Part shown: one piece after another, positions 1 through 59,170 of the stretch
Position numbering within the stretch: position 1 is the stretch's first letter
How the letters are laid out: each line of letters opens with the position of its first letter
NCBI GenBank assembly: GCA_034521025.1
Contig: JAXHMZ010000004.1
Location: 107,315 to 166,484, forward strand
Direction of reading: 5' to 3'
Origin: Candidatus Campbellbacteria bacterium
GTDB lineage: Bacteria > Patescibacteriota > Minisyncoccia > Phycocordibacterales > JAXHMZ01
Length of the DNA stretch: 59,170 nucleotides
The notes under the pieces: generated by a model
The model's input: only the letters and a program-made list of their open reading frames with translations
Databases searched by the model: none
Told to the model about the DNA's origin: nothing
Made by a program: the position numbers and the translations under genes

Positions 1-1
1 A

Positions 2-613
2 TTTATATTGGACGGCATACCCCCTGCACCACGAGGAGTTCCGCAAATTGAAGTAACATTTGATGTTGATGCTAACGGTATTTTGAACGTTAAGGCAGTA
101 GATAAATCAAGCGGTAAAGAGCAATCTATCCGCATTGAAGCTACTGCCGGACTAAGCGAAGAAGAAATTGAAAAAATGCGCGAGGATGCTGAAAAGCACG
201 CCGAGGAAGACGAGAAACGACAAAAATTGATAGAGGCCCAAAATGCGGCAGATCAACTAATCTACACTTCTGAGAAATCTCTGCAAGATAACAAAGATAC
301 ACTTTCTGAGGATCTCAAGAATTCGGTTCAAGAAAAGATCGATGAACTGAAAAAAGCCAAAGAAAGCGAAGACGCCTCGGAAATAGAGTCTAAAACACAA
401 GCGCTATCAACTGAGATCCAAAAGATTGGCGAACAAATGGCGCAGCAGCAACAGGCGCAAGCTGGCGGCGCATCTCAGGGAGAAGCAGGAGGAACTGAAG
501 AGCAAACAGGCGGATCTGAGAGTGAGGGAGAAACGAAAGATGCTGAAGTTAAAGAAGATGAAGACGATACGAGTAGCGAAAATAAAGACGAAGACCAAAA
601 CAAAAACTCTTAA
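2..613 (+). CDS. dnaK: Chaperone DnaK (Hsp70), C-terminal part; 5' truncated by window edge
   Basis: [28 protein letters not shown] substrate-binding domain motif, helical lid, acidic tail; upstream of dnaJ. Confidence 0.98.
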
Positions 614-635
614 AATCTAAATCTTTCGAGCAACC

Positions 636-1703
636 ATGGCAAAAGACTATTACAAAATTCTTGGAGTTGAGAAAAAAGCCTCGAAGGATGATATCAAAAA
701 AGCATTTCGGAAACTGGCACACAAGTACCACCCCGATAAAAAAGGAGGAGATGAGAATAAATTCAAGGAAGTGAGCGAGGCGTATTCTGTATTGTCTGAC
801 GACAAGAAGCGCGCTGAATACGATTCGTATGGACGTACGTTCAACGAGGCCGGTGGAGCCGGTGCCGGTGGTTTTGACTTTTCTGGCTTCCAGCAAGCCG
901 GAGGTCAAGGTTTTGATTTCCAGGATTTTGACTTTGGAGATATTTTCAACGAATTCTTTGGCGGTGGCGGTCGTCGACAAAAAAGAGGCCGAGATATATC
1001 CATTGATGTAGAGATAGATTTTAGAGATTCTGTCTTTGGCACAAAAAGAAAGGTCCTTTTGACCAAAACCTCTGTTTGTGACGTATGCCAGGGTTCCGGA
1101 GCAAAGAAGGGAACAAATATGAAAACCTGCGGGACTTGCCAAGGCGCAGGTAAAGTCAATGAAACTCGCAACTCTATCTTCGGTTCATTTACAACTGTGA
1201 GACCATGTACTGCTTGTAATGGAAGAGGAGAAGTTCCGGAAGAACCTTGTGGTACCTGTTCTGGTCAGGGTGTTGTTAATCGGCAAGAAGAAATAACTAT
1301 CGCTATACCTGCCGGCATTGAAGACGGACAAATGATCCGTATGGGAGGTATGGGTGAAGCCGTAGCCGGAGGAATACCCGGAGATCTTTATGTCAAGGTT
1401 CATGTGAGCAAGCACTCAACACTGAGAAAGCAGGGAGAAAATCTGGTGATGAATCTTAATGTCAAACTCACCGACGCTTTGCTCGGAGCAGAGTATAGTA
1501 TAGAGACCCTTGACGGCAACTTGAAACTAAAAATACCCGAGGGCACAAATTCAGGTGATACCTTGCGTGTGAAAGGCAAGGGAGTTGTAATTTCGGGCAA
1601 TAAACGCGGTGACCTGTTGGTCAAAATTCAAATCGATCATCCGAAGAAGTTATCCAGAAAAGCCAAAAAATTACTCAAAGAGCTACAAGACGAGGGAATA
1701 TAA
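636..1703 (+). CDS. dnaJ: Chaperone DnaJ
   Basis: J domain with HPD, G/F-rich region, four CxxCxGxG repeats. Confidence 0.99.
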
Positions 1704-1708
1704 AGAAG

Positions 1709-1744
1709 ATCAAAAGCCAGCTATTTATTATGCTGGCTTTTGAT
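1709..1744 (+). terminator. Intrinsic terminator after dnaJ
   Basis: ATCAAAAGCCAGC-loop-GCTGGCTTTTGAT inverted repeat. Confidence 0.8.
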
Positions 1745-1788
1745 TTATATACAGAAAGTATGGAACGTTGTATAGTAAAAAAAGTAAC

Positions 1789-2490
1789 ATGAAATTCTTA
1801 TACTCAGTTTTTCTCTTGATAGGTGGGTATTTAACTGTAGTAATACAATATTTAGTTAGACTTACTTCCAGGCCTTTATTTATTCTTTTTCTTCGTTTAG
1901 AAGTACGCGGCACAGAGAACATTCCCAAAGATGGGCAGGTAATTTTTGCTACAAATCATACTAGTAAATTTGATCCTTTCTTGCTTCAAACATCGCTGCC
2001 TTTATTTTCTAGACACATACCATTATTTTTCGTTACTAGGGAAAAAAGATTTTATACATCGGGGATCATAGAAAAACTGCTTTATGGAGGTTGGTTCTTT
2101 CGGCTTATTGGTGGATACCCGGCATATGAAGGAAAAAAGGATTATGCATATTCACTACGTGAACATATAAAAATATTAGAAAGCGGAAGAAGTACGTGTA
2201 TTTTCCCAGAAGGAGGTTTGGCAAAAAATGGCCACGAAGGAAAATATCGTGGAGGTGTCGGATACTTATCGTATGCAGCGAATACACCAGTATTACCAGT
2301 ATATATTAAAGGAATTGAAAATATCACATTTATTAAGTTTTTATTACGCAGAAGAAAGGTTAGAATTAGAATCGGTGAGCCTCTTCATTTTGGTTATGAA
2401 AACAATGAAGAGAATGACCAACCTGGTGTTTTTGCATTCAAGGATTTCGCAAGAAAAGTGGTCGAGGGAATATATAAAGAGAAAATATAG
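1789..2490 (+). CDS. PlsC/LPLAT-family lysophospholipid acyltransferase (ORF track start 1768; ATG 1789 more likely)
   Basis: NHTSKFD (HX4D) and FPEG motifs, PVLPVYI block, N-terminal hydrophobic segment. Confidence 0.88.
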   Translation: MKFLYSVFLLIGGYLTVVIQYLVRLTSRPLFILFLRLEVRGTENIPKDGQVIFATNHTSKFDPFLLQTSLPLFSRHIPLFFVTREKRFYTSGIIEKLLYGGWFFRLIGGYPAYEGKKDYAYSLREHIKILESGRSTCIFPEGGLAKNGHEGKYRGGVGYLSYAANTPVLPVYIKGIENITFIKFLLRRRKVRIRIGEPLHFGYENNEENDQPGVFAFKDFARKVVEGIYKEKI

Positions 2491-2634
2491 AGAGTATTTA
2501 TACTTAGTTACTACGTGAGGATATAAGGGAGTTTGATATTAAAGGGATGGACGACTTAGAAGAGGTGGGAAAAGTTGAGCTATAGTCAAGTTTTTGCTTT
2601 TGGTGTTATACTTTATAGAGAGTAAGATATAAGT

Positions 2635-4278
2635 GTGGTTATAGATTCTTGCATGAATGAAGAGGTAATTAGGAAAATTTTAGGGTTAAAATTAGATAAA
2701 AAGGTTTGTCTAACACCTTACGAAATGGCTAAGACCATTAAGGTGACTTTTTTTCCGTATGATAAAGAAAAAGTATCAAATAATGTTATCAAGTTTGCAG
2801 AAAAGATTGAGAGTCAGATAAAAGATATTGGTGTTGAAGTCGTACCCTATAATGAATCATTGTCCCACGTCTCTTTTTTAGAAAATCTAAAGAAAGTTAT
2901 AAAAATTACATTAAATAATATTTTTTTTATAATCTATTCATTGTTTAAAATTAATAAAAGAAGAGGGTATATACCATTTGTATCTATTAAAAGTATTTGG
3001 AAAAGAAATAGAATTCAAAAAAATATATCAATAATTTCATTAGGATCTCATCCAGAATGGAAGATGCCTGTGGATTATACGTCTAGTTTATCCGATAATC
3101 AGGTCATATCTATACTTGATTGGCCAAGTGAAATTACTGAAAGGTCATCTTTTGATGATCATTTTAATAAAGCAATGGAACTATTTGCTTTTAATATAAG
3201 TCATGTAGTTCTAGCTACAGATGGAAATAAATTTATCCTATACAATTTCAATCTAGCACATCCTGTTTATAGACTGAATGATAGAGAGGTTAAAGGAGCG
3301 CTTTTATGGGCTCTAATTCCAAAGTTAGCGGCCCCGATAATGCCACCAACACTAAGGGATTTTAAAATTGATAACAATTCTTTTTCTGTAGTAGGGAATA
3401 ATCAAGAAGAACATATTAATGATTTAGTAAACGGATCAAAAAAATTTTCAAAAACAAACCTATATCCTACTGGTAAGAAAGTAGATGATCTACCGTTTAG
3501 AAATGAATTTTATAAATGGATTGGAAAATTACATCTAGATCACAGAAGTGGAATGAGTTATGGTTTTTTGGCAAAACAGTTACCTATAAAGTTGAAAAAC
3601 CCTGAAAAAATTAACAAAGAACCCATAGAAAAAATTTATAAAGACGAAGATGGTTATTACCACGTTTATTTGAATATTAAAAATGAATGGTTTGATGTTA
3701 CTGTTCCGGATGTGTGGGTTTTAACACAAAGATCGGGTTCAGATAAAACTAAAATGGATCCGAAGAGCGATATTATTAAAATTGGTCTAGTGAAAGGTGA
3801 GAAGATAATTCAATTTCCTAAGAATGGTTTTAACTATAAAGAATCAAGACCATCGTTTGATACGAATGTAATTATTGCTCACGCTGTTGGTAACGGTATT
3901 ATTGCAAATTTATTACTCGGATTAGATAAAAGTTCTTATTTTTGTAAACAAGCATATAAAGGTGGTTTTTCCATCAGTCATTGGCATGGTTATTGGAATA
4001 AAAATAAAGTACCAAAAGGTTTACATATGCATGGAATGCAAAATCCACATGTATCTTGTTCATCTCCGCAGTCTGCAATTTACGCACTTCAAGGTAAATT
4101 ACAAACATTTATTAAAGCTTATGAAAATGGAGAAGAATACAAGGGTGACATCCATATAGAACCTCATCATGGAAGCAATGTAACATTCGAGTCAGTTACC
4201 GACCTTGCAGATATTATTTCCGAAGACCTAGAAATTACAAAATTGGGAAATCAATATTTAATAGATTATACTGTATAA
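2635..4278 (+). CDS. Hypothetical protein with C-terminal class II aldolase/adducin-like metal-binding domain (probable start ATG 2653)
   Basis: Ordered motifs GMSYGFLAK, LTQRSG..DII, RPSFD, SHWHG, PHVSCSS, EPHHG resemble the FucA/AraD-family pattern; AT-rich. Confidence 0.55.
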   Translation: MVIDSCMNEEVIRKILGLKLDKKVCLTPYEMAKTIKVTFFPYDKEKVSNNVIKFAEKIESQIKDIGVEVVPYNESLSHVSFLENLKKVIKITLNNIFFIIYSLFKINKRRGYIPFVSIKSIWKRNRIQKNISIISLGSHPEWKMPVDYTSSLSDNQVISILDWPSEITERSSFDDHFNKAMELFAFNISHVVLATDGNKFILYNFNLAHPVYRLNDREVKGALLWALIPKLAAPIMPPTLRDFKIDNNSFSVVGNNQEEHINDLVNGSKKFSKTNLYPTGKKVDDLPFRNEFYKWIGKLHLDHRSGMSYGFLAKQLPIKLKNPEKINKEPIEKIYKDEDGYYHVYLNIKNEWFDVTVPDVWVLTQRSGSDKTKMDPKSDIIKIGLVKGEKIIQFPKNGFNYKESRPSFDTNVIIAHAVGNGIIANLLLGLDKSSYFCKQAYKGGFSISHWHGYWNKNKVPKGLHMHGMQNPHVSCSSPQSAIYALQGKLQTFIKAYENGEEYKGDIHIEPHHGSNVTFESVTDLADIISEDLEITKLGNQYLIDYTV

Positions 4279-4297
4279 TAATATGTAGTGAGAAATT

Positions 4298-5908
4298 ATG
4301 GAGATTTACTTCAACTACTATAGCATATCCCTATTAATAGGAGCTTTTACTGCGTTATTGTCGGGCGTAATTGTATACATAAATGACAGAAAAAGATTGG
4401 AGAACCAGGCTTGGTTGGGTTTGACAATGAGCACAGCTTTATGGAGCACTTTTTATTTCTTGATGATAGTTTCCGTAGACAAACAGTTTGCTTTAGTAAG
4501 TAATATTATTTTACATGTAGGAGCTATTTTAATTCCTTTATTTTATTTACTTTTAGTAATTTTTATTACAAATACATATAAAAAACACAGACCTATTTTT
4601 TTAACAGCAGTAGTTGTCGGATTCCTATTTTTAATAATAAATCCTACTGAGTTATTTATTCGCGATGTAGTACCGAAATTTGTTTTTAATTTTGCTCCAG
4701 ACGCAGGGCCTTTATATTTTATATTTTTTCTATATTTTTCTTTATTAGTAATTTACGGATTAGTTATAATCGCCCGAACTTATGCTAAAGAAAATGTAGA
4801 AATAGAAAAGCAAAAGCTAAAATACGTTTTTATATTTACCATAGCCGCTGTTATAGGAGGAGGTAGTGTGTTCTTTTTAACATTTAATATTAATGTACCA
4901 CCATACCCACTCATTCTTTTTTCATTATATCCAGCGATAAGCGGTTACGCCATTTATAGATACCAGTTGTTCAATACAAAGCTTGTTGCTACACAATTGT
5001 TTACATTCATACTATGGATATTTATTCTAATTAGAATTCTATTTGCACAAAATACAGTCGACCAGATTTTCAACAGTACACTTTTATTACTTTCGGTAAT
5101 ATTTGGTTTATTAATAATCAAAAGTGTCATGCAAGAGATTGAATCTCGTGAGCGAATAGAAAAATTGGCAGAAGAATTGCGGGGCGCGAATGCAAAACTA
5201 CACAGGGTAAACATGCTTAAAACGGAGTTTGTGTCGGTTGCTACTCATCAGCTGCGAAGTCCTTTAACTGCGATAAAAGGATATACGTCGATGATACTAG
5301 AAGATACCTACGGTAAGGTTCCAAAGAAACTAAAGGAACCCCTCGAGAGAGTTTTTCGATCTACAGAATCTCTAACTCAAGTCGTGCAAGACTTTTTGGA
5401 TGTTTCTCGCATTGAACAAGGTAGTATGAATTATAATTTTGCCGCATTTGATTTTAAGGATCTTGTCACCGAAGTTGTAGAGGATCAAAAGCCCAACATT
5501 GAGAAATCTGGTCTTGAGGTTACGTTTGAAAAAGAAGAACACCCTGAAGAGAAGAACTATATCTTGCGCGGAGATAGACTGAAATTCAAACAGGTAATAA
5601 CCAATTTGATCGATAACGCGATCAAGTATACTAAAGAAGGCTTTATACGCATTTCATTAAGAAACAAAGATGGAAAAATACGTTTAGAGGTAGCTGATAG
5701 TGGAATGGGCATAAACGAGAAAACACTAAAAACTCTGTTCAAAAAATTTCATCGAGCCGACAACGCAGACGAAGTAAATGTTCAAGGAACAGGACTCGGT
5801 CTATATATCGCAAAACAGATCGTAGAAACACACAATGGCAAGATCTGGGCTGAATCAGACGGACTCGGCGAGGGCTCAACCTTTATAATAGAGCTTGATA
5901 ATAATTAA
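4298..5908 (+). CDS. Sensor histidine kinase with N-terminal multi-pass (7TM-type) sensor, HisKA and HATPase_c
   Basis: Many TM segments; H-box ATHQLRSPL, N-box DNAIKYT, G1 DSGMGI, G2 GTGLGL; no adjacent response regulator. Confidence 0.93.
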   Translation: MEIYFNYYSISLLIGAFTALLSGVIVYINDRKRLENQAWLGLTMSTALWSTFYFLMIVSVDKQFALVSNIILHVGAILIPLFYLLLVIFITNTYKKHRPIFLTAVVVGFLFLIINPTELFIRDVVPKFVFNFAPDAGPLYFIFFLYFSLLVIYGLVIIARTYAKENVEIEKQKLKYVFIFTIAAVIGGGSVFFLTFNINVPPYPLILFSLYPAISGYAIYRYQLFNTKLVATQLFTFILWIFILIRILFAQNTVDQIFNSTLLLLSVIFGLLIIKSVMQEIESRERIEKLAEELRGANAKLHRVNMLKTEFVSVATHQLRSPLTAIKGYTSMILEDTYGKVPKKLKEPLERVFRSTESLTQVVQDFLDVSRIEQGSMNYNFAAFDFKDLVTEVVEDQKPNIEKSGLEVTFEKEEHPEEKNYILRGDRLKFKQVITNLIDNAIKYTKEGFIRISLRNKDGKIRLEVADSGMGINEKTLKTLFKKFHRADNADEVNVQGTGLGLYIAKQIVETHNGKIWAESDGLGEGSTFIIELDNN

Positions 5909-5945
5909 AATTCGTTGTATTTTAACTAAGACGGACAAGGTTTGT

Positions 5946-6652
5946 ATGGATTATTCTGAGAAAATTAATAGAGCCATAGAGAAAGCCGCTCTATTACACA
6001 AAAACCAAGAGCGTCTGACTCCCGAGCGAATTCCGTATATCGCTCATATTTTTTGGTGTATATTCAGTTGTCTAAATACACCAACGATGAAGATGTGTTG
6101 GTAGCGGGTATACTTCACGACGTAATAGAAGACACCGAGTATAATCTTGAGGAACTCGAAAATGATTTTGGAGAGAATGTGTCTCGTATGGTTTACGGTG
6201 TTACAGAGCCAAAATTCGATAACGCGGGTAATAAGCTGTCGTGGAAGACAAGAAAGCAAGCCTATCTTGAAAATCTCAAAGAAGATTCAGAAGGGAGCAT
6301 GCTTATTTGTGTAGCAGATAAAATATGTAATCTGCGTTCTCTTGCAAAAGATCATAGCGTTTACGATGAAGATCTGTGGGAAATGTTGACCGCAAGTTAC
6401 GAGTACAAGATGTGGTACCACAAGCAAGTTGTAGAAATACTTGAAAATAGGATTAGTAACAAAGTGGCTCTCTATGATCTCAAACACACCTTGGATAACA
6501 CAAAAGTTGAGATAGAAGGGCAGGAAAATAGTGAAAAATATTATGGTTTTAATAGATATCCGCGCTTTGTAGTAAACGCTCTAAATTCGTTGCGCCTAAG
6601 CGATTTGTTTGCTAGAATCCTCAGGTATGGAAAAAGAAACACCACAAATTAA
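5946..6652 (+). CDS. HD-domain hydrolase, RelA/SpoT-hydrolase (Mesh1/SAH)-like; split by a 1-nt frameshift at the T-run ~6047-6052
   Basis: Joins ORF 5895-6104 (MDYSEKINRAIEKAALLH..PYIAH) and 6053-6652 (AGILHDVIEDT..VADKICN). Confidence 0.8.
6590..6618 (+). promoter_or_regulatory. Putative sigma70 promoter for rpsB inside 3' end of HD gene
   Basis: TTGCGC-17bp-TAGAAT with TG extension; ATG 8 nt downstream. Confidence 0.6.
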
Positions 6653-7325
6653 CAAGGCCGCCGTAGAAGACCTATTCAAGGTTGGCGCGCACTATGGATA
6701 CGTAAAACGATTGCGTCATCCTTCAGTTATGCCCTTTTTGTTTGGTACAAAGAATAATATAGAGATATTTGATCTAGAGAAAACGTACCAAGCTCTCGAA
6801 GAAGCTAAATCATATGTTTCTGGGTTAGCCCAGAAAGGCAAAATGATCTTATTTGTATCCGGCAAAGCTGAAGGAAAGGAAGCGATAAAGAAAGCGGCTG
6901 AGTCGATTCAGATGCCGTATGTAAACGGGCGCTGGAAAGGTGGTACTCTTACTAACTTTGAAGAAATTCGAAAAAGAGTTAAAAAACTTGAAGAATTAGT
7001 AGAAAAAAGGGAAGCTGGTGAGCTGGGAAAATATACTAAAAAAGAAAGGCTACTTATAGATCGTGAAATTAATTCTCTCGAAGAAGGGTTTGCGGGTCTG
7101 ACTCAGATGACACGACTACCCGATGCGATTTATATAGTAGATGTGGCTCACGAGGAAATCGCATTGAGTGAAGCTAGAACGCTTGGTATTCCAGTAATTA
7201 GTCTTTCAAATTCAGACTGCGATTTCTCAAAAATTGACTATCCGATTCCGGGTAACGACGCTAATTTGCACAGCATTACTTACTTCACAAGTCAGATAGC
7301 TGAAGCGTATAAACAAGCTCAGTAG
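6627..7325 (+). CDS. rpsB: 30S ribosomal protein S2 (true start likely ATG 6627)
   Basis: GAHYG, IFDLEKT, GGTLTNF, IPGNDAN motifs; followed by tsf. Confidence 0.98.
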   Translation: MEKETPQINKAAVEDLFKVGAHYGYVKRLRHPSVMPFLFGTKNNIEIFDLEKTYQALEEAKSYVSGLAQKGKMILFVSGKAEGKEAIKKAAESIQMPYVNGRWKGGTLTNFEEIRKRVKKLEELVEKREAGELGKYTKKERLLIDREINSLEEGFAGLTQMTRLPDAIYIVDVAHEEIALSEARTLGIPVISLSNSDCDFSKIDYPIPGNDANLHSITYFTSQIAEAYKQAQ

Positions 7326-7360
7326 AATTATAATTTAACTGTTTATTAAGAAGAGATTTT

Positions 7361-7948
7361 ATGGCGACAACTGAGGAAATAAAAACATTACGAGAAAAGA
7401 CGGGTATTTCTGTGATGCAATGCAAAAAAGCCCTTGAAGAGGCAGGAGGAGACATGGATAAAGCCCTTATAATTCTCACAAAGAAGTCTGGTGATATAGT
7501 CTCAAAAAAGAGCGATAGAGAGCTCGGAGCAGGAGTTATAAAGGCGTATATACACGGAGGAGGAACTGTTGGAGCAATGGTGGAGCTTGATTCCGAGACT
7601 GACTTTGTCGCTAAACACGAAGATTTTGGCAAACTGGCATATGACATAGCAATGCATATAGCTGCCCAAAAGCCCACTTATCTCTCCCGAGAAGACGTGA
7701 AAGATGAAGATCTGGTAAAGGCAAAAGAGGTGTTCCAAGAAGAAGTGAAGGACAAACCTGAAGAGATGCAAGAAAAGATCCTTGAAGGCAAGATAGATTC
7801 ATACCTAAAAGAAAGGATATTGTTAGAGCAACCCTTTATCAAGGATATGGAAAAGACAGTCGGTGATCTTGTGAGTGAAGCTACGCAAAAATTCGGTGAA
7901 AAGGTAAAAATTGCCCGATACGAATGCTTTACGGTTCTTGGTGAATAA
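7361..7948 (+). CDS. tsf: Elongation factor Ts (short form)
   Basis: LREKTGISVMQCKKALEE and ETDFVAK motifs. Confidence 0.98.
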   Translation: MATTEEIKTLREKTGISVMQCKKALEEAGGDMDKALIILTKKSGDIVSKKSDRELGAGVIKAYIHGGGTVGAMVELDSETDFVAKHEDFGKLAYDIAMHIAAQKPTYLSREDVKDEDLVKAKEVFQEEVKDKPEEMQEKILEGKIDSYLKERILLEQPFIKDMEKTVGDLVSEATQKFGEKVKIARYECFTVLGE

Positions 7949-7972
7949 TTTATAATCGCTTTGAAATAGCGC

Positions 7973-7991
7973 GCCACCTTAGCTCAGTTGG
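7973..7991 (+). repeat. 19-bp copy of the tRNA-Thr 5' end
   Basis: GCCACCTTAGCTCAGTTGG identical to 8171-8189. Confidence 0.95.
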
Positions 7992-8170
7992 ATAAAACAG
8001 AAACTGCTTTCTGTTTTATCCGGTCCCGAACGCAGAGAGGGAACTTCCGTTGTTGAGCGCAGCGAAACAGGAAGTAGGAGGAAGAGTTTACTCTAGCGAC
8101 TGAGCGAATGTGATAAAATGTCCTAAGAAATATTGCATTAAACGGTTCGTACGATTAGAGTCAGAGTTGT
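7992..8170. mobile_element. Putative non-coding hairpin mini-element at the tRNA-Thr 5' end
   Basis: Bounded by 19-bp tRNA direct repeat; perfect 14-bp hairpin 7990-8021; stem-loops with GAACGCAGAGA (8028-8038) and GAGCGCAGCGA (8055-8065) loops. Confidence 0.55.
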
Positions 8171-8243
8171 GCCACCTTAGCTCAGTTGGTAGAGCATTCG
8201 CTTTGTAAGCGAGCGGTCGTCAGTTCGAGTCTGACAGGTGGCT
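8171..8243 (+). tRNA. tRNA-Thr (anticodon TGT), CCA not encoded
   Basis: Acceptor GCCACCT/AGGTGGC, D arm AGCTCAGTTGGTAGAGC, anticodon arm TTCGC-TTTGTAA-GCGAG, T arm GTCAG-TTCGAGT-CTGAC. Confidence 0.97.
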
Positions 8244-8244
8244 C

Positions 8245-8361
8245 ACGTAGTGAGGCAACAGAAAAAGCTCATTTATGAGCTTTTGTTCAGACGAGAAAAG
8301 TTTGAGCATGTCGTGCGGAGCGCAGCGAGCACGACGCGAAAACTATACAGAATCTGTAGGA
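8245..8361. mobile_element. Putative non-coding hairpin mini-element at the tRNA-Thr 3' end
   Basis: Bounded by 21-bp tRNA direct repeat; hairpins AAAAGCTCA-TTTA-TGAGCTTTT and GTCGTGC-(G)GAGCGCAGCGA-GCACGAC. Confidence 0.55.
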
Positions 8362-8384
8362 TTCGAGTCTGACAGGTGGCTCCA
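8362..8384 (+). repeat. Copy of the tRNA-Thr 3' end (att-like), ending in CCA
   Basis: TTCGAGTCTGACAGGTGGCTC identical to 8224-8244, followed by CA. Confidence 0.95.
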
Positions 8385-8404
8385 AAAGCCAAGTAAGATC
8401 ATAA

Positions 8405-8442
8405 AAATAAACGCTTCAATCTATAGATTGAAGCGTTTATTT
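8405..8442. repeat. 38-bp perfect palindrome with GCTTCAATCTATAGATTGAAGC core (terminator/REP-like)
   Basis: Perfect inverted repeat; the 22-bp core recurs at 30352-30373. Confidence 0.9.
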
Positions 8443-8511
8443 CGTCTGAATATACGTTCAATCATAAATATACATTTATTTTTTTGCTTGTTTTGTATAT
8501 AATCGTTAGGT

Positions 8512-9252
8512 ATGCAAGAAAATGAGCATAATACAAAAGGACATCTCCATCCTTTTACTATCCTTTCGCGCAAATCTATAGATATATTAACAAAACTCGG
8601 TTTTGAAGTAGCTAGCGGACCAGAATTGGAATCCGAAGAATACAACTTTGACAAACTGAATGTGCCCAAAGATCATCCCTCGCGCGATATGCAAGATACT
8701 TTTTGGATCAAAGGAAGACCGGATCATGTTCTGCGTACTCACACATCTCCTGTGCAGGTTCGTTACATGCTTGAAAACGATCCGCCGTTGAAAGCGATCA
8801 CTATCGGTAGGGTTTATAGGAACGAGGCGACTGACGCGACGCACGAGGCTCAGTTTTACCAACTGGAGGGTCTGAGCGTGGCTGAAGGAGTAACTCTGGC
8901 GGATTTAAAGGCAACACTGAAATACTTTTTTGGCGAGCTCTTTGGTAATGATACAGAGGTGCGATTTCGTCCCAGCTTCTTTCCGTTTGTGGAACCGGGA
9001 GTAGAAGTAGATGTACGTTGTTTTAAATGTGTTGGTGCGGGCTGTGGACTTTGTAAGCACACAGGTTGGATCGAAATTATGGGCGCGGGTATGGTCCATC
9101 CAAATGTACTCGAAGCATCCGGAGTCGATTCTTCTAAATACACCGGCTTTGCATTCGGCGCCGGCTTTGATCGTATAGCTTCTTCTATTTTTCAAGTTCC
9201 GGATATAAGGTTGTTTTATTCAGCCGACTTGCGTTTTATTAATCAGTTTTAA
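8512..9252 (+). CDS. pheS: Phenylalanine-tRNA ligase alpha subunit (lacks N-terminal arm)
   Basis: HPSRDMQDTF, LRTHTSPVQ, RPSFFPFVEP, GFAFGAGFDR motifs. Confidence 0.98.
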   Translation: MQENEHNTKGHLHPFTILSRKSIDILTKLGFEVASGPELESEEYNFDKLNVPKDHPSRDMQDTFWIKGRPDHVLRTHTSPVQVRYMLENDPPLKAITIGRVYRNEATDATHEAQFYQLEGLSVAEGVTLADLKATLKYFFGELFGNDTEVRFRPSFFPFVEPGVEVDVRCFKCVGAGCGLCKHTGWIEIMGAGMVHPNVLEASGVDSSKYTGFAFGAGFDRIASSIFQVPDIRLFYSADLRFINQF

Positions 9253-9267
9253 ATAGATAGTTTCTAT

Positions 9268-11199
9268 ATGCGTGTTTTAAGAAGTATTCTTGAAGATTAT
9301 ACAGAAGCGCCGCTACCGCCGACGGAGGATGTTGCGCACGCGCTTACGATGAAAAGTTATGAGGTAGAAGAAATTGGAGCTCATGAAGGACTTGATTTTT
9401 TGGAAGTAGATGTACTGCCCAACCGTGCATCTGACAGTTTGTCGCATTTTGGTATAGCGCGCGAGACAGCTAATGCCCTTCGCATAAAACACATCGTTCC
9501 ATCTGAAATACCCACCGTCGAAGAATCTTCACCAGGATCACTAGACATTGAAATTGAAGAAGGCACTGCTAGAAGGTTCGTTGCGGTTACGATATCTGGC
9601 TTAAACAAAGCTACTACTCCGAAGTGGCTGAAAAGCCGCCTTGAGGCACTGGGAGAAAGATCGATCAACCCCATTGTCGATGTTACTAATTATGTGATGT
9701 TACTTACCGGTCAGCCGCTACATGCCTATGACGCGTGCAAGCTGGAAGAAATAACAGGAGGCAAACTCAAGCTCACCTCGCGAATCGCAAAAGAAGGCGA
9801 GACATTGATCAGCTTAGAAGGAGAGGAGATCAACTTTTCAGGCGGTGAATTGATAATAGCCGCTGATGATAAAGTCTTAGGTGTAGCTGGCATTAAAGGC
9901 GGAAAAGAAAGCGGTGTCAACGAGAATACAGACAAGATCGTCTTGGAAGCCGCCTGCTTCAACCCAGTAATGATCAGAAAAACTTCTCAGGCAATAAAAC
10001 TCAAAACCAATGCCTCAAAGAGATTTGAAAATGAAGTTCCACCTGAGTTGTCCCTAGTGGGGATTAGCGAAGCACTCAGAATCTTCAAAGAATTGGCGCC
10101 TGACATTGAAGTAGTCGCTTTAAAAGATGAATATCCAGACAAACCAAAAGAGAGAAAGATCGAACTTGATACAAGTCACGCCGCAAGTCTGATCGGCGTA
10201 GAAATACCTAAAGAAACACAAATAGATATTTTGAAAATGATCGGCTGTGAAGTAAGTGAAGAAGGAAACCTGATAGTAACACCTCCGTGGTATAGGCTAG
10301 ATCTTGAGCAATCTGTAGATCTTGTAGAAGAGATCGGTCGTTTGTATGGCTACGAGAACGTTCCTGAAAAGGAATTAGGTCAGATCTCTCAAAACATTCC
10401 ATCAACTCCTCCGGCTAAAGAGATCATACGAGATCAGTTGATGGACCTAGGATATAGCGAAATTATTACCCGATCATTTAGAAAAAAGGGTGATGTTGCA
10501 GTGGCAAACCCTCTGGACAAGGAGCAACCATTTTTGAGAAAGAACCTCAAAAGTGGTATAGAAAACGCTCTTGAATTAAACGCGCGCAATGCCGAATTAT
10601 TGGAACTAGAAATAGTACGTGTTTTTGAAATAGGCACCATTTTTAAAAAAGACAAAGAAATTGAATCGCTTTCGTTGGGAGCGAGCAAAACGAAGAATTG
10701 CCGACACAAATTCAAACCAGACCAAGAGCTAGATAGAGTCATATCAGATCTAGACACGGCGCTCGGTATAAAAATGTCCGCTCACGAGCTAACTCGTGAG
10801 GTCAACCAAGACTCTTTTGTTATAGAATTTGATCTAGACGCAATTCTTCAAAAAATATCAGACAACCTTGAGTGGAGTTATAGCGAACCACCGTTCAAAG
10901 CTTATAATGAATTTTCACCTTATCCATACGTACTGCGCGATGTGGCGGTCTGGACACCTGAAGGAACTACCGCAAATGAAGTAAGAGAAATTATTAAAAG
11001 TAATGCCAGTGGATTGCTCGGAGTGATAACTTTGTTTGATACATTTGAAAAGGATTTTGAAAGCGAGAAATTCACATCGTATGCATTTCGTCTAGTATTT
11101 CAGTCCTTTCAAAAAACCCTTTCAGACGAAGAAGTAAATGAAGAAATGCAACAAATATACGGCGCTCTTTCAAGCCGGAATGGATTTGAAATACGATAG
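9268..11199 (+). CDS. pheT: Phenylalanine-tRNA ligase beta subunit (no B2 OB-fold insert)
   Basis: PNRASDSLSHFGIARE, INPIVDVTNYV, DLVEEIGRLYGY, C-terminal anticodon-binding domain (RDVAVW, SYAFRLVFQ). Confidence 0.97.
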   Translation: MRVLRSILEDYTEAPLPPTEDVAHALTMKSYEVEEIGAHEGLDFLEVDVLPNRASDSLSHFGIARETANALRIKHIVPSEIPTVEESSPGSLDIEIEEGTARRFVAVTISGLNKATTPKWLKSRLEALGERSINPIVDVTNYVMLLTGQPLHAYDACKLEEITGGKLKLTSRIAKEGETLISLEGEEINFSGGELIIAADDKVLGVAGIKGGKESGVNENTDKIVLEAACFNPVMIRKTSQAIKLKTNASKRFENEVPPELSLVGISEALRIFKELAPDIEVVALKDEYPDKPKERKIELDTSHAASLIGVEIPKETQIDILKMIGCEVSEEGNLIVTPPWYRLDLEQSVDLVEEIGRLYGYENVPEKELGQISQNIPSTPPAKEIIRDQLMDLGYSEIITRSFRKKGDVAVANPLDKEQPFLRKNLKSGIENALELNARNAELLELEIVRVFEIGTIFKKDKEIESLSLGASKTKNCRHKFKPDQELDRVISDLDTALGIKMSAHELTREVNQDSFVIEFDLDAILQKISDNLEWSYSEPPFKAYNEFSPYPYVLRDVAVWTPEGTTANEVREIIKSNASGLLGVITLFDTFEKDFESEKFTSYAFRLVFQSFQKTLSDEEVNEEMQQIYGALSSRNGFEIR

Positions 11200-11270
11200 C
11201 AATTTGGGTGGAAATTTGTTAAAATAAGGTATAAATAAGCACTTAGTGTGCAGTATTTTTTATAATAAAG

Positions 11271-13307
11271 ATGGCTAAAAAAGATACGAATAAACCCAGC
11301 TACGAGGCTAAAGACATCACAGTCTTAGAAGGTCTTGATCCGGTTCGAAAAAGACCTGGAATGTATATCGGAACAACCGGGCTTGATGGCCTTCATCATT
11401 TGGTTACCGAAATTTTTGACAATTCTCGTGACGAGGCGATGGCTGGAGAAGCGGATCACATAGAAATTGCTCTTCTGCCTGATAATTACGTGCGTATTGT
11501 AGACAACGGAAGAGGTATTCCGGTTGATAAGCACCCCAAAACAAAAGTTTCAGCCCTAGAGACGATCATGACCACGCTTCACGCCGGAGGAAAGTTCGGC
11601 GGAGGCGGATATAAAGTTTCAGGTGGGCTTCACGGAGTTGGGGCTTCTGTTGTTAACGCCTTGTCTGAAGAGATGTCCGTAACTGTACACAAAAATGGTA
11701 ATAGTTACATGCAGAGCTACGAAAGAGGTAAAAGAAAGGCGGCTCTGAAAAAATTAGGTAAAAGCGAATTCCAGGGATCAATAATTACATTCAAACCGGA
11801 CAAGGAAATATTTGAAGATATTAACCTTGATAGAGATAAGATCATCTCTCATATGCGCCAACAGGCATATCTGATAAAAGGTTTGAAAATATCAGTTATT
11901 GACGCCCGTGAATATGAAGGGAAGATAGATACTGATAAATTCTACTTGGAAGATCTGAGGTTAGACGTACCTTCGATGTCTTTCTTCTTTGAAGGCGGTC
12001 TCATTTCTTTGATCAAATTCTATAATCAACACCAGAAACCGGTACATAAAAATATTTTTTATGTTGAAAAAGAAGAAGGAGAGGTATCTGTTGAAATAGC
12101 ACTTCAGTACGTGGACGATATTTCTTCCAAAATTTTTCCATTCGCAAATACCATTTATAACGTTGAAGGTGGAATGCATGTCACGGGATTTAAGACAGCT
12201 TTGACTCGCACTCTTAATTCCTACGCCCGTAACAATAATCTATTAAAGGAATCTGACGATAATTTTACCGGCGAAGATGTATTGGAAGGACTTACCGTTG
12301 TAGTGTCTGTAAAGATGCCGGAAATCCAATTTGAAGGTCAAACCAAAGCAAAGCTGGGATCACCAGAAGCACGTGGAGCGGTTGAGGCAATATTTTCTGA
12401 AAACTTTTCCAGTTTTTTGGAGGAAAATCCCGACGACGGAAAAGCAATTATAAACAAAGTCCTGTTAGCACTAAGAGCTAGAAAAGCTGCCAAAGCCGCT
12501 AAAGACAGTATATTGCGTAAGGGTGCCTTAGAAGGAGTTACTCTGCCCGGCAAATTGGCTGATTGCCAGACAAGGAAAGCCGAAGAAAGTGAGTTGTTTA
12601 TAGTAGAGGGTGATTCTGCCGGTGGTACCGCAAAAGCGGGACGCGATCGCCGAACTCAGGCAATTTTGCCTTTACGCGGAAAAATACTAAATGTGGAGCG
12701 AGCTCGACTGGATAGAATGCTCGGATCTAACGAAATCAAGTCATTGGTTTTGGCTTTAGGTACGGCAATTGGGGAGACATTTAATTTAGAAAAACTTCGC
12801 TACCATAAAATAATCATAGCAACAGACGCTGATGTCGATGGAGCGCATATCAGGACTTTGATACTAACGCTTTTCTATAGATATTTCAGGCCAATAATTG
12901 AAGGTGGATATTTGTATATCGCTCAGCCGCCTCTATACAAAGTAACCCGAGGCAAGGAATCTCACTTCTTTTACACAGAAGCGGCTAAAGATGACTTTTT
13001 CGCGTCACTAGGCGAAGATGTCGAAGAGATCGAAGAAGTTCAGAATAATGAAAACAATTCGGAAGATAATTCTCCTAAACAGAAAAAGTCCAAATACAGT
13101 ATACAAAGATACAAGGGTCTTGGTGAGATGAACGCTGACCAGCTGTGGGAGACGACGATGGACCCAGAGGCAAGGGTATTGAAACAAGTAGAAATAGACG
13201 ACGCGCAAGAAGCAGATCAGATCTTCGGCATCCTTATGGGCACGGATGTTAGCGCAAGAAAATCCTTCATTCAGTCAAACGCAAAAGACGCAACACTAGA
13301 TCTCTAG
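11271..13307 (+). CDS. gyrB: DNA gyrase subunit B
   Basis: EGLDPVRKRPGMYIG, GGLHGVGASVVNALS, EGDSAGG, IATDADVDGAHI, QRYKGLGEMN. Confidence 0.97.
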   Translation: MAKKDTNKPSYEAKDITVLEGLDPVRKRPGMYIGTTGLDGLHHLVTEIFDNSRDEAMAGEADHIEIALLPDNYVRIVDNGRGIPVDKHPKTKVSALETIMTTLHAGGKFGGGGYKVSGGLHGVGASVVNALSEEMSVTVHKNGNSYMQSYERGKRKAALKKLGKSEFQGSIITFKPDKEIFEDINLDRDKIISHMRQQAYLIKGLKISVIDAREYEGKIDTDKFYLEDLRLDVPSMSFFFEGGLISLIKFYNQHQKPVHKNIFYVEKEEGEVSVEIALQYVDDISSKIFPFANTIYNVEGGMHVTGFKTALTRTLNSYARNNNLLKESDDNFTGEDVLEGLTVVVSVKMPEIQFEGQTKAKLGSPEARGAVEAIFSENFSSFLEENPDDGKAIINKVLLALRARKAAKAAKDSILRKGALEGVTLPGKLADCQTRKAEESELFIVEGDSAGGTAKAGRDRRTQAILPLRGKILNVERARLDRMLGSNEIKSLVLALGTAIGETFNLEKLRYHKIIIATDADVDGAHIRTLILTLFYRYFRPIIEGGYLYIAQPPLYKVTRGKESHFFYTEAAKDDFFASLGEDVEEIEEVQNNENNSEDNSPKQKKSKYSIQRYKGLGEMNADQLWETTMDPEARVLKQVEIDDAQEADQIFGILMGTDVSARKSFIQSNAKDATLDL

Positions 13308-13328
13308 GAGTTACACTTCCGTAGATAT

Positions 13329-13365
13329 AAAACCCCGCGTAGCTATTGCAGCGCGGGGTTTTATT
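13329..13365 (+). terminator. Intrinsic terminator after gyrB
   Basis: AAAACCCCGCG-loop-CGCGGGGTTTT. Confidence 0.8.
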
Positions 13366-13524
13366 GCCGACGTAGTGCGAGAGGAATACCAAGGCGAAGC
13401 CTTGAGTATTTCCGAGCCGAGGAGAGCAATATGAGGTTTAATACCCCGCCCCTCTGGGGCGGTCAAAGGGTGAGCGAAGCGAACACCCTTTGAGTCCAGG
13501 GCTTGCCCTGGGGTTTAATACCGA
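13366..13524. mobile_element. 159-bp multi-hairpin REP/MITE-like element, copy 1, flanked by TTATT
   Basis: Two substitutions versus 47713-47871; four hairpins; internal 11-bp direct repeat GGTTTAATACC. Confidence 0.85.
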
Positions 13525-13549
13525 TTATTTGTTCTTTGGTTTTGAGTAA

Positions 13550-14641
13550 TTATCTAACGTAGAATTCTGTGCTTTTGATGTTATTTTTTTCTGAAGATTC
13601 CTTGACGTCGTTGGCCGGATCAGCGTTCAAGTAAAGAGTTTCTCCAGCGTGTATATCGTCAAAGGCAAGTATAAATTCAACTCTATCTCCCGGATATAGT
13701 CTTGGTTGACCTGGAGATCGATAATAATAATTATCTCGAGTTGGTAATAGGGCACTAAAATACCAGTTGTTTGGAACCATTTTAGTTCCGTCGTTCACCA
13801 CATAGAACTTGATCGCCGCTCTGTCATCATCGTTTATCCTTCTTTTTTCGACAAAATCGCCGTCATTGTCTATGGATCCTGTGGCTTCAATAACCAAATT
13901 GAGATCTGAAATGCCGCTTGGATCATTTACTCTACCTTTACGCTCAATAGTGATATATTGAGGTTCTTTTGTTGTAGTTTCTTCTCCATTTTCTTTTTCG
14001 GTCTCTTCTTCATCTTCCTTGTCATCGCCATTATTATCTTCCTCGTTATCACCGTCATCATTTTCTTCGGTCTCTCCTGTTTCTGTGGCAATTTCAGTAT
14101 TAACTACCGTGAGAAATACATCGGAAGTAATGTCTGACTCAAGTCCCCGTACAACAACAGGAATGTCGGTGTATCTATTATCGGTTGTAGTAATGGAGAA
14201 AGATACGGATTCTTCTATATCGTCTAGATCGATCTCATCGTTGCATGATATAGACTCTCCAAATAGCTCGACACTAGTTCCTGTATCGCATTCAAACTCG
14301 ATCGTGTAACTATCGGAATCAATGCTTTTGTTTCTATGCTTTATATCTAACTCCAGAGTATCTCCAGAGTTCATCTCAGTGCTTTCCAACGTGAGTTCCA
14401 ATCTCTCTTCTCCCTTAAAAAGGTTCGTTAAATTAGTACCAAGCTCTGAAATGTTTTGAGGAGCTTGTCCTGCCAACTGAAAGATACCAACTCCTAGAGC
14501 TGAAAATACCGCTAGGATCCCCGCAATTGCCAAAACGATGATCCAGGCTGGGCGTTTGCTTCTGTTATTATTTTCACTGGTCGTACCGTTGGTTATTGGA
14601 CGACTAGCTTCCTCTTTTTGAGGTATATTATTTTCGTTCAT
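13550..14641 (-). CDS. Membrane-anchored surface protein with acidic linker and C-terminal CARDB-like domain
   Basis: N-terminal TM (WIIVLAIAGILAVF), E/D/N-rich linker, ADPANDVKESSEKNNI CARDB-type end. Confidence 0.65.
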   Translation of the reverse strand: MNENNIPQKEEASRPITNGTTSENNNRSKRPAWIIVLAIAGILAVFSALGVGIFQLAGQAPQNISELGTNLTNLFKGEERLELTLESTEMNSGDTLELDIKHRNKSIDSDSYTIEFECDTGTSVELFGESISCNDEIDLDDIEESVSFSITTTDNRYTDIPVVVRGLESDITSDVFLTVVNTEIATETGETEENDDGDNEEDNNGDDKEDEEETEKENGEETTTKEPQYITIERKGRVNDPSGISDLNLVIEATGSIDNDGDFVEKRRINDDDRAAIKFYVVNDGTKMVPNNWYFSALLPTRDNYYYRSPGQPRLYPGDRVEFILAFDDIHAGETLYLNADPANDVKESSEKNNIKSTEFYVR

Positions 14642-14680
14642 TTTTGTTAATTATTAATAGTGATAAAGTAACCTATGTAT

Positions 14681-14709
14681 TTGACATAATAGTATAATTG
14701 CTGTATAAC
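14681..14709 (+). promoter_or_regulatory. Putative sigma70 promoter for sortase
   Basis: TTGACA-17bp-TATAAA. Confidence 0.6.
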
Positions 14710-14802
14710 ACAGGTTCGAGAAAGAAATAACTTGTTTTTCGTAGAGTTTTGTTTCTGAAACGAATTATATATTGATTTTCAGTTCTGTCAACTCTTTTTA
14801 AT

Positions 14803-15480
14803 ATGGAAAATTTATTACAAGAAAAAACAACCAGAGTCGACGTCGCTATCTCGTTTGTCACTTTGGGCATTGTTTTTTGCCTCTTGTTTTCCTCTTTCGT
14901 TTTTACAATTTCGGTCGTAAATGCCGACGAAGAGAAAGTCAGAGATAATTCCCAGGAACTCGCTGAGGAAGAAGAAAAAGCCCTTGAAGAAACTGAAAAA
15001 ACTGCTAAAAATAACCCAGAGACAACTAAAGAGAGCAGAAATTTAAAACCAGATCGAATCACAGCTCCTTCTATTGGCCTTGACGCAAAGATCAAGATGC
15101 CAAATTCAAGGGATATTGATGTCCTAGATTCAGCTCTGAAAGACGGTGTAGTCCACTATCCGGGTTCGGGGTACTTAGGGGAAAATAACGCAAATATTTT
15201 CTTGTTTGGCCATAGTTCATTTTTACCCGTTGTAAATAATCAAAACTATAGGATCTTTAACAACATCAAAGGTCTAGAAATAGGAGATGAAATAGTGATG
15301 GAGTCCGCAGGAAAAAAGTTCATCTACCAAGTTACCTCAAATAAACTAGCCAAAGATCATGAAGTTAGAGTTGATTTTGAAACGGACGAAGCCATGCTGA
15401 CGCTTGCTACCTGTAATTCTTTTGGGGCTAAAGAAGACAGATTCATTGTAGAGGCAGTATTGATCAAAGAGGTTAAATAA
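14803..15480 (+). CDS. Sortase
   Basis: N-terminal TM anchor; catalytic His (FGHSS), Cys (TLATC), Arg (EDRFIV). Confidence 0.9.
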   Translation: MENLLQEKTTRVDVAISFVTLGIVFCLLFSSFVFTISVVNADEEKVRDNSQELAEEEEKALEETEKTAKNNPETTKESRNLKPDRITAPSIGLDAKIKMPNSRDIDVLDSALKDGVVHYPGSGYLGENNANIFLFGHSSFLPVVNNQNYRIFNNIKGLEIGDEIVMESAGKKFIYQVTSNKLAKDHEVRVDFETDEAMLTLATCNSFGAKEDRFIVEAVLIKEVK

Positions 15481-15481
15481 C

Positions 15482-15509
15482 TTGACAGTTTGGAAAATCA
15501 AGTTATAAT
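15482..15509 (+). promoter_or_regulatory. Consensus sigma70 promoter for putative sortase substrate
   Basis: TTGACA-16bp-TATAAT. Confidence 0.7.
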
Positions 15510-15534
15510 TACTAAACAATAATTAATTAATAAC

Positions 15535-16482
15535 ATGAAATCTATACATACTAATAAGGTTGTAATTGCGGTTTTTGCTTTAGTTTTTACCCTATTCGGA
15601 ATGGGGTTTGATGTAACTCACGCGAACCACGATTGCGAAAACCTAACTATCGAGATCGGCTCTGGTCGTGCTTATGGACGAGTTGGTGAAAATTTTGAAC
15701 ACCAGATAGACATAAGTGGTTCGGAACTCGAAGATGTTGATCTCAGCGGTTTGCCGAGAGGTCTTAGGTTTTTCGAGAACGACCTAGAGATAAGGGGAAC
15801 ACCGAGAGAAGAAGGAACTTTTGCTGTAGAGATAGTTGCCGAAAACGACTGTGATAGAGATACCGTTGATATTAGTGTTCATATTCGGGAAGCGTATTCT
15901 TCCGGAGTTGGAACAACTGGAGAAAGTGATCCTAACGTGACTTTGGATAGCGAACTTGTTATCAACAAAGACGGTACATACGTCTATTTGAGTCAAATTC
16001 CTTATACGGGAGTAGGTGACGTATTGCAAAGCTCTCTAGCTCTACTTGCTCTTTTGCTATGGATAGCCGCACTAAGTTACATAATGGCCGGACCGGAATT
16101 CAGGTCACGAGCTAAATCTGTCTTTTATTCATTCTTAGCGTTAGAAAACACGCCGAGTGTTCAAACAGTAATGGATAAAAGCGTTCTCGCTACAGAAGAA
16201 GAGTCTAATTATGAAGAGATGCCAATGTTCGTTACTTCATACACCGACGCAAAAGAGGAGTTTGATAGCGAAGAGCTACAAGACTTGCGCACCCAAGCTA
16301 ATAAAGATAGAGCACTCTTTTCTGAGAAGGCGTTGCAGTACATTGTAACCAAAGCAAGTACTACAAACGAGAATTCTTCTGATGTTCTAAACTTAGTAAT
16401 TGATCAGGCGAAAGGAATGTATCCACGCGAAGACGGGTATTTGAAAGTTAACGAAAGCCGGGTCAGAGCGATCCTTGGCTAG
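15535..16482 (+). CDS. Surface protein: signal peptide, He_PIG/Ig-like domain, internal IPYTG sorting-like motif, TM, long C-terminal domain
   Basis: LPRGL..IRGTP..GTFAVEIVA Ig-like motif; SQIPYTG followed by LALLALLLWIAALSYIM. Confidence 0.7.
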   Translation: MKSIHTNKVVIAVFALVFTLFGMGFDVTHANHDCENLTIEIGSGRAYGRVGENFEHQIDISGSELEDVDLSGLPRGLRFFENDLEIRGTPREEGTFAVEIVAENDCDRDTVDISVHIREAYSSGVGTTGESDPNVTLDSELVINKDGTYVYLSQIPYTGVGDVLQSSLALLALLLWIAALSYIMAGPEFRSRAKSVFYSFLALENTPSVQTVMDKSVLATEEESNYEEMPMFVTSYTDAKEEFDSEELQDLRTQANKDRALFSEKALQYIVTKASTTNENSSDVLNLVIDQAKGMYPREDGYLKVNESRVRAILG

Positions 16483-16499
16483 ATCAGGTCAGAAATTAC

Positions 16500-16543
16500 A
16501 ATAAACAAAAAGCCGGTAAATATTTGCCGGCTTTTTGTTTATT
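16500..16543. terminator. Bidirectional intrinsic terminator between surface protein and thrS
   Basis: AATAAACAAAAAGCCGG...CCGGCTTTTTGTTTATT. Confidence 0.88.
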
Positions 16544-16553
16544 CGCAAGTTTT

Positions 16554-18311
16554 TTAAACACTTATATCTCTAGAAGTATTTTTCTGTTTTAATAGATCGA
16601 TGAGTTCGTCCACCTTTATTTCACCAAGTTTTCCTGAGTCGCGCGATTCTATAGAGATCGAATTATTTTTACTTTCACGGTCTCCAATTACTCCTATATA
16701 GGGAACTCGTTCCATTTTTGCGTTGCGTATACGCTTACCTAAAGAATCATTTTCATCAAGAACATCCACTCGCAAGCCTGCTTTTATGATCTGCTCGGCT
16801 ATTTCATGGGTTATATCTTTCTGTTCTTCTGAAACTGGTACTAGTGAGATCTGCACCGGAGATAGCCATAGCGGTAACTTACCGGCAAAATGCTCCAATA
16901 AAATACCCATAAATCTATCTGGGGAGCCGATGATAGCCCTATGTATCAAAACCGGCCTTTTCTCATCTCCATTGTTATCAACGTAAGTAAGATCGAAACG
17001 TTCAGGCATACTAAAGTCCAATTGAACGGTAGATATTTGCCACTCTCTTCCGAGGGCATCATGGGCCATTATATCCATTTTAGGGCCGTAAAACGCCGCT
17101 TCGCCCGGAGCTTCAACATAATCTACGCCGTTTTGCTCCAACAGATCTTTTAACATACTCTGTGATCGTTCCCACAGGGAATCATCTCCTAAATATTTTT
17201 CTTTGTTTTCCGGATCTCTCAAAGAAAGCCTTATGTGATAATCCAACCCATAGATCTTGAGAGCAACTTGTACAACTTCCAGTATTTTATTGAACTCTTC
17301 TTCTATTTGATCTTCACTGCAAAAGACATGGCCGTCGTCTTGAGAAAAAAAGCGGAGGCGCGTCAAGCCGGCTAATTCACCCGGTTTTTCGTCTCGGTAT
17401 AAGTTCGAGAAGTCTGCTATTCTGATCGGTAGATCTCTATAGCTCCGTTTTTTTGAAGCATATAATTGCGTATGTTGCGGACAATTCATTGGCTTCAGGT
17501 AATACTCCTCGTCTGTATAATGAGAACTCACCTTAAACATATCTTCTTCGTATTTTTGGTAGTGACCTGATATTTTAAATAGTTCAGCTTTGTTCATATT
17601 AGGAGTGTGAACTTCCTGGAAGCCGATCTTGGCATTTAGCTCACGCGAGAATTCAACTATTTTTGACCTCACAATATTGCCTTTCGGAGTAAAGATCGGC
17701 AGTCCTGGGCCGATCAATTCGGAAAAGACAAGCAGATCCAGTTCTTTGGCTAATTTACGGTGGTCGCGTTTTTTGGCCTCTTCGCGCATTTCCAAATAAT
17801 TCGCAAGAGATTCTTTTGCTTCAAAGGCAAAACCGGAAATACGCACCAATTGGTCATTATTTTCATCACTCTGCCAATAGGCTCCGGAAATTGCATGGAG
17901 TTTAAATGCCTCGGGAACTAGATCGTTTATATCATCAACGTGTCCGCCGCGACAAAGATCAATAAAAGAACCTGATCTGTAAAGAGAAACTTTTTCTCCT
18001 TTGTCTTCAAATGAATCTATCAATTCGAGCTTATACTTATTATCTTTGAAATGTTCCCGAGCTTCTTCGGGGGTTACTTCAATACGCTCGAATCCTTCCC
18101 AGCTAGAAAGAATTTCTCGCATCTTGTTTTCAATTTTTTCTAATTCTTCCTCGGTTGGAATATTAGATTCAAAAGCAAAGTCATAGAAAAAACCGTTTTC
18201 AGTAGTAGGTCCGGTCGCAGGTAATGACCGCGGATACATTTGAGTAACTGCCGCTGCTAGTAAATGCGCGAATGAATGTCGGATCTTTTCAAGTTTTTCT
18301 TGGTCGTTCAT
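16554..18311 (-). CDS. thrS: Threonine-tRNA ligase (no TGS domain)
   Basis: HSFAHLL and DLCRGGH editing motifs, KPMNCPQH, QDDGH, IHRA Zn ligands. Confidence 0.98.
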   Translation of the reverse strand: MNDQEKLEKIRHSFAHLLAAAVTQMYPRSLPATGPTTENGFFYDFAFESNIPTEEELEKIENKMREILSSWEGFERIEVTPEEAREHFKDNKYKLELIDSFEDKGEKVSLYRSGSFIDLCRGGHVDDINDLVPEAFKLHAISGAYWQSDENNDQLVRISGFAFEAKESLANYLEMREEAKKRDHRKLAKELDLLVFSELIGPGLPIFTPKGNIVRSKIVEFSRELNAKIGFQEVHTPNMNKAELFKISGHYQKYEEDMFKVSSHYTDEEYYLKPMNCPQHTQLYASKKRSYRDLPIRIADFSNLYRDEKPGELAGLTRLRFFSQDDGHVFCSEDQIEEEFNKILEVVQVALKIYGLDYHIRLSLRDPENKEKYLGDDSLWERSQSMLKDLLEQNGVDYVEAPGEAAFYGPKMDIMAHDALGREWQISTVQLDFSMPERFDLTYVDNNGDEKRPVLIHRAIIGSPDRFMGILLEHFAGKLPLWLSPVQISLVPVSEEQKDITHEIAEQIIKAGLRVDVLDENDSLGKRIRNAKMERVPYIGVIGDRESKNNSISIESRDSGKLGEIKVDELIDLLKQKNTSRDISV

Positions 18312-18364
18312 AAATAAATATGTCTTAACTTTTGTATCGTAGCATATTAAGTCAATTTGTGTTT

Positions 18365-21300
18365 CTATTTTACCGCCTCAGCTTCTTCTTTTTCCTTTAG
18401 AAACCGTACTTGCTCAACTAATATACTAGCCTCGTTGTTGCGTTTGGAAAATTTACCTTTTACACATACGCAATTTTCGGCCTCCCAATAATCTTTAGTG
18501 TTTTTAAATGTATCAGGAAAAACGACTAATTCGATCGAATCAGAAAAATCGGAGAGTTTAACAAATGCCATCTTCTGTCCTTTTTTGGTTAGAATTATCT
18601 TTGTTTCATCAATTATCCCACATAGAGTAATAGTAGAATTTTCATGGGCTTTTTCTTTAACATCGATTACTTTCGCTTTGCGTTGACTTAACTCATAACT
18701 AAAACGCTCTAAGGGATGCCCGGATACATAAAGACCCAAAAGTTCTTTCTCCCAAGCAAGCTTTAGGCTCGAATTTATTTCTTCTCCCGGTTCCAACTGT
18801 AATTTTTCAATATCTGATTCAGCGCCCATAAGAGTAAAAAGAGAATCTTGGTTTTTTTCAGTTCGGGCTTCTTTGGAATAGGATAAAAGATAATCAAGGT
18901 TCTTTAACATAGTGCCTCTTGCCTCAAACGAATCCAAAGCACCACTTTTGATCAGTGCCTCCAGTGATTTTTTGTTGATATTTCTATCTTGCACCCTGGT
19001 AAGAAAATCCCCCAGTGAGCTGAAACGGCCATTCTTTTCTCGTTCCTCTATTATTGATTCCGTAATGCCCGCTCCAAAGTTCTTTATTGAAGTCAGTCCA
19101 AAGCGAATTTTTTGCTCACTCTCTTCGTTGACCACGGTAAAGTCAGCCATACTTTCATTAATATCAGGAGGCAAAACGTCAATGCCTATTCTGTTGCATT
19201 CATTGATTATCTCAGAGATCTTTTCGACCTCTCCGGAGTCAGCCGTTAGTACCGCCGCCATATATTCAACGGGGTAATTTGCTTTTAAGTATGCTGTTTG
19301 GTAGGCAACTCTGCCGTAACTGGCTGCGTGTGCCTTATTAAATCCGTAAGAAGCAAAAGGTTCGATCAATGACCATAACTCTTTGGCTTTCTCTTTTGAC
19401 ATTCCATTCTCTACCAGTCCATCGAGCAACTTGTTCTTTTGTCGCTCCATTTCGGCGGGTATTTTTTTACCCATCGCCTTACGCAATTTATCTACTTCTA
19501 GCCAGGAAAAACCACCAAGGTTTATGGCGATCATCAAAACGTCGTCTTGGTATGTTATTACACCGAAAGTTTGATCCAATATGCTTTCAAGCCGCGGATC
19601 CAAATATTGTATTAACTCTGGATTGTGCTTGCGTTCGATGTAAGTAGGGATCGTTTCCATAGGACCTGGCCTATAGAGTGCGACCATAGCGTTGATGTCT
19701 TGAATACGCGTCGGCTTAAGATCTTTAAGAAAACGAGTCATTCCTGATCCATTCAGCTGAAAAAGTGCCATGGTTTCTCCGCGCGCAAGCATCTCGAACG
19801 TTTTCGTGTCATCAAGGGGTATATTCTCAATATCTATATCAATTCCTCTAGTATGATCAATGATCTCGATCGCGTTTGACAATATCGAAAGATTCTTTAG
19901 GCCTAAGAAGTCAAATTTGATCAGCCCGGCATCTTCTACGCCGTGCATATCGTATTGAGTTATTACCTTACCGGCTTTGGGATCAACCTGGATCGGTACA
20001 AAATCGGTTACGTCCGTAGGCGAGATCACCACCCCGGCGGCGTGTACGGAAATGTGTCTAGCGCATCCTTCTATCTTTTGGGCTAAGTCGATGATCTCTT
20101 TAACTTCGGAGTCTTCGTCGTACATCTTTTTGAGATCTTCTTCTACCTCCATGGCGTGTGCGATCGTCATAGGGAAACCTTGTGAGCCAAAAGGAATTAG
20201 TTTTGCGATCTTATCGCCCGTCGCGTATGGATAACCGAGAGCTCTCGCGACGTCACGCACCGCTCCTCTGGCGGCCATTGTTCCAAAAGTACCAATTTGA
20301 GCTACCTTACTTTCCCCGTATTTATTTTTTGCGTATTCTAGTATCTCGTCTCTACGATTATCAGCGTAGTCCATATCAATATCCGGAGCTTTTGGTCGTT
20401 CGGGATTTAAGAAGCGTTCAAAGGGTAATTTGTACTCGATCGGATCTACTGTTGTAATGCCGGTCAAATAAGTTGTTAAGGAACCCGCTACCGAACCCCT
20501 GATCGTAGAAAAAATTCTATTTTCACGAGCGTACCTTAACAGATCAGCTACGATCAGAAGATAGATCGAAAATCCTTTGCTTTTAATAACTTCAAGCTCG
20601 TATTCGAGTCTATTAACGTATTCATCGGTTTGCGGTAATCCTTGTTCTTCAAATCCCGCAAAAGCAATCTCACGTAAAACTTCATCCGCGCTCTTATTGT
20701 TAGGCAAGGGGTAATCCGGAAAAGTCCAGCTACCTAGATCCAGTTCAACATTGACTTTGTCAGCTACTTTCTGAGTATTTTCGACGGCTTCCGGTATGTC
20801 TTTGTAGATCTTCTTGGCTTCTTCGGTGGTAATGAAGGAGTAATCGCCGTTTAAAGTAAAGTTCTTGTTGTTAGTATTAATATGAAGAAGTGTATTGTGC
20901 GCTTCTTTGTCGTCTTTATGAAGGTAATGCGAGTCCCAGGTGGCTACTAGAGGCAGATCGAATGCCTTTGCTATCTCTATCATTTTCGGAATTAACGGAG
21001 TATACCATTCAACTTCTTCATGTTTCATGACTTCAATAAAAACATTTTCCTTGCCATAAATTTCAATATAAAAGTTTAGTAACTCTTCAGCTTCTTTTCT
21101 TTTCTTGTTGTATAGTAAATTAACGAATTTCCCCGAAGGACAGCCGGTAAGACATATTAGTCCCTCGCTGTATTCACGAAGCAATTCATTGTCTACTCGA
21201 GGCTTATAGTAAAATCCCTCAAGTGCTGCAATCGAGACTAGTTTGAGCAAGTTCTTGTACCCGCTATTATTACGAGCTAACAGAGTCAAGTGATACCTTT

Positions 21301-21562
21301 TATCATCAATTCCCGCCTGTTTATCAAAGCGAGAGCGCTCGGCAACGTAGAGTTCGGAACCGATTATGGGTTTAATGTCCGCGTCTTTGCATTCCTTGTA
21401 AAATTCGATCGCGCCATGAAGATTACCGTGATCGGTTAGCCCTAAGGCAGGCATGCCAAGCTCTTTGGCTTTTTTTACTAAATCAGGAACCTTAGAAAGT
21501 CCATCCAAAAGCGAGTAATGAGAGTGTGTGTGGAGATGAATAAACTTAGAGTCTTCCTTCAT
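18365..21562 (-). CDS. dnaE: DNA polymerase III alpha subunit
   Basis: PHP HLHTHSHYSLLDG, PDIDMD, GFNKAHAASY. Confidence 0.98.
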   Translation of the reverse strand: MKEDSKFIHLHTHSHYSLLDGLSKVPDLVKKAKELGMPALGLTDHGNLHGAIEFYKECKDADIKPIIGSELYVAERSRFDKQAGIDDKRYHLTLLARNNSGYKNLLKLVSIAALEGFYYKPRVDNELLREYSEGLICLTGCPSGKFVNLLYNKKRKEAEELLNFYIEIYGKENVFIEVMKHEEVEWYTPLIPKMIEIAKAFDLPLVATWDSHYLHKDDKEAHNTLLHINTNNKNFTLNGDYSFITTEEAKKIYKDIPEAVENTQKVADKVNVELDLGSWTFPDYPLPNNKSADEVLREIAFAGFEEQGLPQTDEYVNRLEYELEVIKSKGFSIYLLIVADLLRYARENRIFSTIRGSVAGSLTTYLTGITTVDPIEYKLPFERFLNPERPKAPDIDMDYADNRRDEILEYAKNKYGESKVAQIGTFGTMAARGAVRDVARALGYPYATGDKIAKLIPFGSQGFPMTIAHAMEVEEDLKKMYDEDSEVKEIIDLAQKIEGCARHISVHAAGVVISPTDVTDFVPIQVDPKAGKVITQYDMHGVEDAGLIKFDFLGLKNLSILSNAIEIIDHTRGIDIDIENIPLDDTKTFEMLARGETMALFQLNGSGMTRFLKDLKPTRIQDINAMVALYRPGPMETIPTYIERKHNPELIQYLDPRLESILDQTFGVITYQDDVLMIAINLGGFSWLEVDKLRKAMGKKIPAEMERQKNKLLDGLVENGMSKEKAKELWSLIEPFASYGFNKAHAASYGRVAYQTAYLKANYPVEYMAAVLTADSGEVEKISEIINECNRIGIDVLPPDINESMADFTVVNEESEQKIRFGLTSIKNFGAGITESIIEEREKNGRFSSLGDFLTRVQDRNINKKSLEALIKSGALDSFEARGTMLKNLDYLLSYSKEARTEKNQDSLFTLMGAESDIEKLQLEPGEEINSSLKLAWEKELLGLYVSGHPLERFSYELSQRKAKVIDVKEKAHENSTITLCGIIDETKIILTKKGQKMAFVKLSDFSDSIELVVFPDTFKNTKDYWEAENCVCVKGKFSKRNNEASILVEQVRFLKEKEEAEAVK

Positions 21563-21628
21563 GTGCTCAGTATAACACTTATAAATATTCCACAGAATTA
21601 AATTGTATTTGTTCTGTATACTGAGAAT

Positions 21629-22232
21629 ATGAAAACGGTTATAGGAGTTGACGAAGTAGGAAGAGGGCCTCTCGCCGGTCCGGTAGTGGTCTCTGCCTTC
21701 AGACTAAGAACGAAAAGTACATTCGCGAAAAAAACAAAGATCTTAGACTCAAAAAAACTATCAGAGAAAGAACGGGAGGAGTACTACAGCAAGATCTTAG
21801 AGGAGAGATCAAAGGGCAACGTTGATTTTGCGACTGCTTCAGTTGGAGCAAAAGTAATTGATAGAGAAAATATCAGTAGATCTCTCAGGTACGGAATAAA
21901 AAAAGCTTTGAAAAAAATTAACGCCCTGGAAGAAGAGAAAATTCTTCTGGATGGTTCTCTTTATGCTCCCAAAAAATTTATTGATCAAGAGACAATAATT
22001 AAAGGTGACGAGAAGGAAAAAGTGATCGCCCTTTCGTCAATAGTAGCCAAGGTAGAAAGGGATAGGAAAATGATCAGACTAGTCTAAAAAGTATCCGCAA
22101 TACGCCTTAGAAAAACATAAAGGATATGGAACTAAAGAGCACAGAGAATTAATATCAAAATATGGTTTATCGCCCATTCACAGATCAACTTATTGCAAAA
22201 ACTTTATCGCTCAGAAAAAGAGATCCGCTTGA
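21629..22232 (+). CDS. rnhB: Ribonuclease HII; +1 frameshift at ~22082 (ORF track stops at 22087)
   Basis: [24 protein letters not shown]; shifted frame continues [25 protein letters not shown] to TGA 22230-22232. Confidence 0.92.
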
Positions 22233-22256
22233 ACAAAAATAATAAATATGTATAAT
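22229..22256 (+). promoter_or_regulatory. Putative promoter for rpmF operon
   Basis: TTGAAC-16bp-TATAAT with TG extension. Confidence 0.6.
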
Positions 22257-22266
22257 CGGTATCACT

Positions 22267-22509
22267 ATGTCAATACGAATGCGCCACACAAAAGGTCATA
22301 CCGGTAATCGGCGTGCCCACCACGGATTGAAGGAGCCGCGTTTAACAAGAGACACAGAGACAAATAGCTACCACCTCAGACACAGAGTAGATATGAAAAC
22401 TGGAATGTATCGAGGTAGAAAGGTATTTGAAACTGTTGACGCGTCGCCCGCAGAAGAGAATAAAGAGAGCAGTACCGAGGGTGAGAAAGACACTAAAAAA
22501 AGCTCTTAG
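22267..22509 (+). CDS. rpmF: 50S ribosomal protein L32 (cysteine-free variant, acidic tail)
   Basis: MRHTKGHTGNRRAHH..HRVDMKTGMYRGRKV; position before nusB-rnc. Confidence 0.9.
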   Translation: MSIRMRHTKGHTGNRRAHHGLKEPRLTRDTETNSYHLRHRVDMKTGMYRGRKVFETVDASPAEENKESSTEGEKDTKKSS

Positions 22510-22574
22510 TGCCTTGTTCTTTTGCTGAATTCGTGTACACTAACAGGTAAATAGCACTAGTTAGCACCTTTGAA

Positions 22575-23489
22575 ATGGCGAATCGTCACCTATCACGATC
22601 AATAGTCCTACAGACCCTATTTGAATGGGATTTTAATAATATACCCGAGGAATCAACGAGTGATGTCCTTGAATTCAACGCAAAAGAGTTTGCGCCTGAG
22701 TTGAATGACTTCTCCTTTATGGCCGAGCTCTTGCATGGCGTTCTAGATAAGCAAGATAAGCTTGATGTGATTATCACGGAGGCGGCTCCTGATTGGCCAT
22801 TGGAAAAAATTTCAATTGTAGATCGTAATATTTTAAGGATCGGCCTTTATGAACTTTTGTTTGCCAATAGGGAAGAAGTGCCGCCAAAAGTTGCAATAAA
22901 CGAAGCGATCGAACTAGCTAAATCATTTGGAGGCGAATCCAGTGGGCGCTTTATAAACGGTGTCTTAGGTGCCGTCTATAAAGAAATGGGTGAGCCCGGG
23001 AAAGATGAGAAAAGTGTAAAGAAAGAGAAAAGTAAATTCAACAGAACTTACGAAGAAATGCCTGTAAAAAGGTTGTGTGGGGCGGTTGTGTATTCTGAAA
23101 ATAATAGTTCTTATTATTTAGCGTTAGTTCATGATGTTTTTGGACACTGGACACTTACAAAAGGGCACGTCAAAGACGGCGAAACAGATAGTCTGGGCGC
23201 CAAAAGGGTAATAAAAGAAGAATTGGGATTAGAGGCGGACATCACCGAGGAGCTCGGCAAGAACGAATATGTTGCCTCAGATCCTGAATTAGGGAAAATA
23301 AGAAAGCAAGTAACCTACTTTTTGGCCAAGGCTCCATATGATGAATTAAAACTCGATACAGACGGAGGGCTTGATGATTGTAAGTGGTATGAACTCAATG
23401 ACATTTTAGATCTGAATTTTTATAACGACATACTTCCAATTGTTACAAAAGCGATCAAAACACTCGTATCTGAAGATAAAGTCAATTAG
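22575..23489 (+). CDS. nusB: Transcription antitermination factor NusB fused to a C-terminal Nudix-like domain
   Basis: NusB: DRNILRIGLYEL, AINEAIELAKSFG, FINGVLG; Nudix-like box KGHVKDGETDSLGAKRVIKEELGL. Confidence 0.9.
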   Translation: MANRHLSRSIVLQTLFEWDFNNIPEESTSDVLEFNAKEFAPELNDFSFMAELLHGVLDKQDKLDVIITEAAPDWPLEKISIVDRNILRIGLYELLFANREEVPPKVAINEAIELAKSFGGESSGRFINGVLGAVYKEMGEPGKDEKSVKKEKSKFNRTYEEMPVKRLCGAVVYSENNSSYYLALVHDVFGHWTLTKGHVKDGETDSLGAKRVIKEELGLEADITEELGKNEYVASDPELGKIRKQVTYFLAKAPYDELKLDTDGGLDDCKWYELNDILDLNFYNDILPIVTKAIKTLVSEDKVN

Positions 23490-23502
23490 CCAGAGACATA
23501 CT

Positions 23503-24195
23503 ATGAAAGATATCAGCAAGTTCGAGGAACAGTTAGGTGTAAATTTTAATGACAAAGACATTCTTCTGCGAGCTTTTGTTCACAGATCATACGTAAACGA
23601 AAACCGTGATTTTACTCTTGGTCATAATGAACGCCTTGAATTTCTCGGTGATGCCGTTCTTGAATTGGTAGTAACCGAAGAATTGTACAAAAGATTTCCT
23701 AATAAAAACGAAGGTGAACTGACAGCGATCAGAGCAGCTGTTGTAAATACAAAATCTCTTTCAAGCGCCGCCAAGAAACTAAAAATGGGAGATTTTTTAT
23801 TTTTGTCCAAGGGTGAGTCCAAAAGTACCGGGAGGGCGCGCAGTTATATTCTAGCCAACACGTTTGAATCAGTAGTCGGAGCGATCTACATTGATCAGGG
23901 TTACAAGCCAGCTAAAAAGTTTATCGGTGATAATCTCTTTGAAATGATCGAGCCGATAGTGACTGAAAAACTTTGGGTAGACGCTAAAAGCTTGTTTCAA
24001 GAGAAAGCGCAAGAAATTCACGGAACAACACCAGAGTACAAAGTTATTTCAGAAAGTGGTCCCGACCATGACAAGAAATTCACTATGGGTGTCTATCTAG
24101 ACAATAAACTCATAGGTAAAGGCAGTGGATCCTCTAAGCAAGACGCGGAGCAAGAAGCGGCAGAGGCAGGCCTCAAAGAAAATGAATGGATATAA
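23503..24195 (+). CDS. rnc: Ribonuclease III (true start likely ATG 23503)
   Basis: HNERLEFLGDAVL signature, C-terminal dsRBD. Confidence 0.98.
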   Translation: MKDISKFEEQLGVNFNDKDILLRAFVHRSYVNENRDFTLGHNERLEFLGDAVLELVVTEELYKRFPNKNEGELTAIRAAVVNTKSLSSAAKKLKMGDFLFLSKGESKSTGRARSYILANTFESVVGAIYIDQGYKPAKKFIGDNLFEMIEPIVTEKLWVDAKSLFQEKAQEIHGTTPEYKVISESGPDHDKKFTMGVYLDNKLIGKGSGSSKQDAEQEAAEAGLKENEWI

Positions 24196-24198
24196 AAT

Positions 24199-26370
24199 AT
24201 GAAACTGAAGTTTATTGAAATAAAAGGTTTTAAATCTTTTGCAAAAAAAGAGCAGTTGTCTTTTAGTAAGAACATAACGGCAATAGTCGGACCAAATGGT
24301 TCCGGGAAGTCCAACGTAGCCGAGGCGTTCCGTTTTGTCCTGGGAGAGCAATCTATGAAATCATTGCGGTCCAAGAAAACCGAAGATCTCCTTTTTAATG
24401 GTTCAACTTCTTTGCCCAGAACCAATCGTGCTAGCGTTAGCCTAACTTTTGATAACTCAAACCGCGAAATAGAAAGAGCATTTGATGAAATTGAAATAGA
24501 AAGAATTATTCACAGAGACTCTACGAGCGAATATTATATAAATGGCAGTCCGGTTAGACTCAAAGATGTAATTGATATCCTGTCCACATCAAAAATTGGC
24601 ACAGCCGGGCATAACATCATTTCACAAGGAGAAGCGGATAAAATGCTCAAAATGGGAGCAATAGAAAGGAGAGAGTATGTAGAAGAGGCAATTGGATTGA
24701 CTCAATATAGGATCAAGAAAAGAGATGCTCTTAAAAAACTCGTAAAAACTGAGGAAAACTTGGTGTCCGTTCGCTCTCTTGCGCGTGAGCACGCGCCGCA
24801 CCTACGTTATCTGGAGCGTGAAATGTCACAAATTGAAAAAAGAAAGGAGTTAATAGAAGAGTTGAAAACAAAGATCAATGAATATGCCAAGCTATTCCTT
24901 CCTCACCGCACTAAACTAATTCAACTAAACGAAAAAGAGCTTCAAGATACGCAAACAAAAATAGACGAAATAGACAGGGCGATCAAAGAAAATTTGAGAG
25001 AAAAGGAAGCGCATTCATTTGAAGAAAGAAGGGAAGAGCTACGCTCCAAAATACAAAACACAACAAACGAAATAGAAAATCTGAAAAGCAAACGAAGTGA
25101 GATCGAAAGATCAATAGGGAGAATGGAAGCAAAATTGGAAATCCTGAAGACAGGTAATACAAAACAAACTTCGGCTGGCAATAGAGAGATCAATAGCGAA
25201 AAGATCGACGAAATTATTGATTTACTCAAAAGAACGCTAGACGAAGACTCTTTAGAGAAAATCAAAGAAACAATAAAAAAAGCCATTTCGATATACGAAA
25301 AAGGTTCCGCTGATGTATCCGAAGAAAAAGATCATGAAAGAGAGGATCCTTCAGTTGTCGAGGAGCTAAACAAGCTTAATCATGAATTTGAAAAAATTGT
25401 TGAAGAAGAAAACGGTCTCTTGAACGACAAGGAAGCATTTGAAAAGCAAATTTCTGAGTTGTTTCAGGAAGAGGAAAAAGACAGGAGCAAAGAATATCAA
25501 AAAGCTTCGTTGGAAACTCAGAAAGGATCAATAAAACAAAAAATAGATAGTTTAAAATCCGAGGTAAAGGATTTCTACAGTTTACTTGAAGAAGTTGTCT
25601 ATGTTACGGGCATAAATGTCCCCAAAGAAAACCTGGATCCGAACAACGATATAACCAGAATCGAAGTATCTAACGACGATCTGCGAGAAAAGGAAAGAGA
25701 GGTAGAAAAATTGAAGTTGAGGATCGAAACCATGCAAGTTGGGAATCAAAAAGAGACCGAACGTGAGTATAAATTGGCCAAAGAGCGAGCAGAATTTCTC
25801 GATCGTGAAATAGAAGATCTTGAAAAAACAATAGAGAAATTACACAGTGTAGCTCAAGAATTAGACGAGAAGATAGAATATGAGTTCTCGATAGGACTTA
25901 AAGAGATCAGTGATCACTTCTCTAATTTTTTCTCTCATATGTTCGCGGGCGGTAAAGCCGAGCTTACTAAAACGGTAGTAACGAAAAAAACCAAAGACGA
26001 AGAGAAGCTATCCGAAACCGGAGTAGAAATAGGATTAACGATACCGAACAAAAAAATAAAATCCATAGCAATGCTTTCAGGGGGTGAAAAAACATTGGTT
26101 TCAATAGCCCTGATCTTTGCTCTATCACAAGTGAACCCGCCGCCGTTTCTAATTCTTGATGAAACAGATGCGGCTCTGGACGAAGCTAATTCAAAGCGAT
26201 ACGCTGAAGCACTTACTGAACTAGCGAAACGATCACAGCTTATTCTTATAACACATAATCGAGAAACTATGTCTCATGCCGGTATGCTTTATGGAATAAC
26301 TATGGGCAAGAGAGCTGCCTCAGAGCTATTATCCGTTGATCTCGAAGAAGCGGAAAAAATAACTCAATAG
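24199..26370 (+). CDS. smc: SMC-family ATPase, short (723 aa)
   Basis: Walker A GPNGSGKSN, ISQG Q-loop, LSGGEK, ILDETDAALD; coiled-coil middle. Confidence 0.88.
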   Translation: MKLKFIEIKGFKSFAKKEQLSFSKNITAIVGPNGSGKSNVAEAFRFVLGEQSMKSLRSKKTEDLLFNGSTSLPRTNRASVSLTFDNSNREIERAFDEIEIERIIHRDSTSEYYINGSPVRLKDVIDILSTSKIGTAGHNIISQGEADKMLKMGAIERREYVEEAIGLTQYRIKKRDALKKLVKTEENLVSVRSLAREHAPHLRYLEREMSQIEKRKELIEELKTKINEYAKLFLPHRTKLIQLNEKELQDTQTKIDEIDRAIKENLREKEAHSFEERREELRSKIQNTTNEIENLKSKRSEIERSIGRMEAKLEILKTGNTKQTSAGNREINSEKIDEIIDLLKRTLDEDSLEKIKETIKKAISIYEKGSADVSEEKDHEREDPSVVEELNKLNHEFEKIVEEENGLLNDKEAFEKQISELFQEEEKDRSKEYQKASLETQKGSIKQKIDSLKSEVKDFYSLLEEVVYVTGINVPKENLDPNNDITRIEVSNDDLREKEREVEKLKLRIETMQVGNQKETEREYKLAKERAEFLDREIEDLEKTIEKLHSVAQELDEKIEYEFSIGLKEISDHFSNFFSHMFAGGKAELTKTVVTKKTKDEEKLSETGVEIGLTIPNKKIKSIAMLSGGEKTLVSIALIFALSQVNPPPFLILDETDAALDEANSKRYAEALTELAKRSQLILITHNRETMSHAGMLYGITMGKRAASELLSVDLEEAEKITQ

Positions 26371-26471
26371 ATCCAGCTTGACCTCCCGAGTCTACTAGTA
26401 TAAAAAGTGAATAGAAATAACCATATCGTGCGTAGGAAGGATAAGCGCAAAAGTTCTTTAACTTCCTCCTC

Positions 26472-26553
26472 GCCCTTTGAGATCGTGGCTCCCTCTCGAG
26501 ATCTCGAAGGGCCAACTGATAAACCCCCGGAGGACAGTCGGGTCTTCCGGGGG
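26472..26553. other. Two GC-rich hairpins between convergent smc and rnr (the second is the probable rnr terminator)
   Basis: 13-bp stem 26472-26484/26500-26512; 12-bp stem 26524-26535/26542-26553. Confidence 0.6.
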
Positions 26554-26581
26554 ATATTTATATCTATATCAAGCAGACAAA

Positions 26582-28501
26582 CTACTCAACTAATTCGTAG
26601 TTGAGTTGTTTTTTATCCAAGTCAGCATCTTTGATCCTGAATTTTATAGAGTCACCAAGACTAAAGACGCGCTTTAAACTTGGACAACTAACGCGGTATT
26701 TTTCTTTCTCATAAACACAATCTTCTCCGAGTGATTTTGTACTTATCATTCCTTCGGCCATAGTTTCTTTCTCTTCAACATATATACCCCATTCAGAAAC
26801 ACCTGATATTGTACCCTCGAATTCTTCACCGATGTGATTTTGCATATATTCGACATGCTTGTACTTTTTGGAAGCACGCTCTGCTTCAACGGCGGCTTGT
26901 TCGCGGTCGGTTATGTGACTGATCATATCGAAATAGAACTGCGCCTCAGTTTCAGGTATTTCTCCGCTCTTCAAGTAAGAATTGAGGATCCTATGCACCA
27001 CAAGGTCGGCGTAACGACGGATCGGTGACGTGAAATGAGTATAGTAATTAAAGGAGAGTCCATAGTGTCCTATGTTATCTGTGGAGTATGAAGCTTTGGC
27101 CATAGAGCGTATCGCGGCCGTCTTCAAAAGACTTTCTTCGGGCCTTCCTTCAAGCTTTTCCAGAAATTCTGACAGGTCTTTTGATTTGACAGTCCCTTCT
27201 TCTGTTAGCGGTAATTTATAACCTAAAGCCCGGACGAGTTCAGCAAAGTTTTCAACTCTTTCTACTTGAGGTGTATCGTGTACTCTATACACCGCTAAGT
27301 CCGCTTCATCATTCTCTACCGCTCGAGAGAGCTTTTTCGCGACCATCCGGTTAGCCAGGAGCATATATTCCTCCACCAGTTTGTGAACGTCTAACCTCTC
27401 TTTGCGAGTAACTTTTATCGGAGTTCCGTCGGGAGCGAGTTCGAACGATACTTCGTCTGTTTCGAATTCTATAGCACCGCCTTCCTGATTCTTCTTCTTA
27501 AGCTCCTTTGCTATCGTATTCAAAACAGAAAGATCGTGAGAAAACTCATCTTCTCCGCCATCAATGGCAGCCTGTGCTTCTTCGTAAGTAAAACGCCGGT
27601 TCGAATGTACGAGAGTTTTGCTAAAATGATGGTCTATGATATTGCCTTTTTTATCCAACACCATTATTGCGGAAAAGGCATGTTTGTCTTGGCCCGGATT
27701 AAGACTGCAAAGATCGTTAGACAGTACTTCCGGTAGCATCGGGATAGTTCGATCTACCAAATAAACTGAAAAGCCTCTCTCAAAGGCCTCTTTATCGATT
27801 TTTGAACCAAAATCAACAAAGTGAGAGACATCGGCTATGTGTACACCCACTTCATAATTATCGTCGTCTAATTTTCTGAATGAAATAGCGTCATCAAAGT
27901 CTTTGGCGCTTGCCGGGTCGATGGTAATAGTAGTTACATCGCGAAAGTCTTCTCGTTCTTGGACATCCTTTTCGGTAATAGGTCCGCGTTCCTTGCTGAT
28001 CTTTTCCGCCTCTTCTTCAACTTCAGGGGGGAAATCACCGTCAAATCCACTAGAAATTATGATCGATTTCATTTCCGCGTCGTTCTCACCTTTTTTCCCA
28101 AGCACCGATACTATTTTTCCTATTGGGTTTTTGTCTTCATCCTTCCAGTCCACCAATTCTACTACAACCTTATCTCCGTCTTCGGCCTCTCCTTGAAATC
28201 TCTCGGGAACAAAGAAATCAACATACGCCTTTCTATCATCTGAAATTACAAAGATCCTTCCAGAACTTTTGTCTACAGTTCCGACGTATTTACTATGAGC
28301 TCTATCCAACACCTTTGTTACTTCACCTAAGGGGCCGGATTCATTTTTATCAATTATCTTGATCTCTACCTCATCGCCGTTCAAAGCCATTAGTAGTTTT
28401 CCTGGTTGAATGAAAATATCTTCTTCCAGATCTTCATTCGAGAAAAAACCAAATCCTTTAGAATTGGTCGTAATATAACCTCTATACGTTTTTCCTTTCA
28501 T
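26582..28501 (-). CDS. rnr: Ribonuclease R
   Basis: Cold-shock domains (KGFGF), IDPASAKDFDDAIS catalytic motif, HFTSPIRRYADL, C-terminal S1. Confidence 0.96.
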   Translation of the reverse strand: MKGKTYRGYITTNSKGFGFFSNEDLEEDIFIQPGKLLMALNGDEVEIKIIDKNESGPLGEVTKVLDRAHSKYVGTVDKSSGRIFVISDDRKAYVDFFVPERFQGEAEDGDKVVVELVDWKDEDKNPIGKIVSVLGKKGENDAEMKSIIISSGFDGDFPPEVEEEAEKISKERGPITEKDVQEREDFRDVTTITIDPASAKDFDDAISFRKLDDDNYEVGVHIADVSHFVDFGSKIDKEAFERGFSVYLVDRTIPMLPEVLSNDLCSLNPGQDKHAFSAIMVLDKKGNIIDHHFSKTLVHSNRRFTYEEAQAAIDGGEDEFSHDLSVLNTIAKELKKKNQEGGAIEFETDEVSFELAPDGTPIKVTRKERLDVHKLVEEYMLLANRMVAKKLSRAVENDEADLAVYRVHDTPQVERVENFAELVRALGYKLPLTEEGTVKSKDLSEFLEKLEGRPEESLLKTAAIRSMAKASYSTDNIGHYGLSFNYYTHFTSPIRRYADLVVHRILNSYLKSGEIPETEAQFYFDMISHITDREQAAVEAERASKKYKHVEYMQNHIGEEFEGTISGVSEWGIYVEEKETMAEGMISTKSLGEDCVYEKEKYRVSCPSLKRVFSLGDSIKFRIKDADLDKKQLNYELVE

Positions 28502-28621
28502 AAAATATCGTTAATAGTCCTTAACACAGAAATCTAACATTAATCAGTCTATCAGTGATCTTCTATATATGCGAGCTATATGCTATTGACCGGCATACCG
28601 AGCTCTGCTAGTATCTTCTCT

Positions 28622-29194
28622 ATGTTAAAGATCAGATTAAAAAGAGTTGGAAGGCGACACGATGCCACCTTTAGAATGGTGGTAGTTGAGTCATCTCGAA
28701 GTTCTAAAAGTGGTAGCTATATAGAAAATCTCGGCACTTACGACCCAAGACAGGACAGTAAAAACATAAATGCCGAGCGCGTTAATCACTGGCTTGAAGT
28801 GGGCGCTCTTCCTTCTGACACCGTACACAATCTATTGGTCGAAATAGGCGTCATTACCGGCAAAAAAGTCAATGTTCTTCCTAAGAAGACTCCGCAGGGC
28901 GAAGGCGAAGGAAAGGAAGAAGCGACAACCGAATCAACAGACAAAGAAGCTCTGACATCTCCTGCAGAAGAATCAAGCGCGGAAGAAGAAAAAGAGGCTG
29001 AAACGAACGAAGAAGAAGCTTCCGAGGACGAGCCAAGCGCGACAGAAGAAGAGAACACTGAAGAATCTACAACTGCAGAAAAGGCAGAAGAAGAGGGCTC
29101 TTCAGAAGAAAAAGGATCGGGAGAAAATACAGAGAGCGAAGTTGCTAAAAGTGAAGAAAAGGTTGAAGACGACGAAGAAAAGAAAGACTCATAG
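28622..29194 (+). CDS. rpsP: 30S ribosomal protein S16 with long acidic C-terminal extension (true start ATG 28622)
   Basis: MLKIRLKRVGRR..YIENLGTYDP..WLEVGALPSDTV. Confidence 0.96.
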   Translation: MLKIRLKRVGRRHDATFRMVVVESSRSSKSGSYIENLGTYDPRQDSKNINAERVNHWLEVGALPSDTVHNLLVEIGVITGKKVNVLPKKTPQGEGEGKEEATTESTDKEALTSPAEESSAEEEKEAETNEEEASEDEPSATEEENTEESTTAEKAEEEGSSEEKGSGENTESEVAKSEEKVEDDEEKKDS

Positions 29195-29286
29195 CTTGTT
29201 GATTGTTTATAATAATAAGTTAAGGTACAATTACAGAACCTAGCAACTGAAGTGGCTAGATCATTAGCAAAAAAACAAACAGTACT

Positions 29287-29613
29287 ATGGATAAGAATGC
29301 GGAAGACGGAGACAAACAATTTCTTGAGTTTGTGGTTCAATCAATAGTTGATAACCCAGAAGAGGTAAAGATCGATAGATCAGTAGACGAAATGGGTGTT
29401 TTATTGACCTTGTCTGTACATCCCGACGATATGGGCAAGATAATAGGCCGACAAGGTAACACTGCACGCGCTATAAGAACTCTTCTCAGAGTTGTAGGAT
29501 TGAAAAACAACGCAAGAGTAAATCTGAAGATCAATGAACCTGAAGGTTCAACTAGAGCACAAGCGCATAGCGTAGAAGATGCGATGAACGAGCTCAAGGA
29601 TGAGAGAGAATAG
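29287..29613 (+). CDS. khpA: KH-domain RNA-binding protein KhpA
   Basis: DDMGKIIGRQGNTARAIRTLL; between rpsP and trmD. Confidence 0.9.
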   Translation: MDKNAEDGDKQFLEFVVQSIVDNPEEVKIDRSVDEMGVLLTLSVHPDDMGKIIGRQGNTARAIRTLLRVVGLKNNARVNLKINEPEGSTRAQAHSVEDAMNELKDERE

Positions 29614-29642
29614 ATATCCCTTACTTTAGTAATACCTATTTT

Positions 29643-29673
29643 AAAACCGCTCCAAATCTGGGGACGGTTTTTT
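29643..29673 (+). terminator. Probable intrinsic terminator after khpA
   Basis: AAAACCG..CGGTTTTTTT hairpin with T tract. Confidence 0.65.
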
Positions 29674-29689
29674 ATAAAGTTCAACAAAT

Positions 29690-30349
29690 ATGAATTTTCA
29701 CATAATAACAGCATTTCCAAAAATGATCTCTCCTGTACTCGAGGAATCGATGTTGAAAAGAGCTATTAAGTCCGGATTAATAAACGTAAAGATCTACGAC
29801 CTACGTGATCATAGTCATAACAAGCATAAAAAGATCGACTCTCGACCATACGGTGGTGGTCCGGGTATGGTTCTTGGTGCGGAGCCAATATTGAGAGCCC
29901 ACAAAGAAGCAAAAGGGAGGAAGAAAAAAACTCTGACCATTCTACTAACTCCAAACGGCAAGCAGTTCAACAATAAGTACGCTAAAGACCTTTCTCGAAA
30001 ATATAAAGATATAATTATAATTTGTGGCCATTATGAAGGAATTGACGCGAGAGTTGAAAAGATATTAAAGCCAGTAAAATTATCAATCGGTCCATTTATA
30101 CTCACGGGGGGAGAATTAGCCGCTTTGGCCATAGTAGATAGCACTTCACGCTACCTACCGGGGGTGCTTGGAAACGAAAATTCTCTTGAAGAAACACGTT
30201 ACGCGACCGATCAAGTATATACTCGACCCGAGAAATTAAAATGGAAGGATAAAAATTACAAAGTTCCTGATGTGCTTTTGACCGGCCATCACAAAAATAT
30301 AGAGGAGTGGCATAAAAAGCAAAATGAAAAGAGAAATAAAGAAAGCTAA
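29690..30349 (+). CDS. trmD: tRNA (guanine-N1)-methyltransferase
   Basis: RPYGGGPGMV, CGHYEGID, LTGGELAAL, LLTGHH. Confidence 0.97.
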   Translation: MNFHIITAFPKMISPVLEESMLKRAIKSGLINVKIYDLRDHSHNKHKKIDSRPYGGGPGMVLGAEPILRAHKEAKGRKKKTLTILLTPNGKQFNNKYAKDLSRKYKDIIIICGHYEGIDARVEKILKPVKLSIGPFILTGGELAALAIVDSTSRYLPGVLGNENSLEETRYATDQVYTRPEKLKWKDKNYKVPDVLLTGHHKNIEEWHKKQNEKRNKES

Positions 30350-30380
30350 ATGCTTCAATCTATAGATTGAAGCATTTAGC
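30345..30380. repeat. 36-bp perfect palindrome with GCTTCAATCTATAGATTGAAGC core
   Basis: Same 22-bp core as 8413-8434, different self-complementary flanks. Confidence 0.9.
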
Positions 30381-30384
30381 GAGT

Positions 30385-30412
30385 TTGACATAAAATAAAA
30401 AAGGGTTATACT
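30385..30412 (+). promoter_or_regulatory. Putative promoter of rpoB-rpoC-dnaG-rpoD
   Basis: TTGACA-16bp-TATACT. Confidence 0.75.
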
Positions 30413-30553
30413 CATAGCAACGTGCAAGATTGAGTAGCGGCGGAGCACTATTTTAGCAGTAGAAATCATCTTGCTTTGAATAAAAAGTGGGGAACGCAGG
30501 ATTAAAATCCTTAATAAAAAGGCATAATTGTCTTTGTTTTACTTATTGTATAT

Positions 30554-33500
30554 ATGGAGAAAAAATATTTTTCGCGATATAAAGAGCCGCTAACTGAGAT
30601 GCCAAATTTGGTGGAGTCGCAGAGCGAATCGTTTATGTGGCTTATAGACGAAGGTCTTAAAGAATTATTCCAGGAATTTTCGCCGATTACCGACTACTCA
30701 GAAAAAAAGTTCGAGTTGAACATTGTCAGCTTTGAATTGGGACAACCAAAAGTTGATGAAGCAACAGCAAAAGAGAACAAAGTTTCGCTAGATGCGCCTC
30801 TTAAAGTGAGGGTAAAGCTTTTGAACAAAAATCTAGGAATCGAAAAAGAACAAGAGGTTTTCTTGTCTGACTTTCCAGTGATGAGTAGACACGGTACTTT
30901 CATCATAAATGGAGTTGAACGAGTGATCGTCTCACAATTAGCGAGATCATTCGGAGCTTTCTTTACCGCAACCGACGCTAAAGGGCAAAGATTTTTCGGA
31001 GCTAAGATCATACCTTCGCGTGGGGCGTGGATCGAATTAGATTCCGAGGCAGACGGCGGTCTGTATGTACGAGTAGATAGAAAACGTAAGTTTCTCGCCT
31101 CATCTTTGTTCCGTGTTATGGGAGTCAAAACAGATGAGGAAATTCTAGACCTTTTTGCCGGAGATCTGAATGCTCGTAAAATGATGGAGAAAACAATTGA
31201 GTTAGACCCGGCTAAAACCGTAGAAGACTCTTATATAGAAATATATAAGCGCTTGAGGGACGGAGATCTAGCTAACTTTGAGAACGCCAAAGAATTCATA
31301 GATTCCATTTTTTCTAAAGAAAGATACGACCTTTCAAAGGTTGGTCGCTTTCGATTGAACAAGAGATTCGATAAAAAGGTCACAAAAAACGAATTGAAGG
31401 AGAGGCAGTTGAAGCTTGAAGATGTCGTTACCATTGTCTCACATATCGCTGAGCTTAATACAACACCGGATGCGGAACCTGATGATATAGACCACTTGGG
31501 ATCTAGGCGTGTTCGACTTGTAGGCGAAATGTTACAAGCAAAAATGCGCGTCGGTCTCTCGCAGATGAAGAGAAATATCCAAGACAGGATGTCTACTTCA
31601 GACACCGACACTACGCTACCGGCCAATTTCATCTCAGCTCGACCTCTGCAGGCGCGTATCAAAGAGTTCTACACCACAAACCAACTATCTCAGTTTATGC
31701 AGCAGGAAAACGTGCTTACGGAGCTCGCGAACCTTCGTACAGTTTCAGCGCTTGGACCAGGCGGCCTGACTCGCGAAAGAGCGGGCTTTGAAGTCAGAGA
31801 CGTTCATCCTTCGCACTACGGAAGACTTTGTCCTATACACACTCCCGAGGGCCCGAACATTGGATTGATATTGCGCCTCTCTATGTACGCCAAGATCAAC
31901 GAATTTGGGATGATAGAAACACCTTACGCAAAAGTAGAGAAAGGAGTATTGACCGGGGAAGTTGAATACTTAAACGCCCTAGAAGAAGAAAACTACAAGA
32001 TCGCTCATGCAGCTACTCCATACGACGAAAAAGGTAAGCTAACTGAAGCAAAGGCTGAAGTTAGACATAAAAGTAAACCCGGACTTGTAGATAAAAAAGA
32101 GGTAGATTATTTGGATGTTTCAACCAATCAGGCATATTCCGCGGCAACTTCTATGATACCGTTTTTGAACCACGATGACGCAAACCGCGCTCTTATGGGT
32201 TCAAACATGCAGAAACAAGCTAACCCATGTCTACGGCCAGAAGCTCCGTTGGTAGCAACCGGAGTGGAAGACAGAGTAGCCCGCGACACAGGCCGCTTAG
32301 TAACAGCCAAAGAAGCCGGTGAGATCGAATACGTTGACGCCCGTAAAATAATATTAAAGACCAACAAGGGTAAAAAAGAAGTGTACGAACTCGCGAACCT
32401 TTCTAGAACTAACAACTTCACCGCATTTCACCAACGCCCGATCGTGAATGTAGGAGATAAGGTTAAAAAAGATCAAGTGTTAGCCGACACCTCTTCTTCT
32501 GACCAAGGACAAGCTGCTCTGGGACAGAATATTTTGGTCGCCTTTATGTCATGGGCAGGACAAAACTATGAAGACGCTATTGTGATCAGTGAAAGATTGG
32601 TTAGGGAAGGAACGTTCTCCTCCGTACATATGGATGAGTTCGAAGTCTCTGTTCGCGACACGAAACTCGGTCCTGAAGTCACGACCCACGATATTCCTAA
32701 CGTAGGTGAAAACAGACTTAGAAACCTCGATGAGGAAGGAATTGTTCGTATCGGCGCGGAAGTACTACCCGGTGATATTCTAGTTGGAAAGATCACGCCT
32801 AAAGGTGAGGCGCAATTAACTCCGGAAGAAAGATTGCTTCGTTCTATATTTGGAGAAAAAGCACGCGACGTGAAAGATTCTTCTAAGCGAATGGAACACG
32901 GCAAGAAAGGTCGCGTAGTCGGAGTAAGGGTCTTTTCCCGCGAAAGAGGTGATTCTCTGGAGTCAGGTATCATCAAAAAGGTATACATAGAAACAGCGCA
33001 GGTAAGAAATATTTCCGTAGGAGACAAGCTGGCGGGACGTCACGGAAACAAAGGTGTTATCTCAAAGATCCTTCCGGAAGAAGATATGCCGTATATGGAA
33101 GATGGTACGCCGGTTGATATCATTCTTTCTCCACTTGGAGTTCCATCTCGAATGAACTTGGGACAAATTTTAGAAATGCACTTGGGTCTGGCGGCAAAGA
33201 ACTTGAACTATCAGGCGATCGTACCTCCTTTTGCCGGAGCAACCAATGAAGAAATACGCGAGGAACTTAAAAAGGCGGGTTACCCTGAGAACGGCAAAGT
33301 GCCGCTATATGATGGCTACACCGGTGAAAAGTACGAGAGAGACATAGCAGTAGGATACATGTATATTTTGAAACTTCACCACATGGTCGAAGACAAGATA
33401 CATATGCGTTCGATCGGACCATATTCCTTGATCACACAACAGCCACTGGGTGGAAAGGCACAAGAAGGTGGCCAGAGGTTTGGAGAAATGGAAGTATGGG

Positions 33501-33715
33501 CTTTGTTGGGTTACGGAGCAGCTTACGCTCTACGAGAAATGTTGACCATAAAATCAGACGACATAATGGGTCGTTCCGCCGCGTTTGATTCGATTATCAA
33601 AGGTAACAAGATCAAGCATCCTAATATACCGGCTTCATTCAACGTACTGTTGAACAACCTTCGCGGTCTAGCTCTTGACGTTGATCTAGTCAAAGATGAG
33701 AAAGACGACGCTTAA
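30554..33715 (+). CDS. rpoB: RNA polymerase beta subunit
   Basis: SALGPGGL, ETPEG-like HTPEGPNIGL, GDKLAGRHGNKG, GGQRFGEME. Confidence 0.99.
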   Translation: MEKKYFSRYKEPLTEMPNLVESQSESFMWLIDEGLKELFQEFSPITDYSEKKFELNIVSFELGQPKVDEATAKENKVSLDAPLKVRVKLLNKNLGIEKEQEVFLSDFPVMSRHGTFIINGVERVIVSQLARSFGAFFTATDAKGQRFFGAKIIPSRGAWIELDSEADGGLYVRVDRKRKFLASSLFRVMGVKTDEEILDLFAGDLNARKMMEKTIELDPAKTVEDSYIEIYKRLRDGDLANFENAKEFIDSIFSKERYDLSKVGRFRLNKRFDKKVTKNELKERQLKLEDVVTIVSHIAELNTTPDAEPDDIDHLGSRRVRLVGEMLQAKMRVGLSQMKRNIQDRMSTSDTDTTLPANFISARPLQARIKEFYTTNQLSQFMQQENVLTELANLRTVSALGPGGLTRERAGFEVRDVHPSHYGRLCPIHTPEGPNIGLILRLSMYAKINEFGMIETPYAKVEKGVLTGEVEYLNALEEENYKIAHAATPYDEKGKLTEAKAEVRHKSKPGLVDKKEVDYLDVSTNQAYSAATSMIPFLNHDDANRALMGSNMQKQANPCLRPEAPLVATGVEDRVARDTGRLVTAKEAGEIEYVDARKIILKTNKGKKEVYELANLSRTNNFTAFHQRPIVNVGDKVKKDQVLADTSSSDQGQAALGQNILVAFMSWAGQNYEDAIVISERLVREGTFSSVHMDEFEVSVRDTKLGPEVTTHDIPNVGENRLRNLDEEGIVRIGAEVLPGDILVGKITPKGEAQLTPEERLLRSIFGEKARDVKDSSKRMEHGKKGRVVGVRVFSRERGDSLESGIIKKVYIETAQVRNISVGDKLAGRHGNKGVISKILPEEDMPYMEDGTPVDIILSPLGVPSRMNLGQILEMHLGLAAKNLNYQAIVPPFAGATNEEIREELKKAGYPENGKVPLYDGYTGEKYERDIAVGYMYILKLHHMVEDKIHMRSIGPYSLITQQPLGGKAQEGGQRFGEMEVWALLGYGAAYALREMLTIKSDDIMGRSAAFDSIIKGNKIKHPNIPASFNVLLNNLRGLALDVDLVKDEKDDA

Positions 33716-33728
33716 ATAAATCCAATAT

Positions 33729-36700
33729 ATGAACAATACGAAATTCAAACCAACATCAACCGAACATTTTGACAGCATTCTAATTAGAATGGCGTCTCCC
33801 GAGCGTATTCTTGACTGGTCCCACGGTGAGGTACAAAAACCCGAAACCATAAACTATCGTACTCAACGTTCGGAGCGTGGAGGGCTTTTTGACGAAAAAA
33901 TATTTGGTCCGGAAAAAGATTACGAGTGTTACTGCGGTAAATACCGCGGAATTCGTTACAAAGGAATAGTTTGTGAAAAATGTGGCGTTGAGATCACTCG
34001 TTCGGTTGTACGGCGCGAGCGAATGGGGCACATTGATCTTGCTTGCCCGGTTTCTCATGTTTGGTACTTGAAAAGCATTCCTTCAAGGATGGCGCTACTC
34101 TTAGGCATTACTTCAAGCGATCTTGAAAAGGTCGTTTACTTTGCCGGACACATCATTACCGAAGTAGATGAAAACCAACGCAAACAGATCCTCAAAGATA
34201 TCGATAGCGAGTACAAAACCAAACTAAAAGCTTTGCAGGATGAAAAATCGAAAGAAAAACTTAAAGACATATCCCAAAAAGCTAAAAAAGAAGTCGAATC
34301 CATTCAGCGCGGAATAGTCTTGGATGACTCAGAGTTCCACGCCTATTCGGTTAAATACGGCAACCTCTTTGAGGCTAATATAGGAGCTGAAGCTATCTAT
34401 GAGATCTTCACAAAACTTGACATAGAGCAACTCGAAAATGAACTTGAGGAAAGATATGAAAATGCTTCTGTTGCAGAAAAAACAAAATTGCAAAAGCGTC
34501 TAAGCCTCGTCAAAGGTCTAAGAAGGGCAAACCTAAGACCGGAATGGATGTTCTTAAACCGAATTCCGGTTATACCCCCTCAGCTACGACCTATGGTGGC
34601 ACTAGACGGAGGGAGGCACGCCACAAGTGACATTAATGACTTGTATCGACGCGTGATCAACCGTAACAACCGACTTAAGAAATTAATGGAGATCGGCGCA
34701 CCCGACGTAATTCTCAGAAACGAAAAGCGAATTCTCCAAGAAGCGGTGGATGCTTTGGTTGACAATACGATCAGAAGAGGTACCGGATACACTGCCCTAA
34801 ACCAAGCTCAACGTAGGCCGCTTAAGTCTCTTTCTTCAAACCTAAAAGGAAAACAGGGAATTCTTCGCTCCAACCTATTGGGTAAAAGAGTGGATTATTC
34901 AGCACGCTCGGTTATCGTGATCGGTCCAACTTTGGCTCTGGATCAATGTGGTCTTCCCAAACATATGGCTCTTGAGCTATTTCGACCTTTTGTTATTTCG
35001 GAGTTGCTCAAGCGCGAACTTGCCTACAACATCAGAGGCGCGGGACGTTTGATCGACGACGGCGTGGAAGAAGTGTGGGCGATCTTGGAGGAAGTTATCA
35101 AAGATAAATACGTATTGCTTAACCGTGCCCCAACTCTTCACCGTCTAGGTGTACAGGCGTTTCGACCTATTTTGATCGAAGGTAATGCTATACAGGTTCA
35201 CCCGATGGTATGTTCGGCATTCAACGCTGACTTTGACGGTGACCAAATGGCAGTTCACCTGCCTCTTTCCGAAGAAGCGCAGTACGAAGCAAGAGAGATC
35301 ATGGCGTCGAACAAAAACCTCTTGAAACCGGGAGACGGAGCGCCACACGTAACGGCTGATAAGGACATTATTCTGGGATGTTTCTGGATGACCCAAGAAA
35401 TAGAGGGTTCAAAAGGAGAAGGAAAAATATTCTCAAGTCCAAACGACGCTATAAACGCTTACGATTATGGCTTGATCGACTTTCGAGCGAAAGTAACCGT
35501 TTTGGGTACAGACTCTGAGAAATATGCTGACTTTGAAGGAAAACCATTCGACACTACTGTTGGACGGCTATTATTCAACAGCGTTTTGCCGTCAAATTAT
35601 CGGTTTATAAATAGCTCCGTAGAGAGAAAGATAATGTCGAGAATTGTCAATGACATTATCGAAAATTACGAAACCGAAGAAGTTTCCAATATCTTAGACA
35701 AGATCAAAAACCTTGGATTCAAGTACGCTACCATATCCGGCACAACCTGGGGAATTGATGACGTAACTGAACCTGAAGGTAAGAATGAGTTTATTAAAGC
35801 GTCACAAGCAAAAGCGAGCAATATCTACGATCAGTTCAACGAGGGTCTGCTTTCAGATGAGGAAAGACACCGTAAAGTTACCGAGATTTGGTATGATCTT
35901 CGAGCACAAATTGAAAAGATCGTTCCAAAGTCGATCAGCACGACCGACTCTGTACACGACATGATGAACTCAGGAGCTCGTGGTTCTATCTCGCAAATTA
36001 CCAACATTGTAGGACTTAAGGGCCTGATCGCCGGTACTTCCGGACAGACCATTGAATTTCCGGTTCTTTCTTCTTCAAAAGAAGGATTGACTCCTACAGA
36101 ATACTTTATTACTACCCACGGCTCGCGAAAGGGAATGTCAGACACGGCTCTTAACACAGCCAAAGCCGGATATCTTACCCGACGCTTATTCGTAGTAGCT
36201 CAAGATGTAGTTATAAAAGAAGAAGAATGCGGTACCAAGAAAGGAGTAACCATTCGCCACGAAGCAGATGAACTGGGAACTCCAATTTCGAAATTGATCA
36301 AGGGCCGCTTCCTAGCAGAAACAGTAAAAGACCCGAAAGGAAACGTTCTTTACAAAAGAAATGACTTCTTGAACAGTCAAGACGCGAAAAAGGTTGAAGA
36401 AGCGGGAGTAACTGAAGTTTCCGTAAGGTCTCCTATGTCGTGTGAGAGCAACCGAGGAGTTTGCCAGAAATGCTATGGTCTAGATCTCGGTAAAAATGAG
36501 GTTATCGAGGTAGGTGAAGCGATTGGAACAGTTGCAGCACAAGCTATCGGTGAACCGGGAACACAGCTCACCATGCGTACCTTCCACAAAGGTGGAACAG
36601 CTTCAGCTGGCGGAGACATCACACAAGGTCTCCCGCGAGTTGAAGAAATATTCGAGAGACGCAATCCAAAGAACCCGGCTGTAATTGCCAAAGTTGACGG

Positions 36701-37433
36701 AGTTATCTCAGAAGTAGTAGATACCGGAAAAGAAAAATTCATAAAGATACTTCCCGAGATCGAAGATAAAAAGAAAAACAAGAAGAAAACCGAGACTGAA
36801 TATACAGTGCATTATCTGCGAACCATTGTTGTCAGAGAAGGCGACAAGGTCAAAAAGGGAGACATATTGACGGATGGATCGGTAAACTTACAAGAATATT
36901 ACAAGTACGCTGGCGTTGAGAAAGTACAGGATTACATAATCAATGAAATTTCACGAATATACGAACTGCAAGCCGCTTCTATATCGAGAAAACACATTGA
37001 GGTAATTATCAGACAAATGTTCTCTAGAATTAAGATCACAGACCCCGGTACCACTCACTTAACTATTGGCGACATAGTAGAACAAAGCGAGTTAGAGAAA
37101 ATAAACGACGAAGCCCTGAGCAAAGATGGAGAAAAAGCCTCAGGAACACCGTTGATCCTTGGTATTACAGAAGTTTCGTTGACTCGAGAAAGCTTCCTTT
37201 CAGCTGCCTCATTCCAAAATACTACTCGCGTCTTGATAAACGCCGCGATACAAGGCAAGGAAGATCATCTAAACGGTTTGATGGAGAACGTCATTATCGG
37301 TAAGTTGATACCTGCCGGTACCGGCTACGAGGGATCACCTAAGAGCAAAGCCGCCTTGGAGTATTCACGAAAAGAGGAGACAGAGTCTGAAAACGCCGAA
37401 GTTGCCGAACGCAAAACAGAGGAAGTAAAATAA
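33729..37433 (+). CDS. rpoC: RNA polymerase beta' subunit
   Basis: Zn finger CYCGKY..CEKC, NADFDGDQMAVH, QAIGEPGTQLTMRTFH. Confidence 0.99.
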   Translation: MNNTKFKPTSTEHFDSILIRMASPERILDWSHGEVQKPETINYRTQRSERGGLFDEKIFGPEKDYECYCGKYRGIRYKGIVCEKCGVEITRSVVRRERMGHIDLACPVSHVWYLKSIPSRMALLLGITSSDLEKVVYFAGHIITEVDENQRKQILKDIDSEYKTKLKALQDEKSKEKLKDISQKAKKEVESIQRGIVLDDSEFHAYSVKYGNLFEANIGAEAIYEIFTKLDIEQLENELEERYENASVAEKTKLQKRLSLVKGLRRANLRPEWMFLNRIPVIPPQLRPMVALDGGRHATSDINDLYRRVINRNNRLKKLMEIGAPDVILRNEKRILQEAVDALVDNTIRRGTGYTALNQAQRRPLKSLSSNLKGKQGILRSNLLGKRVDYSARSVIVIGPTLALDQCGLPKHMALELFRPFVISELLKRELAYNIRGAGRLIDDGVEEVWAILEEVIKDKYVLLNRAPTLHRLGVQAFRPILIEGNAIQVHPMVCSAFNADFDGDQMAVHLPLSEEAQYEAREIMASNKNLLKPGDGAPHVTADKDIILGCFWMTQEIEGSKGEGKIFSSPNDAINAYDYGLIDFRAKVTVLGTDSEKYADFEGKPFDTTVGRLLFNSVLPSNYRFINSSVERKIMSRIVNDIIENYETEEVSNILDKIKNLGFKYATISGTTWGIDDVTEPEGKNEFIKASQAKASNIYDQFNEGLLSDEERHRKVTEIWYDLRAQIEKIVPKSISTTDSVHDMMNSGARGSISQITNIVGLKGLIAGTSGQTIEFPVLSSSKEGLTPTEYFITTHGSRKGMSDTALNTAKAGYLTRRLFVVAQDVVIKEEECGTKKGVTIRHEADELGTPISKLIKGRFLAETVKDPKGNVLYKRNDFLNSQDAKKVEEAGVTEVSVRSPMSCESNRGVCQKCYGLDLGKNEVIEVGEAIGTVAAQAIGEPGTQLTMRTFHKGGTASAGGDITQGLPRVEEIFERRNPKNPAVIAKVDGVISEVVDTGKEKFIKILPEIEDKKKNKKKTETEYTVHYLRTIVVREGDKVKKGDILTDGSVNLQEYYKYAGVEKVQDYIINEISRIYELQAASISRKHIEVIIRQMFSRIKITDPGTTHLTIGDIVEQSELEKINDEALSKDGEKASGTPLILGITEVSLTRESFLSAASFQNTTRVLINAAIQGKEDHLNGLMENVIIGKLIPAGTGYEGSPKSKAALEYSRKEETESENAEVAERKTEEVK

Positions 37434-37439
37434 AATCTA

Positions 37440-39200
37440 ATGAACTCACCAGTTGAAGAAATTAAAAATCGACTGAGCGTTGAGGAAGTTATTGGATCAT
37501 ATATAGAATTAAAATCTCACGGCAAAACACTGAAAGCACTGTGTCCTTTCCATCAAGAAAAAACTCCTTCGTTCGTGGTTTCTCCGGAACGACAGTCTTT
37601 CTACTGCTTTGGGTGCAACAGAGGAGGCGACATATTCACGTTCGTAGAAGAATTTGAAGGAGTTGATTTCAAAGGAGCGTTAAAAATACTTTCAGAAAAA
37701 GCTGGGATCGACGTAAAACTATACGCCAACGATCCCGAAGCAAAGGAAAGGATCGAAATTCTACACGAAATTTTGGACGAAGCTTCTAAAGCCTATCGTG
37801 ATTCATATCTTTCAAGCGAAATCGCTCAGGAATATATTCAAAACAGAGGAATAACGGCTAAAATCTCTGAGTCCTTTAACATTGGCTTCGCGCCGGATTC
37901 TTGGAGCTTTATACACGACAAGTTGATCAAAAAAGGATTTAAAGCAAAAGACTTGGAGGCCGCCGGGTTATTGATCGAGAAGAAAAATGGTGGTTATTAC
38001 GACAGATTTCGTAATCGAGTAATGTTCCCGATAAACGACTCTAGCGGCAGAGTGGTCGGCTTCTCGGGAAGAACACTCTCAGGCGATGAGAAAACTGCCA
38101 AATACATCAACACGCCGGAAACGGAAGTATTCAAGAAACGAGATATTCTTTTCGGCATAGATAAAGCAAAGCTCTCGATCCGCAAACTTGGGTTCGCAAT
38201 ATTGGTAGAGGGCCAGATGGACTTGGTGCTTTCACACCAAGTAGGGTTTCGAAATACAGTAGCTACCTCCGGTACTGCGCTGAGAGGACAAGAAGAAGGC
38301 AAGGCGGGCGTTTCCAACTTAGAGTTAGTCAAAAGGATCTCCAAAAATCTCGTCATAGCATTTGATTCTGATAAAGCAGGGAAAGAAGCTGCCGTAAAAA
38401 ATGCAACTCTAGCTCTATCGCTTGGCATGGATGTAAAGATAGCCGAACTTCCCGATGACAAAGATCCGGCGGATATGATCCTTGACGACAAAGAAAAATG
38501 GAAAGCAATTATAAAAAATTCAAAAGACCTTATTCAGTTTCAGATAGATGAAATAAACCAAAAAGCCAAATCAAAAAAGGATATACTTAAAAGGATCAGA
38601 GATGAAGTGTTTTCCACAATTGCAGTGGTGCCAAGTTCAATCGAGAAAGAATATTATCTCAATTCGGTTTCTGAGGTTTTGGGAATGAGATCCGAGACGG
38701 TTTTTGAAGAATTTGAGTCCTTCATAAACAGAACGCAAAGACCGAAAGCTCAAAATGAAACCAAAGTTGAATCAGACAGCAAAGAAGATTTGAAATGGAA
38801 CAACAAACTTTTTATAGCGGCGAAGATCGACGTATATAATAAAAAGGAACTTGCTCTCAATGATGACCAAAAAAATGAAATTGGACAGGGATTAAGTAGA
38901 TCTTTTGAGGAGATATTCGAAGAAAGTCCTGAAGACTCTTTGAATTCCGCGGATATAAAAGAGAAAGAAAAATATTTATTTGAGTCTGAAGCAGGATTTA
39001 AGAGTTTACAAAGTTTACAAAAAGATGTTGAATATTTATTAAACAGAATTAAGATACAAAGTTTGGAAAGGGAGGCCAGAATTATTTTACAAAAGATCAA
39101 AGAAGCAGAGAACGAGGGAGACAAATCAAAAGCCTCAACGTCTCTTGAGGAGTACGAAGCTGTTAGTAAAAAATTACAATCCTTAAAAGATAATGTCTAA
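37440..39200 (+). CDS. dnaG: DNA primase
   Basis: CPFHQEKTPSF..YCFGC zinc finger, KYINTPET, VEGQMD, AFDSDKAG Toprim. Confidence 0.97.
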   Translation: MNSPVEEIKNRLSVEEVIGSYIELKSHGKTLKALCPFHQEKTPSFVVSPERQSFYCFGCNRGGDIFTFVEEFEGVDFKGALKILSEKAGIDVKLYANDPEAKERIEILHEILDEASKAYRDSYLSSEIAQEYIQNRGITAKISESFNIGFAPDSWSFIHDKLIKKGFKAKDLEAAGLLIEKKNGGYYDRFRNRVMFPINDSSGRVVGFSGRTLSGDEKTAKYINTPETEVFKKRDILFGIDKAKLSIRKLGFAILVEGQMDLVLSHQVGFRNTVATSGTALRGQEEGKAGVSNLELVKRISKNLVIAFDSDKAGKEAAVKNATLALSLGMDVKIAELPDDKDPADMILDDKEKWKAIIKNSKDLIQFQIDEINQKAKSKKDILKRIRDEVFSTIAVVPSSIEKEYYLNSVSEVLGMRSETVFEEFESFINRTQRPKAQNETKVESDSKEDLKWNNKLFIAAKIDVYNKKELALNDDQKNEIGQGLSRSFEEIFEESPEDSLNSADIKEKEKYLFESEAGFKSLQSLQKDVEYLLNRIKIQSLEREARIILQKIKEAENEGDKSKASTSLEEYEAVSKKLQSLKDNV

Positions 39201-39203
39201 GTT

Positions 39204-40328
39204 ATGAGTACAAACAAGAAAACCGACAAAAAAACAACAAAGAAAACTACATCCAATAAAAAAGTGGATGAATTCGAAAAGAAATCAAATAAACTTCTCA
39301 AAAAAGGAAAGGAGCGTGGTTTTATTACGTTTGATGAAATATTAAAAGAATTTCCAAATATTGAAGACAATATCTTAGATTTAGAGCAACTTTACGAAAA
39401 GTTGAACACAGCTGGGGTCGACGTTTTAGAAAGTTCAGGTATTTTGCAATTAGATGAAGAAAGAGACAAGAAACAAGCGTACGCTAGAAAGCCTTCAGCC
39501 TACGACTCCATTCAAATGTATCTAAAAGAGATCGGTCAATACCCCCTTATATCAGCAGCCGAAGAAAGAGAATTAGCCAAGCGTATCGAAGCCGGAGATG
39601 AAGATGCAAAAACCTTACTCGCGCGAGCAAACCTGCGTCTCGTGGTCTCGATCGCAAAAAAATATGTAGGTCGTAGTCCTGACCTGACCCTCCTCGATCT
39701 AATCCAAGAAGGCAATTTGGGTCTTTTCAAAGCCGTTGACAAATTTGACTGGGAGAAAGGGTTTAAGTTCTCTACTTATGCTACTTGGTGGATCAGACAA
39801 GCGATCACTAGAGCTCTTGCCGACCAGTCACGTACCATCAGGATCCCTGTGCATATGGTCGAAACCATAGCCAAATACAAACAAGTTGTTCGCCGCCTCA
39901 GCCAAGATCTTGGCCGTGATCCAATGCCGGAGGAGATCTCAACTGAAATGGGCATCGACTTGGACAAGATATACACAATAATCAAAATTGACCAAGACAC
40001 CGTTTCCTTGGAGAGTCCGGTTGGAGATGAATCGGATGGAAAGTCTACCTTGGGAGATTTTATTCCTGACGAAACTCTTCTTTCACCTGACTATGAATCA
40101 TCTAAGCGAATTCTCTCAGACCAGGTTAATCAAATACTCGGAGACCTAACTCCCAAAGAACGAAAAATACTTGAAATGCGGAACGGAATATTAGATGGAG
40201 TAAACCACACCCTAGAAGAAGTTGGTAAAGAGTTCGGTGTCACGCGAGAACGTATTAGGCAAATTGAAGCAAAAGCGCACGAAAAAATACGTCAACACGA
40301 AAAATCAAATCGCTTGAAAAATTATTAA
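39204..40328 (+). CDS. rpoD: Primary sigma factor sigma70/SigA
   Basis: [50 protein letters not shown]. Confidence 0.98.
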
Positions 40329-40333
40329 TTTAA

Positions 40334-40364
40334 ATAAAACGGAGTAATTAATACTCCGTTTTTA
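40334..40364 (+). terminator. Intrinsic terminator after rpoD
   Basis: AAAACGGAGTA-loop-TACTCCGTTTTT. Confidence 0.8.
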
Positions 40365-40395
40365 TATATTACTTGCCAGCTGGTATAATTCACAA

Positions 40396-43318
40396 ATGAC
40401 CCAAAACGCATATAAACAAGCGTTAGCAAAGCTCAATACGGCGCAACGAGCGGCCGTAGAAACAATAGAAGGACCGGTAGTCGTAGTAGCTGGTCCGGGA
40501 ACCGGAAAAACACATGTCTTAACAACACGCATAGCTCACATTTTGCACGAAACAGACTCTACGCCCGATTCAATATTGGCCTTGACTTTTACCGAAGCCG
40601 GAGCTAGCGCTATGCAACTTCGCTTGTATGAACTTATCGGCAAAGACGCGTACAAAACCCAAATTGCAACTTTTCATGGGTTCGCAAACCAAATTATCCA
40701 AGAATTTCCTGAGTACTTCCCGCGTATCATAGGAGCAAGACAGGTTGATTCCTTAGAACGACTCGAATTAATTGAAAAGATCCTCACAGAAGGCAATTTT
40801 GAGCTTCTAAAGCCCTTCGGAAACGAACTCTTCTATGTAAAAAGCATATCTCAGGTAATACAAGACATTAAAAGAGAAGGGTATGATCCTCATAAATTCG
40901 AAAACTTAATAAAAGAGCAGTCAAAAGATTTTGGATCGATCGAAGATCTTTATCATTCAAAAGGAAAAAATGAAGGTGAGATGAAAGGGAAATACAAAGT
41001 CCTTGAAAGAAAGATAGAGAAGAACTTTGAATTACTTCAAGTTTTTCGCGAGTATGAACGCATAAAGCAAGAACAAAAACTTTTTGATTACGAAGATACT
41101 ATTCTTGAGTTACTGTACGCTTTGGAAAATGAAGATGATCTACTTTCAGCTCTTCAAGAGAGATATTTATATATACTTGCTGATGAACATCAAGATTCAA
41201 ACCGCGCGCAAAACAAAATACTAGATCATATCTCGAGTTTTCATGAAAACCCCAATATTTTTATAGTAGGAGACGACAAACAGGCTATATACAGATTTCA
41301 AGGGGCATCACTCGAAAACTTTCAGTATTTCTTTAAACCGGCACCCCGAAGCGACTACAATTGAACTTACCGAGAATTATAGGTCCTCCCAACATATTCT
41401 TGATATCTCACAAGACCTGATATCAAACAATCCGACCCTCAGTGAAAAAACACTGATTGCCGCTACAGACCGCGAGAATATAGACACACTTCTTTTTTCT
41501 TCAAACAATGAAACAGAAGAGGCTCATACAGTTGCGACTGAAATAAGATCTATTCAAAATAACTCTCCTGAAGACACGATCGCTGTACTGTTTAGAAATA
41601 ACAAAGAAGCTCAAGATCTGAGTTTGGCTCTAGAGAGGCAGGGAATTGATTATTTTAAAAGATCCGGCTCAACAGAAGAAATGGATCCTTATACAGAGCA
41701 GTTACTTACTCTCTTGTCCATAGTTGACCACCCAACTGATGAAAACATTGGCAAAGCTTTATTCTTTGACTGCTTTGGTATAGACGCATTAGATATAGCT
41801 GACTTTTTGAAAAGTATCAGGAAAGAAGAAAAAACCATTAGAGACTTAGTAAAAGAGTTGCCAACTAATTCAGAGATAAATGAGTCGATTGAAAAACTCT
41901 TTGAACTCCATAAGTATTCTCACAATCATAGTTTTTTTGATACTTTTGAAAAAACCTTAAAAGAAACTGGCTTACTTGAAAGTATATTGAAGTCAGAGAG
42001 AAGTAGGGTAATTATTGAAGAAATACAAACACTATACGAAAGAGCCAAGACTCTTGAAAGTAGGGAAGAGAGTATTACTTTGGATTCTTTCCTTTCCTAT
42101 ATTACTAAAGCACGTGAATATAATGCGTTACAACTGCACACAAAAGAAACCAAGGAAGAAAAAGTTATACTATCCACCGTGCATGGTGTAAAAGGACTCG
42201 AATACGACGTTGTTTTCGTTACAGGATTAGAGGATAAGCGATGGGGAGGTAAAAGGAAACCGGAATATTTTTATCTTCCGGAATTAAAAGCCCTAAAGGT
42301 TGGCGAGGAAGGAAATATTAAAGAGGACGAGAGGCGTCTCTTATATGTTGCTATTACGCGCGCCAGAAAAAAGGCCATTCTTTCTTATCCAAGATCAAAT
42401 TCAGAAGGACGAAAATATTTACCCTCTCAGTTTCTCGATGAGCTTGGACTGAGCGAAAACAAGGGTCCCGAGGTCAGCACTTATATAGATCAGGAAAGAT
42501 TTAGTCCGTCACGAAAGCTTTTGGATAAAGACCTGGTGGAATTTCTCTTTCGGAAGCAAGGCCTAAATCCGACTGCCGTCAACAAATATCTTGCCTGTCC
42601 CTGGGAGTACTTTTTTTTGACATTGATGCGACTTCCACAGCCACCAAATAGGAGCGCTGTATTTGGAACAGCAGTACATAAAACTCTTCAAGAATTCTTT
42701 GATGAAAGAACGAAGAAAAATGACCTTAGCATAACTGAGGTGCTCGCATTAATGGAAAGAGAAATAAAAAGCTCACACTTAGAAGCCCTAGACAAAGAAA
42801 AGCTGATCAAACGTGGAAATGAATTCCTGCCTGGATTTATAGAAGAAGGTAGAAAAAGATGGCAGAGAGAAAGCGAGACAGAAAGATATATTAAACAACC
42901 GCTGGAGACAACTAATGGTAATTTATTACTTTCCGGTAAATTAGATAAGATCGATAGAGATGAAGGGAGTGAAGGCTTGATAGTAACAGACTTCAAAACC
43001 GGCGAACCCAAGTCGAGAAATAATATAGAAGGAGAGACCAAAGACTCTAACGGTGACTATAAACGTCAGCTCGTATTTTACTCGCTTTTGCTAGAGCTTA
43101 ACGGCGAGAAAATGAAAGAAGGGATCATTGATTTTGTAAAACCCAACAAAAGCGGTAAATATAAACACGAACGATTTTCTATCAGCAAAGAAGAAAGGGC
43201 AGAGCTAAAAAATCAAATAGAGAGGATCTCTTCTGAGATCCTCTCTATGGAATTCACACAAAAAGGTTGTGATAAAAAGGATTGCGAGTGGTGCCGCCTG
43301 GCAAACCTTTTGCTGTAG
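40396..43318 (+). CDS. UvrD/PcrA-family helicase with C-terminal PD-(D/E)XK (RecB-like) nuclease; single gene frameshifted at ~41338
   Basis: AGPGTGKT, ADEHQD, GDDKQAIYRFQGA; shifted frame RHPEATTIELTENYRS; STVHGVKGLEY, RRLLYVAITRA; nuclease GKLDKID..DFKTG..QLVFY. Confidence 0.88.
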
Positions 43319-43324
43319 TTGTAA

Positions 43325-44126
43325 CTAGTTCAGCTCGATAAGTCTGTCTATGATAGCAGCTAAAGGTTCTTCTGGAATTGCTCCGCTAATTCCCACGGCA
43401 TTACCACCTTCAGAAAACACGGCCAAACTTCCGGCCTCAGGTCCCAACTGCGTTAGAGTATTGTATATATCATCCCTAGCGTCCTCTGTGATCTCCGCAT
43501 CACTTATAAGTAGGCTATATGGCGTTCCGGTACCTCCGGCGTTTTGAGCGTCCTCCAAATGTGCTTCCACGATAGACAACGTCTCTTCATTGGCAAAACA
43601 ACTTTCAAACTCCTCCACGTTGGCTCCCGCGTCTTGCGCAAATTCAGGCAACAGATCATGATCCAATCCATCGTTGGAAGGAGTTTCTTCATAGATCCTA
43701 TCGATAAAGGTCCAGAAACCTTCTTCTCCGGCTGACTGAGCTACACACTCAGAAGCAACAGCTTCCGGAATTGCTTTCTGGTGAAGTTGCTCTAGAGGGA
43801 AGTGTCTATATACCCAAGCAAATTCACCTTCGTCATAGTTTTCTATTAAATTGTTCAAAGTATCATGATGTCGCTTGCAGAATGGACATTCCAAGTCAGA
43901 ATAATCAACGAGCTTTACGGGAGCGTCTAGACTTCCTCGAATATAATCAGTTGAATCTACTGATTCATATGAAATGGAAGAGATGGTCGGGCCACTAGAA
44001 CCGGGATCTACCTGCTGATGAATCGTTGTTATCGTTTACAAAGATTATAGCGCCCGCCGTCAGCGCACCGATCAAAAGACCGGCAACTATGATCGAAATT
44101 GGTAAAAAAAGATTTGAAGATTTCAT
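43325..44126 (-). CDS. DsbA/thioredoxin-like protein, left-arm copy with frameshift near 44005
   Basis: CPFC motif; mirror of intact 56287-57087. Confidence 0.85.
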
Positions 44127-44189
44127 ATATTTTTATGCTTTGTTTTGCTCTATGCTCTGCGTATTTCTAATATGACCAGTCTATCATAT

Positions 44190-44763
44190 TTAAAAGGGAA
44201 GAGTATGGGTAACCGTAGAATCGAGTGGTTTGTCCCAATCCGAGACATCTATAGGAATATTACGCAATCCATCATTTGATCGGAATTTCACGTACCCGTT
44301 TTCCTTTATAAAATCATACACGGCTTTGGTAACTCTTACATCTTGCTCACAGTACTCGCGAAGCTTCTCTAATTCTCCGTTGTTCCACCACTCAATGGCT
44401 TCCAAGCCATGTCCGCTCTTGCGGTGCCCTAGAGTGGCCTCGGCAATAGCGTCTAACCCAATTCTTCGTCCTAAGGAATTCTTGATCGACTCCAAGAGAT
44501 CTATGCTTTTGAACTCAGCTCAGATCTCCCGGTAATATTCATCGAGAATGGGAATATCAAAGTGCATTTGAATTAAAGCCGATAGATGCGTTGACTTCTG
44601 AGTACTGGCCAAGCTTGGATAGATCTTCTTCAAAATAACTAGAAAACTCTTCGGTCTCTGTATCGTGAATTGATACCAGTGACAGATCAAGCATAGACGG
44701 CTCGCGACCACCCACATCAGCAAAAGTATTCTTCGTTTCTATATCAAACGTGACCAATCTCAT
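44190..44763 (-). CDS. RNase H-like (DEDD/YprB-type) 3'-5' exonuclease, left-arm copy garbled ~44520-44610
   Basis: VTFDIET, YCEQDV; mirror of intact 55648-56223. Confidence 0.8.
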
Positions 44764-44765
44764 AC

Positions 44766-46017
44766 TTAAACTTCTCTTTTATAAATAGCGACGACCTCCT
44801 CCAAACTTTTTTGGCCGAGTGTTTTTCCGTACTCATCCTTTAGGATCAACTTATCGGAATTAAATGCTTCTTCGTCTACAACTAGAGCAAATTTAGATCC
44901 ATATTTCTTCGATCGCTTCAACTGCGAATCGATTGTATCATAACGCATGTCAACTACAGTTCTTATCCCATTTTTACGCAAGCGCGTCGCAACGTTGTCG
45001 GCGTATACTTTATATTGTCTGTCCGAAACACAAACGTAAATATCAGTAAATGAAATTTCTTTTGGTAAGAGATCATAAGTTTCCAGTACGTCACGAATTG
45101 TGACATCGCCCATACCAAAACCTACGGCAGATACAGGTTCTTCACCAAATACCTCTAAAAGATCGTCGTAACGCCCACCACCAAAAAGAGATCGGCTGTT
45201 ATCGGGATTTGTATCAAATATTTCAAAAATTACCCCGGTATAATAATCAAAACCGCGTACCAAATATGGTTTGAATTTTACGTTATTTATCCCTCGCGCA
45301 CTAAGTTCTTCGATAAGTTGATCGATCCTTTCGTTCGCTTCGAGACCTACCAATAGGTCGCCACCTATCAACTCATTTAGCTTCTCATCAAAATCATCAA
45401 TTTTATCTTTCTTGTCCAACAGTCTATACACCGCCTGTTTCTTTTTTGGATCAAGCTCTAATTCCTCGAATTTATCTTCGAGAATACTTCTATCGTTTAT
45501 GTATATTTCATATTGATCTTCCTTCAAGCCAAATCTTTTTAGAAGTTCATTCGCCAGATCAATTATCTCGATTTCGGCATCTATACCATCTATGCCAAAC
45601 AGATCGGCGTTAAGCTGATAATGCTCACGCAGGCGACCGCGTTGCGGGCGTTCATAACGAAATACATTAGGAATCGAAAACAAGCGCTGAGGAAAAGCCA
45701 TCGCCTTACGCCTTGAAGCAATCATACGCGCGACCGTGGGTGTCATTTCCGGTCGAAGAGTTACGTTTCTACCGCCACGATCCATGAATGTGTAAGTTTG
45801 CTCGCTTACTATTTCCTCGCTGGTTTTGTCCGTATATAACTCGCTGTATTCTAAAGGAGAAGCGTTGTATTCCTTGTATCCGAACAAAGTCAGCGGTTGA
45901 GCGCATTATGTCAAAGATATAGTTTTGTATAGCTTGTTCTTCAGGATAAAAGTCACGCACTCCTTTGTAACTTTCCGTAGTAACGTTTTTAGATACCTTG
46001 CTTTTTTCCTCAGACAT
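44766..46017 (-). CDS. hisS: Histidine-tRNA ligase, left-arm copy with +1 frameshift near 45895
   Basis: LRPEMTPTVAR, RYERPQRGRLREHYQ, LVRGFDYY, GGGRYD. Confidence 0.93.
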
Positions 46018-46038
46018 TGGAAATATTGTACCAAAGTG

Positions 46039-46794
46039 ATGGAAAAATACGAGAACAAAAATATGATTCTAGCTGAAAAAAGCACAGGCGAGACAATGGG
46101 GCAATTAAGGCAGCGGGTTTTCTCTGAATTAAGTCTAGACCCGAACACTAAACTGACGTTTGCCGGCCGTCTAGATCCACTCGCAAGCGGTGTGGTCGTT
46201 TTTCTCCTCAATGAAAGAAGATTTCAAAAAGATGAGTTTCTGTCTCTGAATAAATCCTACAGCTTTCAGATCATACTTGGATTAAAAACTGACACCGGAG
46301 ACCCCTTGGGATTGATTGAATGTGTGGATTTCTCTAGAAAGATCGAGGAAGCTGAAGTTATAAATACTCTTAAAAAATTTGAGAGTAAATACAGACAAAA
46401 GTATCCGAAATTTTCATCAAGAAAAGTAGACGGGAGGGCCTTGTTTGAACACACGCGAAACCAAAACGAAGTAAAAATTCCAGATCATGAAATTGAAATA
46501 TTTGCTCTGAGTCTACAAAAAACCCGAGAAATTAAAAAAGAAGATCTTTTAGATAATATATTTACTCTGATTAGAAAAGTTGAAGGAGATTTTAGGCAAG
46601 AGAAAATAATCAAAAGGTGGCAAGAGATCGAAAATGACATACCAAATAAAGTTCAAGTGCTAGATTGTAATGTTGAATGCTCCAGTGGAACTTATGTACG
46701 CGTATTAACGGAAGATATAGCTAAAGAGTTAAACACTGTCGCGACAACACAAAACATACATCGCAGTAAGATTGGACATTTACAAACCAAATAA
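46039..46794 (+). CDS. TruB-like pseudouridine synthase, divergent and without PUA domain (true start likely 46039)
   Basis: FAGRLDPLASG with catalytic Asp, TDTGD, PKFSSRKVDG, CSSGTYVR. Confidence 0.8.
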   Translation: MEKYENKNMILAEKSTGETMGQLRQRVFSELSLDPNTKLTFAGRLDPLASGVVVFLLNERRFQKDEFLSLNKSYSFQIILGLKTDTGDPLGLIECVDFSRKIEEAEVINTLKKFESKYRQKYPKFSSRKVDGRALFEHTRNQNEVKIPDHEIEIFALSLQKTREIKKEDLLDNIFTLIRKVEGDFRQEKIIKRWQEIENDIPNKVQVLDCNVECSSGTYVRVLTEDIAKELNTVATTQNIHRSKIGHLQTK

Positions 46795-46864
46795 TTATTG
46801 TATTGTTGCATTAGTACTCTGATCTTTAAGACACCGAATACACACACTACCGAAAGGAGCGGAA

Positions 46865-47680
46865 ATGATCCATATCCCGGGAGTTCCAGGGAAGATCAAT
46901 GAGATCAAGGAGTATCCGTTTTCAATTGGAAACTTGGTAGTCAACGCGCTTGGTAAACCAACAGATTGGAAGGGAGAACTTGAAAATCTTCACGACCAAA
47001 CGACCTACAACCGCCTCCTCTCTATAGCCAGAGAGCTGGGCGCAACTAGGATCTTTTGTCCATACCCTGTCCACGGTACGACCATTTCAAGCTCCAAGAT
47101 CAAAACACTTGATGTTTCCCGCACCAAAAGAAGGATCTACCGTGAAGTTAAGGCAGATGGAGCCGAAATTGATAAAGAGGAGGCTTACGGGCTCGCTTCC
47201 GGCGATTGCCACACAGTAGCCCTACAAGACCCGGTTACGGGAAAAACAATTGCTATTCACTTCAATCGTGAAAACGGAGTAGATGACGACATTCTTTCCA
47301 AGGCTCTTCGACACTTCAGGAAGGGAAGTGCTGAAAGGCTAATTGCCGTAATTACTCTCGGCATCGACTCTGCTCACTTTAAACACGATTGGGAAAACCA
47401 TAAGCATGGAAAGAAGAATCGTCGACGTACCTGTGAGTTGATAGGAAAGTACGGACCTGAGATAGTAGATTGGCCCTTAGGCGAGGGCAAAATCGACCTC
47501 AGGCGAATCGCAGCGAGGAAGTTGGTTGAAGCAGGTCTGCTACCCTCAAACATCTACGCGGACCTTTTCGACACCTACTTTGATCCTAGGTTCTGGAGTC
47601 ACCGCGCTAGTCAAACCAGAGGTAGTGCCAAATTCGGTGAAAAGGGAAGAAACATGGTTCTTGTTGTTAACAAGGGCTGA
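46865..47680 (+). CDS. YfiH/PgeF (laccase-domain) family protein, divergent
   Basis: VHG, ADG, GDC, AIH, FWSHR, GRNMV motif order. Confidence 0.7.
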   Translation: MIHIPGVPGKINEIKEYPFSIGNLVVNALGKPTDWKGELENLHDQTTYNRLLSIARELGATRIFCPYPVHGTTISSSKIKTLDVSRTKRRIYREVKADGAEIDKEEAYGLASGDCHTVALQDPVTGKTIAIHFNRENGVDDDILSKALRHFRKGSAERLIAVITLGIDSAHFKHDWENHKHGKKNRRRTCELIGKYGPEIVDWPLGEGKIDLRRIAARKLVEAGLLPSNIYADLFDTYFDPRFWSHRASQTRGSAKFGEKGRNMVLVVNKG

Positions 47681-47712
47681 GGACGGTTCCTTGGAACCGT
47701 CCTCTTTTTATT
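47679..47712 (+). terminator. Intrinsic terminator after YfiH-like gene
   Basis: GAGGACGGTTCC..AACCGTCCTC followed by TTTTT. Confidence 0.8.
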
Positions 47713-47871
47713 GCCGACGTAGAGCGAGAGGAATACCAAGGCGAAGCCTTGAGTATTTCCGAGCCGAGGAGAGCAATATGAGGTTTAATACCCCGCCCCT
47801 CTGGGGCGGTCAAAGGGTGAGCGAAGCGAACACCCTTTGGGTCCAGGGCTTGCCCTGGGGTTTAATACCGA
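47713..47871. mobile_element. 159-bp multi-hairpin element, copy 2, flanked by TTATT
   Basis: Near-identical to 13366-13524. Confidence 0.85.
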
Positions 47872-47874
47872 TTA

Positions 47875-48343
47875 TTAGCTAGCATTTAAATCAGAAGTGC
47901 AGTTGGGACACCGCGTTGCCGACTTGTGGATCAACTCATAGCAAAAAGGACACTTTGATACAGTCTCTTCGGATTTATTTACATTAGTATCTTTACTTTC
48001 ACGTAATCGGTTTACGGCTTTTACCAAAATAAAGACAGCAAAAGCCGTGATCAGAAAACTCACTGACTGATTAATAAATTCTCCGTAATTGATCGTTATA
48101 GCACCCGCAGCTTCCGCTTCTGCCAGAGTGGAGAAGTCAACGCCTGAAGAAAGGTTAACAAAAAGATTTGAAAAATCAGCTCCACCGACCAACATTCCAA
48201 CCGGAGGCATTATTATGTCTTCCACTATCGAGTGGACGAGCGAATTAAACGCTGCGCCGATCACTATACCGACTGCCAAATCAGACCACGCTACCCCTTC
48301 AGGCGCGTACTCGTTTGAAATCATTTACAGGAACGCCCCTCAT
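47875..48343 (-). CDS. mscL: Large-conductance mechanosensitive channel, left-arm copy with garbled 5' end
   Basis: DLAVGIVIGAAF, YGEFIN; mirror of intact 52084-52545. Confidence 0.88.
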
Positions 48344-48401
48344 ATTGTCAGTATATTATACACAAAAATATCATTACTTTATATGATATACTCGCTATTT
48401 G

Positions 48402-49088
48402 ATGGAAAAAGACAGACCAGACGAGCCTGCACAGGCAAAAATAGTTAGAGAAAGAGTTGAAGAAGAAGCAAATAGGCGAGTCTCGCTTATAGGCAACGAA
48501 TTCGCGAAAGGTTTCGACGTAATTAGAGACTATCCCAAATCCGTAACTTTTTTTGGTTCCTCTCGTCTCTCTGAGTCACACCCATATTACAAAAAAGCTC
48601 AAGAAGTTGCCCACCGCTTATCAGATGACGGGTTTACCGTGGTAACCGGCGGCGGCCCGGGCATAATGGAGGCGGCCAATCGTGGCGCATTTGAGGCAGG
48701 AGGAGACTCTTTGGGATTCAATATTGAACTGCCATTTGAGCAAGTTATTAATAAGTACGTTACAGAATCTCTTTCTTTTAATTACTTCTTTTCACGAAAA
48801 GTAATGCTTGCTTTCTCAGCGGAAGCCTATATTTACTTTCCTGGAGGATTCGGAACTCTGGATGAATTTTTTGAAATTGTAACTTTGGTTCAAACGCAGA
48901 AGATCCCGCGAGTACCAATAATTCTTGTCGGTGATGAATTCTGGGGAGCTTTGGATGATTTTATTCACAATATGTTGGTGAACAAATATCAAACTATCGG
49001 CCCGGGAGACGAAGAGCTGTACACAATGACAGAAGATATAGATGAAATTTCTAAAATAGTCAAAAACGCGCCTAAGCGTAAGGAATAA
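48402..49088 (+). CDS. LOG/TIGR00730-family Rossmann-fold protein
   Basis: TGGGPGIMEAANRGA, YFFSRKVM, PGGFGTLDE. Confidence 0.92.
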   Translation: MEKDRPDEPAQAKIVRERVEEEANRRVSLIGNEFAKGFDVIRDYPKSVTFFGSSRLSESHPYYKKAQEVAHRLSDDGFTVVTGGGPGIMEAANRGAFEAGGDSLGFNIELPFEQVINKYVTESLSFNYFFSRKVMLAFSAEAYIYFPGGFGTLDEFFEIVTLVQTQKIPRVPIILVGDEFWGALDDFIHNMLVNKYQTIGPGDEELYTMTEDIDEISKIVKNAPKRKE

Positions 49089-49123
49089 ACAAAAAACCGC
49101 TTTTGAGAAGCGGTTTTTTGTTT
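49087..49123. terminator. Bidirectional terminator
   Basis: AAACAAAAAACCGCTT-loop-AAGCGGTTTTTTGTTT. Confidence 0.85.
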
Positions 49124-49141
49124 TAGTTCTATATTATCTGC

Positions 49142-49640
49142 TTATCCTTTAACCTCAGGCAGGTCTACCGTAGTGGTAATTTGAACTCTGATCGCACTAC
49201 CACCTTCGGTTACTACTCGCTCGTCCTCGTCCTCTTCAAAGGTACCGTTTTCGTTTGTATCTGTGTACAGCTCTACGTAGTACTGATCTCCTTCGGATGT
49301 GGACTCATCAAGCTCTACATTACCCGTCAAATCCGTGTTCCAGCTTCCACAAAAGCAGAACCGATAACTTCTCCTGGCTCACCGTCTACTTTGTTTCTTA
49401 CAACGACAAAACCGTCTTCTGTAAGATTGAGACTGTCATAAAAACTACGTCTTCCGGGAATTTGATCGTTCACTATTACTGAATTTTCACTGTCCCCACT
49501 AACACTGTTAATTCTTCTTCATTTTGTTCTGGAGGGTTAACCTCTTCACTGCTAGGCCGTGTTAAAAGTAACGCAACCACCGCAACTACCAGCACAAGAA
49601 GTACCCCGACTGTTATGATAATTGATCTATTATTATTCAT
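49142..49640 (-). CDS. Membrane-anchored acidic surface protein (DUF7282-like), left-arm copy frameshifted
   Basis: Mirror of intact 50790-51287. Confidence 0.6.
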
Positions 49641-49683
49641 ATGCACACAGTATACAACAAAAACACCATTTACAACAATGGCC

Positions 49684-50220
49684 TTATATTAATCCCTTCT
49701 TAGCCAAAATCGCGGAAATAGGATCGGTGGACTTACCGCGAGCCGGACTAATTTCACGTCCGTACGCTTTAAGCTTATAAGAAATGTCAAACCATTCATC
49801 TTTGGGCCAAAGATCCATCAACTCTTCTCGACGATCTCGGGTCATTGGTATTGACCAGACCAAATTTTCTCGCCAATCGTATAACGTGCGTATCCACCGC
49901 AATTCCATCAACTTCGCCGAAAAGATGCCCGCGAACAACGTTGGCGGTCTTTCTGCCGACACCGGGTAGGGAGGTACAGTTCTTCCATACTACTTTTGGA
50001 ATTCTTGCTTTAAATTTATTCTTGATAATACGAGCCGAGTCACGAATGTACTTTGCTTTAGCTCGGCTAAACCCGATTTCTAAAATATCCTTTCGCAGAT
50101 CCTCGACGGAGGCCTCAGCGAACTTGTTTAAATGTGTGTATTTTTTTAAATAATTTTTCCGTAACCTGATCTACTTTTTTGTCCGTAGTTTGAGCCGATA
50201 AATGACCCCGCAAAAAGAAG
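49684..50220 (-). pseudogene. nth: Endonuclease III, 5'-truncated at the fold-back point and frameshifted (left-arm copy)
   Basis: Corrected reading LLFAVILSAQTTDKKV..GVGRKTANVV..AVDTHV. Confidence 0.85.
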
Positions 50221-50236
50221 TTCGTGGTTTTAAGTA

Positions 50237-50746
50237 TATCGGCTAAAACTACAGACAAAGAGAAATCAGGTAAGAAAAAATTGTAAAAAATACAACACAT
50301 TAAACAAGTTCGCTGAGGCCTCCGTAGAGGATCTGCGAAAGGATATTTTAGAAATCGGGTTTAGCCGAGCTAAAGCAAAGTACATTCGTGACTCGGCTCG
50401 TATTATCAAGAATAAATTTAAAGCAAGAATTCCAAAGAGTATGGAAGACCTTACTTTTCTACCCGGAGTTGGCAGAAAGACCGCCAACGTTGTTCGAGGT
50501 CATCTTTTTGGTGAAGTTGATGGAATTGCAGTGGATACGCACGTTCTGCGATTGGCGAGAAAATTTGGTCTGGTCAATACCAATGACCCCGAGATCGTCG
50601 AGAGAGAGTTGATGTATCTTTGGCCTAAAGATGAATGGTTTGACATTTCTTATAAGCTTAAAGCGTACGGACGTGAAATTAGTCCGGCTCGCGGTAAGTC
50701 CACCGATCCTATTTCCGCGATTTTGGCTAAGAAGGGATTAATATAA
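50237..50746 (+). pseudogene. nth: Endonuclease III, 5'-truncated (right-arm copy)
   Basis: HhH LPGVGRKTANVV and VDTHV intact; start missing. Confidence 0.85.
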
Positions 50747-50789
50747 GGCCATTGTTGTAAATGGTGTTTTTGTTGTATACTGTGTGCAT

Positions 50790-51287
50790 ATGAATAATAA
50801 TAGATCAATTATCATAACAGTCGGGGTACTTCTTGTGCTGGTAGTTGCGGTGGTTGCGTTACTTTTAACACGGCCTAGCAGTGAAGAGGTTAACCCTCCA
50901 GAACAAAATGAAGAAGAATTTAACAGCGTTAGTGGGGACAGTGAAAATTCAGTAATAGTGAACGATCAAATTCCCGGAGACGTAGTTTTTTATGACAGTC
51001 TCAATCTTACAGAAGACGGTTTTGTTGTTGTAAGAAATGAAGTAGACAGTGAGCCCGGAGAAGTTATCGGTTCTGCTTTTGTGGAGGCCGGTACAGATAT
51101 GACGGGTAATGTAGAGCTTGATGAGTCCACATCCGAAGGAGATCAATACTACGTAGAGCTGTACACAGACACAAACGAAAACGGTACCTTTGAAGAGGAC
51201 GAGGACGAGCGAGTAGTAACCGAAGGTGGTAGTGCGATCAGAGTTCAAATTACCACTACGGTAGACCTGCCTGAGGTTAAAGGATAA
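50790..51287 (+). CDS. Membrane-anchored acidic surface protein, DUF7282-like
   Basis: N-terminal TM; VNDQ..DGFVVV..PGEVIG..DTNENGTFE (DxDxDG-like) pattern. Confidence 0.6.
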   Translation: MNNNRSIIITVGVLLVLVVAVVALLLTRPSSEEVNPPEQNEEEFNSVSGDSENSVIVNDQIPGDVVFYDSLNLTEDGFVVVRNEVDSEPGEVIGSAFVEAGTDMTGNVELDESTSEGDQYYVELYTDTNENGTFEEDEDERVVTEGGSAIRVQITTTVDLPEVKG

Positions 51288-51305
51288 GCAGATAATATAG
51301 AACTA

Positions 51306-51342
51306 AAACAAAAAACCGCTTCTCAAAAGCGGTTTTTTGTTT
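51306..51342. terminator. Bidirectional terminator (mirror copy)
   Basis: Reverse complement of 49087-49123. Confidence 0.8.
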
Positions 51343-52027
51343 ATTCCTTACGCTTAGGCGCGTTTTTGACTATTTTAGAAATTTCATCTATATCTTCTGT
51401 CATTGTGTACAGCTCTTCGTCTTCTGGGCCGATAGTTTGATATTTGTTCACCAACATATTGTGAATAAAATCATCCAAAGCTCCCCAGAATTCATCACCG
51501 ACAAGAATTATTGGTACTCGCGGGATCTTCTGCGTTTGAACCAAAGTTACAATTTCAAAAAATTCATCCAGAGTTCCGAATCCGCCGGGGAAATAAATAT
51601 AGGCTTCCGCTGAGAAAGCAAGCATTACTTTTCGTGAAAAGAAGTAATTAAAAGAAAGAGATTTTGTAACATACTTATTAATAACTTGCTCAAATGGCAG
51701 TTCAATACTGAATCCCAAAGAGTCTCCTCCTGCCTCAAATGCGCCACGATTGGCCGCCTCCATTATGCCTGGGCCGCCGCCGGTTACCACGGTAAACCCG
51801 TCATCGGATAAGCGGTGGGCAACTTCTTGAGCTTTTTTGTAATATGGGTGTGACTCAGAGAGACGAGAGGAACCAAAGAAAGTTACGGATTTGGGATAGT
51901 CTCTAATTACGTCGAAACCTTTCGCGAATTCGTTGCCTATAAGCGAGACTCGCCTATTTGCTTCTTCTTCAACTCTTTCTCTAACTATTTTTGCCTGTGC
52001 AGGCTCGTCTGGTCTGTCTTTTTCCAT
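51341..52027 (-). CDS. LOG/TIGR00730-family protein (mirror copy)
   Basis: Same motifs as 48402-49088. Confidence 0.9.
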   Translation of the reverse strand: MEKDRPDEPAQAKIVRERVEEEANRRVSLIGNEFAKGFDVIRDYPKSVTFFGSSRLSESHPYYKKAQEVAHRLSDDGFTVVTGGGPGIMEAANRGAFEAGGDSLGFSIELPFEQVINKYVTKSLSFNYFFSRKVMLAFSAEAYIYFPGGFGTLDEFFEIVTLVQTQKIPRVPIILVGDEFWGALDDFIHNMLVNKYQTIGPEDEELYTMTEDIDEISKIVKNAPKRKE

Positions 52028-52083
52028 AATAGCGAGTATATCATATAAAATAATTATATTTTTGTGTATAATATACTGACAAT

Positions 52084-52545
52084 ATGAGGGGTGTTCTTAA
52101 TGAATTCAAAAAATTCGCCCTAAGGGGTAGTGTGGTTGATTTGGCAGTCGGTATAGTGATCGGCGCGGCGTTTAATTCGCTCGTCCACTCGATAGTGGAA
52201 GACATAATAATGCCTCCGGTTGGAATGTTGGTCGGTGGAGCTGATTTTTCAAATCTTTTTGTTAACCTTTCTTCAGGCGTTGACTTCTCCACTCTGGCAG
52301 AAGCGGAAGCTGCGGGTGCTATAACGATCAATTACGGAGAATTTATTAATCAGTCAGTGAGTTTTCTGATCACGGCTTTTGCTGTCTTTATTTTGGTAAA
52401 AGCCGTAAACCGATTACGTGAAAGTAAAGATACTAATGTAAATAAATCCGAAGAGACTGTATCAAAGTGTCCTTTTTGCTATGAGTTGATCCACAAGTCG
52501 GCAACGCGGTGTCCCAACTGCACTTCTGATTTAAATGCTAGCTAA
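52084..52545 (+). CDS. mscL: Large-conductance mechanosensitive channel with C-terminal CxxC..CxxC ribbon (intact copy)
   Basis: EFKKFALRGSVVDLAVGIVIGAAF; CPFC..CPNC. Confidence 0.95.
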   Translation: MRGVLNEFKKFALRGSVVDLAVGIVIGAAFNSLVHSIVEDIIMPPVGMLVGGADFSNLFVNLSSGVDFSTLAEAEAAGAITINYGEFINQSVSFLITAFAVFILVKAVNRLRESKDTNVNKSEETVSKCPFCYELIHKSATRCPNCTSDLNAS

Positions 52546-52548
52546 TAA

Positions 52549-52699
52549 TCGGTATTAAACCCCAGGGCAAGCCCTGGACTCAAAGGGTGTTCGCTTCGCT
52601 CACCCCTTGAGCCCCAGAGGGGCGGGGTATTGAACCCATCTGCCTCGGCTCGGAAATACTCAAGGCTTCGCCTTGGTATTCCTCTCGCTCTACGTCGGC
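52549..52699. mobile_element. Mirror copy of the 159-bp element, with small deletions
   Basis: Reverse complement of 47713-47871. Confidence 0.8.
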
Positions 52700-52731
52700 A
52701 ATAAAAAGAGGACGGTTCCAAGGAACCGTCC

Positions 52732-53547
52732 TCAGCCCTTGTTAACAACAAGAACCATGTTTCTTCCCTTTTCACCGAATTTGGCACTACCTCTGGTTTG
52801 ACTAGCGCGGTGACTCCAGAACCTAGGATCAAAGTAGGTGTCGAAAAGGTCCGCGTAGATGTTTGAGGGTAGCAGACCTGCTTCAACCAACTTCCTCGCT
52901 GCGATTCGCCTGAGGTCGATTTTGCCCTCGCCTAAGGGCCAATCTACTATCTCAGGTCCGTACTTTCCTATCAACTCACAGGTACGTCGACGATTCTTCT
53001 TTCCATGCTTATGGTTTTCCCAATCGTGTTTAAAGTGAGCAGAGTCGATGCCGAGAGTAATTACGGCAATTAGCCTTTCAGCACTTCCCTTCCTGAAGTG
53101 TCGAAGAGCCTTGGAAAGAATGTCGTCATCTACTCCGTTTTCACGATTGAAGTGAATAGCAATTGTTTTTCCCGTAACCGGGTCTTGTAGGGCTACTGTG
53201 TGGCAATCGCCGGAAGCGAGCCCGTAAGCCTCCTCTTTATCAATTTCGGCTCCATCTGCCTTAACTTCACGGTAGATCCTTCTTTTGGTGCGGGAAACAT
53301 CAAGTGTTTTGATCTTGGAGCTTGAAATGGTCGTACCGTGGACAGGGTATGGACAAAAGATCCTAGTTGCGCCCAGCTCTCTGGCTATAGAGAGGAGGCG
53401 GTTGTAGGTCGTTTGGTCGTGAAGATTTTCAAGTTCTCCCTTCCAATCTGTTGGTTTACCAAGCGCGTTGACTACCAAGTTTCCAATTGAAAACGGATAC
53501 TCCTTGATCTCATTGATCTTCCCTGGAACTCCCGGGATATGGATCAT
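52732..53547 (-). CDS. YfiH/PgeF-like protein (mirror copy)
   Basis: Same protein as 46865-47680. Confidence 0.7.
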   Translation of the reverse strand: MIHIPGVPGKINEIKEYPFSIGNLVVNALGKPTDWKGELENLHDQTTYNRLLSIARELGATRIFCPYPVHGTTISSSKIKTLDVSRTKRRIYREVKADGAEIDKEEAYGLASGDCHTVALQDPVTGKTIAIHFNRENGVDDDILSKALRHFRKGSAERLIAVITLGIDSAHFKHDWENHKHGKKNRRRTCELIGKYGPEIVDWPLGEGKIDLRRIAARKLVEAGLLPSNIYADLFDTYFDPRFWSHRASQTRGSAKFGEKGRNMVLVVNKG

Positions 53548-53617
53548 TTCCGCTCCTTTCGGTAGTGTGTGTATTCGGTGTCTTAAAGATCAGAGTACTA
53601 ATGCAACAATACAATAA

Positions 53618-54373
53618 TTATTTGGTTTGTAAATGTCCAATCTTACTGCGATGTATGTTTTGTGTTGTCGCGACAGTGTTTAACTCTTTAGCTATATCTT
53701 CCGTTAATACGCGTACATAAGTTCCACTGGAGCATTCAACATTACAATCTAGCACTTGAACTTTATTTGGTATGTCATCTTCGATCTCTTGCCACCTTTT
53801 GATTATTTTCTCTTGCCTAAAATCTCCTTCAACTTTTCTAATCAGAGTAAATATATTATCTAAAAGATCTTCTTTTTTAATTTCTCGGGTTTTTTGTAGA
53901 CTCAGAGCAAATATTTCAATTTCATGATCTGGAATTTTTACTTCGTTTTGGTTTCGCGTGTGTTCAAACAAGGCCCTCCCGTCTACTTTTCTTGATGAAA
54001 ATTTCGGATACTTTTGTCTGTATTTACTCTCAAATTTTTTAAGAGTATTTATAACTTCAGCTTCCTCGATCTTTCTAGAGAAATCCACACATTCAATCAA
54101 TCCCAAGGGGTCTCCGGTGTCAGTTTTTAATCCAAGTATGATCTGAAAGCTGTAGGATTTATTCAGAGACAGAAACTCATCTTTTTGAAATCTTCTTTCA
54201 TTGAGGAGAAAAACGACCACACCGCTTGCGAGTGGATCTAGACGGCCGGCAAACGTCAGTTTAGTGTTCGGGTCTAGACTTAATTCAGAGAAAACCCGCT
54301 GCCTTAATTGCCCCATTGTCTCGCCTGTGCTTTTTTCAGCTAGAATCATATTTTTGTTCTCGTATTTTTCCAT
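53618..54373 (-). CDS. TruB-like pseudouridine synthase (mirror copy)
   Basis: One N/D difference from the left copy. Confidence 0.8.
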   Translation of the reverse strand: MEKYENKNMILAEKSTGETMGQLRQRVFSELSLDPNTKLTFAGRLDPLASGVVVFLLNERRFQKDEFLSLNKSYSFQIILGLKTDTGDPLGLIECVDFSRKIEEAEVINTLKKFESKYRQKYPKFSSRKVDGRALFEHTRNQNEVKIPDHEIEIFALSLQKTREIKKEDLLDNIFTLIRKVEGDFRQEKIIKRWQEIEDDIPNKVQVLDCNVECSSGTYVRVLTEDIAKELNTVATTQNIHRSKIGHLQTK

Positions 54374-54394
54374 CACTTTGGTACAATATTTCCA

Positions 54395-55645
54395 ATGTCT
54401 GAGGAAAAAAGCAAGGTATCTAAAAACGTTACTACGGAAAGTTACAAAGGAGTGCGTGACTTTTATCCTGAAGAACAAGCTATACAAAATTATATTTTTG
54501 ACATAATGCGCTCAACCGTGACTTTGTTCGGATACAAGGAATACAACGCTTCTCCTTTAGAATACAGCGAGTTATATACGGACAAAACCAGCGAGGAAAT
54601 AGTAAGCGAGCAAACTTACACATTCATGGATCGTGGCGGTAGAAACGTAACTCTTCGACCGGAAATGACACCCACGGTCGCGCGTATGATTGCTTCAAGG
54701 CGTAAGGCGATGGCTTTTCCTCAGCGCTTGTTTTCGATTCCTAATGTATTTCGTTATGAACGCCCGCAACGCGGTCGCCTGCGTGAGCATTATCAGCTTA
54801 ACGCCGATCTGTTTGGCATAGATGGTATAGATGCCGAAATCGAGATAATTGATCTGGCGAATGAACTTCTAAAAAGATTTGGCTTGAAGGAAGATCAATA
54901 TGAAATATACATAAACGATAGAAGTATTCTCGAAGATAAATTCGAGGAATTAGAGCTTGATCCAAAAAAGAAACAGGCGGTGTATAGACTGTTGGACAAG
55001 AAAGATAAAATTGATGATTTTGATGAGAAGCTAAATGAGTTGATAGGTGGCGACCTATTGGTAGGTCTCGAAGCGAACGAAAGGATCGATCAACTTATCG
55101 AAGAACTTAGTGCGCGAGGGATAAATAACGTAAAATTCAAACCATATTTGGTACGCGGTTTTGATTATTATACCGGGGTTATTTTTGAAATATTTGATAC
55201 AAATCCCGACAACAGCCGATCTCTTTTTGGTGGTGGGCGTTACGACGATCTTTTAGAGGTATTTGGTGAAGAACCTGTATCTGCCGTAGGTTTTGGTATG
55301 GGCGATGTCACAATTCGTGACGTACTGGAAACTTATGATCTCTTACCAAAAGAAATTTCATTTACTGATATTTACGTTTGTGTTTCGGACAGACAATATA
55401 AAGTATACGCCGACAACGTTGCGACGCGCTTGCGTAAAAATGGGATAAGAACTGTAGTTGACATGCGTTATGATACAATCGATTCGCAGTTGAAGCGATC
55501 GAAGAAATATGGATCTAAATTTGCTCTAGTTGTAGACGAAGAAGCATTTAATTCCGATAAGTTGATCCTAAAGGATGAGTACGGAAAAACACTCGGCCAA
55601 AAAAGTTTGGAGGAGGTCGTCGCTATTTATAAAAGAGAAGTTTAA
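54395..55645 (+). CDS. hisS: Histidine-tRNA ligase (intact copy)
   Basis: YKGVRDFYP, LRPEMT, GGGRYD, AVGFGMG, anticodon-binding domain. Confidence 0.97.
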   Translation: MSEEKSKVSKNVTTESYKGVRDFYPEEQAIQNYIFDIMRSTVTLFGYKEYNASPLEYSELYTDKTSEEIVSEQTYTFMDRGGRNVTLRPEMTPTVARMIASRRKAMAFPQRLFSIPNVFRYERPQRGRLREHYQLNADLFGIDGIDAEIEIIDLANELLKRFGLKEDQYEIYINDRSILEDKFEELELDPKKKQAVYRLLDKKDKIDDFDEKLNELIGGDLLVGLEANERIDQLIEELSARGINNVKFKPYLVRGFDYYTGVIFEIFDTNPDNSRSLFGGGRYDDLLEVFGEEPVSAVGFGMGDVTIRDVLETYDLLPKEISFTDIYVCVSDRQYKVYADNVATRLRKNGIRTVVDMRYDTIDSQLKRSKKYGSKFALVVDEEAFNSDKLILKDEYGKTLGQKSLEEVVAIYKREV

Positions 55646-55647
55646 GT

Positions 55648-56223
55648 ATGAGATTGGTCACGTTTGATATAGAAACGAAGAATACTTTTGCTGATGTGGG
55701 TGGTCGCGAGCCGTCTATGCTTGATCTGTCACTGGTATCAATTCACGATACAGAGACCGAAGAGTTTTCTAGTTATTTTGAAGAAGATCTATCCAAGCTT
55801 TGGCCAGTACTAGAAAAGTCGGACGCTCTTATCGGCTTTAATTCAAATCACTTTGATATTCCCATTCTCAATAAATATTACCCGGGAGATCTGACTGAGT
55901 TCAAAAGCATAGATCTCTTGGAGTCGATCAAGAATTCCTTAGGACGAAGAATTGGGTTGGACGCTATTGCCGAGGCCACTCTAGGGCACCGCAAGAGCGG
56001 ACATGGCTTGGAGGCAATTGAATGGTGGAACAACGGAGAATTAGAGAAGCTTCGCGAGTACTGTGAGCAAGATGTAAGAGTTACCAAAGCCGTGTATGAT
56101 TTTATAAAGGAAAACGGGTACGTGAAATTCCGATCAAATGATGGATTGCGTAATATTCCTATAGATGTCTCGGATTGGGACAAACCACTCGATTCTACGG
56201 TTACCCATACTCTTCCCTTTTAA
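55648..56223 (+). CDS. RNase H-like (DEDD/YprB-type) 3'-5' exonuclease (intact copy)
   Basis: FDIET, IGFNSNHFDIP, YCEQDV. Confidence 0.88.
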   Translation: MRLVTFDIETKNTFADVGGREPSMLDLSLVSIHDTETEEFSSYFEEDLSKLWPVLEKSDALIGFNSNHFDIPILNKYYPGDLTEFKSIDLLESIKNSLGRRIGLDAIAEATLGHRKSGHGLEAIEWWNNGELEKLREYCEQDVRVTKAVYDFIKENGYVKFRSNDGLRNIPIDVSDWDKPLDSTVTHTLPF

Positions 56224-56286
56224 ATATGATAGACTGGTCATATTAGAAATACGCAGAGCATAGAGCAAAACAAAGCATAAAAATAT

Positions 56287-57087
56287 ATGAAATCTTCAAA
56301 TCTTTTTTTACCAATTTCGATCATAGTTGCCGGTCTTTTGATCGGTGCGCTGACGGCCGGCGCTATAATCTTTGTAAACGATAACAACGATTCATCAGCA
56401 GGAGATCCCGGTTCTAGTGGCCCGACCATCTCTTCCATTTCTTATGAATCAGTAGATTCAACTGATCATATTCGAGGAAGTCTAGACGCTCCCGTAAAGC
56501 TTGTTGATTATTCTGACTTGGAATGTCCATTCTGCAAGCGACATCATGATACTTTGAACAATTTAATAGAAAACTATGACGAAGGTGAATTTGCTTGGGT
56601 ATATAGACACTTCCCTCTAGAGGCAGCTCACCAGAAAGCAATTCCGGAAGCAGTTGCTTCTGAGTGTGTAGCTCAGTCAGCCGGAGAAGAAGGTTTCTGG
56701 ACCTTTATCGATAGGATCTATGAAGAAACTCCTTCCAACGATGGATTGGATCATGATCTGTTGCCTGAATTTGCGCAAGACGCGGGGGCCAACGTGGAGG
56801 AGTTTGAAAGTTGTTTTGCCAATGAAGAGACGTTGTCTATCGTGGAAGCACATTTGGAGGACGCTCAAAACGCCGGAGGTACCGGAACGCCATATAGCCT
56901 ACTTATAAGTGATGCGGAGATCACAGAGGACGCTAGGGATGATATATACAATACTCTAACGCAGTTGGGACCTGAGGCCGGAAGTTTGGCCGTGTTTTCT
57001 GAAGGTGGTAATGCCGTGGGAATTAGCGGAGCAATTCCAGAAGAACCTTTAGCTGCTATCATAGACAGACTTATCGAGCTGAACTAG
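56287..57087 (+). CDS. DsbA/thioredoxin-like membrane-anchored protein (intact copy)
   Basis: N-terminal TM, YSDLECPFC, YRHFPL, GTP, GAIP. Confidence 0.9.
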   Translation: MKSSNLFLPISIIVAGLLIGALTAGAIIFVNDNNDSSAGDPGSSGPTISSISYESVDSTDHIRGSLDAPVKLVDYSDLECPFCKRHHDTLNNLIENYDEGEFAWVYRHFPLEAAHQKAIPEAVASECVAQSAGEEGFWTFIDRIYEETPSNDGLDHDLLPEFAQDAGANVEEFESCFANEETLSIVEAHLEDAQNAGGTGTPYSLLISDAEITEDARDDIYNTLTQLGPEAGSLAVFSEGGNAVGISGAIPEEPLAAIIDRLIELN

Positions 57088-57093
57088 TTACAA

Positions 57094-59170
57094 CTACAGC
57101 AAAAGGTTTGCCAGGCGGCACCACTCGCAATCCTTTTTATCACAACCTTTTTGTGTGAATTCCATAGAGAGGATCTCGGAAGAGATCCTCTCTGTATGAT
57201 TTTTTTAGCTCTGCCCTTTGCTTGTTTGCTGATGGGAGATCGTTCGTGTTTTTATATATTTTACCGCTTTTGTTGGGCTTCACAAGATCGGATGATCCCC
57301 TATCTTTCATTTTCTCGCCGTTCATTGCTCTCAGCGAAAGACGAGTAGAATCTGAGCTGACGTTTTGTAGTCACCGTTCAAGTCATTTGAGTCTCTCCTT
57401 CTATATTATTTCTCGACTTGGGTTCGCCGGTTTTGAAGTCTGTTACTATCCAAGCCTTCACTCCCTTCATCTCTATGGATCTTATCTAATTTACCGGAAA
57501 GTAATTGCAATTTTACCATTAGTTGTCTCCAGCGGTTGTTTCATATCTCTTTTCTGTACTCGCTTTCTCGCTGCCATCTTTTTTTCTACCTTCTTCTAGA
57601 ATCCAGGCAGGAGTTCAACTTCCACGTTTGATCAGCTTTTCTTTGTCTAGGGCTTCTAAGTGTGAGCTTTTTATTTCTCTTTCCATTAATGCGAGCACCT
57701 CAGTTATGCTAAGGTCATTTTTCTTCGTTCTTTCATCAAAGAATTCTTGAAGAGTTTTATGTACTGCTGTTCCAAATACAGCGCTCCTATTTGGTGGCTG
57801 TGGAAGTCGCATCAATGTCAAAAAAAAGTACTCCCAGGGACAGGCAAGATATTTGTTGACGGCAGTCGGATTTAAGCCTTGCTTCCAAAAGAGAAATTCC
57901 ACCAGGTCTTTATCCAAAAGCTTTCGTGACGGACTAAATCTTTCCTGATCTATATAAGTGCCAACCTCGGGACCCTTGTTTTCGCTCAGTCCAAGCTCAT
58001 CGAGAAACTGAGAGGGTAAATATTTTCGTCCTTCTGAATTTGATCTTGGATAAGAAGAATGGCCTTTTTTGGTGTGTATAACATAAGAGACGCCTCTCGT
58101 CCTCTTTAATATTTCCTTCCTTGCTAACCTTTAGGGCTTTAATTCGGAAGATAAAAATATTCCGGTTTCCTTTTACTTTCCATTGCTTAATCTCTTTAAC
58201 CGGGAACAACAACGTCGTATTCGAGTCCTTTTTCACTATGCACGGTGGATAGGTTTTTCTTCTGTTCTTTGTGCTGCAGTTGTAACTATTACATATTCGA
58301 TGTGCTTTAGTAATATAGGAAAGGAAGTAATTCAAGTAATAATCTCCTCCCTACTTTCAAGAGTCTTGGCTCTTTCGTATAGTGTTTGCATCTTTTCGAT
58401 AATTACCCTACTTCTTCTTGACTCCAATATACTTTCAAGTAAGCCAGTTTCTTTTAAGGTTTTTTCAAAAGTATCAAAACTATGATTGTGAGAATACTTA
58501 TGGAGTTCAAAGAGTTTTTCAATATTGTAGTCGCTTCAGGTGCTACGGTTTTAGGAATACTGGAAAGTTTTCGAGTGATGCCCCTTGAAATACTGTAGAT
58601 AGCCTGTTTGTCGTCTCCTACTCTGAGAATCTTGGGATTTTCATGAAAACTCGAGATATGATCTAGTATTTTGTTTTGTGCGCGGTTTGAGTCTTGATGC
58701 TCATCAGCAAGTATGTATAAATATCTTTCTTGAAGAGCTGAAAGTAGACCATCTTCACTTTCTAGAGCGTACAGTAACTCAAGAATAGTGTCTGTCAGTA
58801 ATCGAAAAGCTTTTGTTCTTGCTTTATGCGTTCATACTCGCGAAAAACTTGAAGTAATTCAAAGTTCTTCTCTCTGTTCTTCAAGGACTTTGTATTTCCT
58901 TTCATCTCACCTTCATTTTTTCCTTTTGAATGATAAAGACCTTCGAATCAAATCCAAAATCTTTCGACTTGCTCTTTTGTTTCAAGTTTTCAAATTTATC
59001 GAATCATACCCTTCTCTTTTAATGTCTTGTATTACCTGAGATATGCTTTTACAGAGAGAGTTCGTTTCCGAAGGGCTTTAGAAGCTCAAAATTGCCTTCT
59101 GTAGAGATCTTTTCAATTAATTCGAGTCGTTCTAAGAATAAACCTGTCTTGCTCCTATGATAGCGGGAAG
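57094..59170 (-). pseudogene. Heavily degraded mirror copy of the helicase-nuclease 3' portion
   Basis: Many indels versus 40716-43318 plus ~528-bp gap at ~58523. Confidence 0.85.

Follow-up and report, generated by a model that had tools for sequence, protein, structure and literature searches.

It is a puzzle how CPR bacteria (Patescibacteria), which synthesize neither fatty acids nor phospholipids, form and regulate their membranes, and what the widespread sensors of the HisKA_7TM type respond to. Both questions are touched by a locus in a 59,170-nucleotide stretch of Candidatus Campbellbacteria DNA (the window), in which dnaJ is followed by three co-oriented genes, for an acyltransferase (AT), a 547-residue protein that we call X547 and a HisKA_7TM kinase. 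The initial annotation had read the last three genes as an acquired make-and-sense module, whose enzymes modify a lipid or small molecule that the membrane kinase then detects. We conclude that the pair of X547 and kinase probably represents a system, not described so far, by which membrane lipids are modified and monitored: gene linkage, the co-occurrence of AT, the clades of the sensor tree and the lipid-gene context of homologues all favor a module, whereas the production of a lipid and its sensing by the kinase are what we infer from them.

The elements of the locus, with positions counted from the start of the window, are as follows.

636-1703: dnaJ, upstream neighbor of the cassette
1707..1746, + strand: hairpin terminator after dnaJ, upstream edge of the cassette (15-bp stem, then a U-rich tract)
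1768..2490, + strand: AT, acyltransferase of the PlsC/LPLAT family, 240 aa (PF01553, HX4D, FPEG)
2491..2634, + strand: 144-nt intergenic spacer from AT to X547 that may hold an internal promoter
2635-4278, + strand: X547, 547 aa
2635..3504, + strand: X547 N-terminal alpha/beta domain, residues ~1-290 (AF2 model)
3505..4278, + strand: X547 C-terminal domain, class II aldolase-like, residues ~291-547 (Foldseek, invariant residues)
4298-5908, + strand: 7TM kinase, whole gene
4298..5137, + strand: kinase sensor domain with the HisKA_7TM bundle (PF16927)
5138..5908, + strand: cytoplasmic transmitter of the kinase, HisKA and HATPase_c (PF00512, PF02518)
5946-6652: HD_4 gene, downstream neighbor of the cassette

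These coordinates agree with the earlier description of three co-oriented genes between dnaJ and an HD gene. The span proposed for them, 1745-5150, includes only the A+T-rich membrane part of the kinase, whose gene runs to 5908. Upstream, the terminator hairpin is stable (dG −24.2 kcal/mol, z −6.1 relative to shuffles). AT starts with TTG, with an ATG present at 1789, and the probable true start of X547 is the ATG at 2653, giving a protein of 541 aa, the same length as the database copy P0001. The spacer between the two genes contains no ORF and no Rfam match, and its promoter-like matches are at chance level. GC content in 300-nt windows falls to 0.25–0.36 across ~1650 to 5100, compared with 0.42–0.47 in the flanks, and is back up to ~0.38–0.40 in the transmitter part of the kinase. 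The dip noted earlier is real and persists after correction for amino-acid composition, as all three genes have third-position GC (GC3) in about the lowest 2% of the genome: 0.253 for AT (0.6th percentile), 0.208 for X547 (0th, the lowest of all) and 0.307 for the kinase (2.2th), relative to a genome mean of 0.423 ± 0.068, ranked over 649 ORFs called crudely by a greedy longest-ORF procedure.

The third gene had been called an orphan 7TM kinase, and both parts of that name are borne out. Its N-terminal domain (PF16927, 61.3 bits, 1.5e-16), HisKA domain (PF00512, 59.7 bits, 2.9e-16; residues 308–375, H-box ATHQLRSPL) and HATPase_c domain (PF02518, 98.6 bits, 3.6e-28; residues 425–534) all exceed the Pfam cut-offs, and the HisKA/HATPase_c core is complete, as in other HisKA_7TM sensor histidine kinases. 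It differs from these in lacking an adjacent receiver, in being gene-coupled to an enzyme and in belonging to sensor clades that track enzyme class; in the literature consulted, the family appears only in domain censuses, which describe neither ligand nor partner. The only receiver gene of the genome (C4:57714-58049) adjoins its other kinase, ~54 kb off. No cognate response regulator of a classical two-component arrangement lies beside the kinase studied here, and the called genes of two related loci, L001 and L002, include no receiver within 6 kb. The AF2 model (pLDDT 89, pTM 0.84) contains a 7-helix bundle, and hydropathy gives ~9 hydrophobic segments; the sensor domain consists of the HisKA_7TM bundle, an extracytoplasmic beta-hairpin (residues 121–136) and two extra hydrophobic helices. 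Foldseek matched this domain to GPCR 7TM bundles only (TM ~0.5). The hairpin is the most conserved element of the sensor, and its predicted orientation is toward the outside, opposite to the cytoplasm where X547 would be. Invariant sensor residues include W49, Y53, H73, P80, K127, G137, G187 and G188. As a working analogy we take the intramembrane-sensing kinases DesK and BceS/LiaS, which likewise have almost no extracytoplasmic domain: DesK reads membrane state and controls a lipid desaturase, and BceS needs its gene-linked partner BceAB for sensing. Kinases of this type have 2–5 transmembrane helices, an adjacent response regulator and, as partner, either a transporter or a target gene under their control; we know of none with a translationally coupled soluble enzyme.

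Conserved linkage, by which the initial annotation had proposed to test the module, is seen: the three genes are repeatedly linked. Among CPR loci, a 7TM kinase comes directly after X547 in 61 of 62, separated by −59 to +23 nt (mostly <10 nt), in neighborhoods that otherwise vary from locus to locus, and the two proteins co-diverge (rho = +0.35 for identity). AT is directly 5′ of X547 in 29 of 56 loci and no more than 6 kb away in 44 of them. We built a tree of 83 sensor domains labeled by partner enzyme, in which all 60 X547-linked sensors form one clade (SH-aLRT 98) together with the sensor of a 7TM-GAF-HD protein at locus L117; HAD-linked sensors form another clade, and methyltransferase-linked (5/6) and reductase-linked sensors each cluster. 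The labels change 10 times on this tree, the minimum possible, versus a mean of 22.7 for shuffled labels, and none of 200 shuffles was as low. In a subfamily of X547 ~507 aa long, an overlapping HisKA_7TM-GAF-HD gene comes next in place of the kinase, and the pairing therefore involves the sensor rather than the output of the kinase. Homologues of X547 outside CPR, archaeal ones included, have neither kinase nor AT in their vicinity. The adjacency demonstrates that X547 and the sensor are coupled, in a direction that adjacency itself does not give.

Genomes of the same order that lack X547 carry dnaJ, in some cases AT, then an AAR/PigE-type reductase, a methyltransferase or an HAD-IB protein, and then a 7TM kinase. 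We infer a conserved frame of dnaK, dnaJ, (acyltransferase), enzyme and HisKA_7TM sensor, in which the enzyme–sensor pair acts as a swappable cassette. The reductases found at the X547 position in sister genomes are closest to the TIGR04058/PigE N-terminal reductase (E 1e-16 to 1e-44). Cyanobacterial acyl-ACP reductase (TIGR04058) and PigE handle acyl thioesters, as do partners of distant X547 homologues, although the sister-genome enzymes score below the family cut-offs and share no sequence kinship with X547. Some 7TM kinases of relatives are instead preceded by ThiF-like, amidohydrolase or SecF genes with no evident lipid link. That enzyme–sensor pairs swap within a fixed dnaJ frame suggests a general rule, that the partner enzyme may predict the sensor ligand, which the four available cassette types could test; a receptor-like sensor whose phylogeny tracks its partner enzyme offers a handle on both of the opening questions.

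The identification of AT as an HX4D/FPEG acyltransferase was correct: its translation carries NHTSKFD and CIFPEGG at the two motifs and matches PF01553 with 63.5 bits (cut-off 23; 2.3e-17). It has a single N-terminal hydrophobic helix and is the sole PF01553 gene of its genome, in single copy. Like the Aas/PlsC lysophospholipid acyltransferases it has both motifs, and its top NCBIfam matches are Aas-type acyl-ACP:phospholipid acyltransferase domains. Its score for PlsC proper (TIGR00530, 1-acyl-G3P acyltransferase) is 47.4 bits, below the curated equivalog cut-off of 102.95. A further difference from the Aas/PlsC enzymes is a genome with neither ACP nor acyl-ACP synthetase: we found no match to PF00550 or PF00501 in it, phmmer recovered positive controls but no PlsX, FabH, FabD, FabF, AcpP or CdsA, and no fatty-acid synthase, ACP or acyl-activating ligase was detectable. 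A tafazzin-like, CoA-independent transacylase would suit AT. A published report describes CPR bacteria as unable to make membrane lipids and as enriched in lysolipids (PMC7242380).

AT and X547 also associate at the level of whole genomes, AT being present in 18/18 X547-positive genomes versus 19/58 negatives of the same order (Fisher, 1.4e-7). Three distant X547 homologues bear a TubC_N docking domain, and all three come directly after genes that activate or carry fatty acyl groups, namely a fatty acyl-AMP ligase (FAAL; L134), an FAAL-ACP (L135) and a PfaC-like KS/PfaD/ACP set (L120); another distant homologue sits 5′ of a fatty-acid desaturase. Throughout these homologues the residues that look catalytic are invariant. 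These contexts connect the family to activated fatty acids. The genome studied here has neither ACP nor acyl-AMP ligase, and X547 of this organism must therefore have a substrate other than the one implied for its distant homologues.

X547 belongs to a small family without a Pfam model or solved structure, and its closest homologue is only 49% identical. Its AF2 model (pLDDT 91, pTM 0.91) and hydropathy indicate no transmembrane segment apart from one buried helix. The N-terminal domain is Rossmann-like in fold class, with N206 and P237 invariant family-wide; Foldseek found no significant relative for it, returning only PfkB, SIS, flavodoxin-like and HDAC8 at low probability. The aldolase fold proposed earlier gains moderate structural support and none from sequence profiles. 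E. coli rhamnulose-1-phosphate aldolase (RhaD) is the top PDB match (prob 0.99, E 8e-3; TM 0.26 by query and 0.47 by target, rmsd ~9 Å for the full-length model), and RhaD entries 2v9i/2v9o/2v2a (prob 0.97–0.99) and 3m4r lead for the C-terminal domain, whereas PF00596 matches 0 of 40 family members even at E ≤ 5 and hhalign against E. coli RhaD, FucA and AraD yields probabilities of just 0.7–3.7%.

Beyond this structural match, the C-terminal domain shares with the class II aldolase/adducin superfamily (RhaD, FucA, AraD; PF00596) the order of a G-x-S loop, an S-G loop, PS.(D/E), H.H, (H)HG, a strand and a helix. The 61 residues from H451 to H512 equal the distance between H94 and H155 of FucA, which we take to be zinc ligands; H449, H451, H512 and D409 are invariant with FucA-like spacing, while hhalign favors another register. 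X547 differs from class II aldolases in lacking sequence-profile similarity to them, in its additional ~290-aa N-terminal domain and extra invariant Cys and Glu, in a gap of 40 residues from PS.D to H.H where aldolases have ~20, and in neighbors that are lipid or carrier-protein genes, not genes of sugar catabolism. Across 29 diverse homologues the invariant residues of the domain are R304, G306, S308, S367, G368, K371, D379, S407, D409, H449, H451, C475, E509, H512 and G513. These would make up a putative metal and phosphate site, and X547 may be a metal-catalyzing enzyme; the gene contexts suggest that its substrate may be a lipid. The locus also provides a handle in the form of an enzyme family that lacks annotation but has a clear candidate for its active site.

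The reading that we favor, though tentatively, is an enzyme-plus-sensor cassette set in the dnaJ frame, in which X547 works on a lipid-type substrate and the kinase reads a lipid or the state of the enzyme. X547 would be a soluble two-domain metalloenzyme with a modeled C-terminal fold of class II aldolase type, its invariant His/His/His(Glu,Cys)/Asp cluster lying beside Ser/Gly/Lys/Arg loops that may suit a phosphate group. Its substrate may be an activated fatty acid or a phospholipid precursor, on which it would act together with the adjoining LPLAT-type AT, in an organism without a detectable fatty-acid synthase. The kinase, a predicted receptor-like helical bundle with nearly no soluble sensing domain, would read inside the membrane either the lipid made or consumed by X547 or the state of X547 itself, and, because no receiver gene adjoins it, would signal by phosphotransfer to a distant partner. 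Counting against this reading are the single moderate aldolase match without sequence-profile support, the outward orientation predicted for the hairpin, the non-CPR homologues with no kinase or AT close by, the 7TM kinases preceded by genes with no evident lipid link and the lack of ACP and acyl-AMP ligase in this genome. A bolder version, which we regard as a long shot, makes X547 a new metal-dependent class whose aldolase-like metal site would hold a phosphorylated, DHAP-type C3 unit and couple it to an activated fatty acyl. With the LPLAT it would provide a non-canonical route to phosphatidate-like lipids in some CPR bacteria that lack FAS and ACP, and the GPCR-like 7TM domain would be a lipid receptor that measures the product in the membrane. 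Receptors would be paired with enzymes of different chemistry (reductase, methyltransferase, phosphatase or X547), each pair moving as a unit into and out of the dnaJ locus. Such exchange would make the locus home to a modular toolkit for lipid editing plus lipid sensing.

X547 could instead have no metabolic role and serve the 7TM sensor in the cytoplasm, as its input or as an accessory subunit; it would then be a co-sensor, or a pseudo-enzyme that binds a ligand or a metal, and AT would be an unrelated housekeeping gene. Accessory proteins of intramembrane-sensing kinases offer a comparison, and adducin is a non-catalytic use of the aldolase fold. Near-obligate adjacency, co-divergence, a pairing that survives a change of output domain and a sensor that itself lacks a soluble input domain would all fit such a role. 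Against it, homologues without a sensor, in archaea and in FAAL/PfaD contexts, retain the invariant His/Asp/Cys/Glu cluster together with the phosphate-type loops, and this points to sensor-independent catalysis. The interchangeable partners in relatives are moreover ordinary enzymes, and AT accompanies X547 in every positive genome; we therefore consider an accessory role unlikely.

It is also improbable that X547 serves carbon or nucleotide-sugar metabolism as an aldolase, epimerase or dehydratase of sugar phosphates, with the kinase regulating that pathway and the lipid associations coincidental. RhaD is the best structural match, class II aldolase-fold enzymes mostly serve such metabolism, the invariant loops suit a phosphate ester, and an HAD phosphatase follows the homologue L132 and an FBPase lies near the homologue L060. 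Yet the docking-domain homologues come without exception after fatty-acyl genes, others adjoin the desaturase or AT, and the CPR loci that we examined contain no recurrent sugar kinase, isomerase or transporter.

That the cassette is an accessory island for conflict or host interaction (defense, competition, host-surface sensing), recently imported from a lower-GC donor and unrelated to membrane homeostasis, is very unlikely: the module is patchy (18/401 genomes of the order, 4.5%; 2/401 of the phylum, 0.5%), has the lowest GC3 of its genome, diverges out of step with the adjacent dnaJ at a fixed locus that hosts alternative cassettes, has an integrase-flanked homologue (L132) and bears an outward conserved hairpin that could respond to signals from outside or from a host, but X547 and AT have no PADLOC match (the kinase matches solely via its generic ATPase domain), the nearest homologue is only 49% identical, and positions 1–9000 contain no integrase or transposase ORF and no bounding repeats, the nearest tRNA being at 8171. 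Of the marks of a genomic island, the cassette has deviant composition and patchy distribution and lacks mobility genes, a tRNA junction and repeats. X547 is also low in GC3 at 49 of 59 other loci, and its composition therefore gives no evidence for a single recent import. Acquisition, as the initial annotation had it, remains plausible for the cassette, favored by its patchiness, its GC3 and a divergence unlike that of dnaJ and disfavored by the recurrence of low GC3 and of gene order and by the absence of mobility genes and bounding repeats. At least four genera each have the module in two of their sampled species, and the order dnaJ-AT-X547-kinase occurs throughout the X547 tree.

The window opens with the 3' end of dnaK, and behind dnaJ lie an acyltransferase gene of PlsC/LPLAT type (AT), a gene for a 547-aa protein of uncharacterised family (X547) and a HisKA_7TM histidine kinase gene (hereafter the kinase). 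The co-orientation of these three genes, noted from the sequence at the outset, was confirmed, and the features at this end of the window are as follows.

start of window: dnaK, 3' end
636-1703: dnaJ
1707-1746: hairpin closing dnaJ, 15-bp stem (dG -24 kcal/mol, z -6.1, by folding)
1768-2490: AT, co-oriented with X547 and the kinase; PF01553 at 2e-17
2635-4278: X547, 547 aa; the ATG at 2653 is the probable start, as in the 541-aa database copy
4298-5908: kinase, with HisKA_7TM, HisKA and HATPase_c domains
5946-6652: HD_4 (SpoT-hydrolase-like) gene, split by a frameshift
downstream of the HD_4 gene: rpsB, tsf, a tRNA gene and pheS, in that order

The translated AT carries the HX4D (NHTSKFD) and FPEG motifs; its best NCBIfam matches are to the acyltransferase domain of Aas-type enzymes, and it scores under the NCBIfam cut-off for the PlsC equivalog. 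Promoter and terminator scans of the region matched at chance level only (the dnaJ hairpin, overlooked by the terminator scan, was detected by folding), Rfam over 1-9000 matched the tRNA alone, and the search for bounding repeats returned only chance AT-rich matches. No small conserved ORF, such as one for an ACP, lay between AT and X547 in loci with long spacers. The HD_4 gene consists of two overlapping ORFs (5946-6104 and 6053-6652) broken at a T-run (6049-6054), either through an assembly or homopolymer error or as a real pseudogene.

For linkage we compared 66 CPR-type loci, taken from GTDB genomes and freed of redundancy. A 7TM kinase lay directly 3' of X547 in 61/62 loci with enough sequence, across gaps of -59 to +23 nt that were mostly below 10 nt, while AT was directly 5' of X547 in 29/56 loci and within 6 kb in 44/56; linkage of the three genes, which the initial annotation had proposed as a check, recurs. 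dnaJ occurred within 1.5 kb upstream in 12/56 loci scattered across the whole X547 tree, and the wider flanks varied from locus to locus. Within the order Phycocordibacterales, a PF01553 gene was present in 18/18 X547-positive genomes (exactly one in 17), compared with 19/58 X547-negative genomes (Fisher 1.4e-7). At loci L027, L033, L034, L040, L045, L046, L049, L055 and L096, a second, divergent HisKA_7TM-like kinase adjoins the pair. In most of them it is the immediate upstream neighbour of X547, in opposite orientation; in L096 it lies downstream of the kinase, in the same orientation.

HisKA_7TM kinases were present in 30/61 relatives, and in those lacking X547 an enzyme gene again stood immediately 5' of the kinase, often after AT and dnaJ. 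Seven of these alternative enzymes were AAR/PigE-N-type acyl-thioester reductases (TIGR04058 at 1e-16 to 1e-31, PigE at 1e-39 to 1e-44), six were Methyltransf_20-type methyltransferases and three were HAD-IB hydrolases; the small remainder consisted of ThiF-like, amidohydrolase and unknown proteins and of an ADC-like protein accompanied by an aminotransferase. When 83 sensor domains were placed in a tree, they divided exactly by partner enzyme: all 60/60 sensors linked to X547 fall in a single clade (SH-aLRT 98), the HAD-linked sensors fall in another (99), and the methyltransferase-linked and reductase-linked sensors each cluster. The tree needs 10 label changes, which is as few as possible; shuffled labels needed 22.7, and none of 200 shuffles went as low. 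The sensor of a HisKA_7TM-GAF-HD protein, whose gene overlaps that of a preceding X547 homologue of ~507 aa, is nested in the X547 clade, so X547 is coupled to the sensor domain irrespective of the output domain. In 14 loci adjacent to dnaJ, X547 identity did not track dnaJ identity (rho -0.28), while it correlated with kinase identity (rho +0.35); since locus pairs are non-independent, these values are only suggestive. They are as expected if enzyme and sensor were exchanged as units at a fixed locus, and ancient paralogy followed by differential loss is a possible alternative source of the pattern. A fifth cassette type occurs at L097 (1507-3506, genome G411), where genes for a class I/II aminotransferase, perhaps of alpha-oxoamine-synthase type, and for an acetoacetate-decarboxylase-like protein stand ahead of the 7TM kinase gene. 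The sensor of this kinase groups as sister of the X547-linked clade.

The AlphaFold2 model of the kinase (pLDDT 89, pTM 0.84) has seven helices, and two further hydrophobic helices before the coiled coil. Separating helices 4 and 5 is a beta-hairpin (residues 121-136) that is highly conserved and is predicted by the positive-inside rule to face outward. The model places the invariant aromatic and histidine residues W49, Y53 and H73 inside the bundle. Foldseek matched the sensor to GPCR bundles only (TM about 0.5), a generic receptor-like architecture in common that is not evidence for homology. The label "orphan" initially given to the kinase fits its genome, which encodes two kinases and one single-domain receiver, the receiver adjoining the other, PAS-type kinase. 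This sole receiver (C4:57714-58049, within the stretch C4:56993-58049; L076/L078) is a free-standing CheY-like protein that lacks an output domain; it is neighboured by the cytoplasmic PAS-type histidine kinase and lies just before uvrA.

Sequence searches of Pfam, NCBIfam and PDB returned nothing for X547, whether run with one sequence, with a 40-sequence profile or with each of 40 members. Its AlphaFold2 model, built from the 40-sequence alignment (pLDDT 91, pTM 0.91), comprises an N-terminal alpha/beta domain (~residues 1-290), for which Foldseek found no significant match in PDB, and a C-terminal alpha/beta domain. For X547, the top PDB match was E. coli rhamnulose-1-phosphate aldolase (prob 0.99, E 8e-3, TM 0.47 on target), with the class II aldolase domain 3m4r also among the matches; these would fit the aldolase fold that the initial annotation had proposed. 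Across 29 diverse homologues, N206, P237, R304, G306, S308, G310, P358, S367, G368, K371, D379, S407, D409, H449, H451, G467, C475, E509, H512 and G513 are invariant. In a candidate mapping, motifs and predicted secondary structure of X547 take the order that they have in FucA and RhaD: a G-x-S loop comes first, then an S-G-x-x-K loop, PS.D with a helix after it, a strand that terminates in H.H, a helix, a strand that terminates in HHG, a strand and a helix. The H451-H512 spacing of 61 residues equals that of FucA H94-H155, which we take to be zinc ligands. This mapping of X547 onto FucA/RhaD is our inference, although hhalign against E. coli RhaD, FucA and AraD was not significant and favoured a conflicting register. 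X547 is predicted to be soluble because its one hydrophobic stretch forms a helix that the model buries. The N-terminal domain was also considered as a cryptic receiver, D162 following a strand as a phospho-Asp would, but the acidic pocket, Thr and Lys positions misfit.

Distant X547 homologues keep every invariant residue, and their gene neighbours point to fatty-acyl chemistry. Homologues bearing TubC_N, an N-terminal docking domain, come immediately after genes for a fatty acyl-AMP ligase (L134), for a FAAL-carrier didomain (L135), or for a PfaC-like KS/CLF, PfaD (TIGR02814, 672 bits) and ACP (L120), and another distant homologue lies 5' of a fatty-acid desaturase gene. Neither a PP-binding (PF00550) nor an AMP-binding (PF00501) domain occurs in the genome of the window, which is 96.6% complete and has AT as its single acyltransferase. 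Searched by phmmer with E. coli proteins, it yielded no PlsX, FabH, FabD, FabF, AcpP, CdsA or UppS homologue but did yield the controls Frr, Tmk, MltG and RseP. These absences agree with a published account in which CPR bacteria are reported to be incapable of membrane-lipid synthesis and to be rich in lysolipids (PMC7242380). Archaeal and Bacteroidota homologues have neither kinase nor AT nearby; sulfotransferase genes lie near those of L061 (4863-5915, an archaeon) and L071 (2364-3218, Chitinophagales). At L132 (184-7875, GCA_000402175.1), which may be an enzyme-bearing mobile element, a 491-aa homologue, a HAD_2 phosphatase just after it and three other genes stand between two phage-type integrase genes.

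The best-supported reading is that the cassette is an enzyme and intramembrane sensor unit that, jointly with the LPLAT, would work on the chemistry of membrane lipids or monitor it. The make-and-sense idea survives in part, gene linkage being strong and lipid making and sensing staying a proposal. Rival readings cast X547 as a non-catalytic co-sensor or as a sugar-phosphate enzyme controlled by the kinase. A third makes the cassette an accessory island for conflict or host interaction. PADLOC matched no defence family, and mobility signatures are absent at the locus (ORFs, Rfam and repeat search).

X547 is rare by two independent searches: one found 72 loci in 185,579 species, and in the other 1.84 billion proteins held 217 family clusters at 50% identity. 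A word-indexed search gave 559 clusters at 90% identity. It was found in 2/401 genomes sampled evenly across the phylum and in 18/401 genomes of the order (14/223 genera, about a dozen families), absences depending on a loose first-pass screen, and in at least four genera it occurred in two sampled species. Near-universality of the pair in Paceibacteria finds no support in these counts. A same-genus genome (G401) was considered as an empty site; dnaJ is missing there too, so the X547 absence is an assembly gap. X547 matches within the order in G580, G647 and G774 are each reported with one in-frame TAA and could be pseudogenes or alignment run-over.

The low GC initially reported for the cassette was upheld, 300-nt windows falling to 0.25-0.36 across ~1650-5100 compared with 0.42-0.47 in the flanks. 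Among 649 crudely called ORFs of the 686-kb genome (GC 0.434), X547 is the minimum in both GC (0.302) and GC3 (0.208), with AT at the 0.6th and the kinase at the 2.2th GC3 percentile; because GC3 is extreme in all three genes, amino-acid composition does not account for the dip. The case for recent import from low GC3 is weakened, however, by its recurrence: X547 homologues fall below their neighbours in 49/59 other loci (median -0.086, Wilcoxon 5e-8), so it is a family trait and not evidence of a single recent import. The trait is not seen in cassettes with other enzymes. An acquired origin is plausible: the lowest GC3 of the genome speaks for it, and this recurrence and the lack of mobility signatures speak against it. 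In a Thermoplasmatales MAG (L061, 5974-7689), the archaeal homologue has a GC3 of 0.43 against 0.73 in its neighbours, which suggests transfer into that archaeon, and two other Thermoplasmata copies (L058 and L059) have GC3 values of 0.94 and 0.80, equal to or above their neighbours.

Follow-up and report, generated by a model that had tools for sequence, protein, structure and literature searches.

Candidate hairpin insertion elements duplicating both ends of a tRNA-Thr gene in a Paceibacterota bacterium

Why should a tRNA gene lie between separate copies of its own two ends? This question is raised by a locus of an ultra-small Paceibacterota (CPR) bacterium that we analysed within a 59,170-nt stretch of contig JAXHMZ010000004.1 (the window; features are on its plus strand unless stated otherwise). 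A tRNA-Thr(UGU) gene without encoded CCA was identified at 8171-8243 by ARAGORN (tRNA-Thr(tgt), 8171-8244) and by the Rfam tRNA model (8171-8243, 68.8 bits). Its first 19 nt, GCCACCTTAGCTCAGTTGG (8171-8189), occurred exactly a second time at 7973-7991, 179 bp upstream of the gene, as an orphan fragment that comprises the 5' strand of the acceptor stem and the D-arm and ends within the D-loop. The opposite end was duplicated as well: the 21 nt TTCGAGTCTGACAGGTGGCTC, extending from the T-loop to the discriminator plus one nucleotide, were found at the gene (8224-8244) and exactly at 8362-8382, 117 bp downstream, where the orphan 3' fragment is continued by CA (to 8384) and has CCA at its end. 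GGCTCCA was present only in this distal copy, the gene copy reading GGCTCACG. Further copies of either end were not found in the 59 kb with up to 3 mismatches allowed, and 100 shuffles gave a chance expectation of 0 matches. An earlier note on this DNA had described a tRNA-Thr bracketed by copies of its 5' and 3' ends, with CCA only on the displaced 3' fragment, and both observations held.

Directly 3' of tsf we found a promoter-like site, TTTACG-17-TATAAT (7928-7956, score 10/12), whose TATAAT (7951-7956) is the one that the earlier note had placed before the orphan 5' fragment. Relatives carry TTGATA-17-TA(A/G)AAT at the equivalent position. This predicted promoter is probably the native promoter of the tRNA, now feeding the orphan 5' fragment, and read through the upstream insert it would suffice for tRNA expression. 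Resemblances of 7956-7973 to an anticodon arm and of 8155-8175 to a tRNA 3' end were at chance level and were dropped.

Duplicated gene ends might be produced by an assembler that collapses or chimerizes tRNA repeats, and there is some reason for suspicion in a 16.7-kb self-complementary stretch elsewhere in the window and in a part of the upstream insert that is a repeat breaking unitigs. We compared the locus with Logan unitigs of run X1, a salt-pan metagenome containing the organism. Exact unitigs of this independent assembly crossed every junction (7944-8002, 8076-8157, 8128-8244, 8215-8344, 8315-8375 and 8346-8434), which makes mis-assembly unlikely, and the same layout recurred in many unrelated assemblies. 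We therefore give hardly any credence to an assembly artefact, one of two findings by which the earlier note would have let its reading fall.

The insert between the orphan 5' fragment and the gene (U, approximately 7992-8170) contains a multi-copy part, the U module (7980-8105), with a summed word depth in X1 of 180-780 versus approximately 25 in flanking single-copy DNA. This excess of approximately 10-30 times the single-copy baseline refers to metagenome depth and not to a closed genome, and it is the sum of many variants, each near single-copy depth. The depth climbed at 7978-7980 and dropped at 8102-8106, and it is at these edges that the direct and the inverted tRNA piece become acceptor-specific. 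The first hairpin of the module has a perfect stem of 14 bp (7990-8021), in which the locus of one relative (L086) shows a compensatory A:T to G:C change. It is followed by a TCCC...GGGA hairpin (8024-8042) that differs among copies, with variants in X1, and by a third hairpin (8044-8074) whose tip GAGCGCAGCGA (8055-8065) is a GNA-triloop mini-hairpin. The purine-rich stretch TAGGAGGAAGAG (8075-8090) is the highest-copy part of the module by its depth peak in X1 and was identical in L086 and in a second relative, L087. Adjacent to it lies an inverted copy of the tRNA 5' region (X', 8091-8112), matching the reverse complement of the tRNA in 18 of 22 positions and outscoring all 2000 shuffles (p < 0.0005); in an extended version (8082-8112) it is 74% complementary to 8173-8203. 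This inverted copy had been overlooked in the first reading. The remaining spacer up to the tRNA (8113-8170) is single-copy (depth 24-36 in X1). The extended TAAAAT sequence TGATAAAAT that had been pointed out earlier is present at 8111-8119, without a -35 element, and no promoter was called in the spacer.

The insert between the gene and the orphan 3' fragment (D, approximately 8245-8361) begins with an ACGTAGT mini-hairpin with GNA triloop (8245-8251), which abuts the tRNA-Thr 3' end and corresponds to a hairpin tip in related elements. Relatives read ACGAAGT, GCGAAGC or ACGTAGT at this position, with R:Y covariation. A hairpin with a perfect 10-bp stem (8263-8284) has homologues with a compensatory G:C to T:A change in L081, L086 and L089, and the conserved segment GTTCAGACGAGAAAAGTTTGAGCATGT next to it (8285-8309) is homologous to CGGGTGAGAAGGGGTTGAGTATGT in relatives. 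This segment may be a degenerate inverted T-arm; an inverted T-arm within the D of the window was not significant in a shuffle test, and we infer the inverted copy by homology to L089. The second hairpin (8310-8335) carries at its tip (8318-8328) the same GAGCGCAGCGA as U, so that the loops reported earlier as shared by the two inserts are indeed shared. The right end of D, CGAAAAC..GAATCTGTAGGA (8337-8361), is conserved and aligns to CGAAACC..GAATCTGTAAGA of L089. In X1 this end was covered at 3-4 times the baseline, and the left part of D was single-copy.

Exact-protein look-ups of EF-Ts and PheS from the window returned no record. Relatives had homologues of both inserts as well as decayed inserts and sites that were empty. 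Those compared at the tsf locus are genus-level relatives, with EF-Ts 76-84% identical. L086 and L087 contained a U homologue with 77% identity over approximately 145 nt and an orphan fragment with 2 mismatches, while L089 and L090 contained a homologous D unit and its orphan in tandem. In L081 and L086 a D was present without recognisable orphan; in L085 the tRNA was inverted and neither insert was found, and L087 showed a rearrangement between two tRNA-Thr loci. BLAST searches against the window and all loci retrieved U only in L086 and L087, and for D gave weak matches only, in L088-L090. A sister strain in X1 has a shorter U. In Yonathbacteria the orthologous tRNA-pheS spacer is empty at L004 and filled at L002 and L036. 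The search for empty sites that the earlier note had proposed thus succeeded for Yonathbacteria, and an empty allele of the same species was not seen for either insert in the Logan data. Unique inserts with no related copies or empty sites, the other finding that would have spoken against elements, are not what these genomes contain. The split from L086 and L089 sets a minimum age for U and D, and given this age and the single-copy left part of D, both copies may have been fixed long ago instead of being active elements.

Is the arrangement restricted to this gene? Copies of U were found approximately 65 nt upstream of other tRNAs, with anticodon loops reading TAT and TAC, and their orphans bear other acceptor sequences. 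One example, CCGCCCA|TAGCTCAG, matches a tRNA-Ile(UAU) starting with CCGCCC. The U motif GGAGGAAGAGTTTACTCTAG had 0 matches in a metagenome collection that evidently lacks this genus. For a related downstream family, the Gw core, of which approximately 75 nt are conserved (GGGGTCGGG-hairpin-CCCGTGGAGGAAGGAAT-GGGAAAACCGTGGGTTTCCC-AG), metagenomes contained at least 120 matches. It was located downstream of tRNAs at a distance of 75-135 nt. These tRNAs represent 17 amino-acid types, and the core had the orientation of the tRNA in all scored cases except one. Gw cores also occur at sites after terminators and 3' of rpmG, where the last approximately 45 nt of rpmG are duplicated, and tiny palindromes are nested within cores. 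Beside each Gw copy its own target was repeated twice, once inverted and exact over 8-24 nt and once in direct orientation over up to 25 nt. The latter repeat usually begins at tRNA position 57-61, and in several cases CCA is found only on the orphan. Some contigs carried two Gw copies with different targets. Every one of approximately 60 copies inspected matched its own tRNA, and no intermediate bearing the ends of another tRNA was among them.

A survey of tRNA flanks pointed in the same direction. Among 197 distinct tRNAs, 49 had a downstream copy of their own 3' end and 12 an upstream copy of their own 5' end, frequencies that are biased, as are those of the families, because the collections were sampled via a fixed 20-mer and via pheS and tsf neighbourhoods. 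Wrong-side controls gave 0, 0, 0 and 4, the four being 5'-end copies lying downstream. Several core families must exist since 18 of the 3' cases were without Gw core. The layout scan suggested by the earlier note revealed five tRNAs bracketed on both sides. The common design consists of the gene end, a GNA-triloop mini-hairpin, an inverted gene-end copy, a hairpin core and a direct orphan copy; U has all of these parts, and in D we recognised the gene end, a cap (ACGTAGT), hairpins and the orphan.

This recurrence bears on the possibility that there is no element at all and that local template switching at the palindromic D- and T-arms left filler between copies. The order of direct, inverted and direct copy (X, X', X) is what two switches at an inverted repeat would be expected to produce, and the locus does recombine, as the inverted tRNA of L085 and the tRNA-Thr rearrangement of L087 show. 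The cores, however, are multi-copy and conserved in sequence and structure over many loci and hosts, which purely local events cannot explain; we regard this account as largely refuted and very improbable.

We consider it probable that U and D are two distinct non-autonomous hairpin insertion elements which rebuild the gene ends they interrupt, and that they belong to a class distributed across the Patescibacteria. The earlier note had already proposed two small non-autonomous elements at opposite ends of one intact tRNA, possibly of an undescribed class. This proposal is supported by homologous and decayed inserts as well as empty sites at the same locus in relatives, by the multi-copy U module ahead of other tRNAs, by the analogous downstream family beside tRNAs of 17 amino-acid types, and by side-specific tRNA-end copies that are common, with wrong-side copies being 0 in three of four controls and 4 in the fourth. 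The same design beside many tRNA genes across the phylum looks like a miniature element targeting gene ends that is largely undescribed, and our literature searches found no description of such elements.

Such an element would interrupt a gene inside or beside a terminal stem-loop. For U this stem-loop would be the D-arm and for D the T-arm; in relatives, a 5-bp hairpin close to the rpmG stop codon would also serve. The element would bring its own gene segment, reaching from the insertion point to the gene end, and because it bears this copy the gene stays whole. The native end would be displaced outward as the orphan, i.e. as the promoter-proximal 5' fragment or the CCA-bearing 3' fragment; this choice of the native copy also sets the direction of the presumed event. 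From the gene outward one would then meet the rebuilt end, a short loop (often a GNA-triloop mini-hairpin), the inverted gene-end copy, the hairpin core and the orphan. Being co-transcribed with the tRNA, the element would be removed by ordinary 5' and 3' tRNA processing and thus act like an intron that needs no splicing. It might spread by recombination between element-borne and chromosomal gene-end copies. One conceivable route is a single crossover whose partner is a small form of the element, circular or folded from a single strand, and here the X-loop-X' hairpin would recreate the duplex target; another is repair-type copying, for which the tRNA body and the orphan would provide homology arms. 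A putative enzyme acting in trans would assist, and gene conversion would hold the copies matched to the local tRNA.

Could the inserts instead be remnants of tyrosine-integrase islands or prophages, decayed to attL, attR and little filler, similar to CIMEs? Direct repeats of the tRNA 3' end from the T-loop, here of 21 nt, are reportedly the classic signature of integrase elements. The orphan retains CCA and native downstream sequence, and tandem units as in L089 arise at att repeats. The likeness to tRNA integrative elements and CIMEs therefore includes insertion at a tRNA, a replacement 3' end from the T-loop, an orphan direct repeat and possible tandem accretion. Yet sizes are tight (approximately 100-180 nt) and structured cores are common to different tRNAs, neither of which random decay would yield. 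Unlike in CIMEs, a single core occurs beside many tRNAs as well as a protein gene, and a mirror-image class duplicates the 5' end. All well-preserved copies moreover hold an inverted target copy, for which integrase attachment sites have no need.

The search for enzymes was likewise not in favour of islands. Pfam scans of 38 ORFs of the window gave housekeeping families or no match, with neither an integrase or transposase nor a Y1_Tnp protein among them, and no integrase was found beside approximately 120 related copies. ORF clustering within 3.5 kb of 83 Gw cores revealed no recurrent recombinase or other enzyme gene; the clusters consisted of housekeeping genes and of small GIY-YIG ORFs, the latter at 0.5-3.5 kb from cores in 5 loci. 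A tblastn search found no GIY-YIG in the window, and we do not claim this family as the partner enzyme, as just 5 loci have it near cores and the window has none. Two core motifs had 0 matches in viral contigs. The analogy to integrase elements drawn earlier is unsupported, since no recombinase was found and the well-preserved copies contain the extra inverted target copy, and of the partners suggested with it (integrase, HUH or GIY-YIG) none was found among the window ORFs scanned. Excised forms or circle junctions, for which the earlier note had advised to look, were not seen in Logan contigs, which lose rare variants. Taken together, we regard decayed islands as an improbable source of these inserts.

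Other mobile elements resemble the proposed gene-end-duplicating elements only in part. With MITEs, REPINs and IS200/IS605 PATEs they share small size, a non-coding, hairpin-rich and multi-copy nature (X1 depth and variants, two Gw copies on one contig), intergenic location, inverted-repeat ends and presumed mobilization in trans. Their ends, however, are copies of the local target (8-25 nt) and not element-specific terminal inverted repeats; a fixed short target site duplication is replaced by duplications of 8-45 nt ending at the gene end (gene-end sized, 16-45 nt, and starting from a hairpin loop), and no RAYT, TnpA or other partner was seen. The GNA-capped hairpins and the GTAG after the tRNA are only suggestive as signs of REPINs or PATEs. 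Mobile introns of tRNA and rRNA genes (group I, archaeal bulge-helix-bulge) and homing endonuclease genes similarly occupy conserved loops of structural RNA genes without harm and can use exon flanks as homology arms for homing, but here neither a ribozyme nor a bulge-helix-bulge motif was found, and the 'exon' is duplicated instead of spliced. RNA contigs showed no exon-exon joint, although this is a weak test of splicing. Integron attC sites are imperfect palindromes whose folded single strand recreates a duplex recombination site, and insertion through one single-strand exchange would give the observed order X-loop-X'-core-X; unlike attC, the arms are target-derived, and IntI, attI and cassette ORFs are lacking.

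The Mauriceville retroplasmid of Neurospora, which integrates at mitochondrial tRNAs, and retroviral primer-binding sites carry approximately 18 nt derived from or complementary to tRNA 3' ends. This can be compared with repeats that start just past position 58 and with orphans that bear CCA in some cases where the gene does not; unlike there, no reverse transcriptase is linked, the copy order is not that of simple template switching and rpmG targets are without tRNA features. Models based on reverse transcription (tRNA-primed synthesis, template switching) were rejected because, by our reasoning, they predict a copy order differing from that observed. Rickettsia palindromic elements, palindromes of approximately 100-150 nt, are found non-destructively within genes including RNA genes of reduced genomes, but they are tolerated in-frame or in-loop and do not duplicate a gene end. 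Casposons, with 14-15-bp target site duplications, terminal inverted repeats, Cas1 and polymerase, differ as well: repeat length varies here, such genes are absent and the elements are approximately 100 nt long.

The strongest competitor to insertion elements is a functional role for the host, in which the inserts would be RNA devices on tRNA genes, spread by gene conversion and not selfish. As structured leaders and trailers they could guide processing, termination or stability; alternatively, they could titrate tRNA-binding factors as decoys or sponges. The inverted copy could pair with the tRNA end as a switch. Much of the structural evidence would suit such RNAs. Hairpins are preserved by compensatory changes (AU to GC swaps, with 64 of 64 sequences paired), predicted folds are much more stable than shuffled sequence (z -4 to -7), and the inverted piece can pair with the orphan or with the real tRNA in the predicted fold. 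Single-stranded purine-rich stretches with GGAGGAAG are kept in the cores of both U and Gw. The Gw core, strongly conserved in sequence, reached a depth of approximately 2600 in a wastewater metatranscriptome versus 100-370 on the tRNA, and of 235 in a DNA run 20 times larger. Furthermore, U and D have survived genus-level divergence. However, the metatranscriptome depth was obtained from assembled contigs that do not tell the strands apart, and co-transcription with tRNAs or carried-over DNA may account for it. A search for RNA runs of the organism of the window found none. Against RNA devices also stand the GNA-triloop caps, a hallmark of DNA hairpins. A host function also fits poorly with the patchy occurrence in close relatives, where copies are decayed or sites empty, with tandem copies, with the same core at unrelated targets including a protein-gene end and post-terminator sites, with tiny palindromes nested in cores and with orphan copies that have no obvious RNA role. 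On balance we consider host RNA devices unlikely, though less so than any other alternative to insertion elements.

Known RNA families and proteins did not account for the inserts. Within the locus of the window only the tRNA scored above the Rfam 15 gathering threshold, and at nine Gw-core loci the tRNA was the only real match even with permissive thresholds; neither points to membership in an Rfam 15 family. Pairing of the outer fragments is possible in the MFE fold, but most relatives hold just one of the two; a tmRNA-like or two-piece tRNA-like RNA made from them did not emerge, and ARAGORN found no tmRNA in the window. No protein-coding capacity was detected in the elements. For the Gw core a coding reading (SD-like GGAGG followed by NTG GGA AAA CCG...) was rejected because conservation is at the nucleotide level, third positions included, and the frame is lost across junction variants.

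Insertion elements that rebuild gene ends could be taken one step further, and here we are tentative. The approximately 100-180-nt elements might possibly represent a new kind of mobile element, an enzyme-less 'spliceless intron' that would home to the loops of terminal stem-loops by means of its target-matched X-loop-X' hairpin. Formed from ssDNA or RNA, this hairpin would be guide and attachment site at once, with the D- and T-arms of tRNAs and the hairpin at the rpmG end as homing sites. With the gene end copied, the host gene would never need repair or splicing, and the transcript, which is abundant, may do the work itself in the manner of a guide or a ribozyme-like RNA.

Should these be insertion elements, tRNA genes in the smallest bacterial genomes would be routinely colonised from both ends by non-coding parasites, and the need to do no harm would be solved in a way undescribed for MITEs, introns and integrase islands. 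That the direct and inverted copies match their targets implies that sequence is copied during insertion or that local conversion is very efficient, both of which would be new as mechanisms. If instead the inserts are RNA devices, a major uncultured phylum would have in the Gw core a structured RNA that is abundant and unclassified. There are also practical consequences, as orphan tRNA fragments from the elements confuse annotation, the elements break assemblies at tRNA loci, and their repeats drive rearrangements, of which L085 with its inverted tRNA and L087 with an exchange between two tRNA-Thr loci are examples. At the locus of the window, a 38-bp perfect palindrome (8405-8442, no strand assigned) is likely the terminator; it is itself a high-copy repeat with a depth of approximately 1200 in X1, and most of the weak, sub-gathering Rfam matches elsewhere in the locus lie over it.

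The only tRNA gene in the 59 kb of the window, tRNA-Thr(UGU) at 8171-8243 (ARAGORN and Rfam concordant), is flanked by tsf (7361-7948) and pheS (8512-9252), within the gene order rpsB-tsf-tRNA-pheS-pheT-gyrB. As the earlier note had described, exact copies of both its ends were found nearby: nt 1-19 are repeated at 7973-7991, and the 3' 21 nt (T-loop to discriminator plus 1) at 8362-8382. CA follows directly after the latter repeat, so that only this distal copy terminates in CCA, also as claimed, and the gene copy continues with ACGTAG. Further copies of either end were absent from the window at up to three mismatches, and from shuffles. The upstream element (U, ~7992-8170) and the downstream element (D, ~8245-8361), which separate the gene from these displaced copies (orphans), are both built of hairpins, two of them capped by GAGCGCAGCGA, in agreement with the common loops reported earlier. 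The TATAAT noticed ahead of the orphan 5' fragment belongs to a promoter-like site, TTTACG-17-TATAAT (7928-7956), and TGATAAAAT within U was without a -35 element in promoter scoring. Positions 8091-8112 in U represent the inverted tRNA 5' region (18/22 positions matching, better than 2000 of 2000 shuffles). Local mis-assembly, which would make the duplications artificial, is excluded: unitigs of X1, a salt-pan metagenome run with a word depth of ~25 for this organism, matched exactly over every junction, which confirms the layout as real, and the same layout recurs in many assemblies. A 38-bp perfect palindrome, AAATAAACGCTTCAATCTATAGATTGAAGCGTTTATTT, at 8405-8442 and 30345-30380, likely serves as a terminator; its X1 word depth of ~1200 against a baseline of ~25 identifies it as a very high-copy REP-like hairpin.

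PheS and EF-Ts placed the organism in Patescibacteria/Paceibacterota, with PheS identities of 73% to the best genome relative and ~62% to Yonathbacteria. tRNA-Thr(UGU) was located upstream of pheS in 47 of 80 fetched pheS loci, and at least 13 of those 47 carried a copy of their own tRNA 5' end upstream and/or 3' end downstream; the tRNA sequence varies among species, yet the copies match their own tRNA. Genus-level relatives, fetched via EF-Ts homologues (76-84% identical), showed tsf-pheS spacers of 271-574 bp compared to 563 bp in the window. Locus L086 encoded a homologous U (77% identity across ~145 nt) in which the orphan had two mismatches, hairpin 1 showed a compensatory A:T to G:C change, and the TAGGAGGAAGAGTTTACTCTAGC stretch was the same as in the window. 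In L089 and L090 a ~125-nt D homologue (score 87 versus a null maximum of 58) and a 23-nt orphan formed a unit that was repeated in tandem after the tRNA, and L081 and L086 kept most of D with no recognisable orphan. The orphans of the window and L089 differ at the same three positions as the two tRNAs, and the copies were therefore either homogenised with their own tRNA or inserted separately. Empty sites, suggested earlier as a check, were present among relatives: in the orthologous tRNA-pheS spacer of Yonathbacteria L004 was empty and L002 and L036 were filled. In the genus-level relative L085 (4092-4362), a tRNA-Thr between tsf and pheS on the opposite strand had neither U nor D. L086 (4092-4628) and L087 (3150-3789) encoded identical EF-Ts and diverged past U, the former continuing into tRNA-Thr(UGU) and pheS, the latter into a second orphan 5' fragment, tRNA-Thr(CGU) and an ung-like gene, a difference indicative of rearrangement between a pair of tRNA-Thr loci with these elements.

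U proved to be a multi-copy module. Summed X1 depth across 7980-8105 was 180-780 compared to ~25 in flanking DNA, and numerous sequence variants contributed to it, each at close to single-copy depth. The edges of this depth coincide with the start of the acceptor-stem parts in the direct and inverted tRNA pieces, which are those that would be tRNA-specific. Other X1 copies of U led through a different ~65-nt spacer into tRNAs with the anticodon loops TTTATAA and TTTACAC, and other left flanks ended in differing acceptor-like strings, e.g. CCGCCCA before TAGCTCAG, which fits a tRNA-Ile(UAU), starting with CCGCCC in these bacteria. A short U (orphan, hairpin 1, 31 nt, tRNA) was found in a lower-depth sister strain in X1, and a further Paceibacterota clade (L052, L068, L075, L080) had short U elements that share this first hairpin.

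A related downstream family was found through the 20-mer GGGAAAACCGTGGGTTTCCC, common to the downstream inserts of three pheS loci, which gave at least 120 matches when scanned against metagenome contigs. It is surrounded by a conserved ~75-nt core (Gw core) of the form GGGGTCGGG-hairpin A-CCCGTGGAGGAAGGAAT-hairpin B-AG. Among the matches listed, the core was located 75-135 nt 3' of tRNAs of at least 17 amino-acid types and, with a single exception, was co-oriented with the tRNA. On its 5' side each core was flanked by 8-24 nt exactly reverse-complementary to the T-loop, T-stem and acceptor of its locus, and on its 3' side by up to 25 nt that repeat the local 3' end directly, in most cases from tRNA position 57-61 onwards. 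A GNA-triloop mini-hairpin showing R:Y covariation (ACGAAGT, GCGAAGC, ACGTAGT) very often formed the short loop between tRNA and inverted copy, and the window has ACGTAGT at exactly the counterpart position (8245-8251). As in the window, several copies carried CCA on the orphan only. Hairpin A was paired in 64/64 sequences, with several AU pairs swapped to GC, and Rfam gave no match other than tRNA in nine Gw-core loci. The otherwise conserved cores of L109, L110, L125, L140 and L148 contained a nested 16-20-nt palindrome, CCTGCCGGCAGGCAGG (CCTGCC(T)GCCGGCAGGCAGG), which was also located inside a tRNA-Leu orphan fragment of L136, and the T-loops of some orphans had a 9-nt AGCGAAGCG insert; both suggest that inserted hairpins of an even smaller class exist. 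A conserved, single-stranded, Shine-Dalgarno-like stretch, GGAGGAAG, was shared by the window U core (8075-8086, TAGGAGGAAGAG) and the Gw core (GTGGAGGAAGGAAT, e.g. L093 ~520-535), which otherwise look unrelated; NTG follows it in the downstream Gw core, and no conserved ORF results from GGAGGAAG and NTG in the cores.

At least seven copies of the Gw core (L094, L131, L136, L137, L142, L152, L155) followed the ribosomal protein gene rpmG (L33) instead of a tRNA. Here the final ~45 nt of the gene were duplicated including the stop codon, the orphan retained an intact reading-frame end (...HKEAKK*), and a 5-bp hairpin lies inside the gene, to whose loop and 3' stem the inverted copy was complementary. 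What the targets have in common thus seems to be a terminal stem-loop rather than a tRNA as such. The order in the downstream type is gene end (X), loop, inverted copy (X'), hairpin core and orphan X, and the upstream type is its mirror image. U fits the latter fully, with orphan 1-19, three hairpins, a purine-rich stretch, X' (spanning tRNA positions 3-33), a 58-nt single-copy spacer and the tRNA. D agrees with the former in its gene end and GNA cap, in a pair of hairpins, in a conserved right end and in an orphan with CCA; the inverted copy of D was too degenerate to stand alone in a shuffle test and is presumed from L089, where an exact 11-nt reverse complement persists. Among 197 distinct tRNAs with adequate flanks from all fetched loci, a set biased towards the 20-mer, 49 had a downstream copy of their own 3' end, 9 an inverted copy downstream and 12 an upstream copy of their own 5' end (wrong-side controls 0, 0, 0 and 4). 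Since 18 of the 49 3'-copy cases lacked the 20-mer, several core families exist. Five surveyed tRNAs, including that of the window, were bracketed on both sides, the layout for which a scan had been proposed.

These observations fit non-autonomous insertion elements that would break a gene at its terminal stem-loop and carry along a replacement for the gene end, largely as the earlier note had assumed for tRNA ends. This reading is based on cores common to unrelated targets, patchy distribution among relatives, decayed, tandem and nested copies, high copy number, and a duplication that always spans stem-loop to gene end. Purely local template switching could produce repeats at a single locus, but cannot explain cores common to many loci. 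Upon insertion the original gene end would become the orphan, together with its promoter or with CCA and terminator, and normal processing would free the tRNA from the longer transcript. We infer that one crossover joining chromosomal X to the X of a small form, either circular or folded from a single strand, would yield exactly the observed order, and that folded X-loop-X' would recreate the duplex target, as folding does in integron attC sites. Alternatively, tRNA body and orphan might act as homology arms in repair-type copying, plausible in naturally competent CPR bacteria.

No enzyme for element insertion was identified, and no integrase, transposase, reverse transcriptase or homing nuclease was found among the window proteins scanned against Pfam. 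Of the GIY-YIG genes for which a search had been suggested, L136 encoded a small one (PF01541) between a 27-nt tRNA-Leu 5' fragment and the intact tRNA-Leu(caa) (~11421-11505, counted on the 20-mer-carrying strand), which shows that an element-like layout can hold a nuclease gene, and other GIY-YIG genes in the fetched loci were not adjacent to cores. Genes for small GIY-YIG proteins of ~81-113 aa, two of them with confirmed PF01541, were found in L136, L127, L121, L167, L159, L055 and L064, each flanked by its own short inverted repeats. That the elements are relics of classical integrase elements is unlikely given the missing integrase, the conserved small size, the shared cores, the inverted copies and the 5' duplications.

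Gw core words were present in freshwater, groundwater, soil, sludge, permafrost and drinking water runs. The core (L093 510-569), compared between runs X38 and X30, reached a depth of ~2600 in one wastewater metatranscriptome, far exceeding the adjacent tRNA and a much larger groundwater DNA run (~235). The core is thus present in RNA, as seen in contigs that carry no strand information. A host RNA function of the cores is the main alternative to insertion elements; RNA abundance, covariation in hairpins and conserved single-stranded motifs speak for it, and it need not exclude mobility.

The nearest known systems are tRNA-integrating islands and CIMEs, MITEs and REPINs, mobile introns, and integron attC sites, with each of which the elements share features but miss a defining one. 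Neither an Rfam family nor a published description was found in the literature searched, in line with the undescribed class proposed earlier. We rate the elements as a new variant among non-autonomous insertion elements, with a real chance that their mechanism is categorically new.

Other repeats were also observed in the window. Its right ~18.5 kb (40716-59170; centre ~50205) form a giant inverted duplication, in which 41888-58523 is self-reverse-complementary at 96.8% identity, 58524-59170 mirrors 41361-40716, and Cu-oxidase_4, MscL and LOG genes are present twice in mirror image. Its centre was unsupported by X1 unitigs (zero depth at 49986-50129 and 50238-50290) and one unitig linked 50142 to 50291 on opposite strands; the duplication may thus have arisen during assembly, as a fold-back chimera of two strains. 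A hairpin-rich dispersed repeat of ~170 bp (13359-13529, 47706-47876, 52544-52706) was located directly 3' of terminator hairpins. It begins with ATTGCCGACGTAG, resembling the tRNA trailer ACGTAGTGAG, and it contains hairpins capped by GCGAAGC, GAGCGAAGCGA among them.

Follow-up and report, generated by a model that had tools for sequence, protein, structure and literature searches.

A protein-less, structured repeat family of Patescibacteria with features of a guide-defined insertion element

Here we describe a family of short structured repeats, recognized in a 59,170-nucleotide stretch of DNA (the window) that corresponds to positions 107315-166484 of contig C4 in a genome assembly (G000) of 685,693 bases, 5 contigs and approximately 43% GC. 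Two copies of the repeat, each with a body of 164 nt, lie downstream of a gyrB-like gene (copy c1) and of an ORF of 271 aa (copy c2) (Table 1). Each starts right behind the hairpin of an intrinsic terminator and its TTTTATT tail, is directly preceded by TTATT and ends in GATTATT (13523-13529 in c1 and 47870-47876 in c2). The two copies differ by two substitutions, T/A at 13376/47723 and A/G at 13494/47841. The original prediction, which had reported two copies, their coordinates, the two substitutions and a TTATT on both sides, was correct to the base on these points. It had also claimed that the repeat contains no ORF and has no terminal inverted repeats, and direct reading of the copies agrees: no conserved ORF was found in the element and no terminal inverted repeats were found at the ends of the copies, where the 5′ end (GCCGACG...) is not the inverse complement of the 3′ end (...ACCGATTATT) and only a direct core of 3-5 nt is common to the two sides. 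The last bases of the gyrB terminator run into the left core of c1. At c2, the right TTATT overlaps the mscL stop codon, which is formed on the minus strand by the terminal TT of the element and the flanking A.

Table 1 Features of the element copies and their surroundings (window coordinates unless contig C5 is given).
Feature	Position	Strand	Remarks
gyrB-like ORF, 678 aa	11271-13307		Upstream of the c1 terminator
Intrinsic terminator of the gyrB-like ORF, hairpin and T-tract	13329-13362	+	Hairpin of -20.9 kcal/mol, then TTTTATT
Left core TTATT of c1, putative target-side sequence	13361-13365	+	Pairs with the guide in helix P1
Element copy c1, full 164-nt form	13366-13529	+	
Conserved 5′ motif GCCGACGTAG(T/A)GCGAG	13366-13381	+	First 2-5 nt are the element side of P1
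Hairpin A, tip GCGAAGC	13382-13413	+	Covarying stem
Conserved motif (C)CGAGCCGAGGAG	13414-13424	+	3′ side of the purine-rich rod
Internal guide AGCAATATGAGG	13425-13436	+	Complements the left core and first element bases (P1), and the 3′ tail (P1′)
First GGTTTAATACC repeat	13435-13445	+	In short forms, T-loop-like 7-nt loop closed by GG/CC
Variable insert, three covarying hairpins	13446-13511	+	Absent from c5 and from the ~90-nt forms
Insert hairpin hp1	13446-13462		
Insert hairpin hp2	13464-13492		Conserved loop GAGCGAAGCGA
Insert hairpin hp3	13496-13511		
Second GGTTTAATACC repeat and 3′ tail GATTATT	13512-13529	+	Repeat at 13512-13522; the tail is the element's own copy of the core
271-aa ORF	46865-47680		Upstream of the c2 terminator
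Intrinsic terminator of the 271-aa ORF	47679-47709	+	-19 kcal/mol
Left core TTATT and element copy c2	47708-47876	+	Core 47708-47712, body 47713-47876; sub-parts offset by +34347 from c1
mscL ORF	47875-48324	-	Stop codon overlaps the right TTATT of c2
Mirror copy c3	52544-52704	-	92% identical; indels in the guide and hp1
Element copy c4	C5:14190-14313	-	First 45 nt absent; begins TCCGAG
Element copy c5	C5:28299-28390	-	One GGTTTAATACC repeat kept

G000 contains five matches to the element: c1, c2, the mirror copy c3 and, on contig C5, c4 and c5. Since c3 lies in an inverted near-duplicate of part of the window and has both flanks in common with c2, it does not count as an independent insertion. 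Pairwise identity among the four independent copies is 96-99%, and their flanks are unrelated right up to the core. The truncated copy c4 starts directly behind a terminator followed by TTTTTATT. In c5, 47 nt upstream of rplJ and preceded by a weak hairpin and a T-tract, exactly the 77 nt between the GGTTTAATACC repeats are missing.

The element is organized around an almost invariant purine-rich rod, composed of CGACGTAGAGCGAG, hairpin A and TCCGAGCCGAGGAG. The stem of hairpin A is extended by G-C pairs around a tandem GA/GA motif. In the minimal form of approximately 90 nt, the first half runs from the flank core through 2-5 variable bases into the rod, and the second half comprises the guide, a 7-nt T-loop-like loop (TTTAATA) and a tail that ends in the core. 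In longer forms this closing loop holds 1-3 hairpins, and members fall into size classes of ~85-93 nt, ~100-125 nt and ~155-176 nt. The 11-bp repeat GGTTTAATACC and the three GC hairpins that it encloses are exactly where the original prediction had placed them. The segment between the repeats had been regarded as a nested sub-module, for which the precise deletion in c5 speaks; across the family, however, the segment is a variable loop with 0-3 hairpins and not clearly a separate transposon.

The sequence is strongly disposed to fold. Compared with shuffled sequences, the predicted structure is more stable both as RNA (-74.4 kcal/mol, z -6.0) and as DNA (z -6.3). We built a covariance model (R1) from eight copies in five genomes; covariance-model scores of c1 and c2 are 174.8 and 176.5 bits, respectively. 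In a model-fitted alignment of 45 distinct sequences, 92.8% of the alignment cells are paired, compared with approximately 50% in slid controls, and double changes occur in 41 of the 43 pairs of the same alignment, every helix covarying. Helices 1 and 2 are paired in 97-100%, with double changes in 13 of 14 pairs. Strand asymmetry is weak (64 G.U versus 45 A.C; p 0.08). Elements of different families are 76-85% identical, whereas within the genus gyrB reaches only 70% identity. For the rod and the four-way junction, a K-turn and a tRNA-like structure were rejected, as bulge geometry and linker lengths do not fit by eye and ARAGORN made no tRNA call. Searching Rfam 15 with cmscan over 13000-14000 at E <= 10 gave no match in the element, the weak matches all falling on terminator hairpins.

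The guide pairs with both ends of the element. In helix P1, the TATT of the flank and the first bases of the element pair with the guide, and the two sides change in concert across copies. At least nine compensatory types occur, including GCC/GGC, AGC/GCT, AAC/GTT, GGC/GCC, GTC/GAC, TCGCC/GGCGA, CCG/CGG and CACC/GGTG. In helix P1′, the 3′ tail pairs with an overlapping, downstream part of the guide, for example as CAGG/CCTG, AAAGGG/CCCTTT, TAGGAT/ATCCT or TAGTCC/GGACTA. Duplexes between a copy's own end and its own guide are energetically better than cross-copy pairs (permutation p < 0.0001 for P1 and 0.0006 for P1′, over 24 distinct end types). As the guide complements the core with the 5′ bases and also the 3′ tail, it is the complement of the joined 3′-5′ ends, with one recurrent irregularity at the core (an A.C mismatch or a bulge). 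In the integrated state, P1 and P1′ compete for a common AAUA.

The site of insertion is defined by the core. The element always lies directly 3′ of a flank core of its own class: over 139 copies, and uncorrected for phylogeny like our other statistics, the class of the left-flank core is that of the copy's own 3′ terminus (chi-square 115, p 6e-24), with 84 copies on the diagonal for TATT, 8 for TAT(A) and 7 for TTAC. Upstream, flank conservation extends over the core and approximately three further T; downstream there is none. Beyond the core, identity between the flank and the copy's own 3′ tail is marginal (p 0.05 at positions -8 to -6). At c4, rplT ends in the complement of the terminal TTATT, which supplies its final lysine codon and TAA stop; with a single core at the empty site rplT would be intact, and without it the gene would gain 15 extra codons. 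Because the end of rplT lies inside the terminal TTATT of c4, the TTATT most likely pre-existed at the target, a conclusion for which c4 is the sole evidence. Together with the matching of flank and terminus, this bears out the proposal of TTATT as a target or core motif. The left core itself may be a target duplication, the mark of an insertion beside a core, or a part of the element, all three being compatible with the data. The original prediction had gone further, in calling the element recently active and TTATT a target duplication, and both descriptions are unsupported, as the scans returned no empty site at base resolution. An exact-pattern scan of metagenomes for the unoccupied c2 site gave 0 matches, and a protein-anchored metagenome scan for empty sites found no relatives via the downstream gene. 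Genus-level spacers that lack the element exist, yet they are too diverged for a filled/empty comparison at base resolution.

The copy count called for by the original prediction, in the genome and its relatives, added two further independent copies in G000 (c4 and c5) and revealed a family that is widespread beyond it. By BLASTN against 60 other genomes of the order, relatives with 71-85% identity turned up in 11, all of different families. With R1, the family was detected in 134 of the 401 genomes and 93 of the 223 genera of the order, at 1 to at least 7 copies per genome. Among GTDB species genomes, at least 120 stretches contain an exact match to CGACGTAGAGCGAG-N20-50-TCCGAGCCGAGGAG, nearly all of them Patescibacteria (CPR) and labelled Paceibacteria or Kaiser-, Yonath-, Nomura-, Komeili-, Buchanan-, Doudna- or Shapirobacteria; a few automatically labelled bins are named otherwise. 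No exact match to the motif pair was found in viral contigs, so the idea of a phage vector is unsupported. Literature on CPR repeats, ribozymes and non-coding RNA yielded no description of the family, which thus appears to be undescribed.

Copies are near-identical within a genome and diverge by 15-27% between genomes. The only other genome of the same genus (G001) has 0 copies, and its spacer downstream of gyrB is approximately 156 nt shorter, containing just the terminator followed by TTTTTTAAT. Similarly, the spacers in G295 and G071 that are orthologous to the site of a copy in G342 are without the element. Three loci (L083, L105 and L153) contain head-to-tail dimers with a single common core, at least one 3′-terminal fragment was found (L032:706-816), and locus L072 holds interrupted copies with extra internal sequence. 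A recurrent neighbour gene family was found neither in 39 order-level nor in 80 CPR-wide loci. The extra copies, their identity of at least 96%, the absence from G001 and the non-syntenic positions sustain the view of a non-autonomous multi-copy element. The orientation first noticed, the same in both copies and between convergent genes, does not extend to the family: CPR-wide, and on crude ORF calls, the four configurations relative to the flanking genes are evenly represented (17/16/15/14), and orientation is thus random, which argues against a role as co-transcribed RNA.

Association with terminators is a local property. By a uniform test (a hairpin of at most -8 kcal/mol followed by a T-rich tail), all 4 independent copies in G000 are terminator-adjacent, compared with 12% of non-coding TTATT sites (P = 0.0002-0.007), and in a sample of the order the figures are 12 of 39 copies (31%) versus 9.6% of control sites (p 0.007). 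CPR-wide, however, 7 of 79 copies (9%) are terminator-adjacent, equal to the background of 7.9%. The predicted targeting of terminators therefore describes G000 and its order and fails for the family, and adjacency at background level implies that the determinant of the target is the core and not the terminator. In some lineages, terminator tails that end in TTATT frequently provide such a core at a harmless site.

The copies are linked to neither a transposase nor a reverse transcriptase, and G000 itself has no match to Y1_Tnp (PF01797) or RVT_1. Y1_Tnp is present in 228 of the 401 genomes of the order, and a Y1 HUH transposase in 67% of carriers versus 52%, a weak enrichment (odds ratio 1.9, p 0.004); Y1 is absent from 44 of the 134 carrier genomes, including the single-contig genomes G183 and G192. 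The original prediction had envisaged larger elements with the same ends around a transposase, and none was found at IS200/IS605, reverse transcriptase or Y1-like loci. R1 detected no similarity to the element, and hence no autonomous partner, at IS200/IS605 and reverse transcriptase loci; across six Y1-like loci it matched one ordinary truncated copy, beside the Y1-like gene of L072. That gene, which is RAYT-like, is flanked by a different repeat, CAATCGTGACTGTCCCCATT. Descent from a retro-element was rejected, as RVT_1 occurs in 16 of 58 genomes tested, unlinked to and uncorrelated with the element, and is absent from G000. Among the 80 CPR-wide loci, the largest neighbour cluster is an ABC-type protein (6 of 80).

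On balance, we favour the view that these repeats are a family of ~85-175-nt, protein-less, non-autonomous, guide-defined insertion elements of Patescibacteria. The mobile form would be a single folded strand, for which DNA is likelier than RNA. Its guide would present both junctions and select a new core by base pairing, and an enzyme supplied in trans would dock on the conserved rod and cut and join right after the core, in a reaction resembling the 'peel-and-paste' transposition of IS200/IS605. Terminator T-tracts ending in TTATT would offer convenient and harmless targets in a compact genome, which would explain the local association with terminators.

CPR genomes are tiny and streamlined and are thought to be poor in mobile DNA; a protein-less element is nonetheless carried by one in three genomes of one order and extends to several CPR classes. 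IS200/IS605, group II introns and bridge RNAs all rely on base-pair-programmed targeting, a principle on which genome-engineering tools have been built. A single guide for both junctions, with a core that changes along with it, is the signature of such programmed site choice. Finding or excluding the partner enzyme would show how DNA moves in these uncultured organisms, and would also explain the 'structured repeats' at gene ends, including those near tRNA genes, that confuse CPR annotation and the prediction of non-coding RNA. The covariance model now allows the family to be annotated as such, instead of as small ORFs or novel small RNAs.

Among known systems, the element works most like the single-strand elements of the IS200/IS605 type. 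IS200/IS605 elements and PATEs transpose by single-strand 'peel-and-paste', catalysed by the Y1 HUH transposase TnpA (PMC3201880, PMC3597680), and in IS608 the cleavage sites are recognized by guide pairing (PMC3201880). Shared features are the absence of terminal inverted repeats and of a long target duplication, a strand-specific site just 3′ of a short core similar to the 3′ terminus of the element itself, ends rich in hairpins, and junctions that would be specified by pairing with an internal guide, where core and guide change together; one sub-family of the element uses TTAC. The design differs, however: IS200/IS605 elements have a left and a right subterminal hairpin, similar and imperfectly palindromic and bound by the same TnpA, each with a 4-nt guide on the 5′ side of its foot, whereas the element has a single central guide that forms canonical helices of 8-13 bp with both junctions. 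Two defining marks of the family were not found: a pair of similar hairpins at the ends, and a cognate TnpA. The sequence of hairpin A is unrelated to that of hp3 or the closing hairpin, and the ~90-nt forms, with hairpin A and a short closing hairpin, have essentially one hairpin. Unlike a PATE, the element has no cognate Y1 in G000, and no autonomous relative with the same ends was found.

Other comparisons are less close. Like REP/BIME sequences mobilized by RAYTs, the element is intergenic, structured and modular, and often lies behind genes and between convergent genes (PMC3333891, PMC8266576). Its conserved 5′ motif contains the GTAG tetranucleotide, and Y1-type genes are frequent in the order. 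REPs are 20-40-nt palindromes of high copy number that also flank their RAYT gene, whereas the element has several distinct helices in 85-175 nt; its copy number is low (1-10; 4 in G000), and the RAYT-like gene at L072 is flanked by a different repeat. Class C group II introns comprise domains I-VI, exceed 600 nt and usually encode a reverse transcriptase. In G000, the element resembles class C (IIC) introns in being inserted a few bases past the terminator hairpin, within the T-tract (PMC1702495), and its flank pairs with an internal sequence, as in IBS1-EBS1. However, at 164 nt it has no ribozyme domains, no reverse transcriptase and no Rfam intron match, and terminator adjacency is not family-wide. 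It is not a MITE derived from a DDE transposon, as it has neither terminal inverted repeats nor a target site duplication of fixed length. Compared with the bridge (seek) RNAs of IS110/IS1111, which are encoded within elements bearing a DEDD recombinase, it has a single guide instead of separate target- and donor-binding loops, and no recombinase ORF was found inside the copies or recurrently beside them (39 and 80 loci).

A second group of CPR repeats, modules that flank tRNA genes, has a similar layout and occurs in the same genome and phylum. These modules start with CGTAG.GAGG, continue with a hairpin and an antisense stretch, have a hairpin with a GAGCG(A/C/T)AGCGA loop and carry a 3′ copy of the upstream sequence; the copy covers 20-25 nt of the tRNA end, whereas the element copies only its 3-5-nt core. 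The loop motif GAGCGAAGCGA (GAGCGNAGCGA) occurs 16 times in G000, 5 times in the element and most other times beside tRNA genes, and a module behind tRNA-Thr in the window starts with CGTAGTGAGG, as the element does. R1 gives no match on the tRNA-flanking modules, so homology between the two groups rests on common motifs. The modules are apparently undescribed in the literature searched. Taken together, the element and these tRNA-end-linked modules might represent an undescribed class of nucleic-acid-guided, gene-free mobile element in CPR. A single guide would pair with the target core and both ends, a joint change of guide and core would re-address the element (to TATT, TAT or TTAC), and a conserved host enzyme or the folded nucleic acid itself would cut and join via a circular single-stranded intermediate. 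We put this broader scheme forward tentatively, as a possibility.

Many of the same observations could be read as those of a functional, structured non-coding RNA that is not primarily mobile and whose copies are kept alike by gene conversion, be it a cis-acting 3′-end or processing module, a self-cleaving ribozyme that cuts after UUAUU or a protein-binding RNA. Every helix covaries strongly and the fold z-score is -6; the unpaired motifs are invariant across CPR classes, and such conservation would also fit a functional RNA; and the loop expansions resemble those of structured RNAs. Three of the copies in G000 lie behind terminators and are oriented like the upstream gene, and one guide presents both ends identically, as it might a cleavage substrate. 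However, orientation relative to the adjacent genes is random across CPR, the repeats lack a conserved promoter or terminator, and no Rfam ribozyme or RNA family was matched at E <= 10. The repeats occupy non-orthologous places in only a third of the genomes, at 1 to at least 7 copies, and include truncated fragments and tandem dimers. Random orientation, patchy distribution and insertion debris make a purely RNA-level function less likely, and we judge this explanation to be unlikely overall.

A tyrosine recombinase of the host or of a phage, acting on a folded recombination site of the integron attC or CTX-phage attP type, might move the repeat instead. The guide and the joined ends would then form a duplex 'attP' on a single-stranded circle, exchanging strands with an identical chromosomal core of 5-8 bp (TTTTATT). 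The left flank and the 3′ end are often identical over 6-8 T-rich bases, the guide complements the joined ends continuously, apart from one conserved irregularity at the core, and the tRNA-flanking modules rebuild tRNA ends, as integrase-borne islands do. Against this, the duplex of only 12-14 bp is shorter than known Xer or integrase sites, the attC R/L box consensus is absent from the sequence, and no recombinase gene is linked to the copies (a serine-recombinase-like ORF occurs at 4 of 80 loci). We consider a site of this kind decidedly improbable.

It is hardly credible that the repeat is a passive, terminator-associated sequence multiplied through assembly error or segmental duplication and not by a mechanism of its own: one of the three copies in the window does lie in an apparent fold-back misassembly, but four others have unrelated flanks up to the core, and the precise ends recur in hundreds of genomes from independent assemblies. 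The duplicated region that contains c3 consists of two inverted near-copies (40716-50200 and 50237-59170) that are 97% identical and reach the contig end. At the hinge their identity falls off, and in one arm hisS is split by a 1-base indel; this inverted near-duplicate is probably a fold-back misassembly.

The stop codons of the convergent genes rplT (which encodes L20) and mscL are formed by the complement of the TTATT core with which the gene-less element ends, and in rplT the last lysine codon also falls within this complement. The insertion site therefore overlapped the gene ends, and the genes were not damaged. The short copy that lacks the 77 nt between the 11-nt repeats is located close to the start of rplJ. 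Coordinates are collected in the table.

Positions of element copies at gene ends and of the tRNA-Thr gene (G000, the 686-kb genome containing the window; C5, one of its contigs)
Feature	Location	Remark
rplT stop in terminal TTATT	G000 C5:14190-14194	
mscL stop in terminal TTATT	window 47872-47877	
Short copy	G000 C5:28299-28390	47 nt upstream of rplJ start codon, same strand
tRNA-Thr	window 8171-8244	within examined stretch 7973-8384

Head-to-tail dimers of the element, in which a single core is common to both units, were observed at three loci in other genomes (L083, L105 and L153), as exemplified by the junction ...GCTTTTATT|AGCGACGTAAAGCGAG.... Such single-core dimers are as expected if a new copy were to land on the core that ends a resident copy.

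Small hairpin modules that copy the 5' and 3' ends of tRNA-Thr are present on both sides of this gene. In the 686-kb genome, the 11-nt loop GAGCG(A/C/T)AGCGA was counted 16 times, where approximately 1 occurrence would be expected; those that lie outside the TTATT element mostly adjoin tRNA genes. This over-representation and location point to a putative super-family of gene-end elements with one common docking hairpin.

In L072 (G385:C29:5800-10200), an element-bearing locus of another genome, an open reading frame (ORF) of 244 aa resembling Y1 (HUH) transposases lies between inverted copies of CAATCGTGACTGTCCCCATT. A truncated copy of the TTATT element directly abuts one side of this flanked ORF, and about 700 nt past the other side is a copy disrupted by several additional insertions, among them a duplicate of the guide GCTAATATA. 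Positions 1146-1313 and 2727-3040 of this locus form a repeat hot-spot. In an order-wide profile search, ORFs of approximately 220-260 aa matched Pfam Y1_Tnp over its C-terminal two-thirds only; over half of the genomes in the same Patescibacteria order carry several copies each, which is unusual for genomes so small.

Among exact-pattern matches, record titles label many element-bearing bins automatically as 'Saccharibacteria' and a few as Gammaproteobacteria or Roseivirgaceae; these are probably mis-binned or mis-labelled Patescibacteria contigs.

The last 8.9 kb of the window's contig (window 50237-59170) is an inverted near-copy of the preceding 9.5 kb (40716-50200), with a hinge at about 50218 and an identity of 97% (92% over the last 659 bases). 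Mismatches between the two arms are clustered and include indels, the N-termini of mscL differ, and hisS is intact in the right arm (416 aa) and split in the left (373 + 82 aa). The arms are probably the product of a fold-back misassembly (a chimeric long read); a genuine inverted duplication is the less likely reading.
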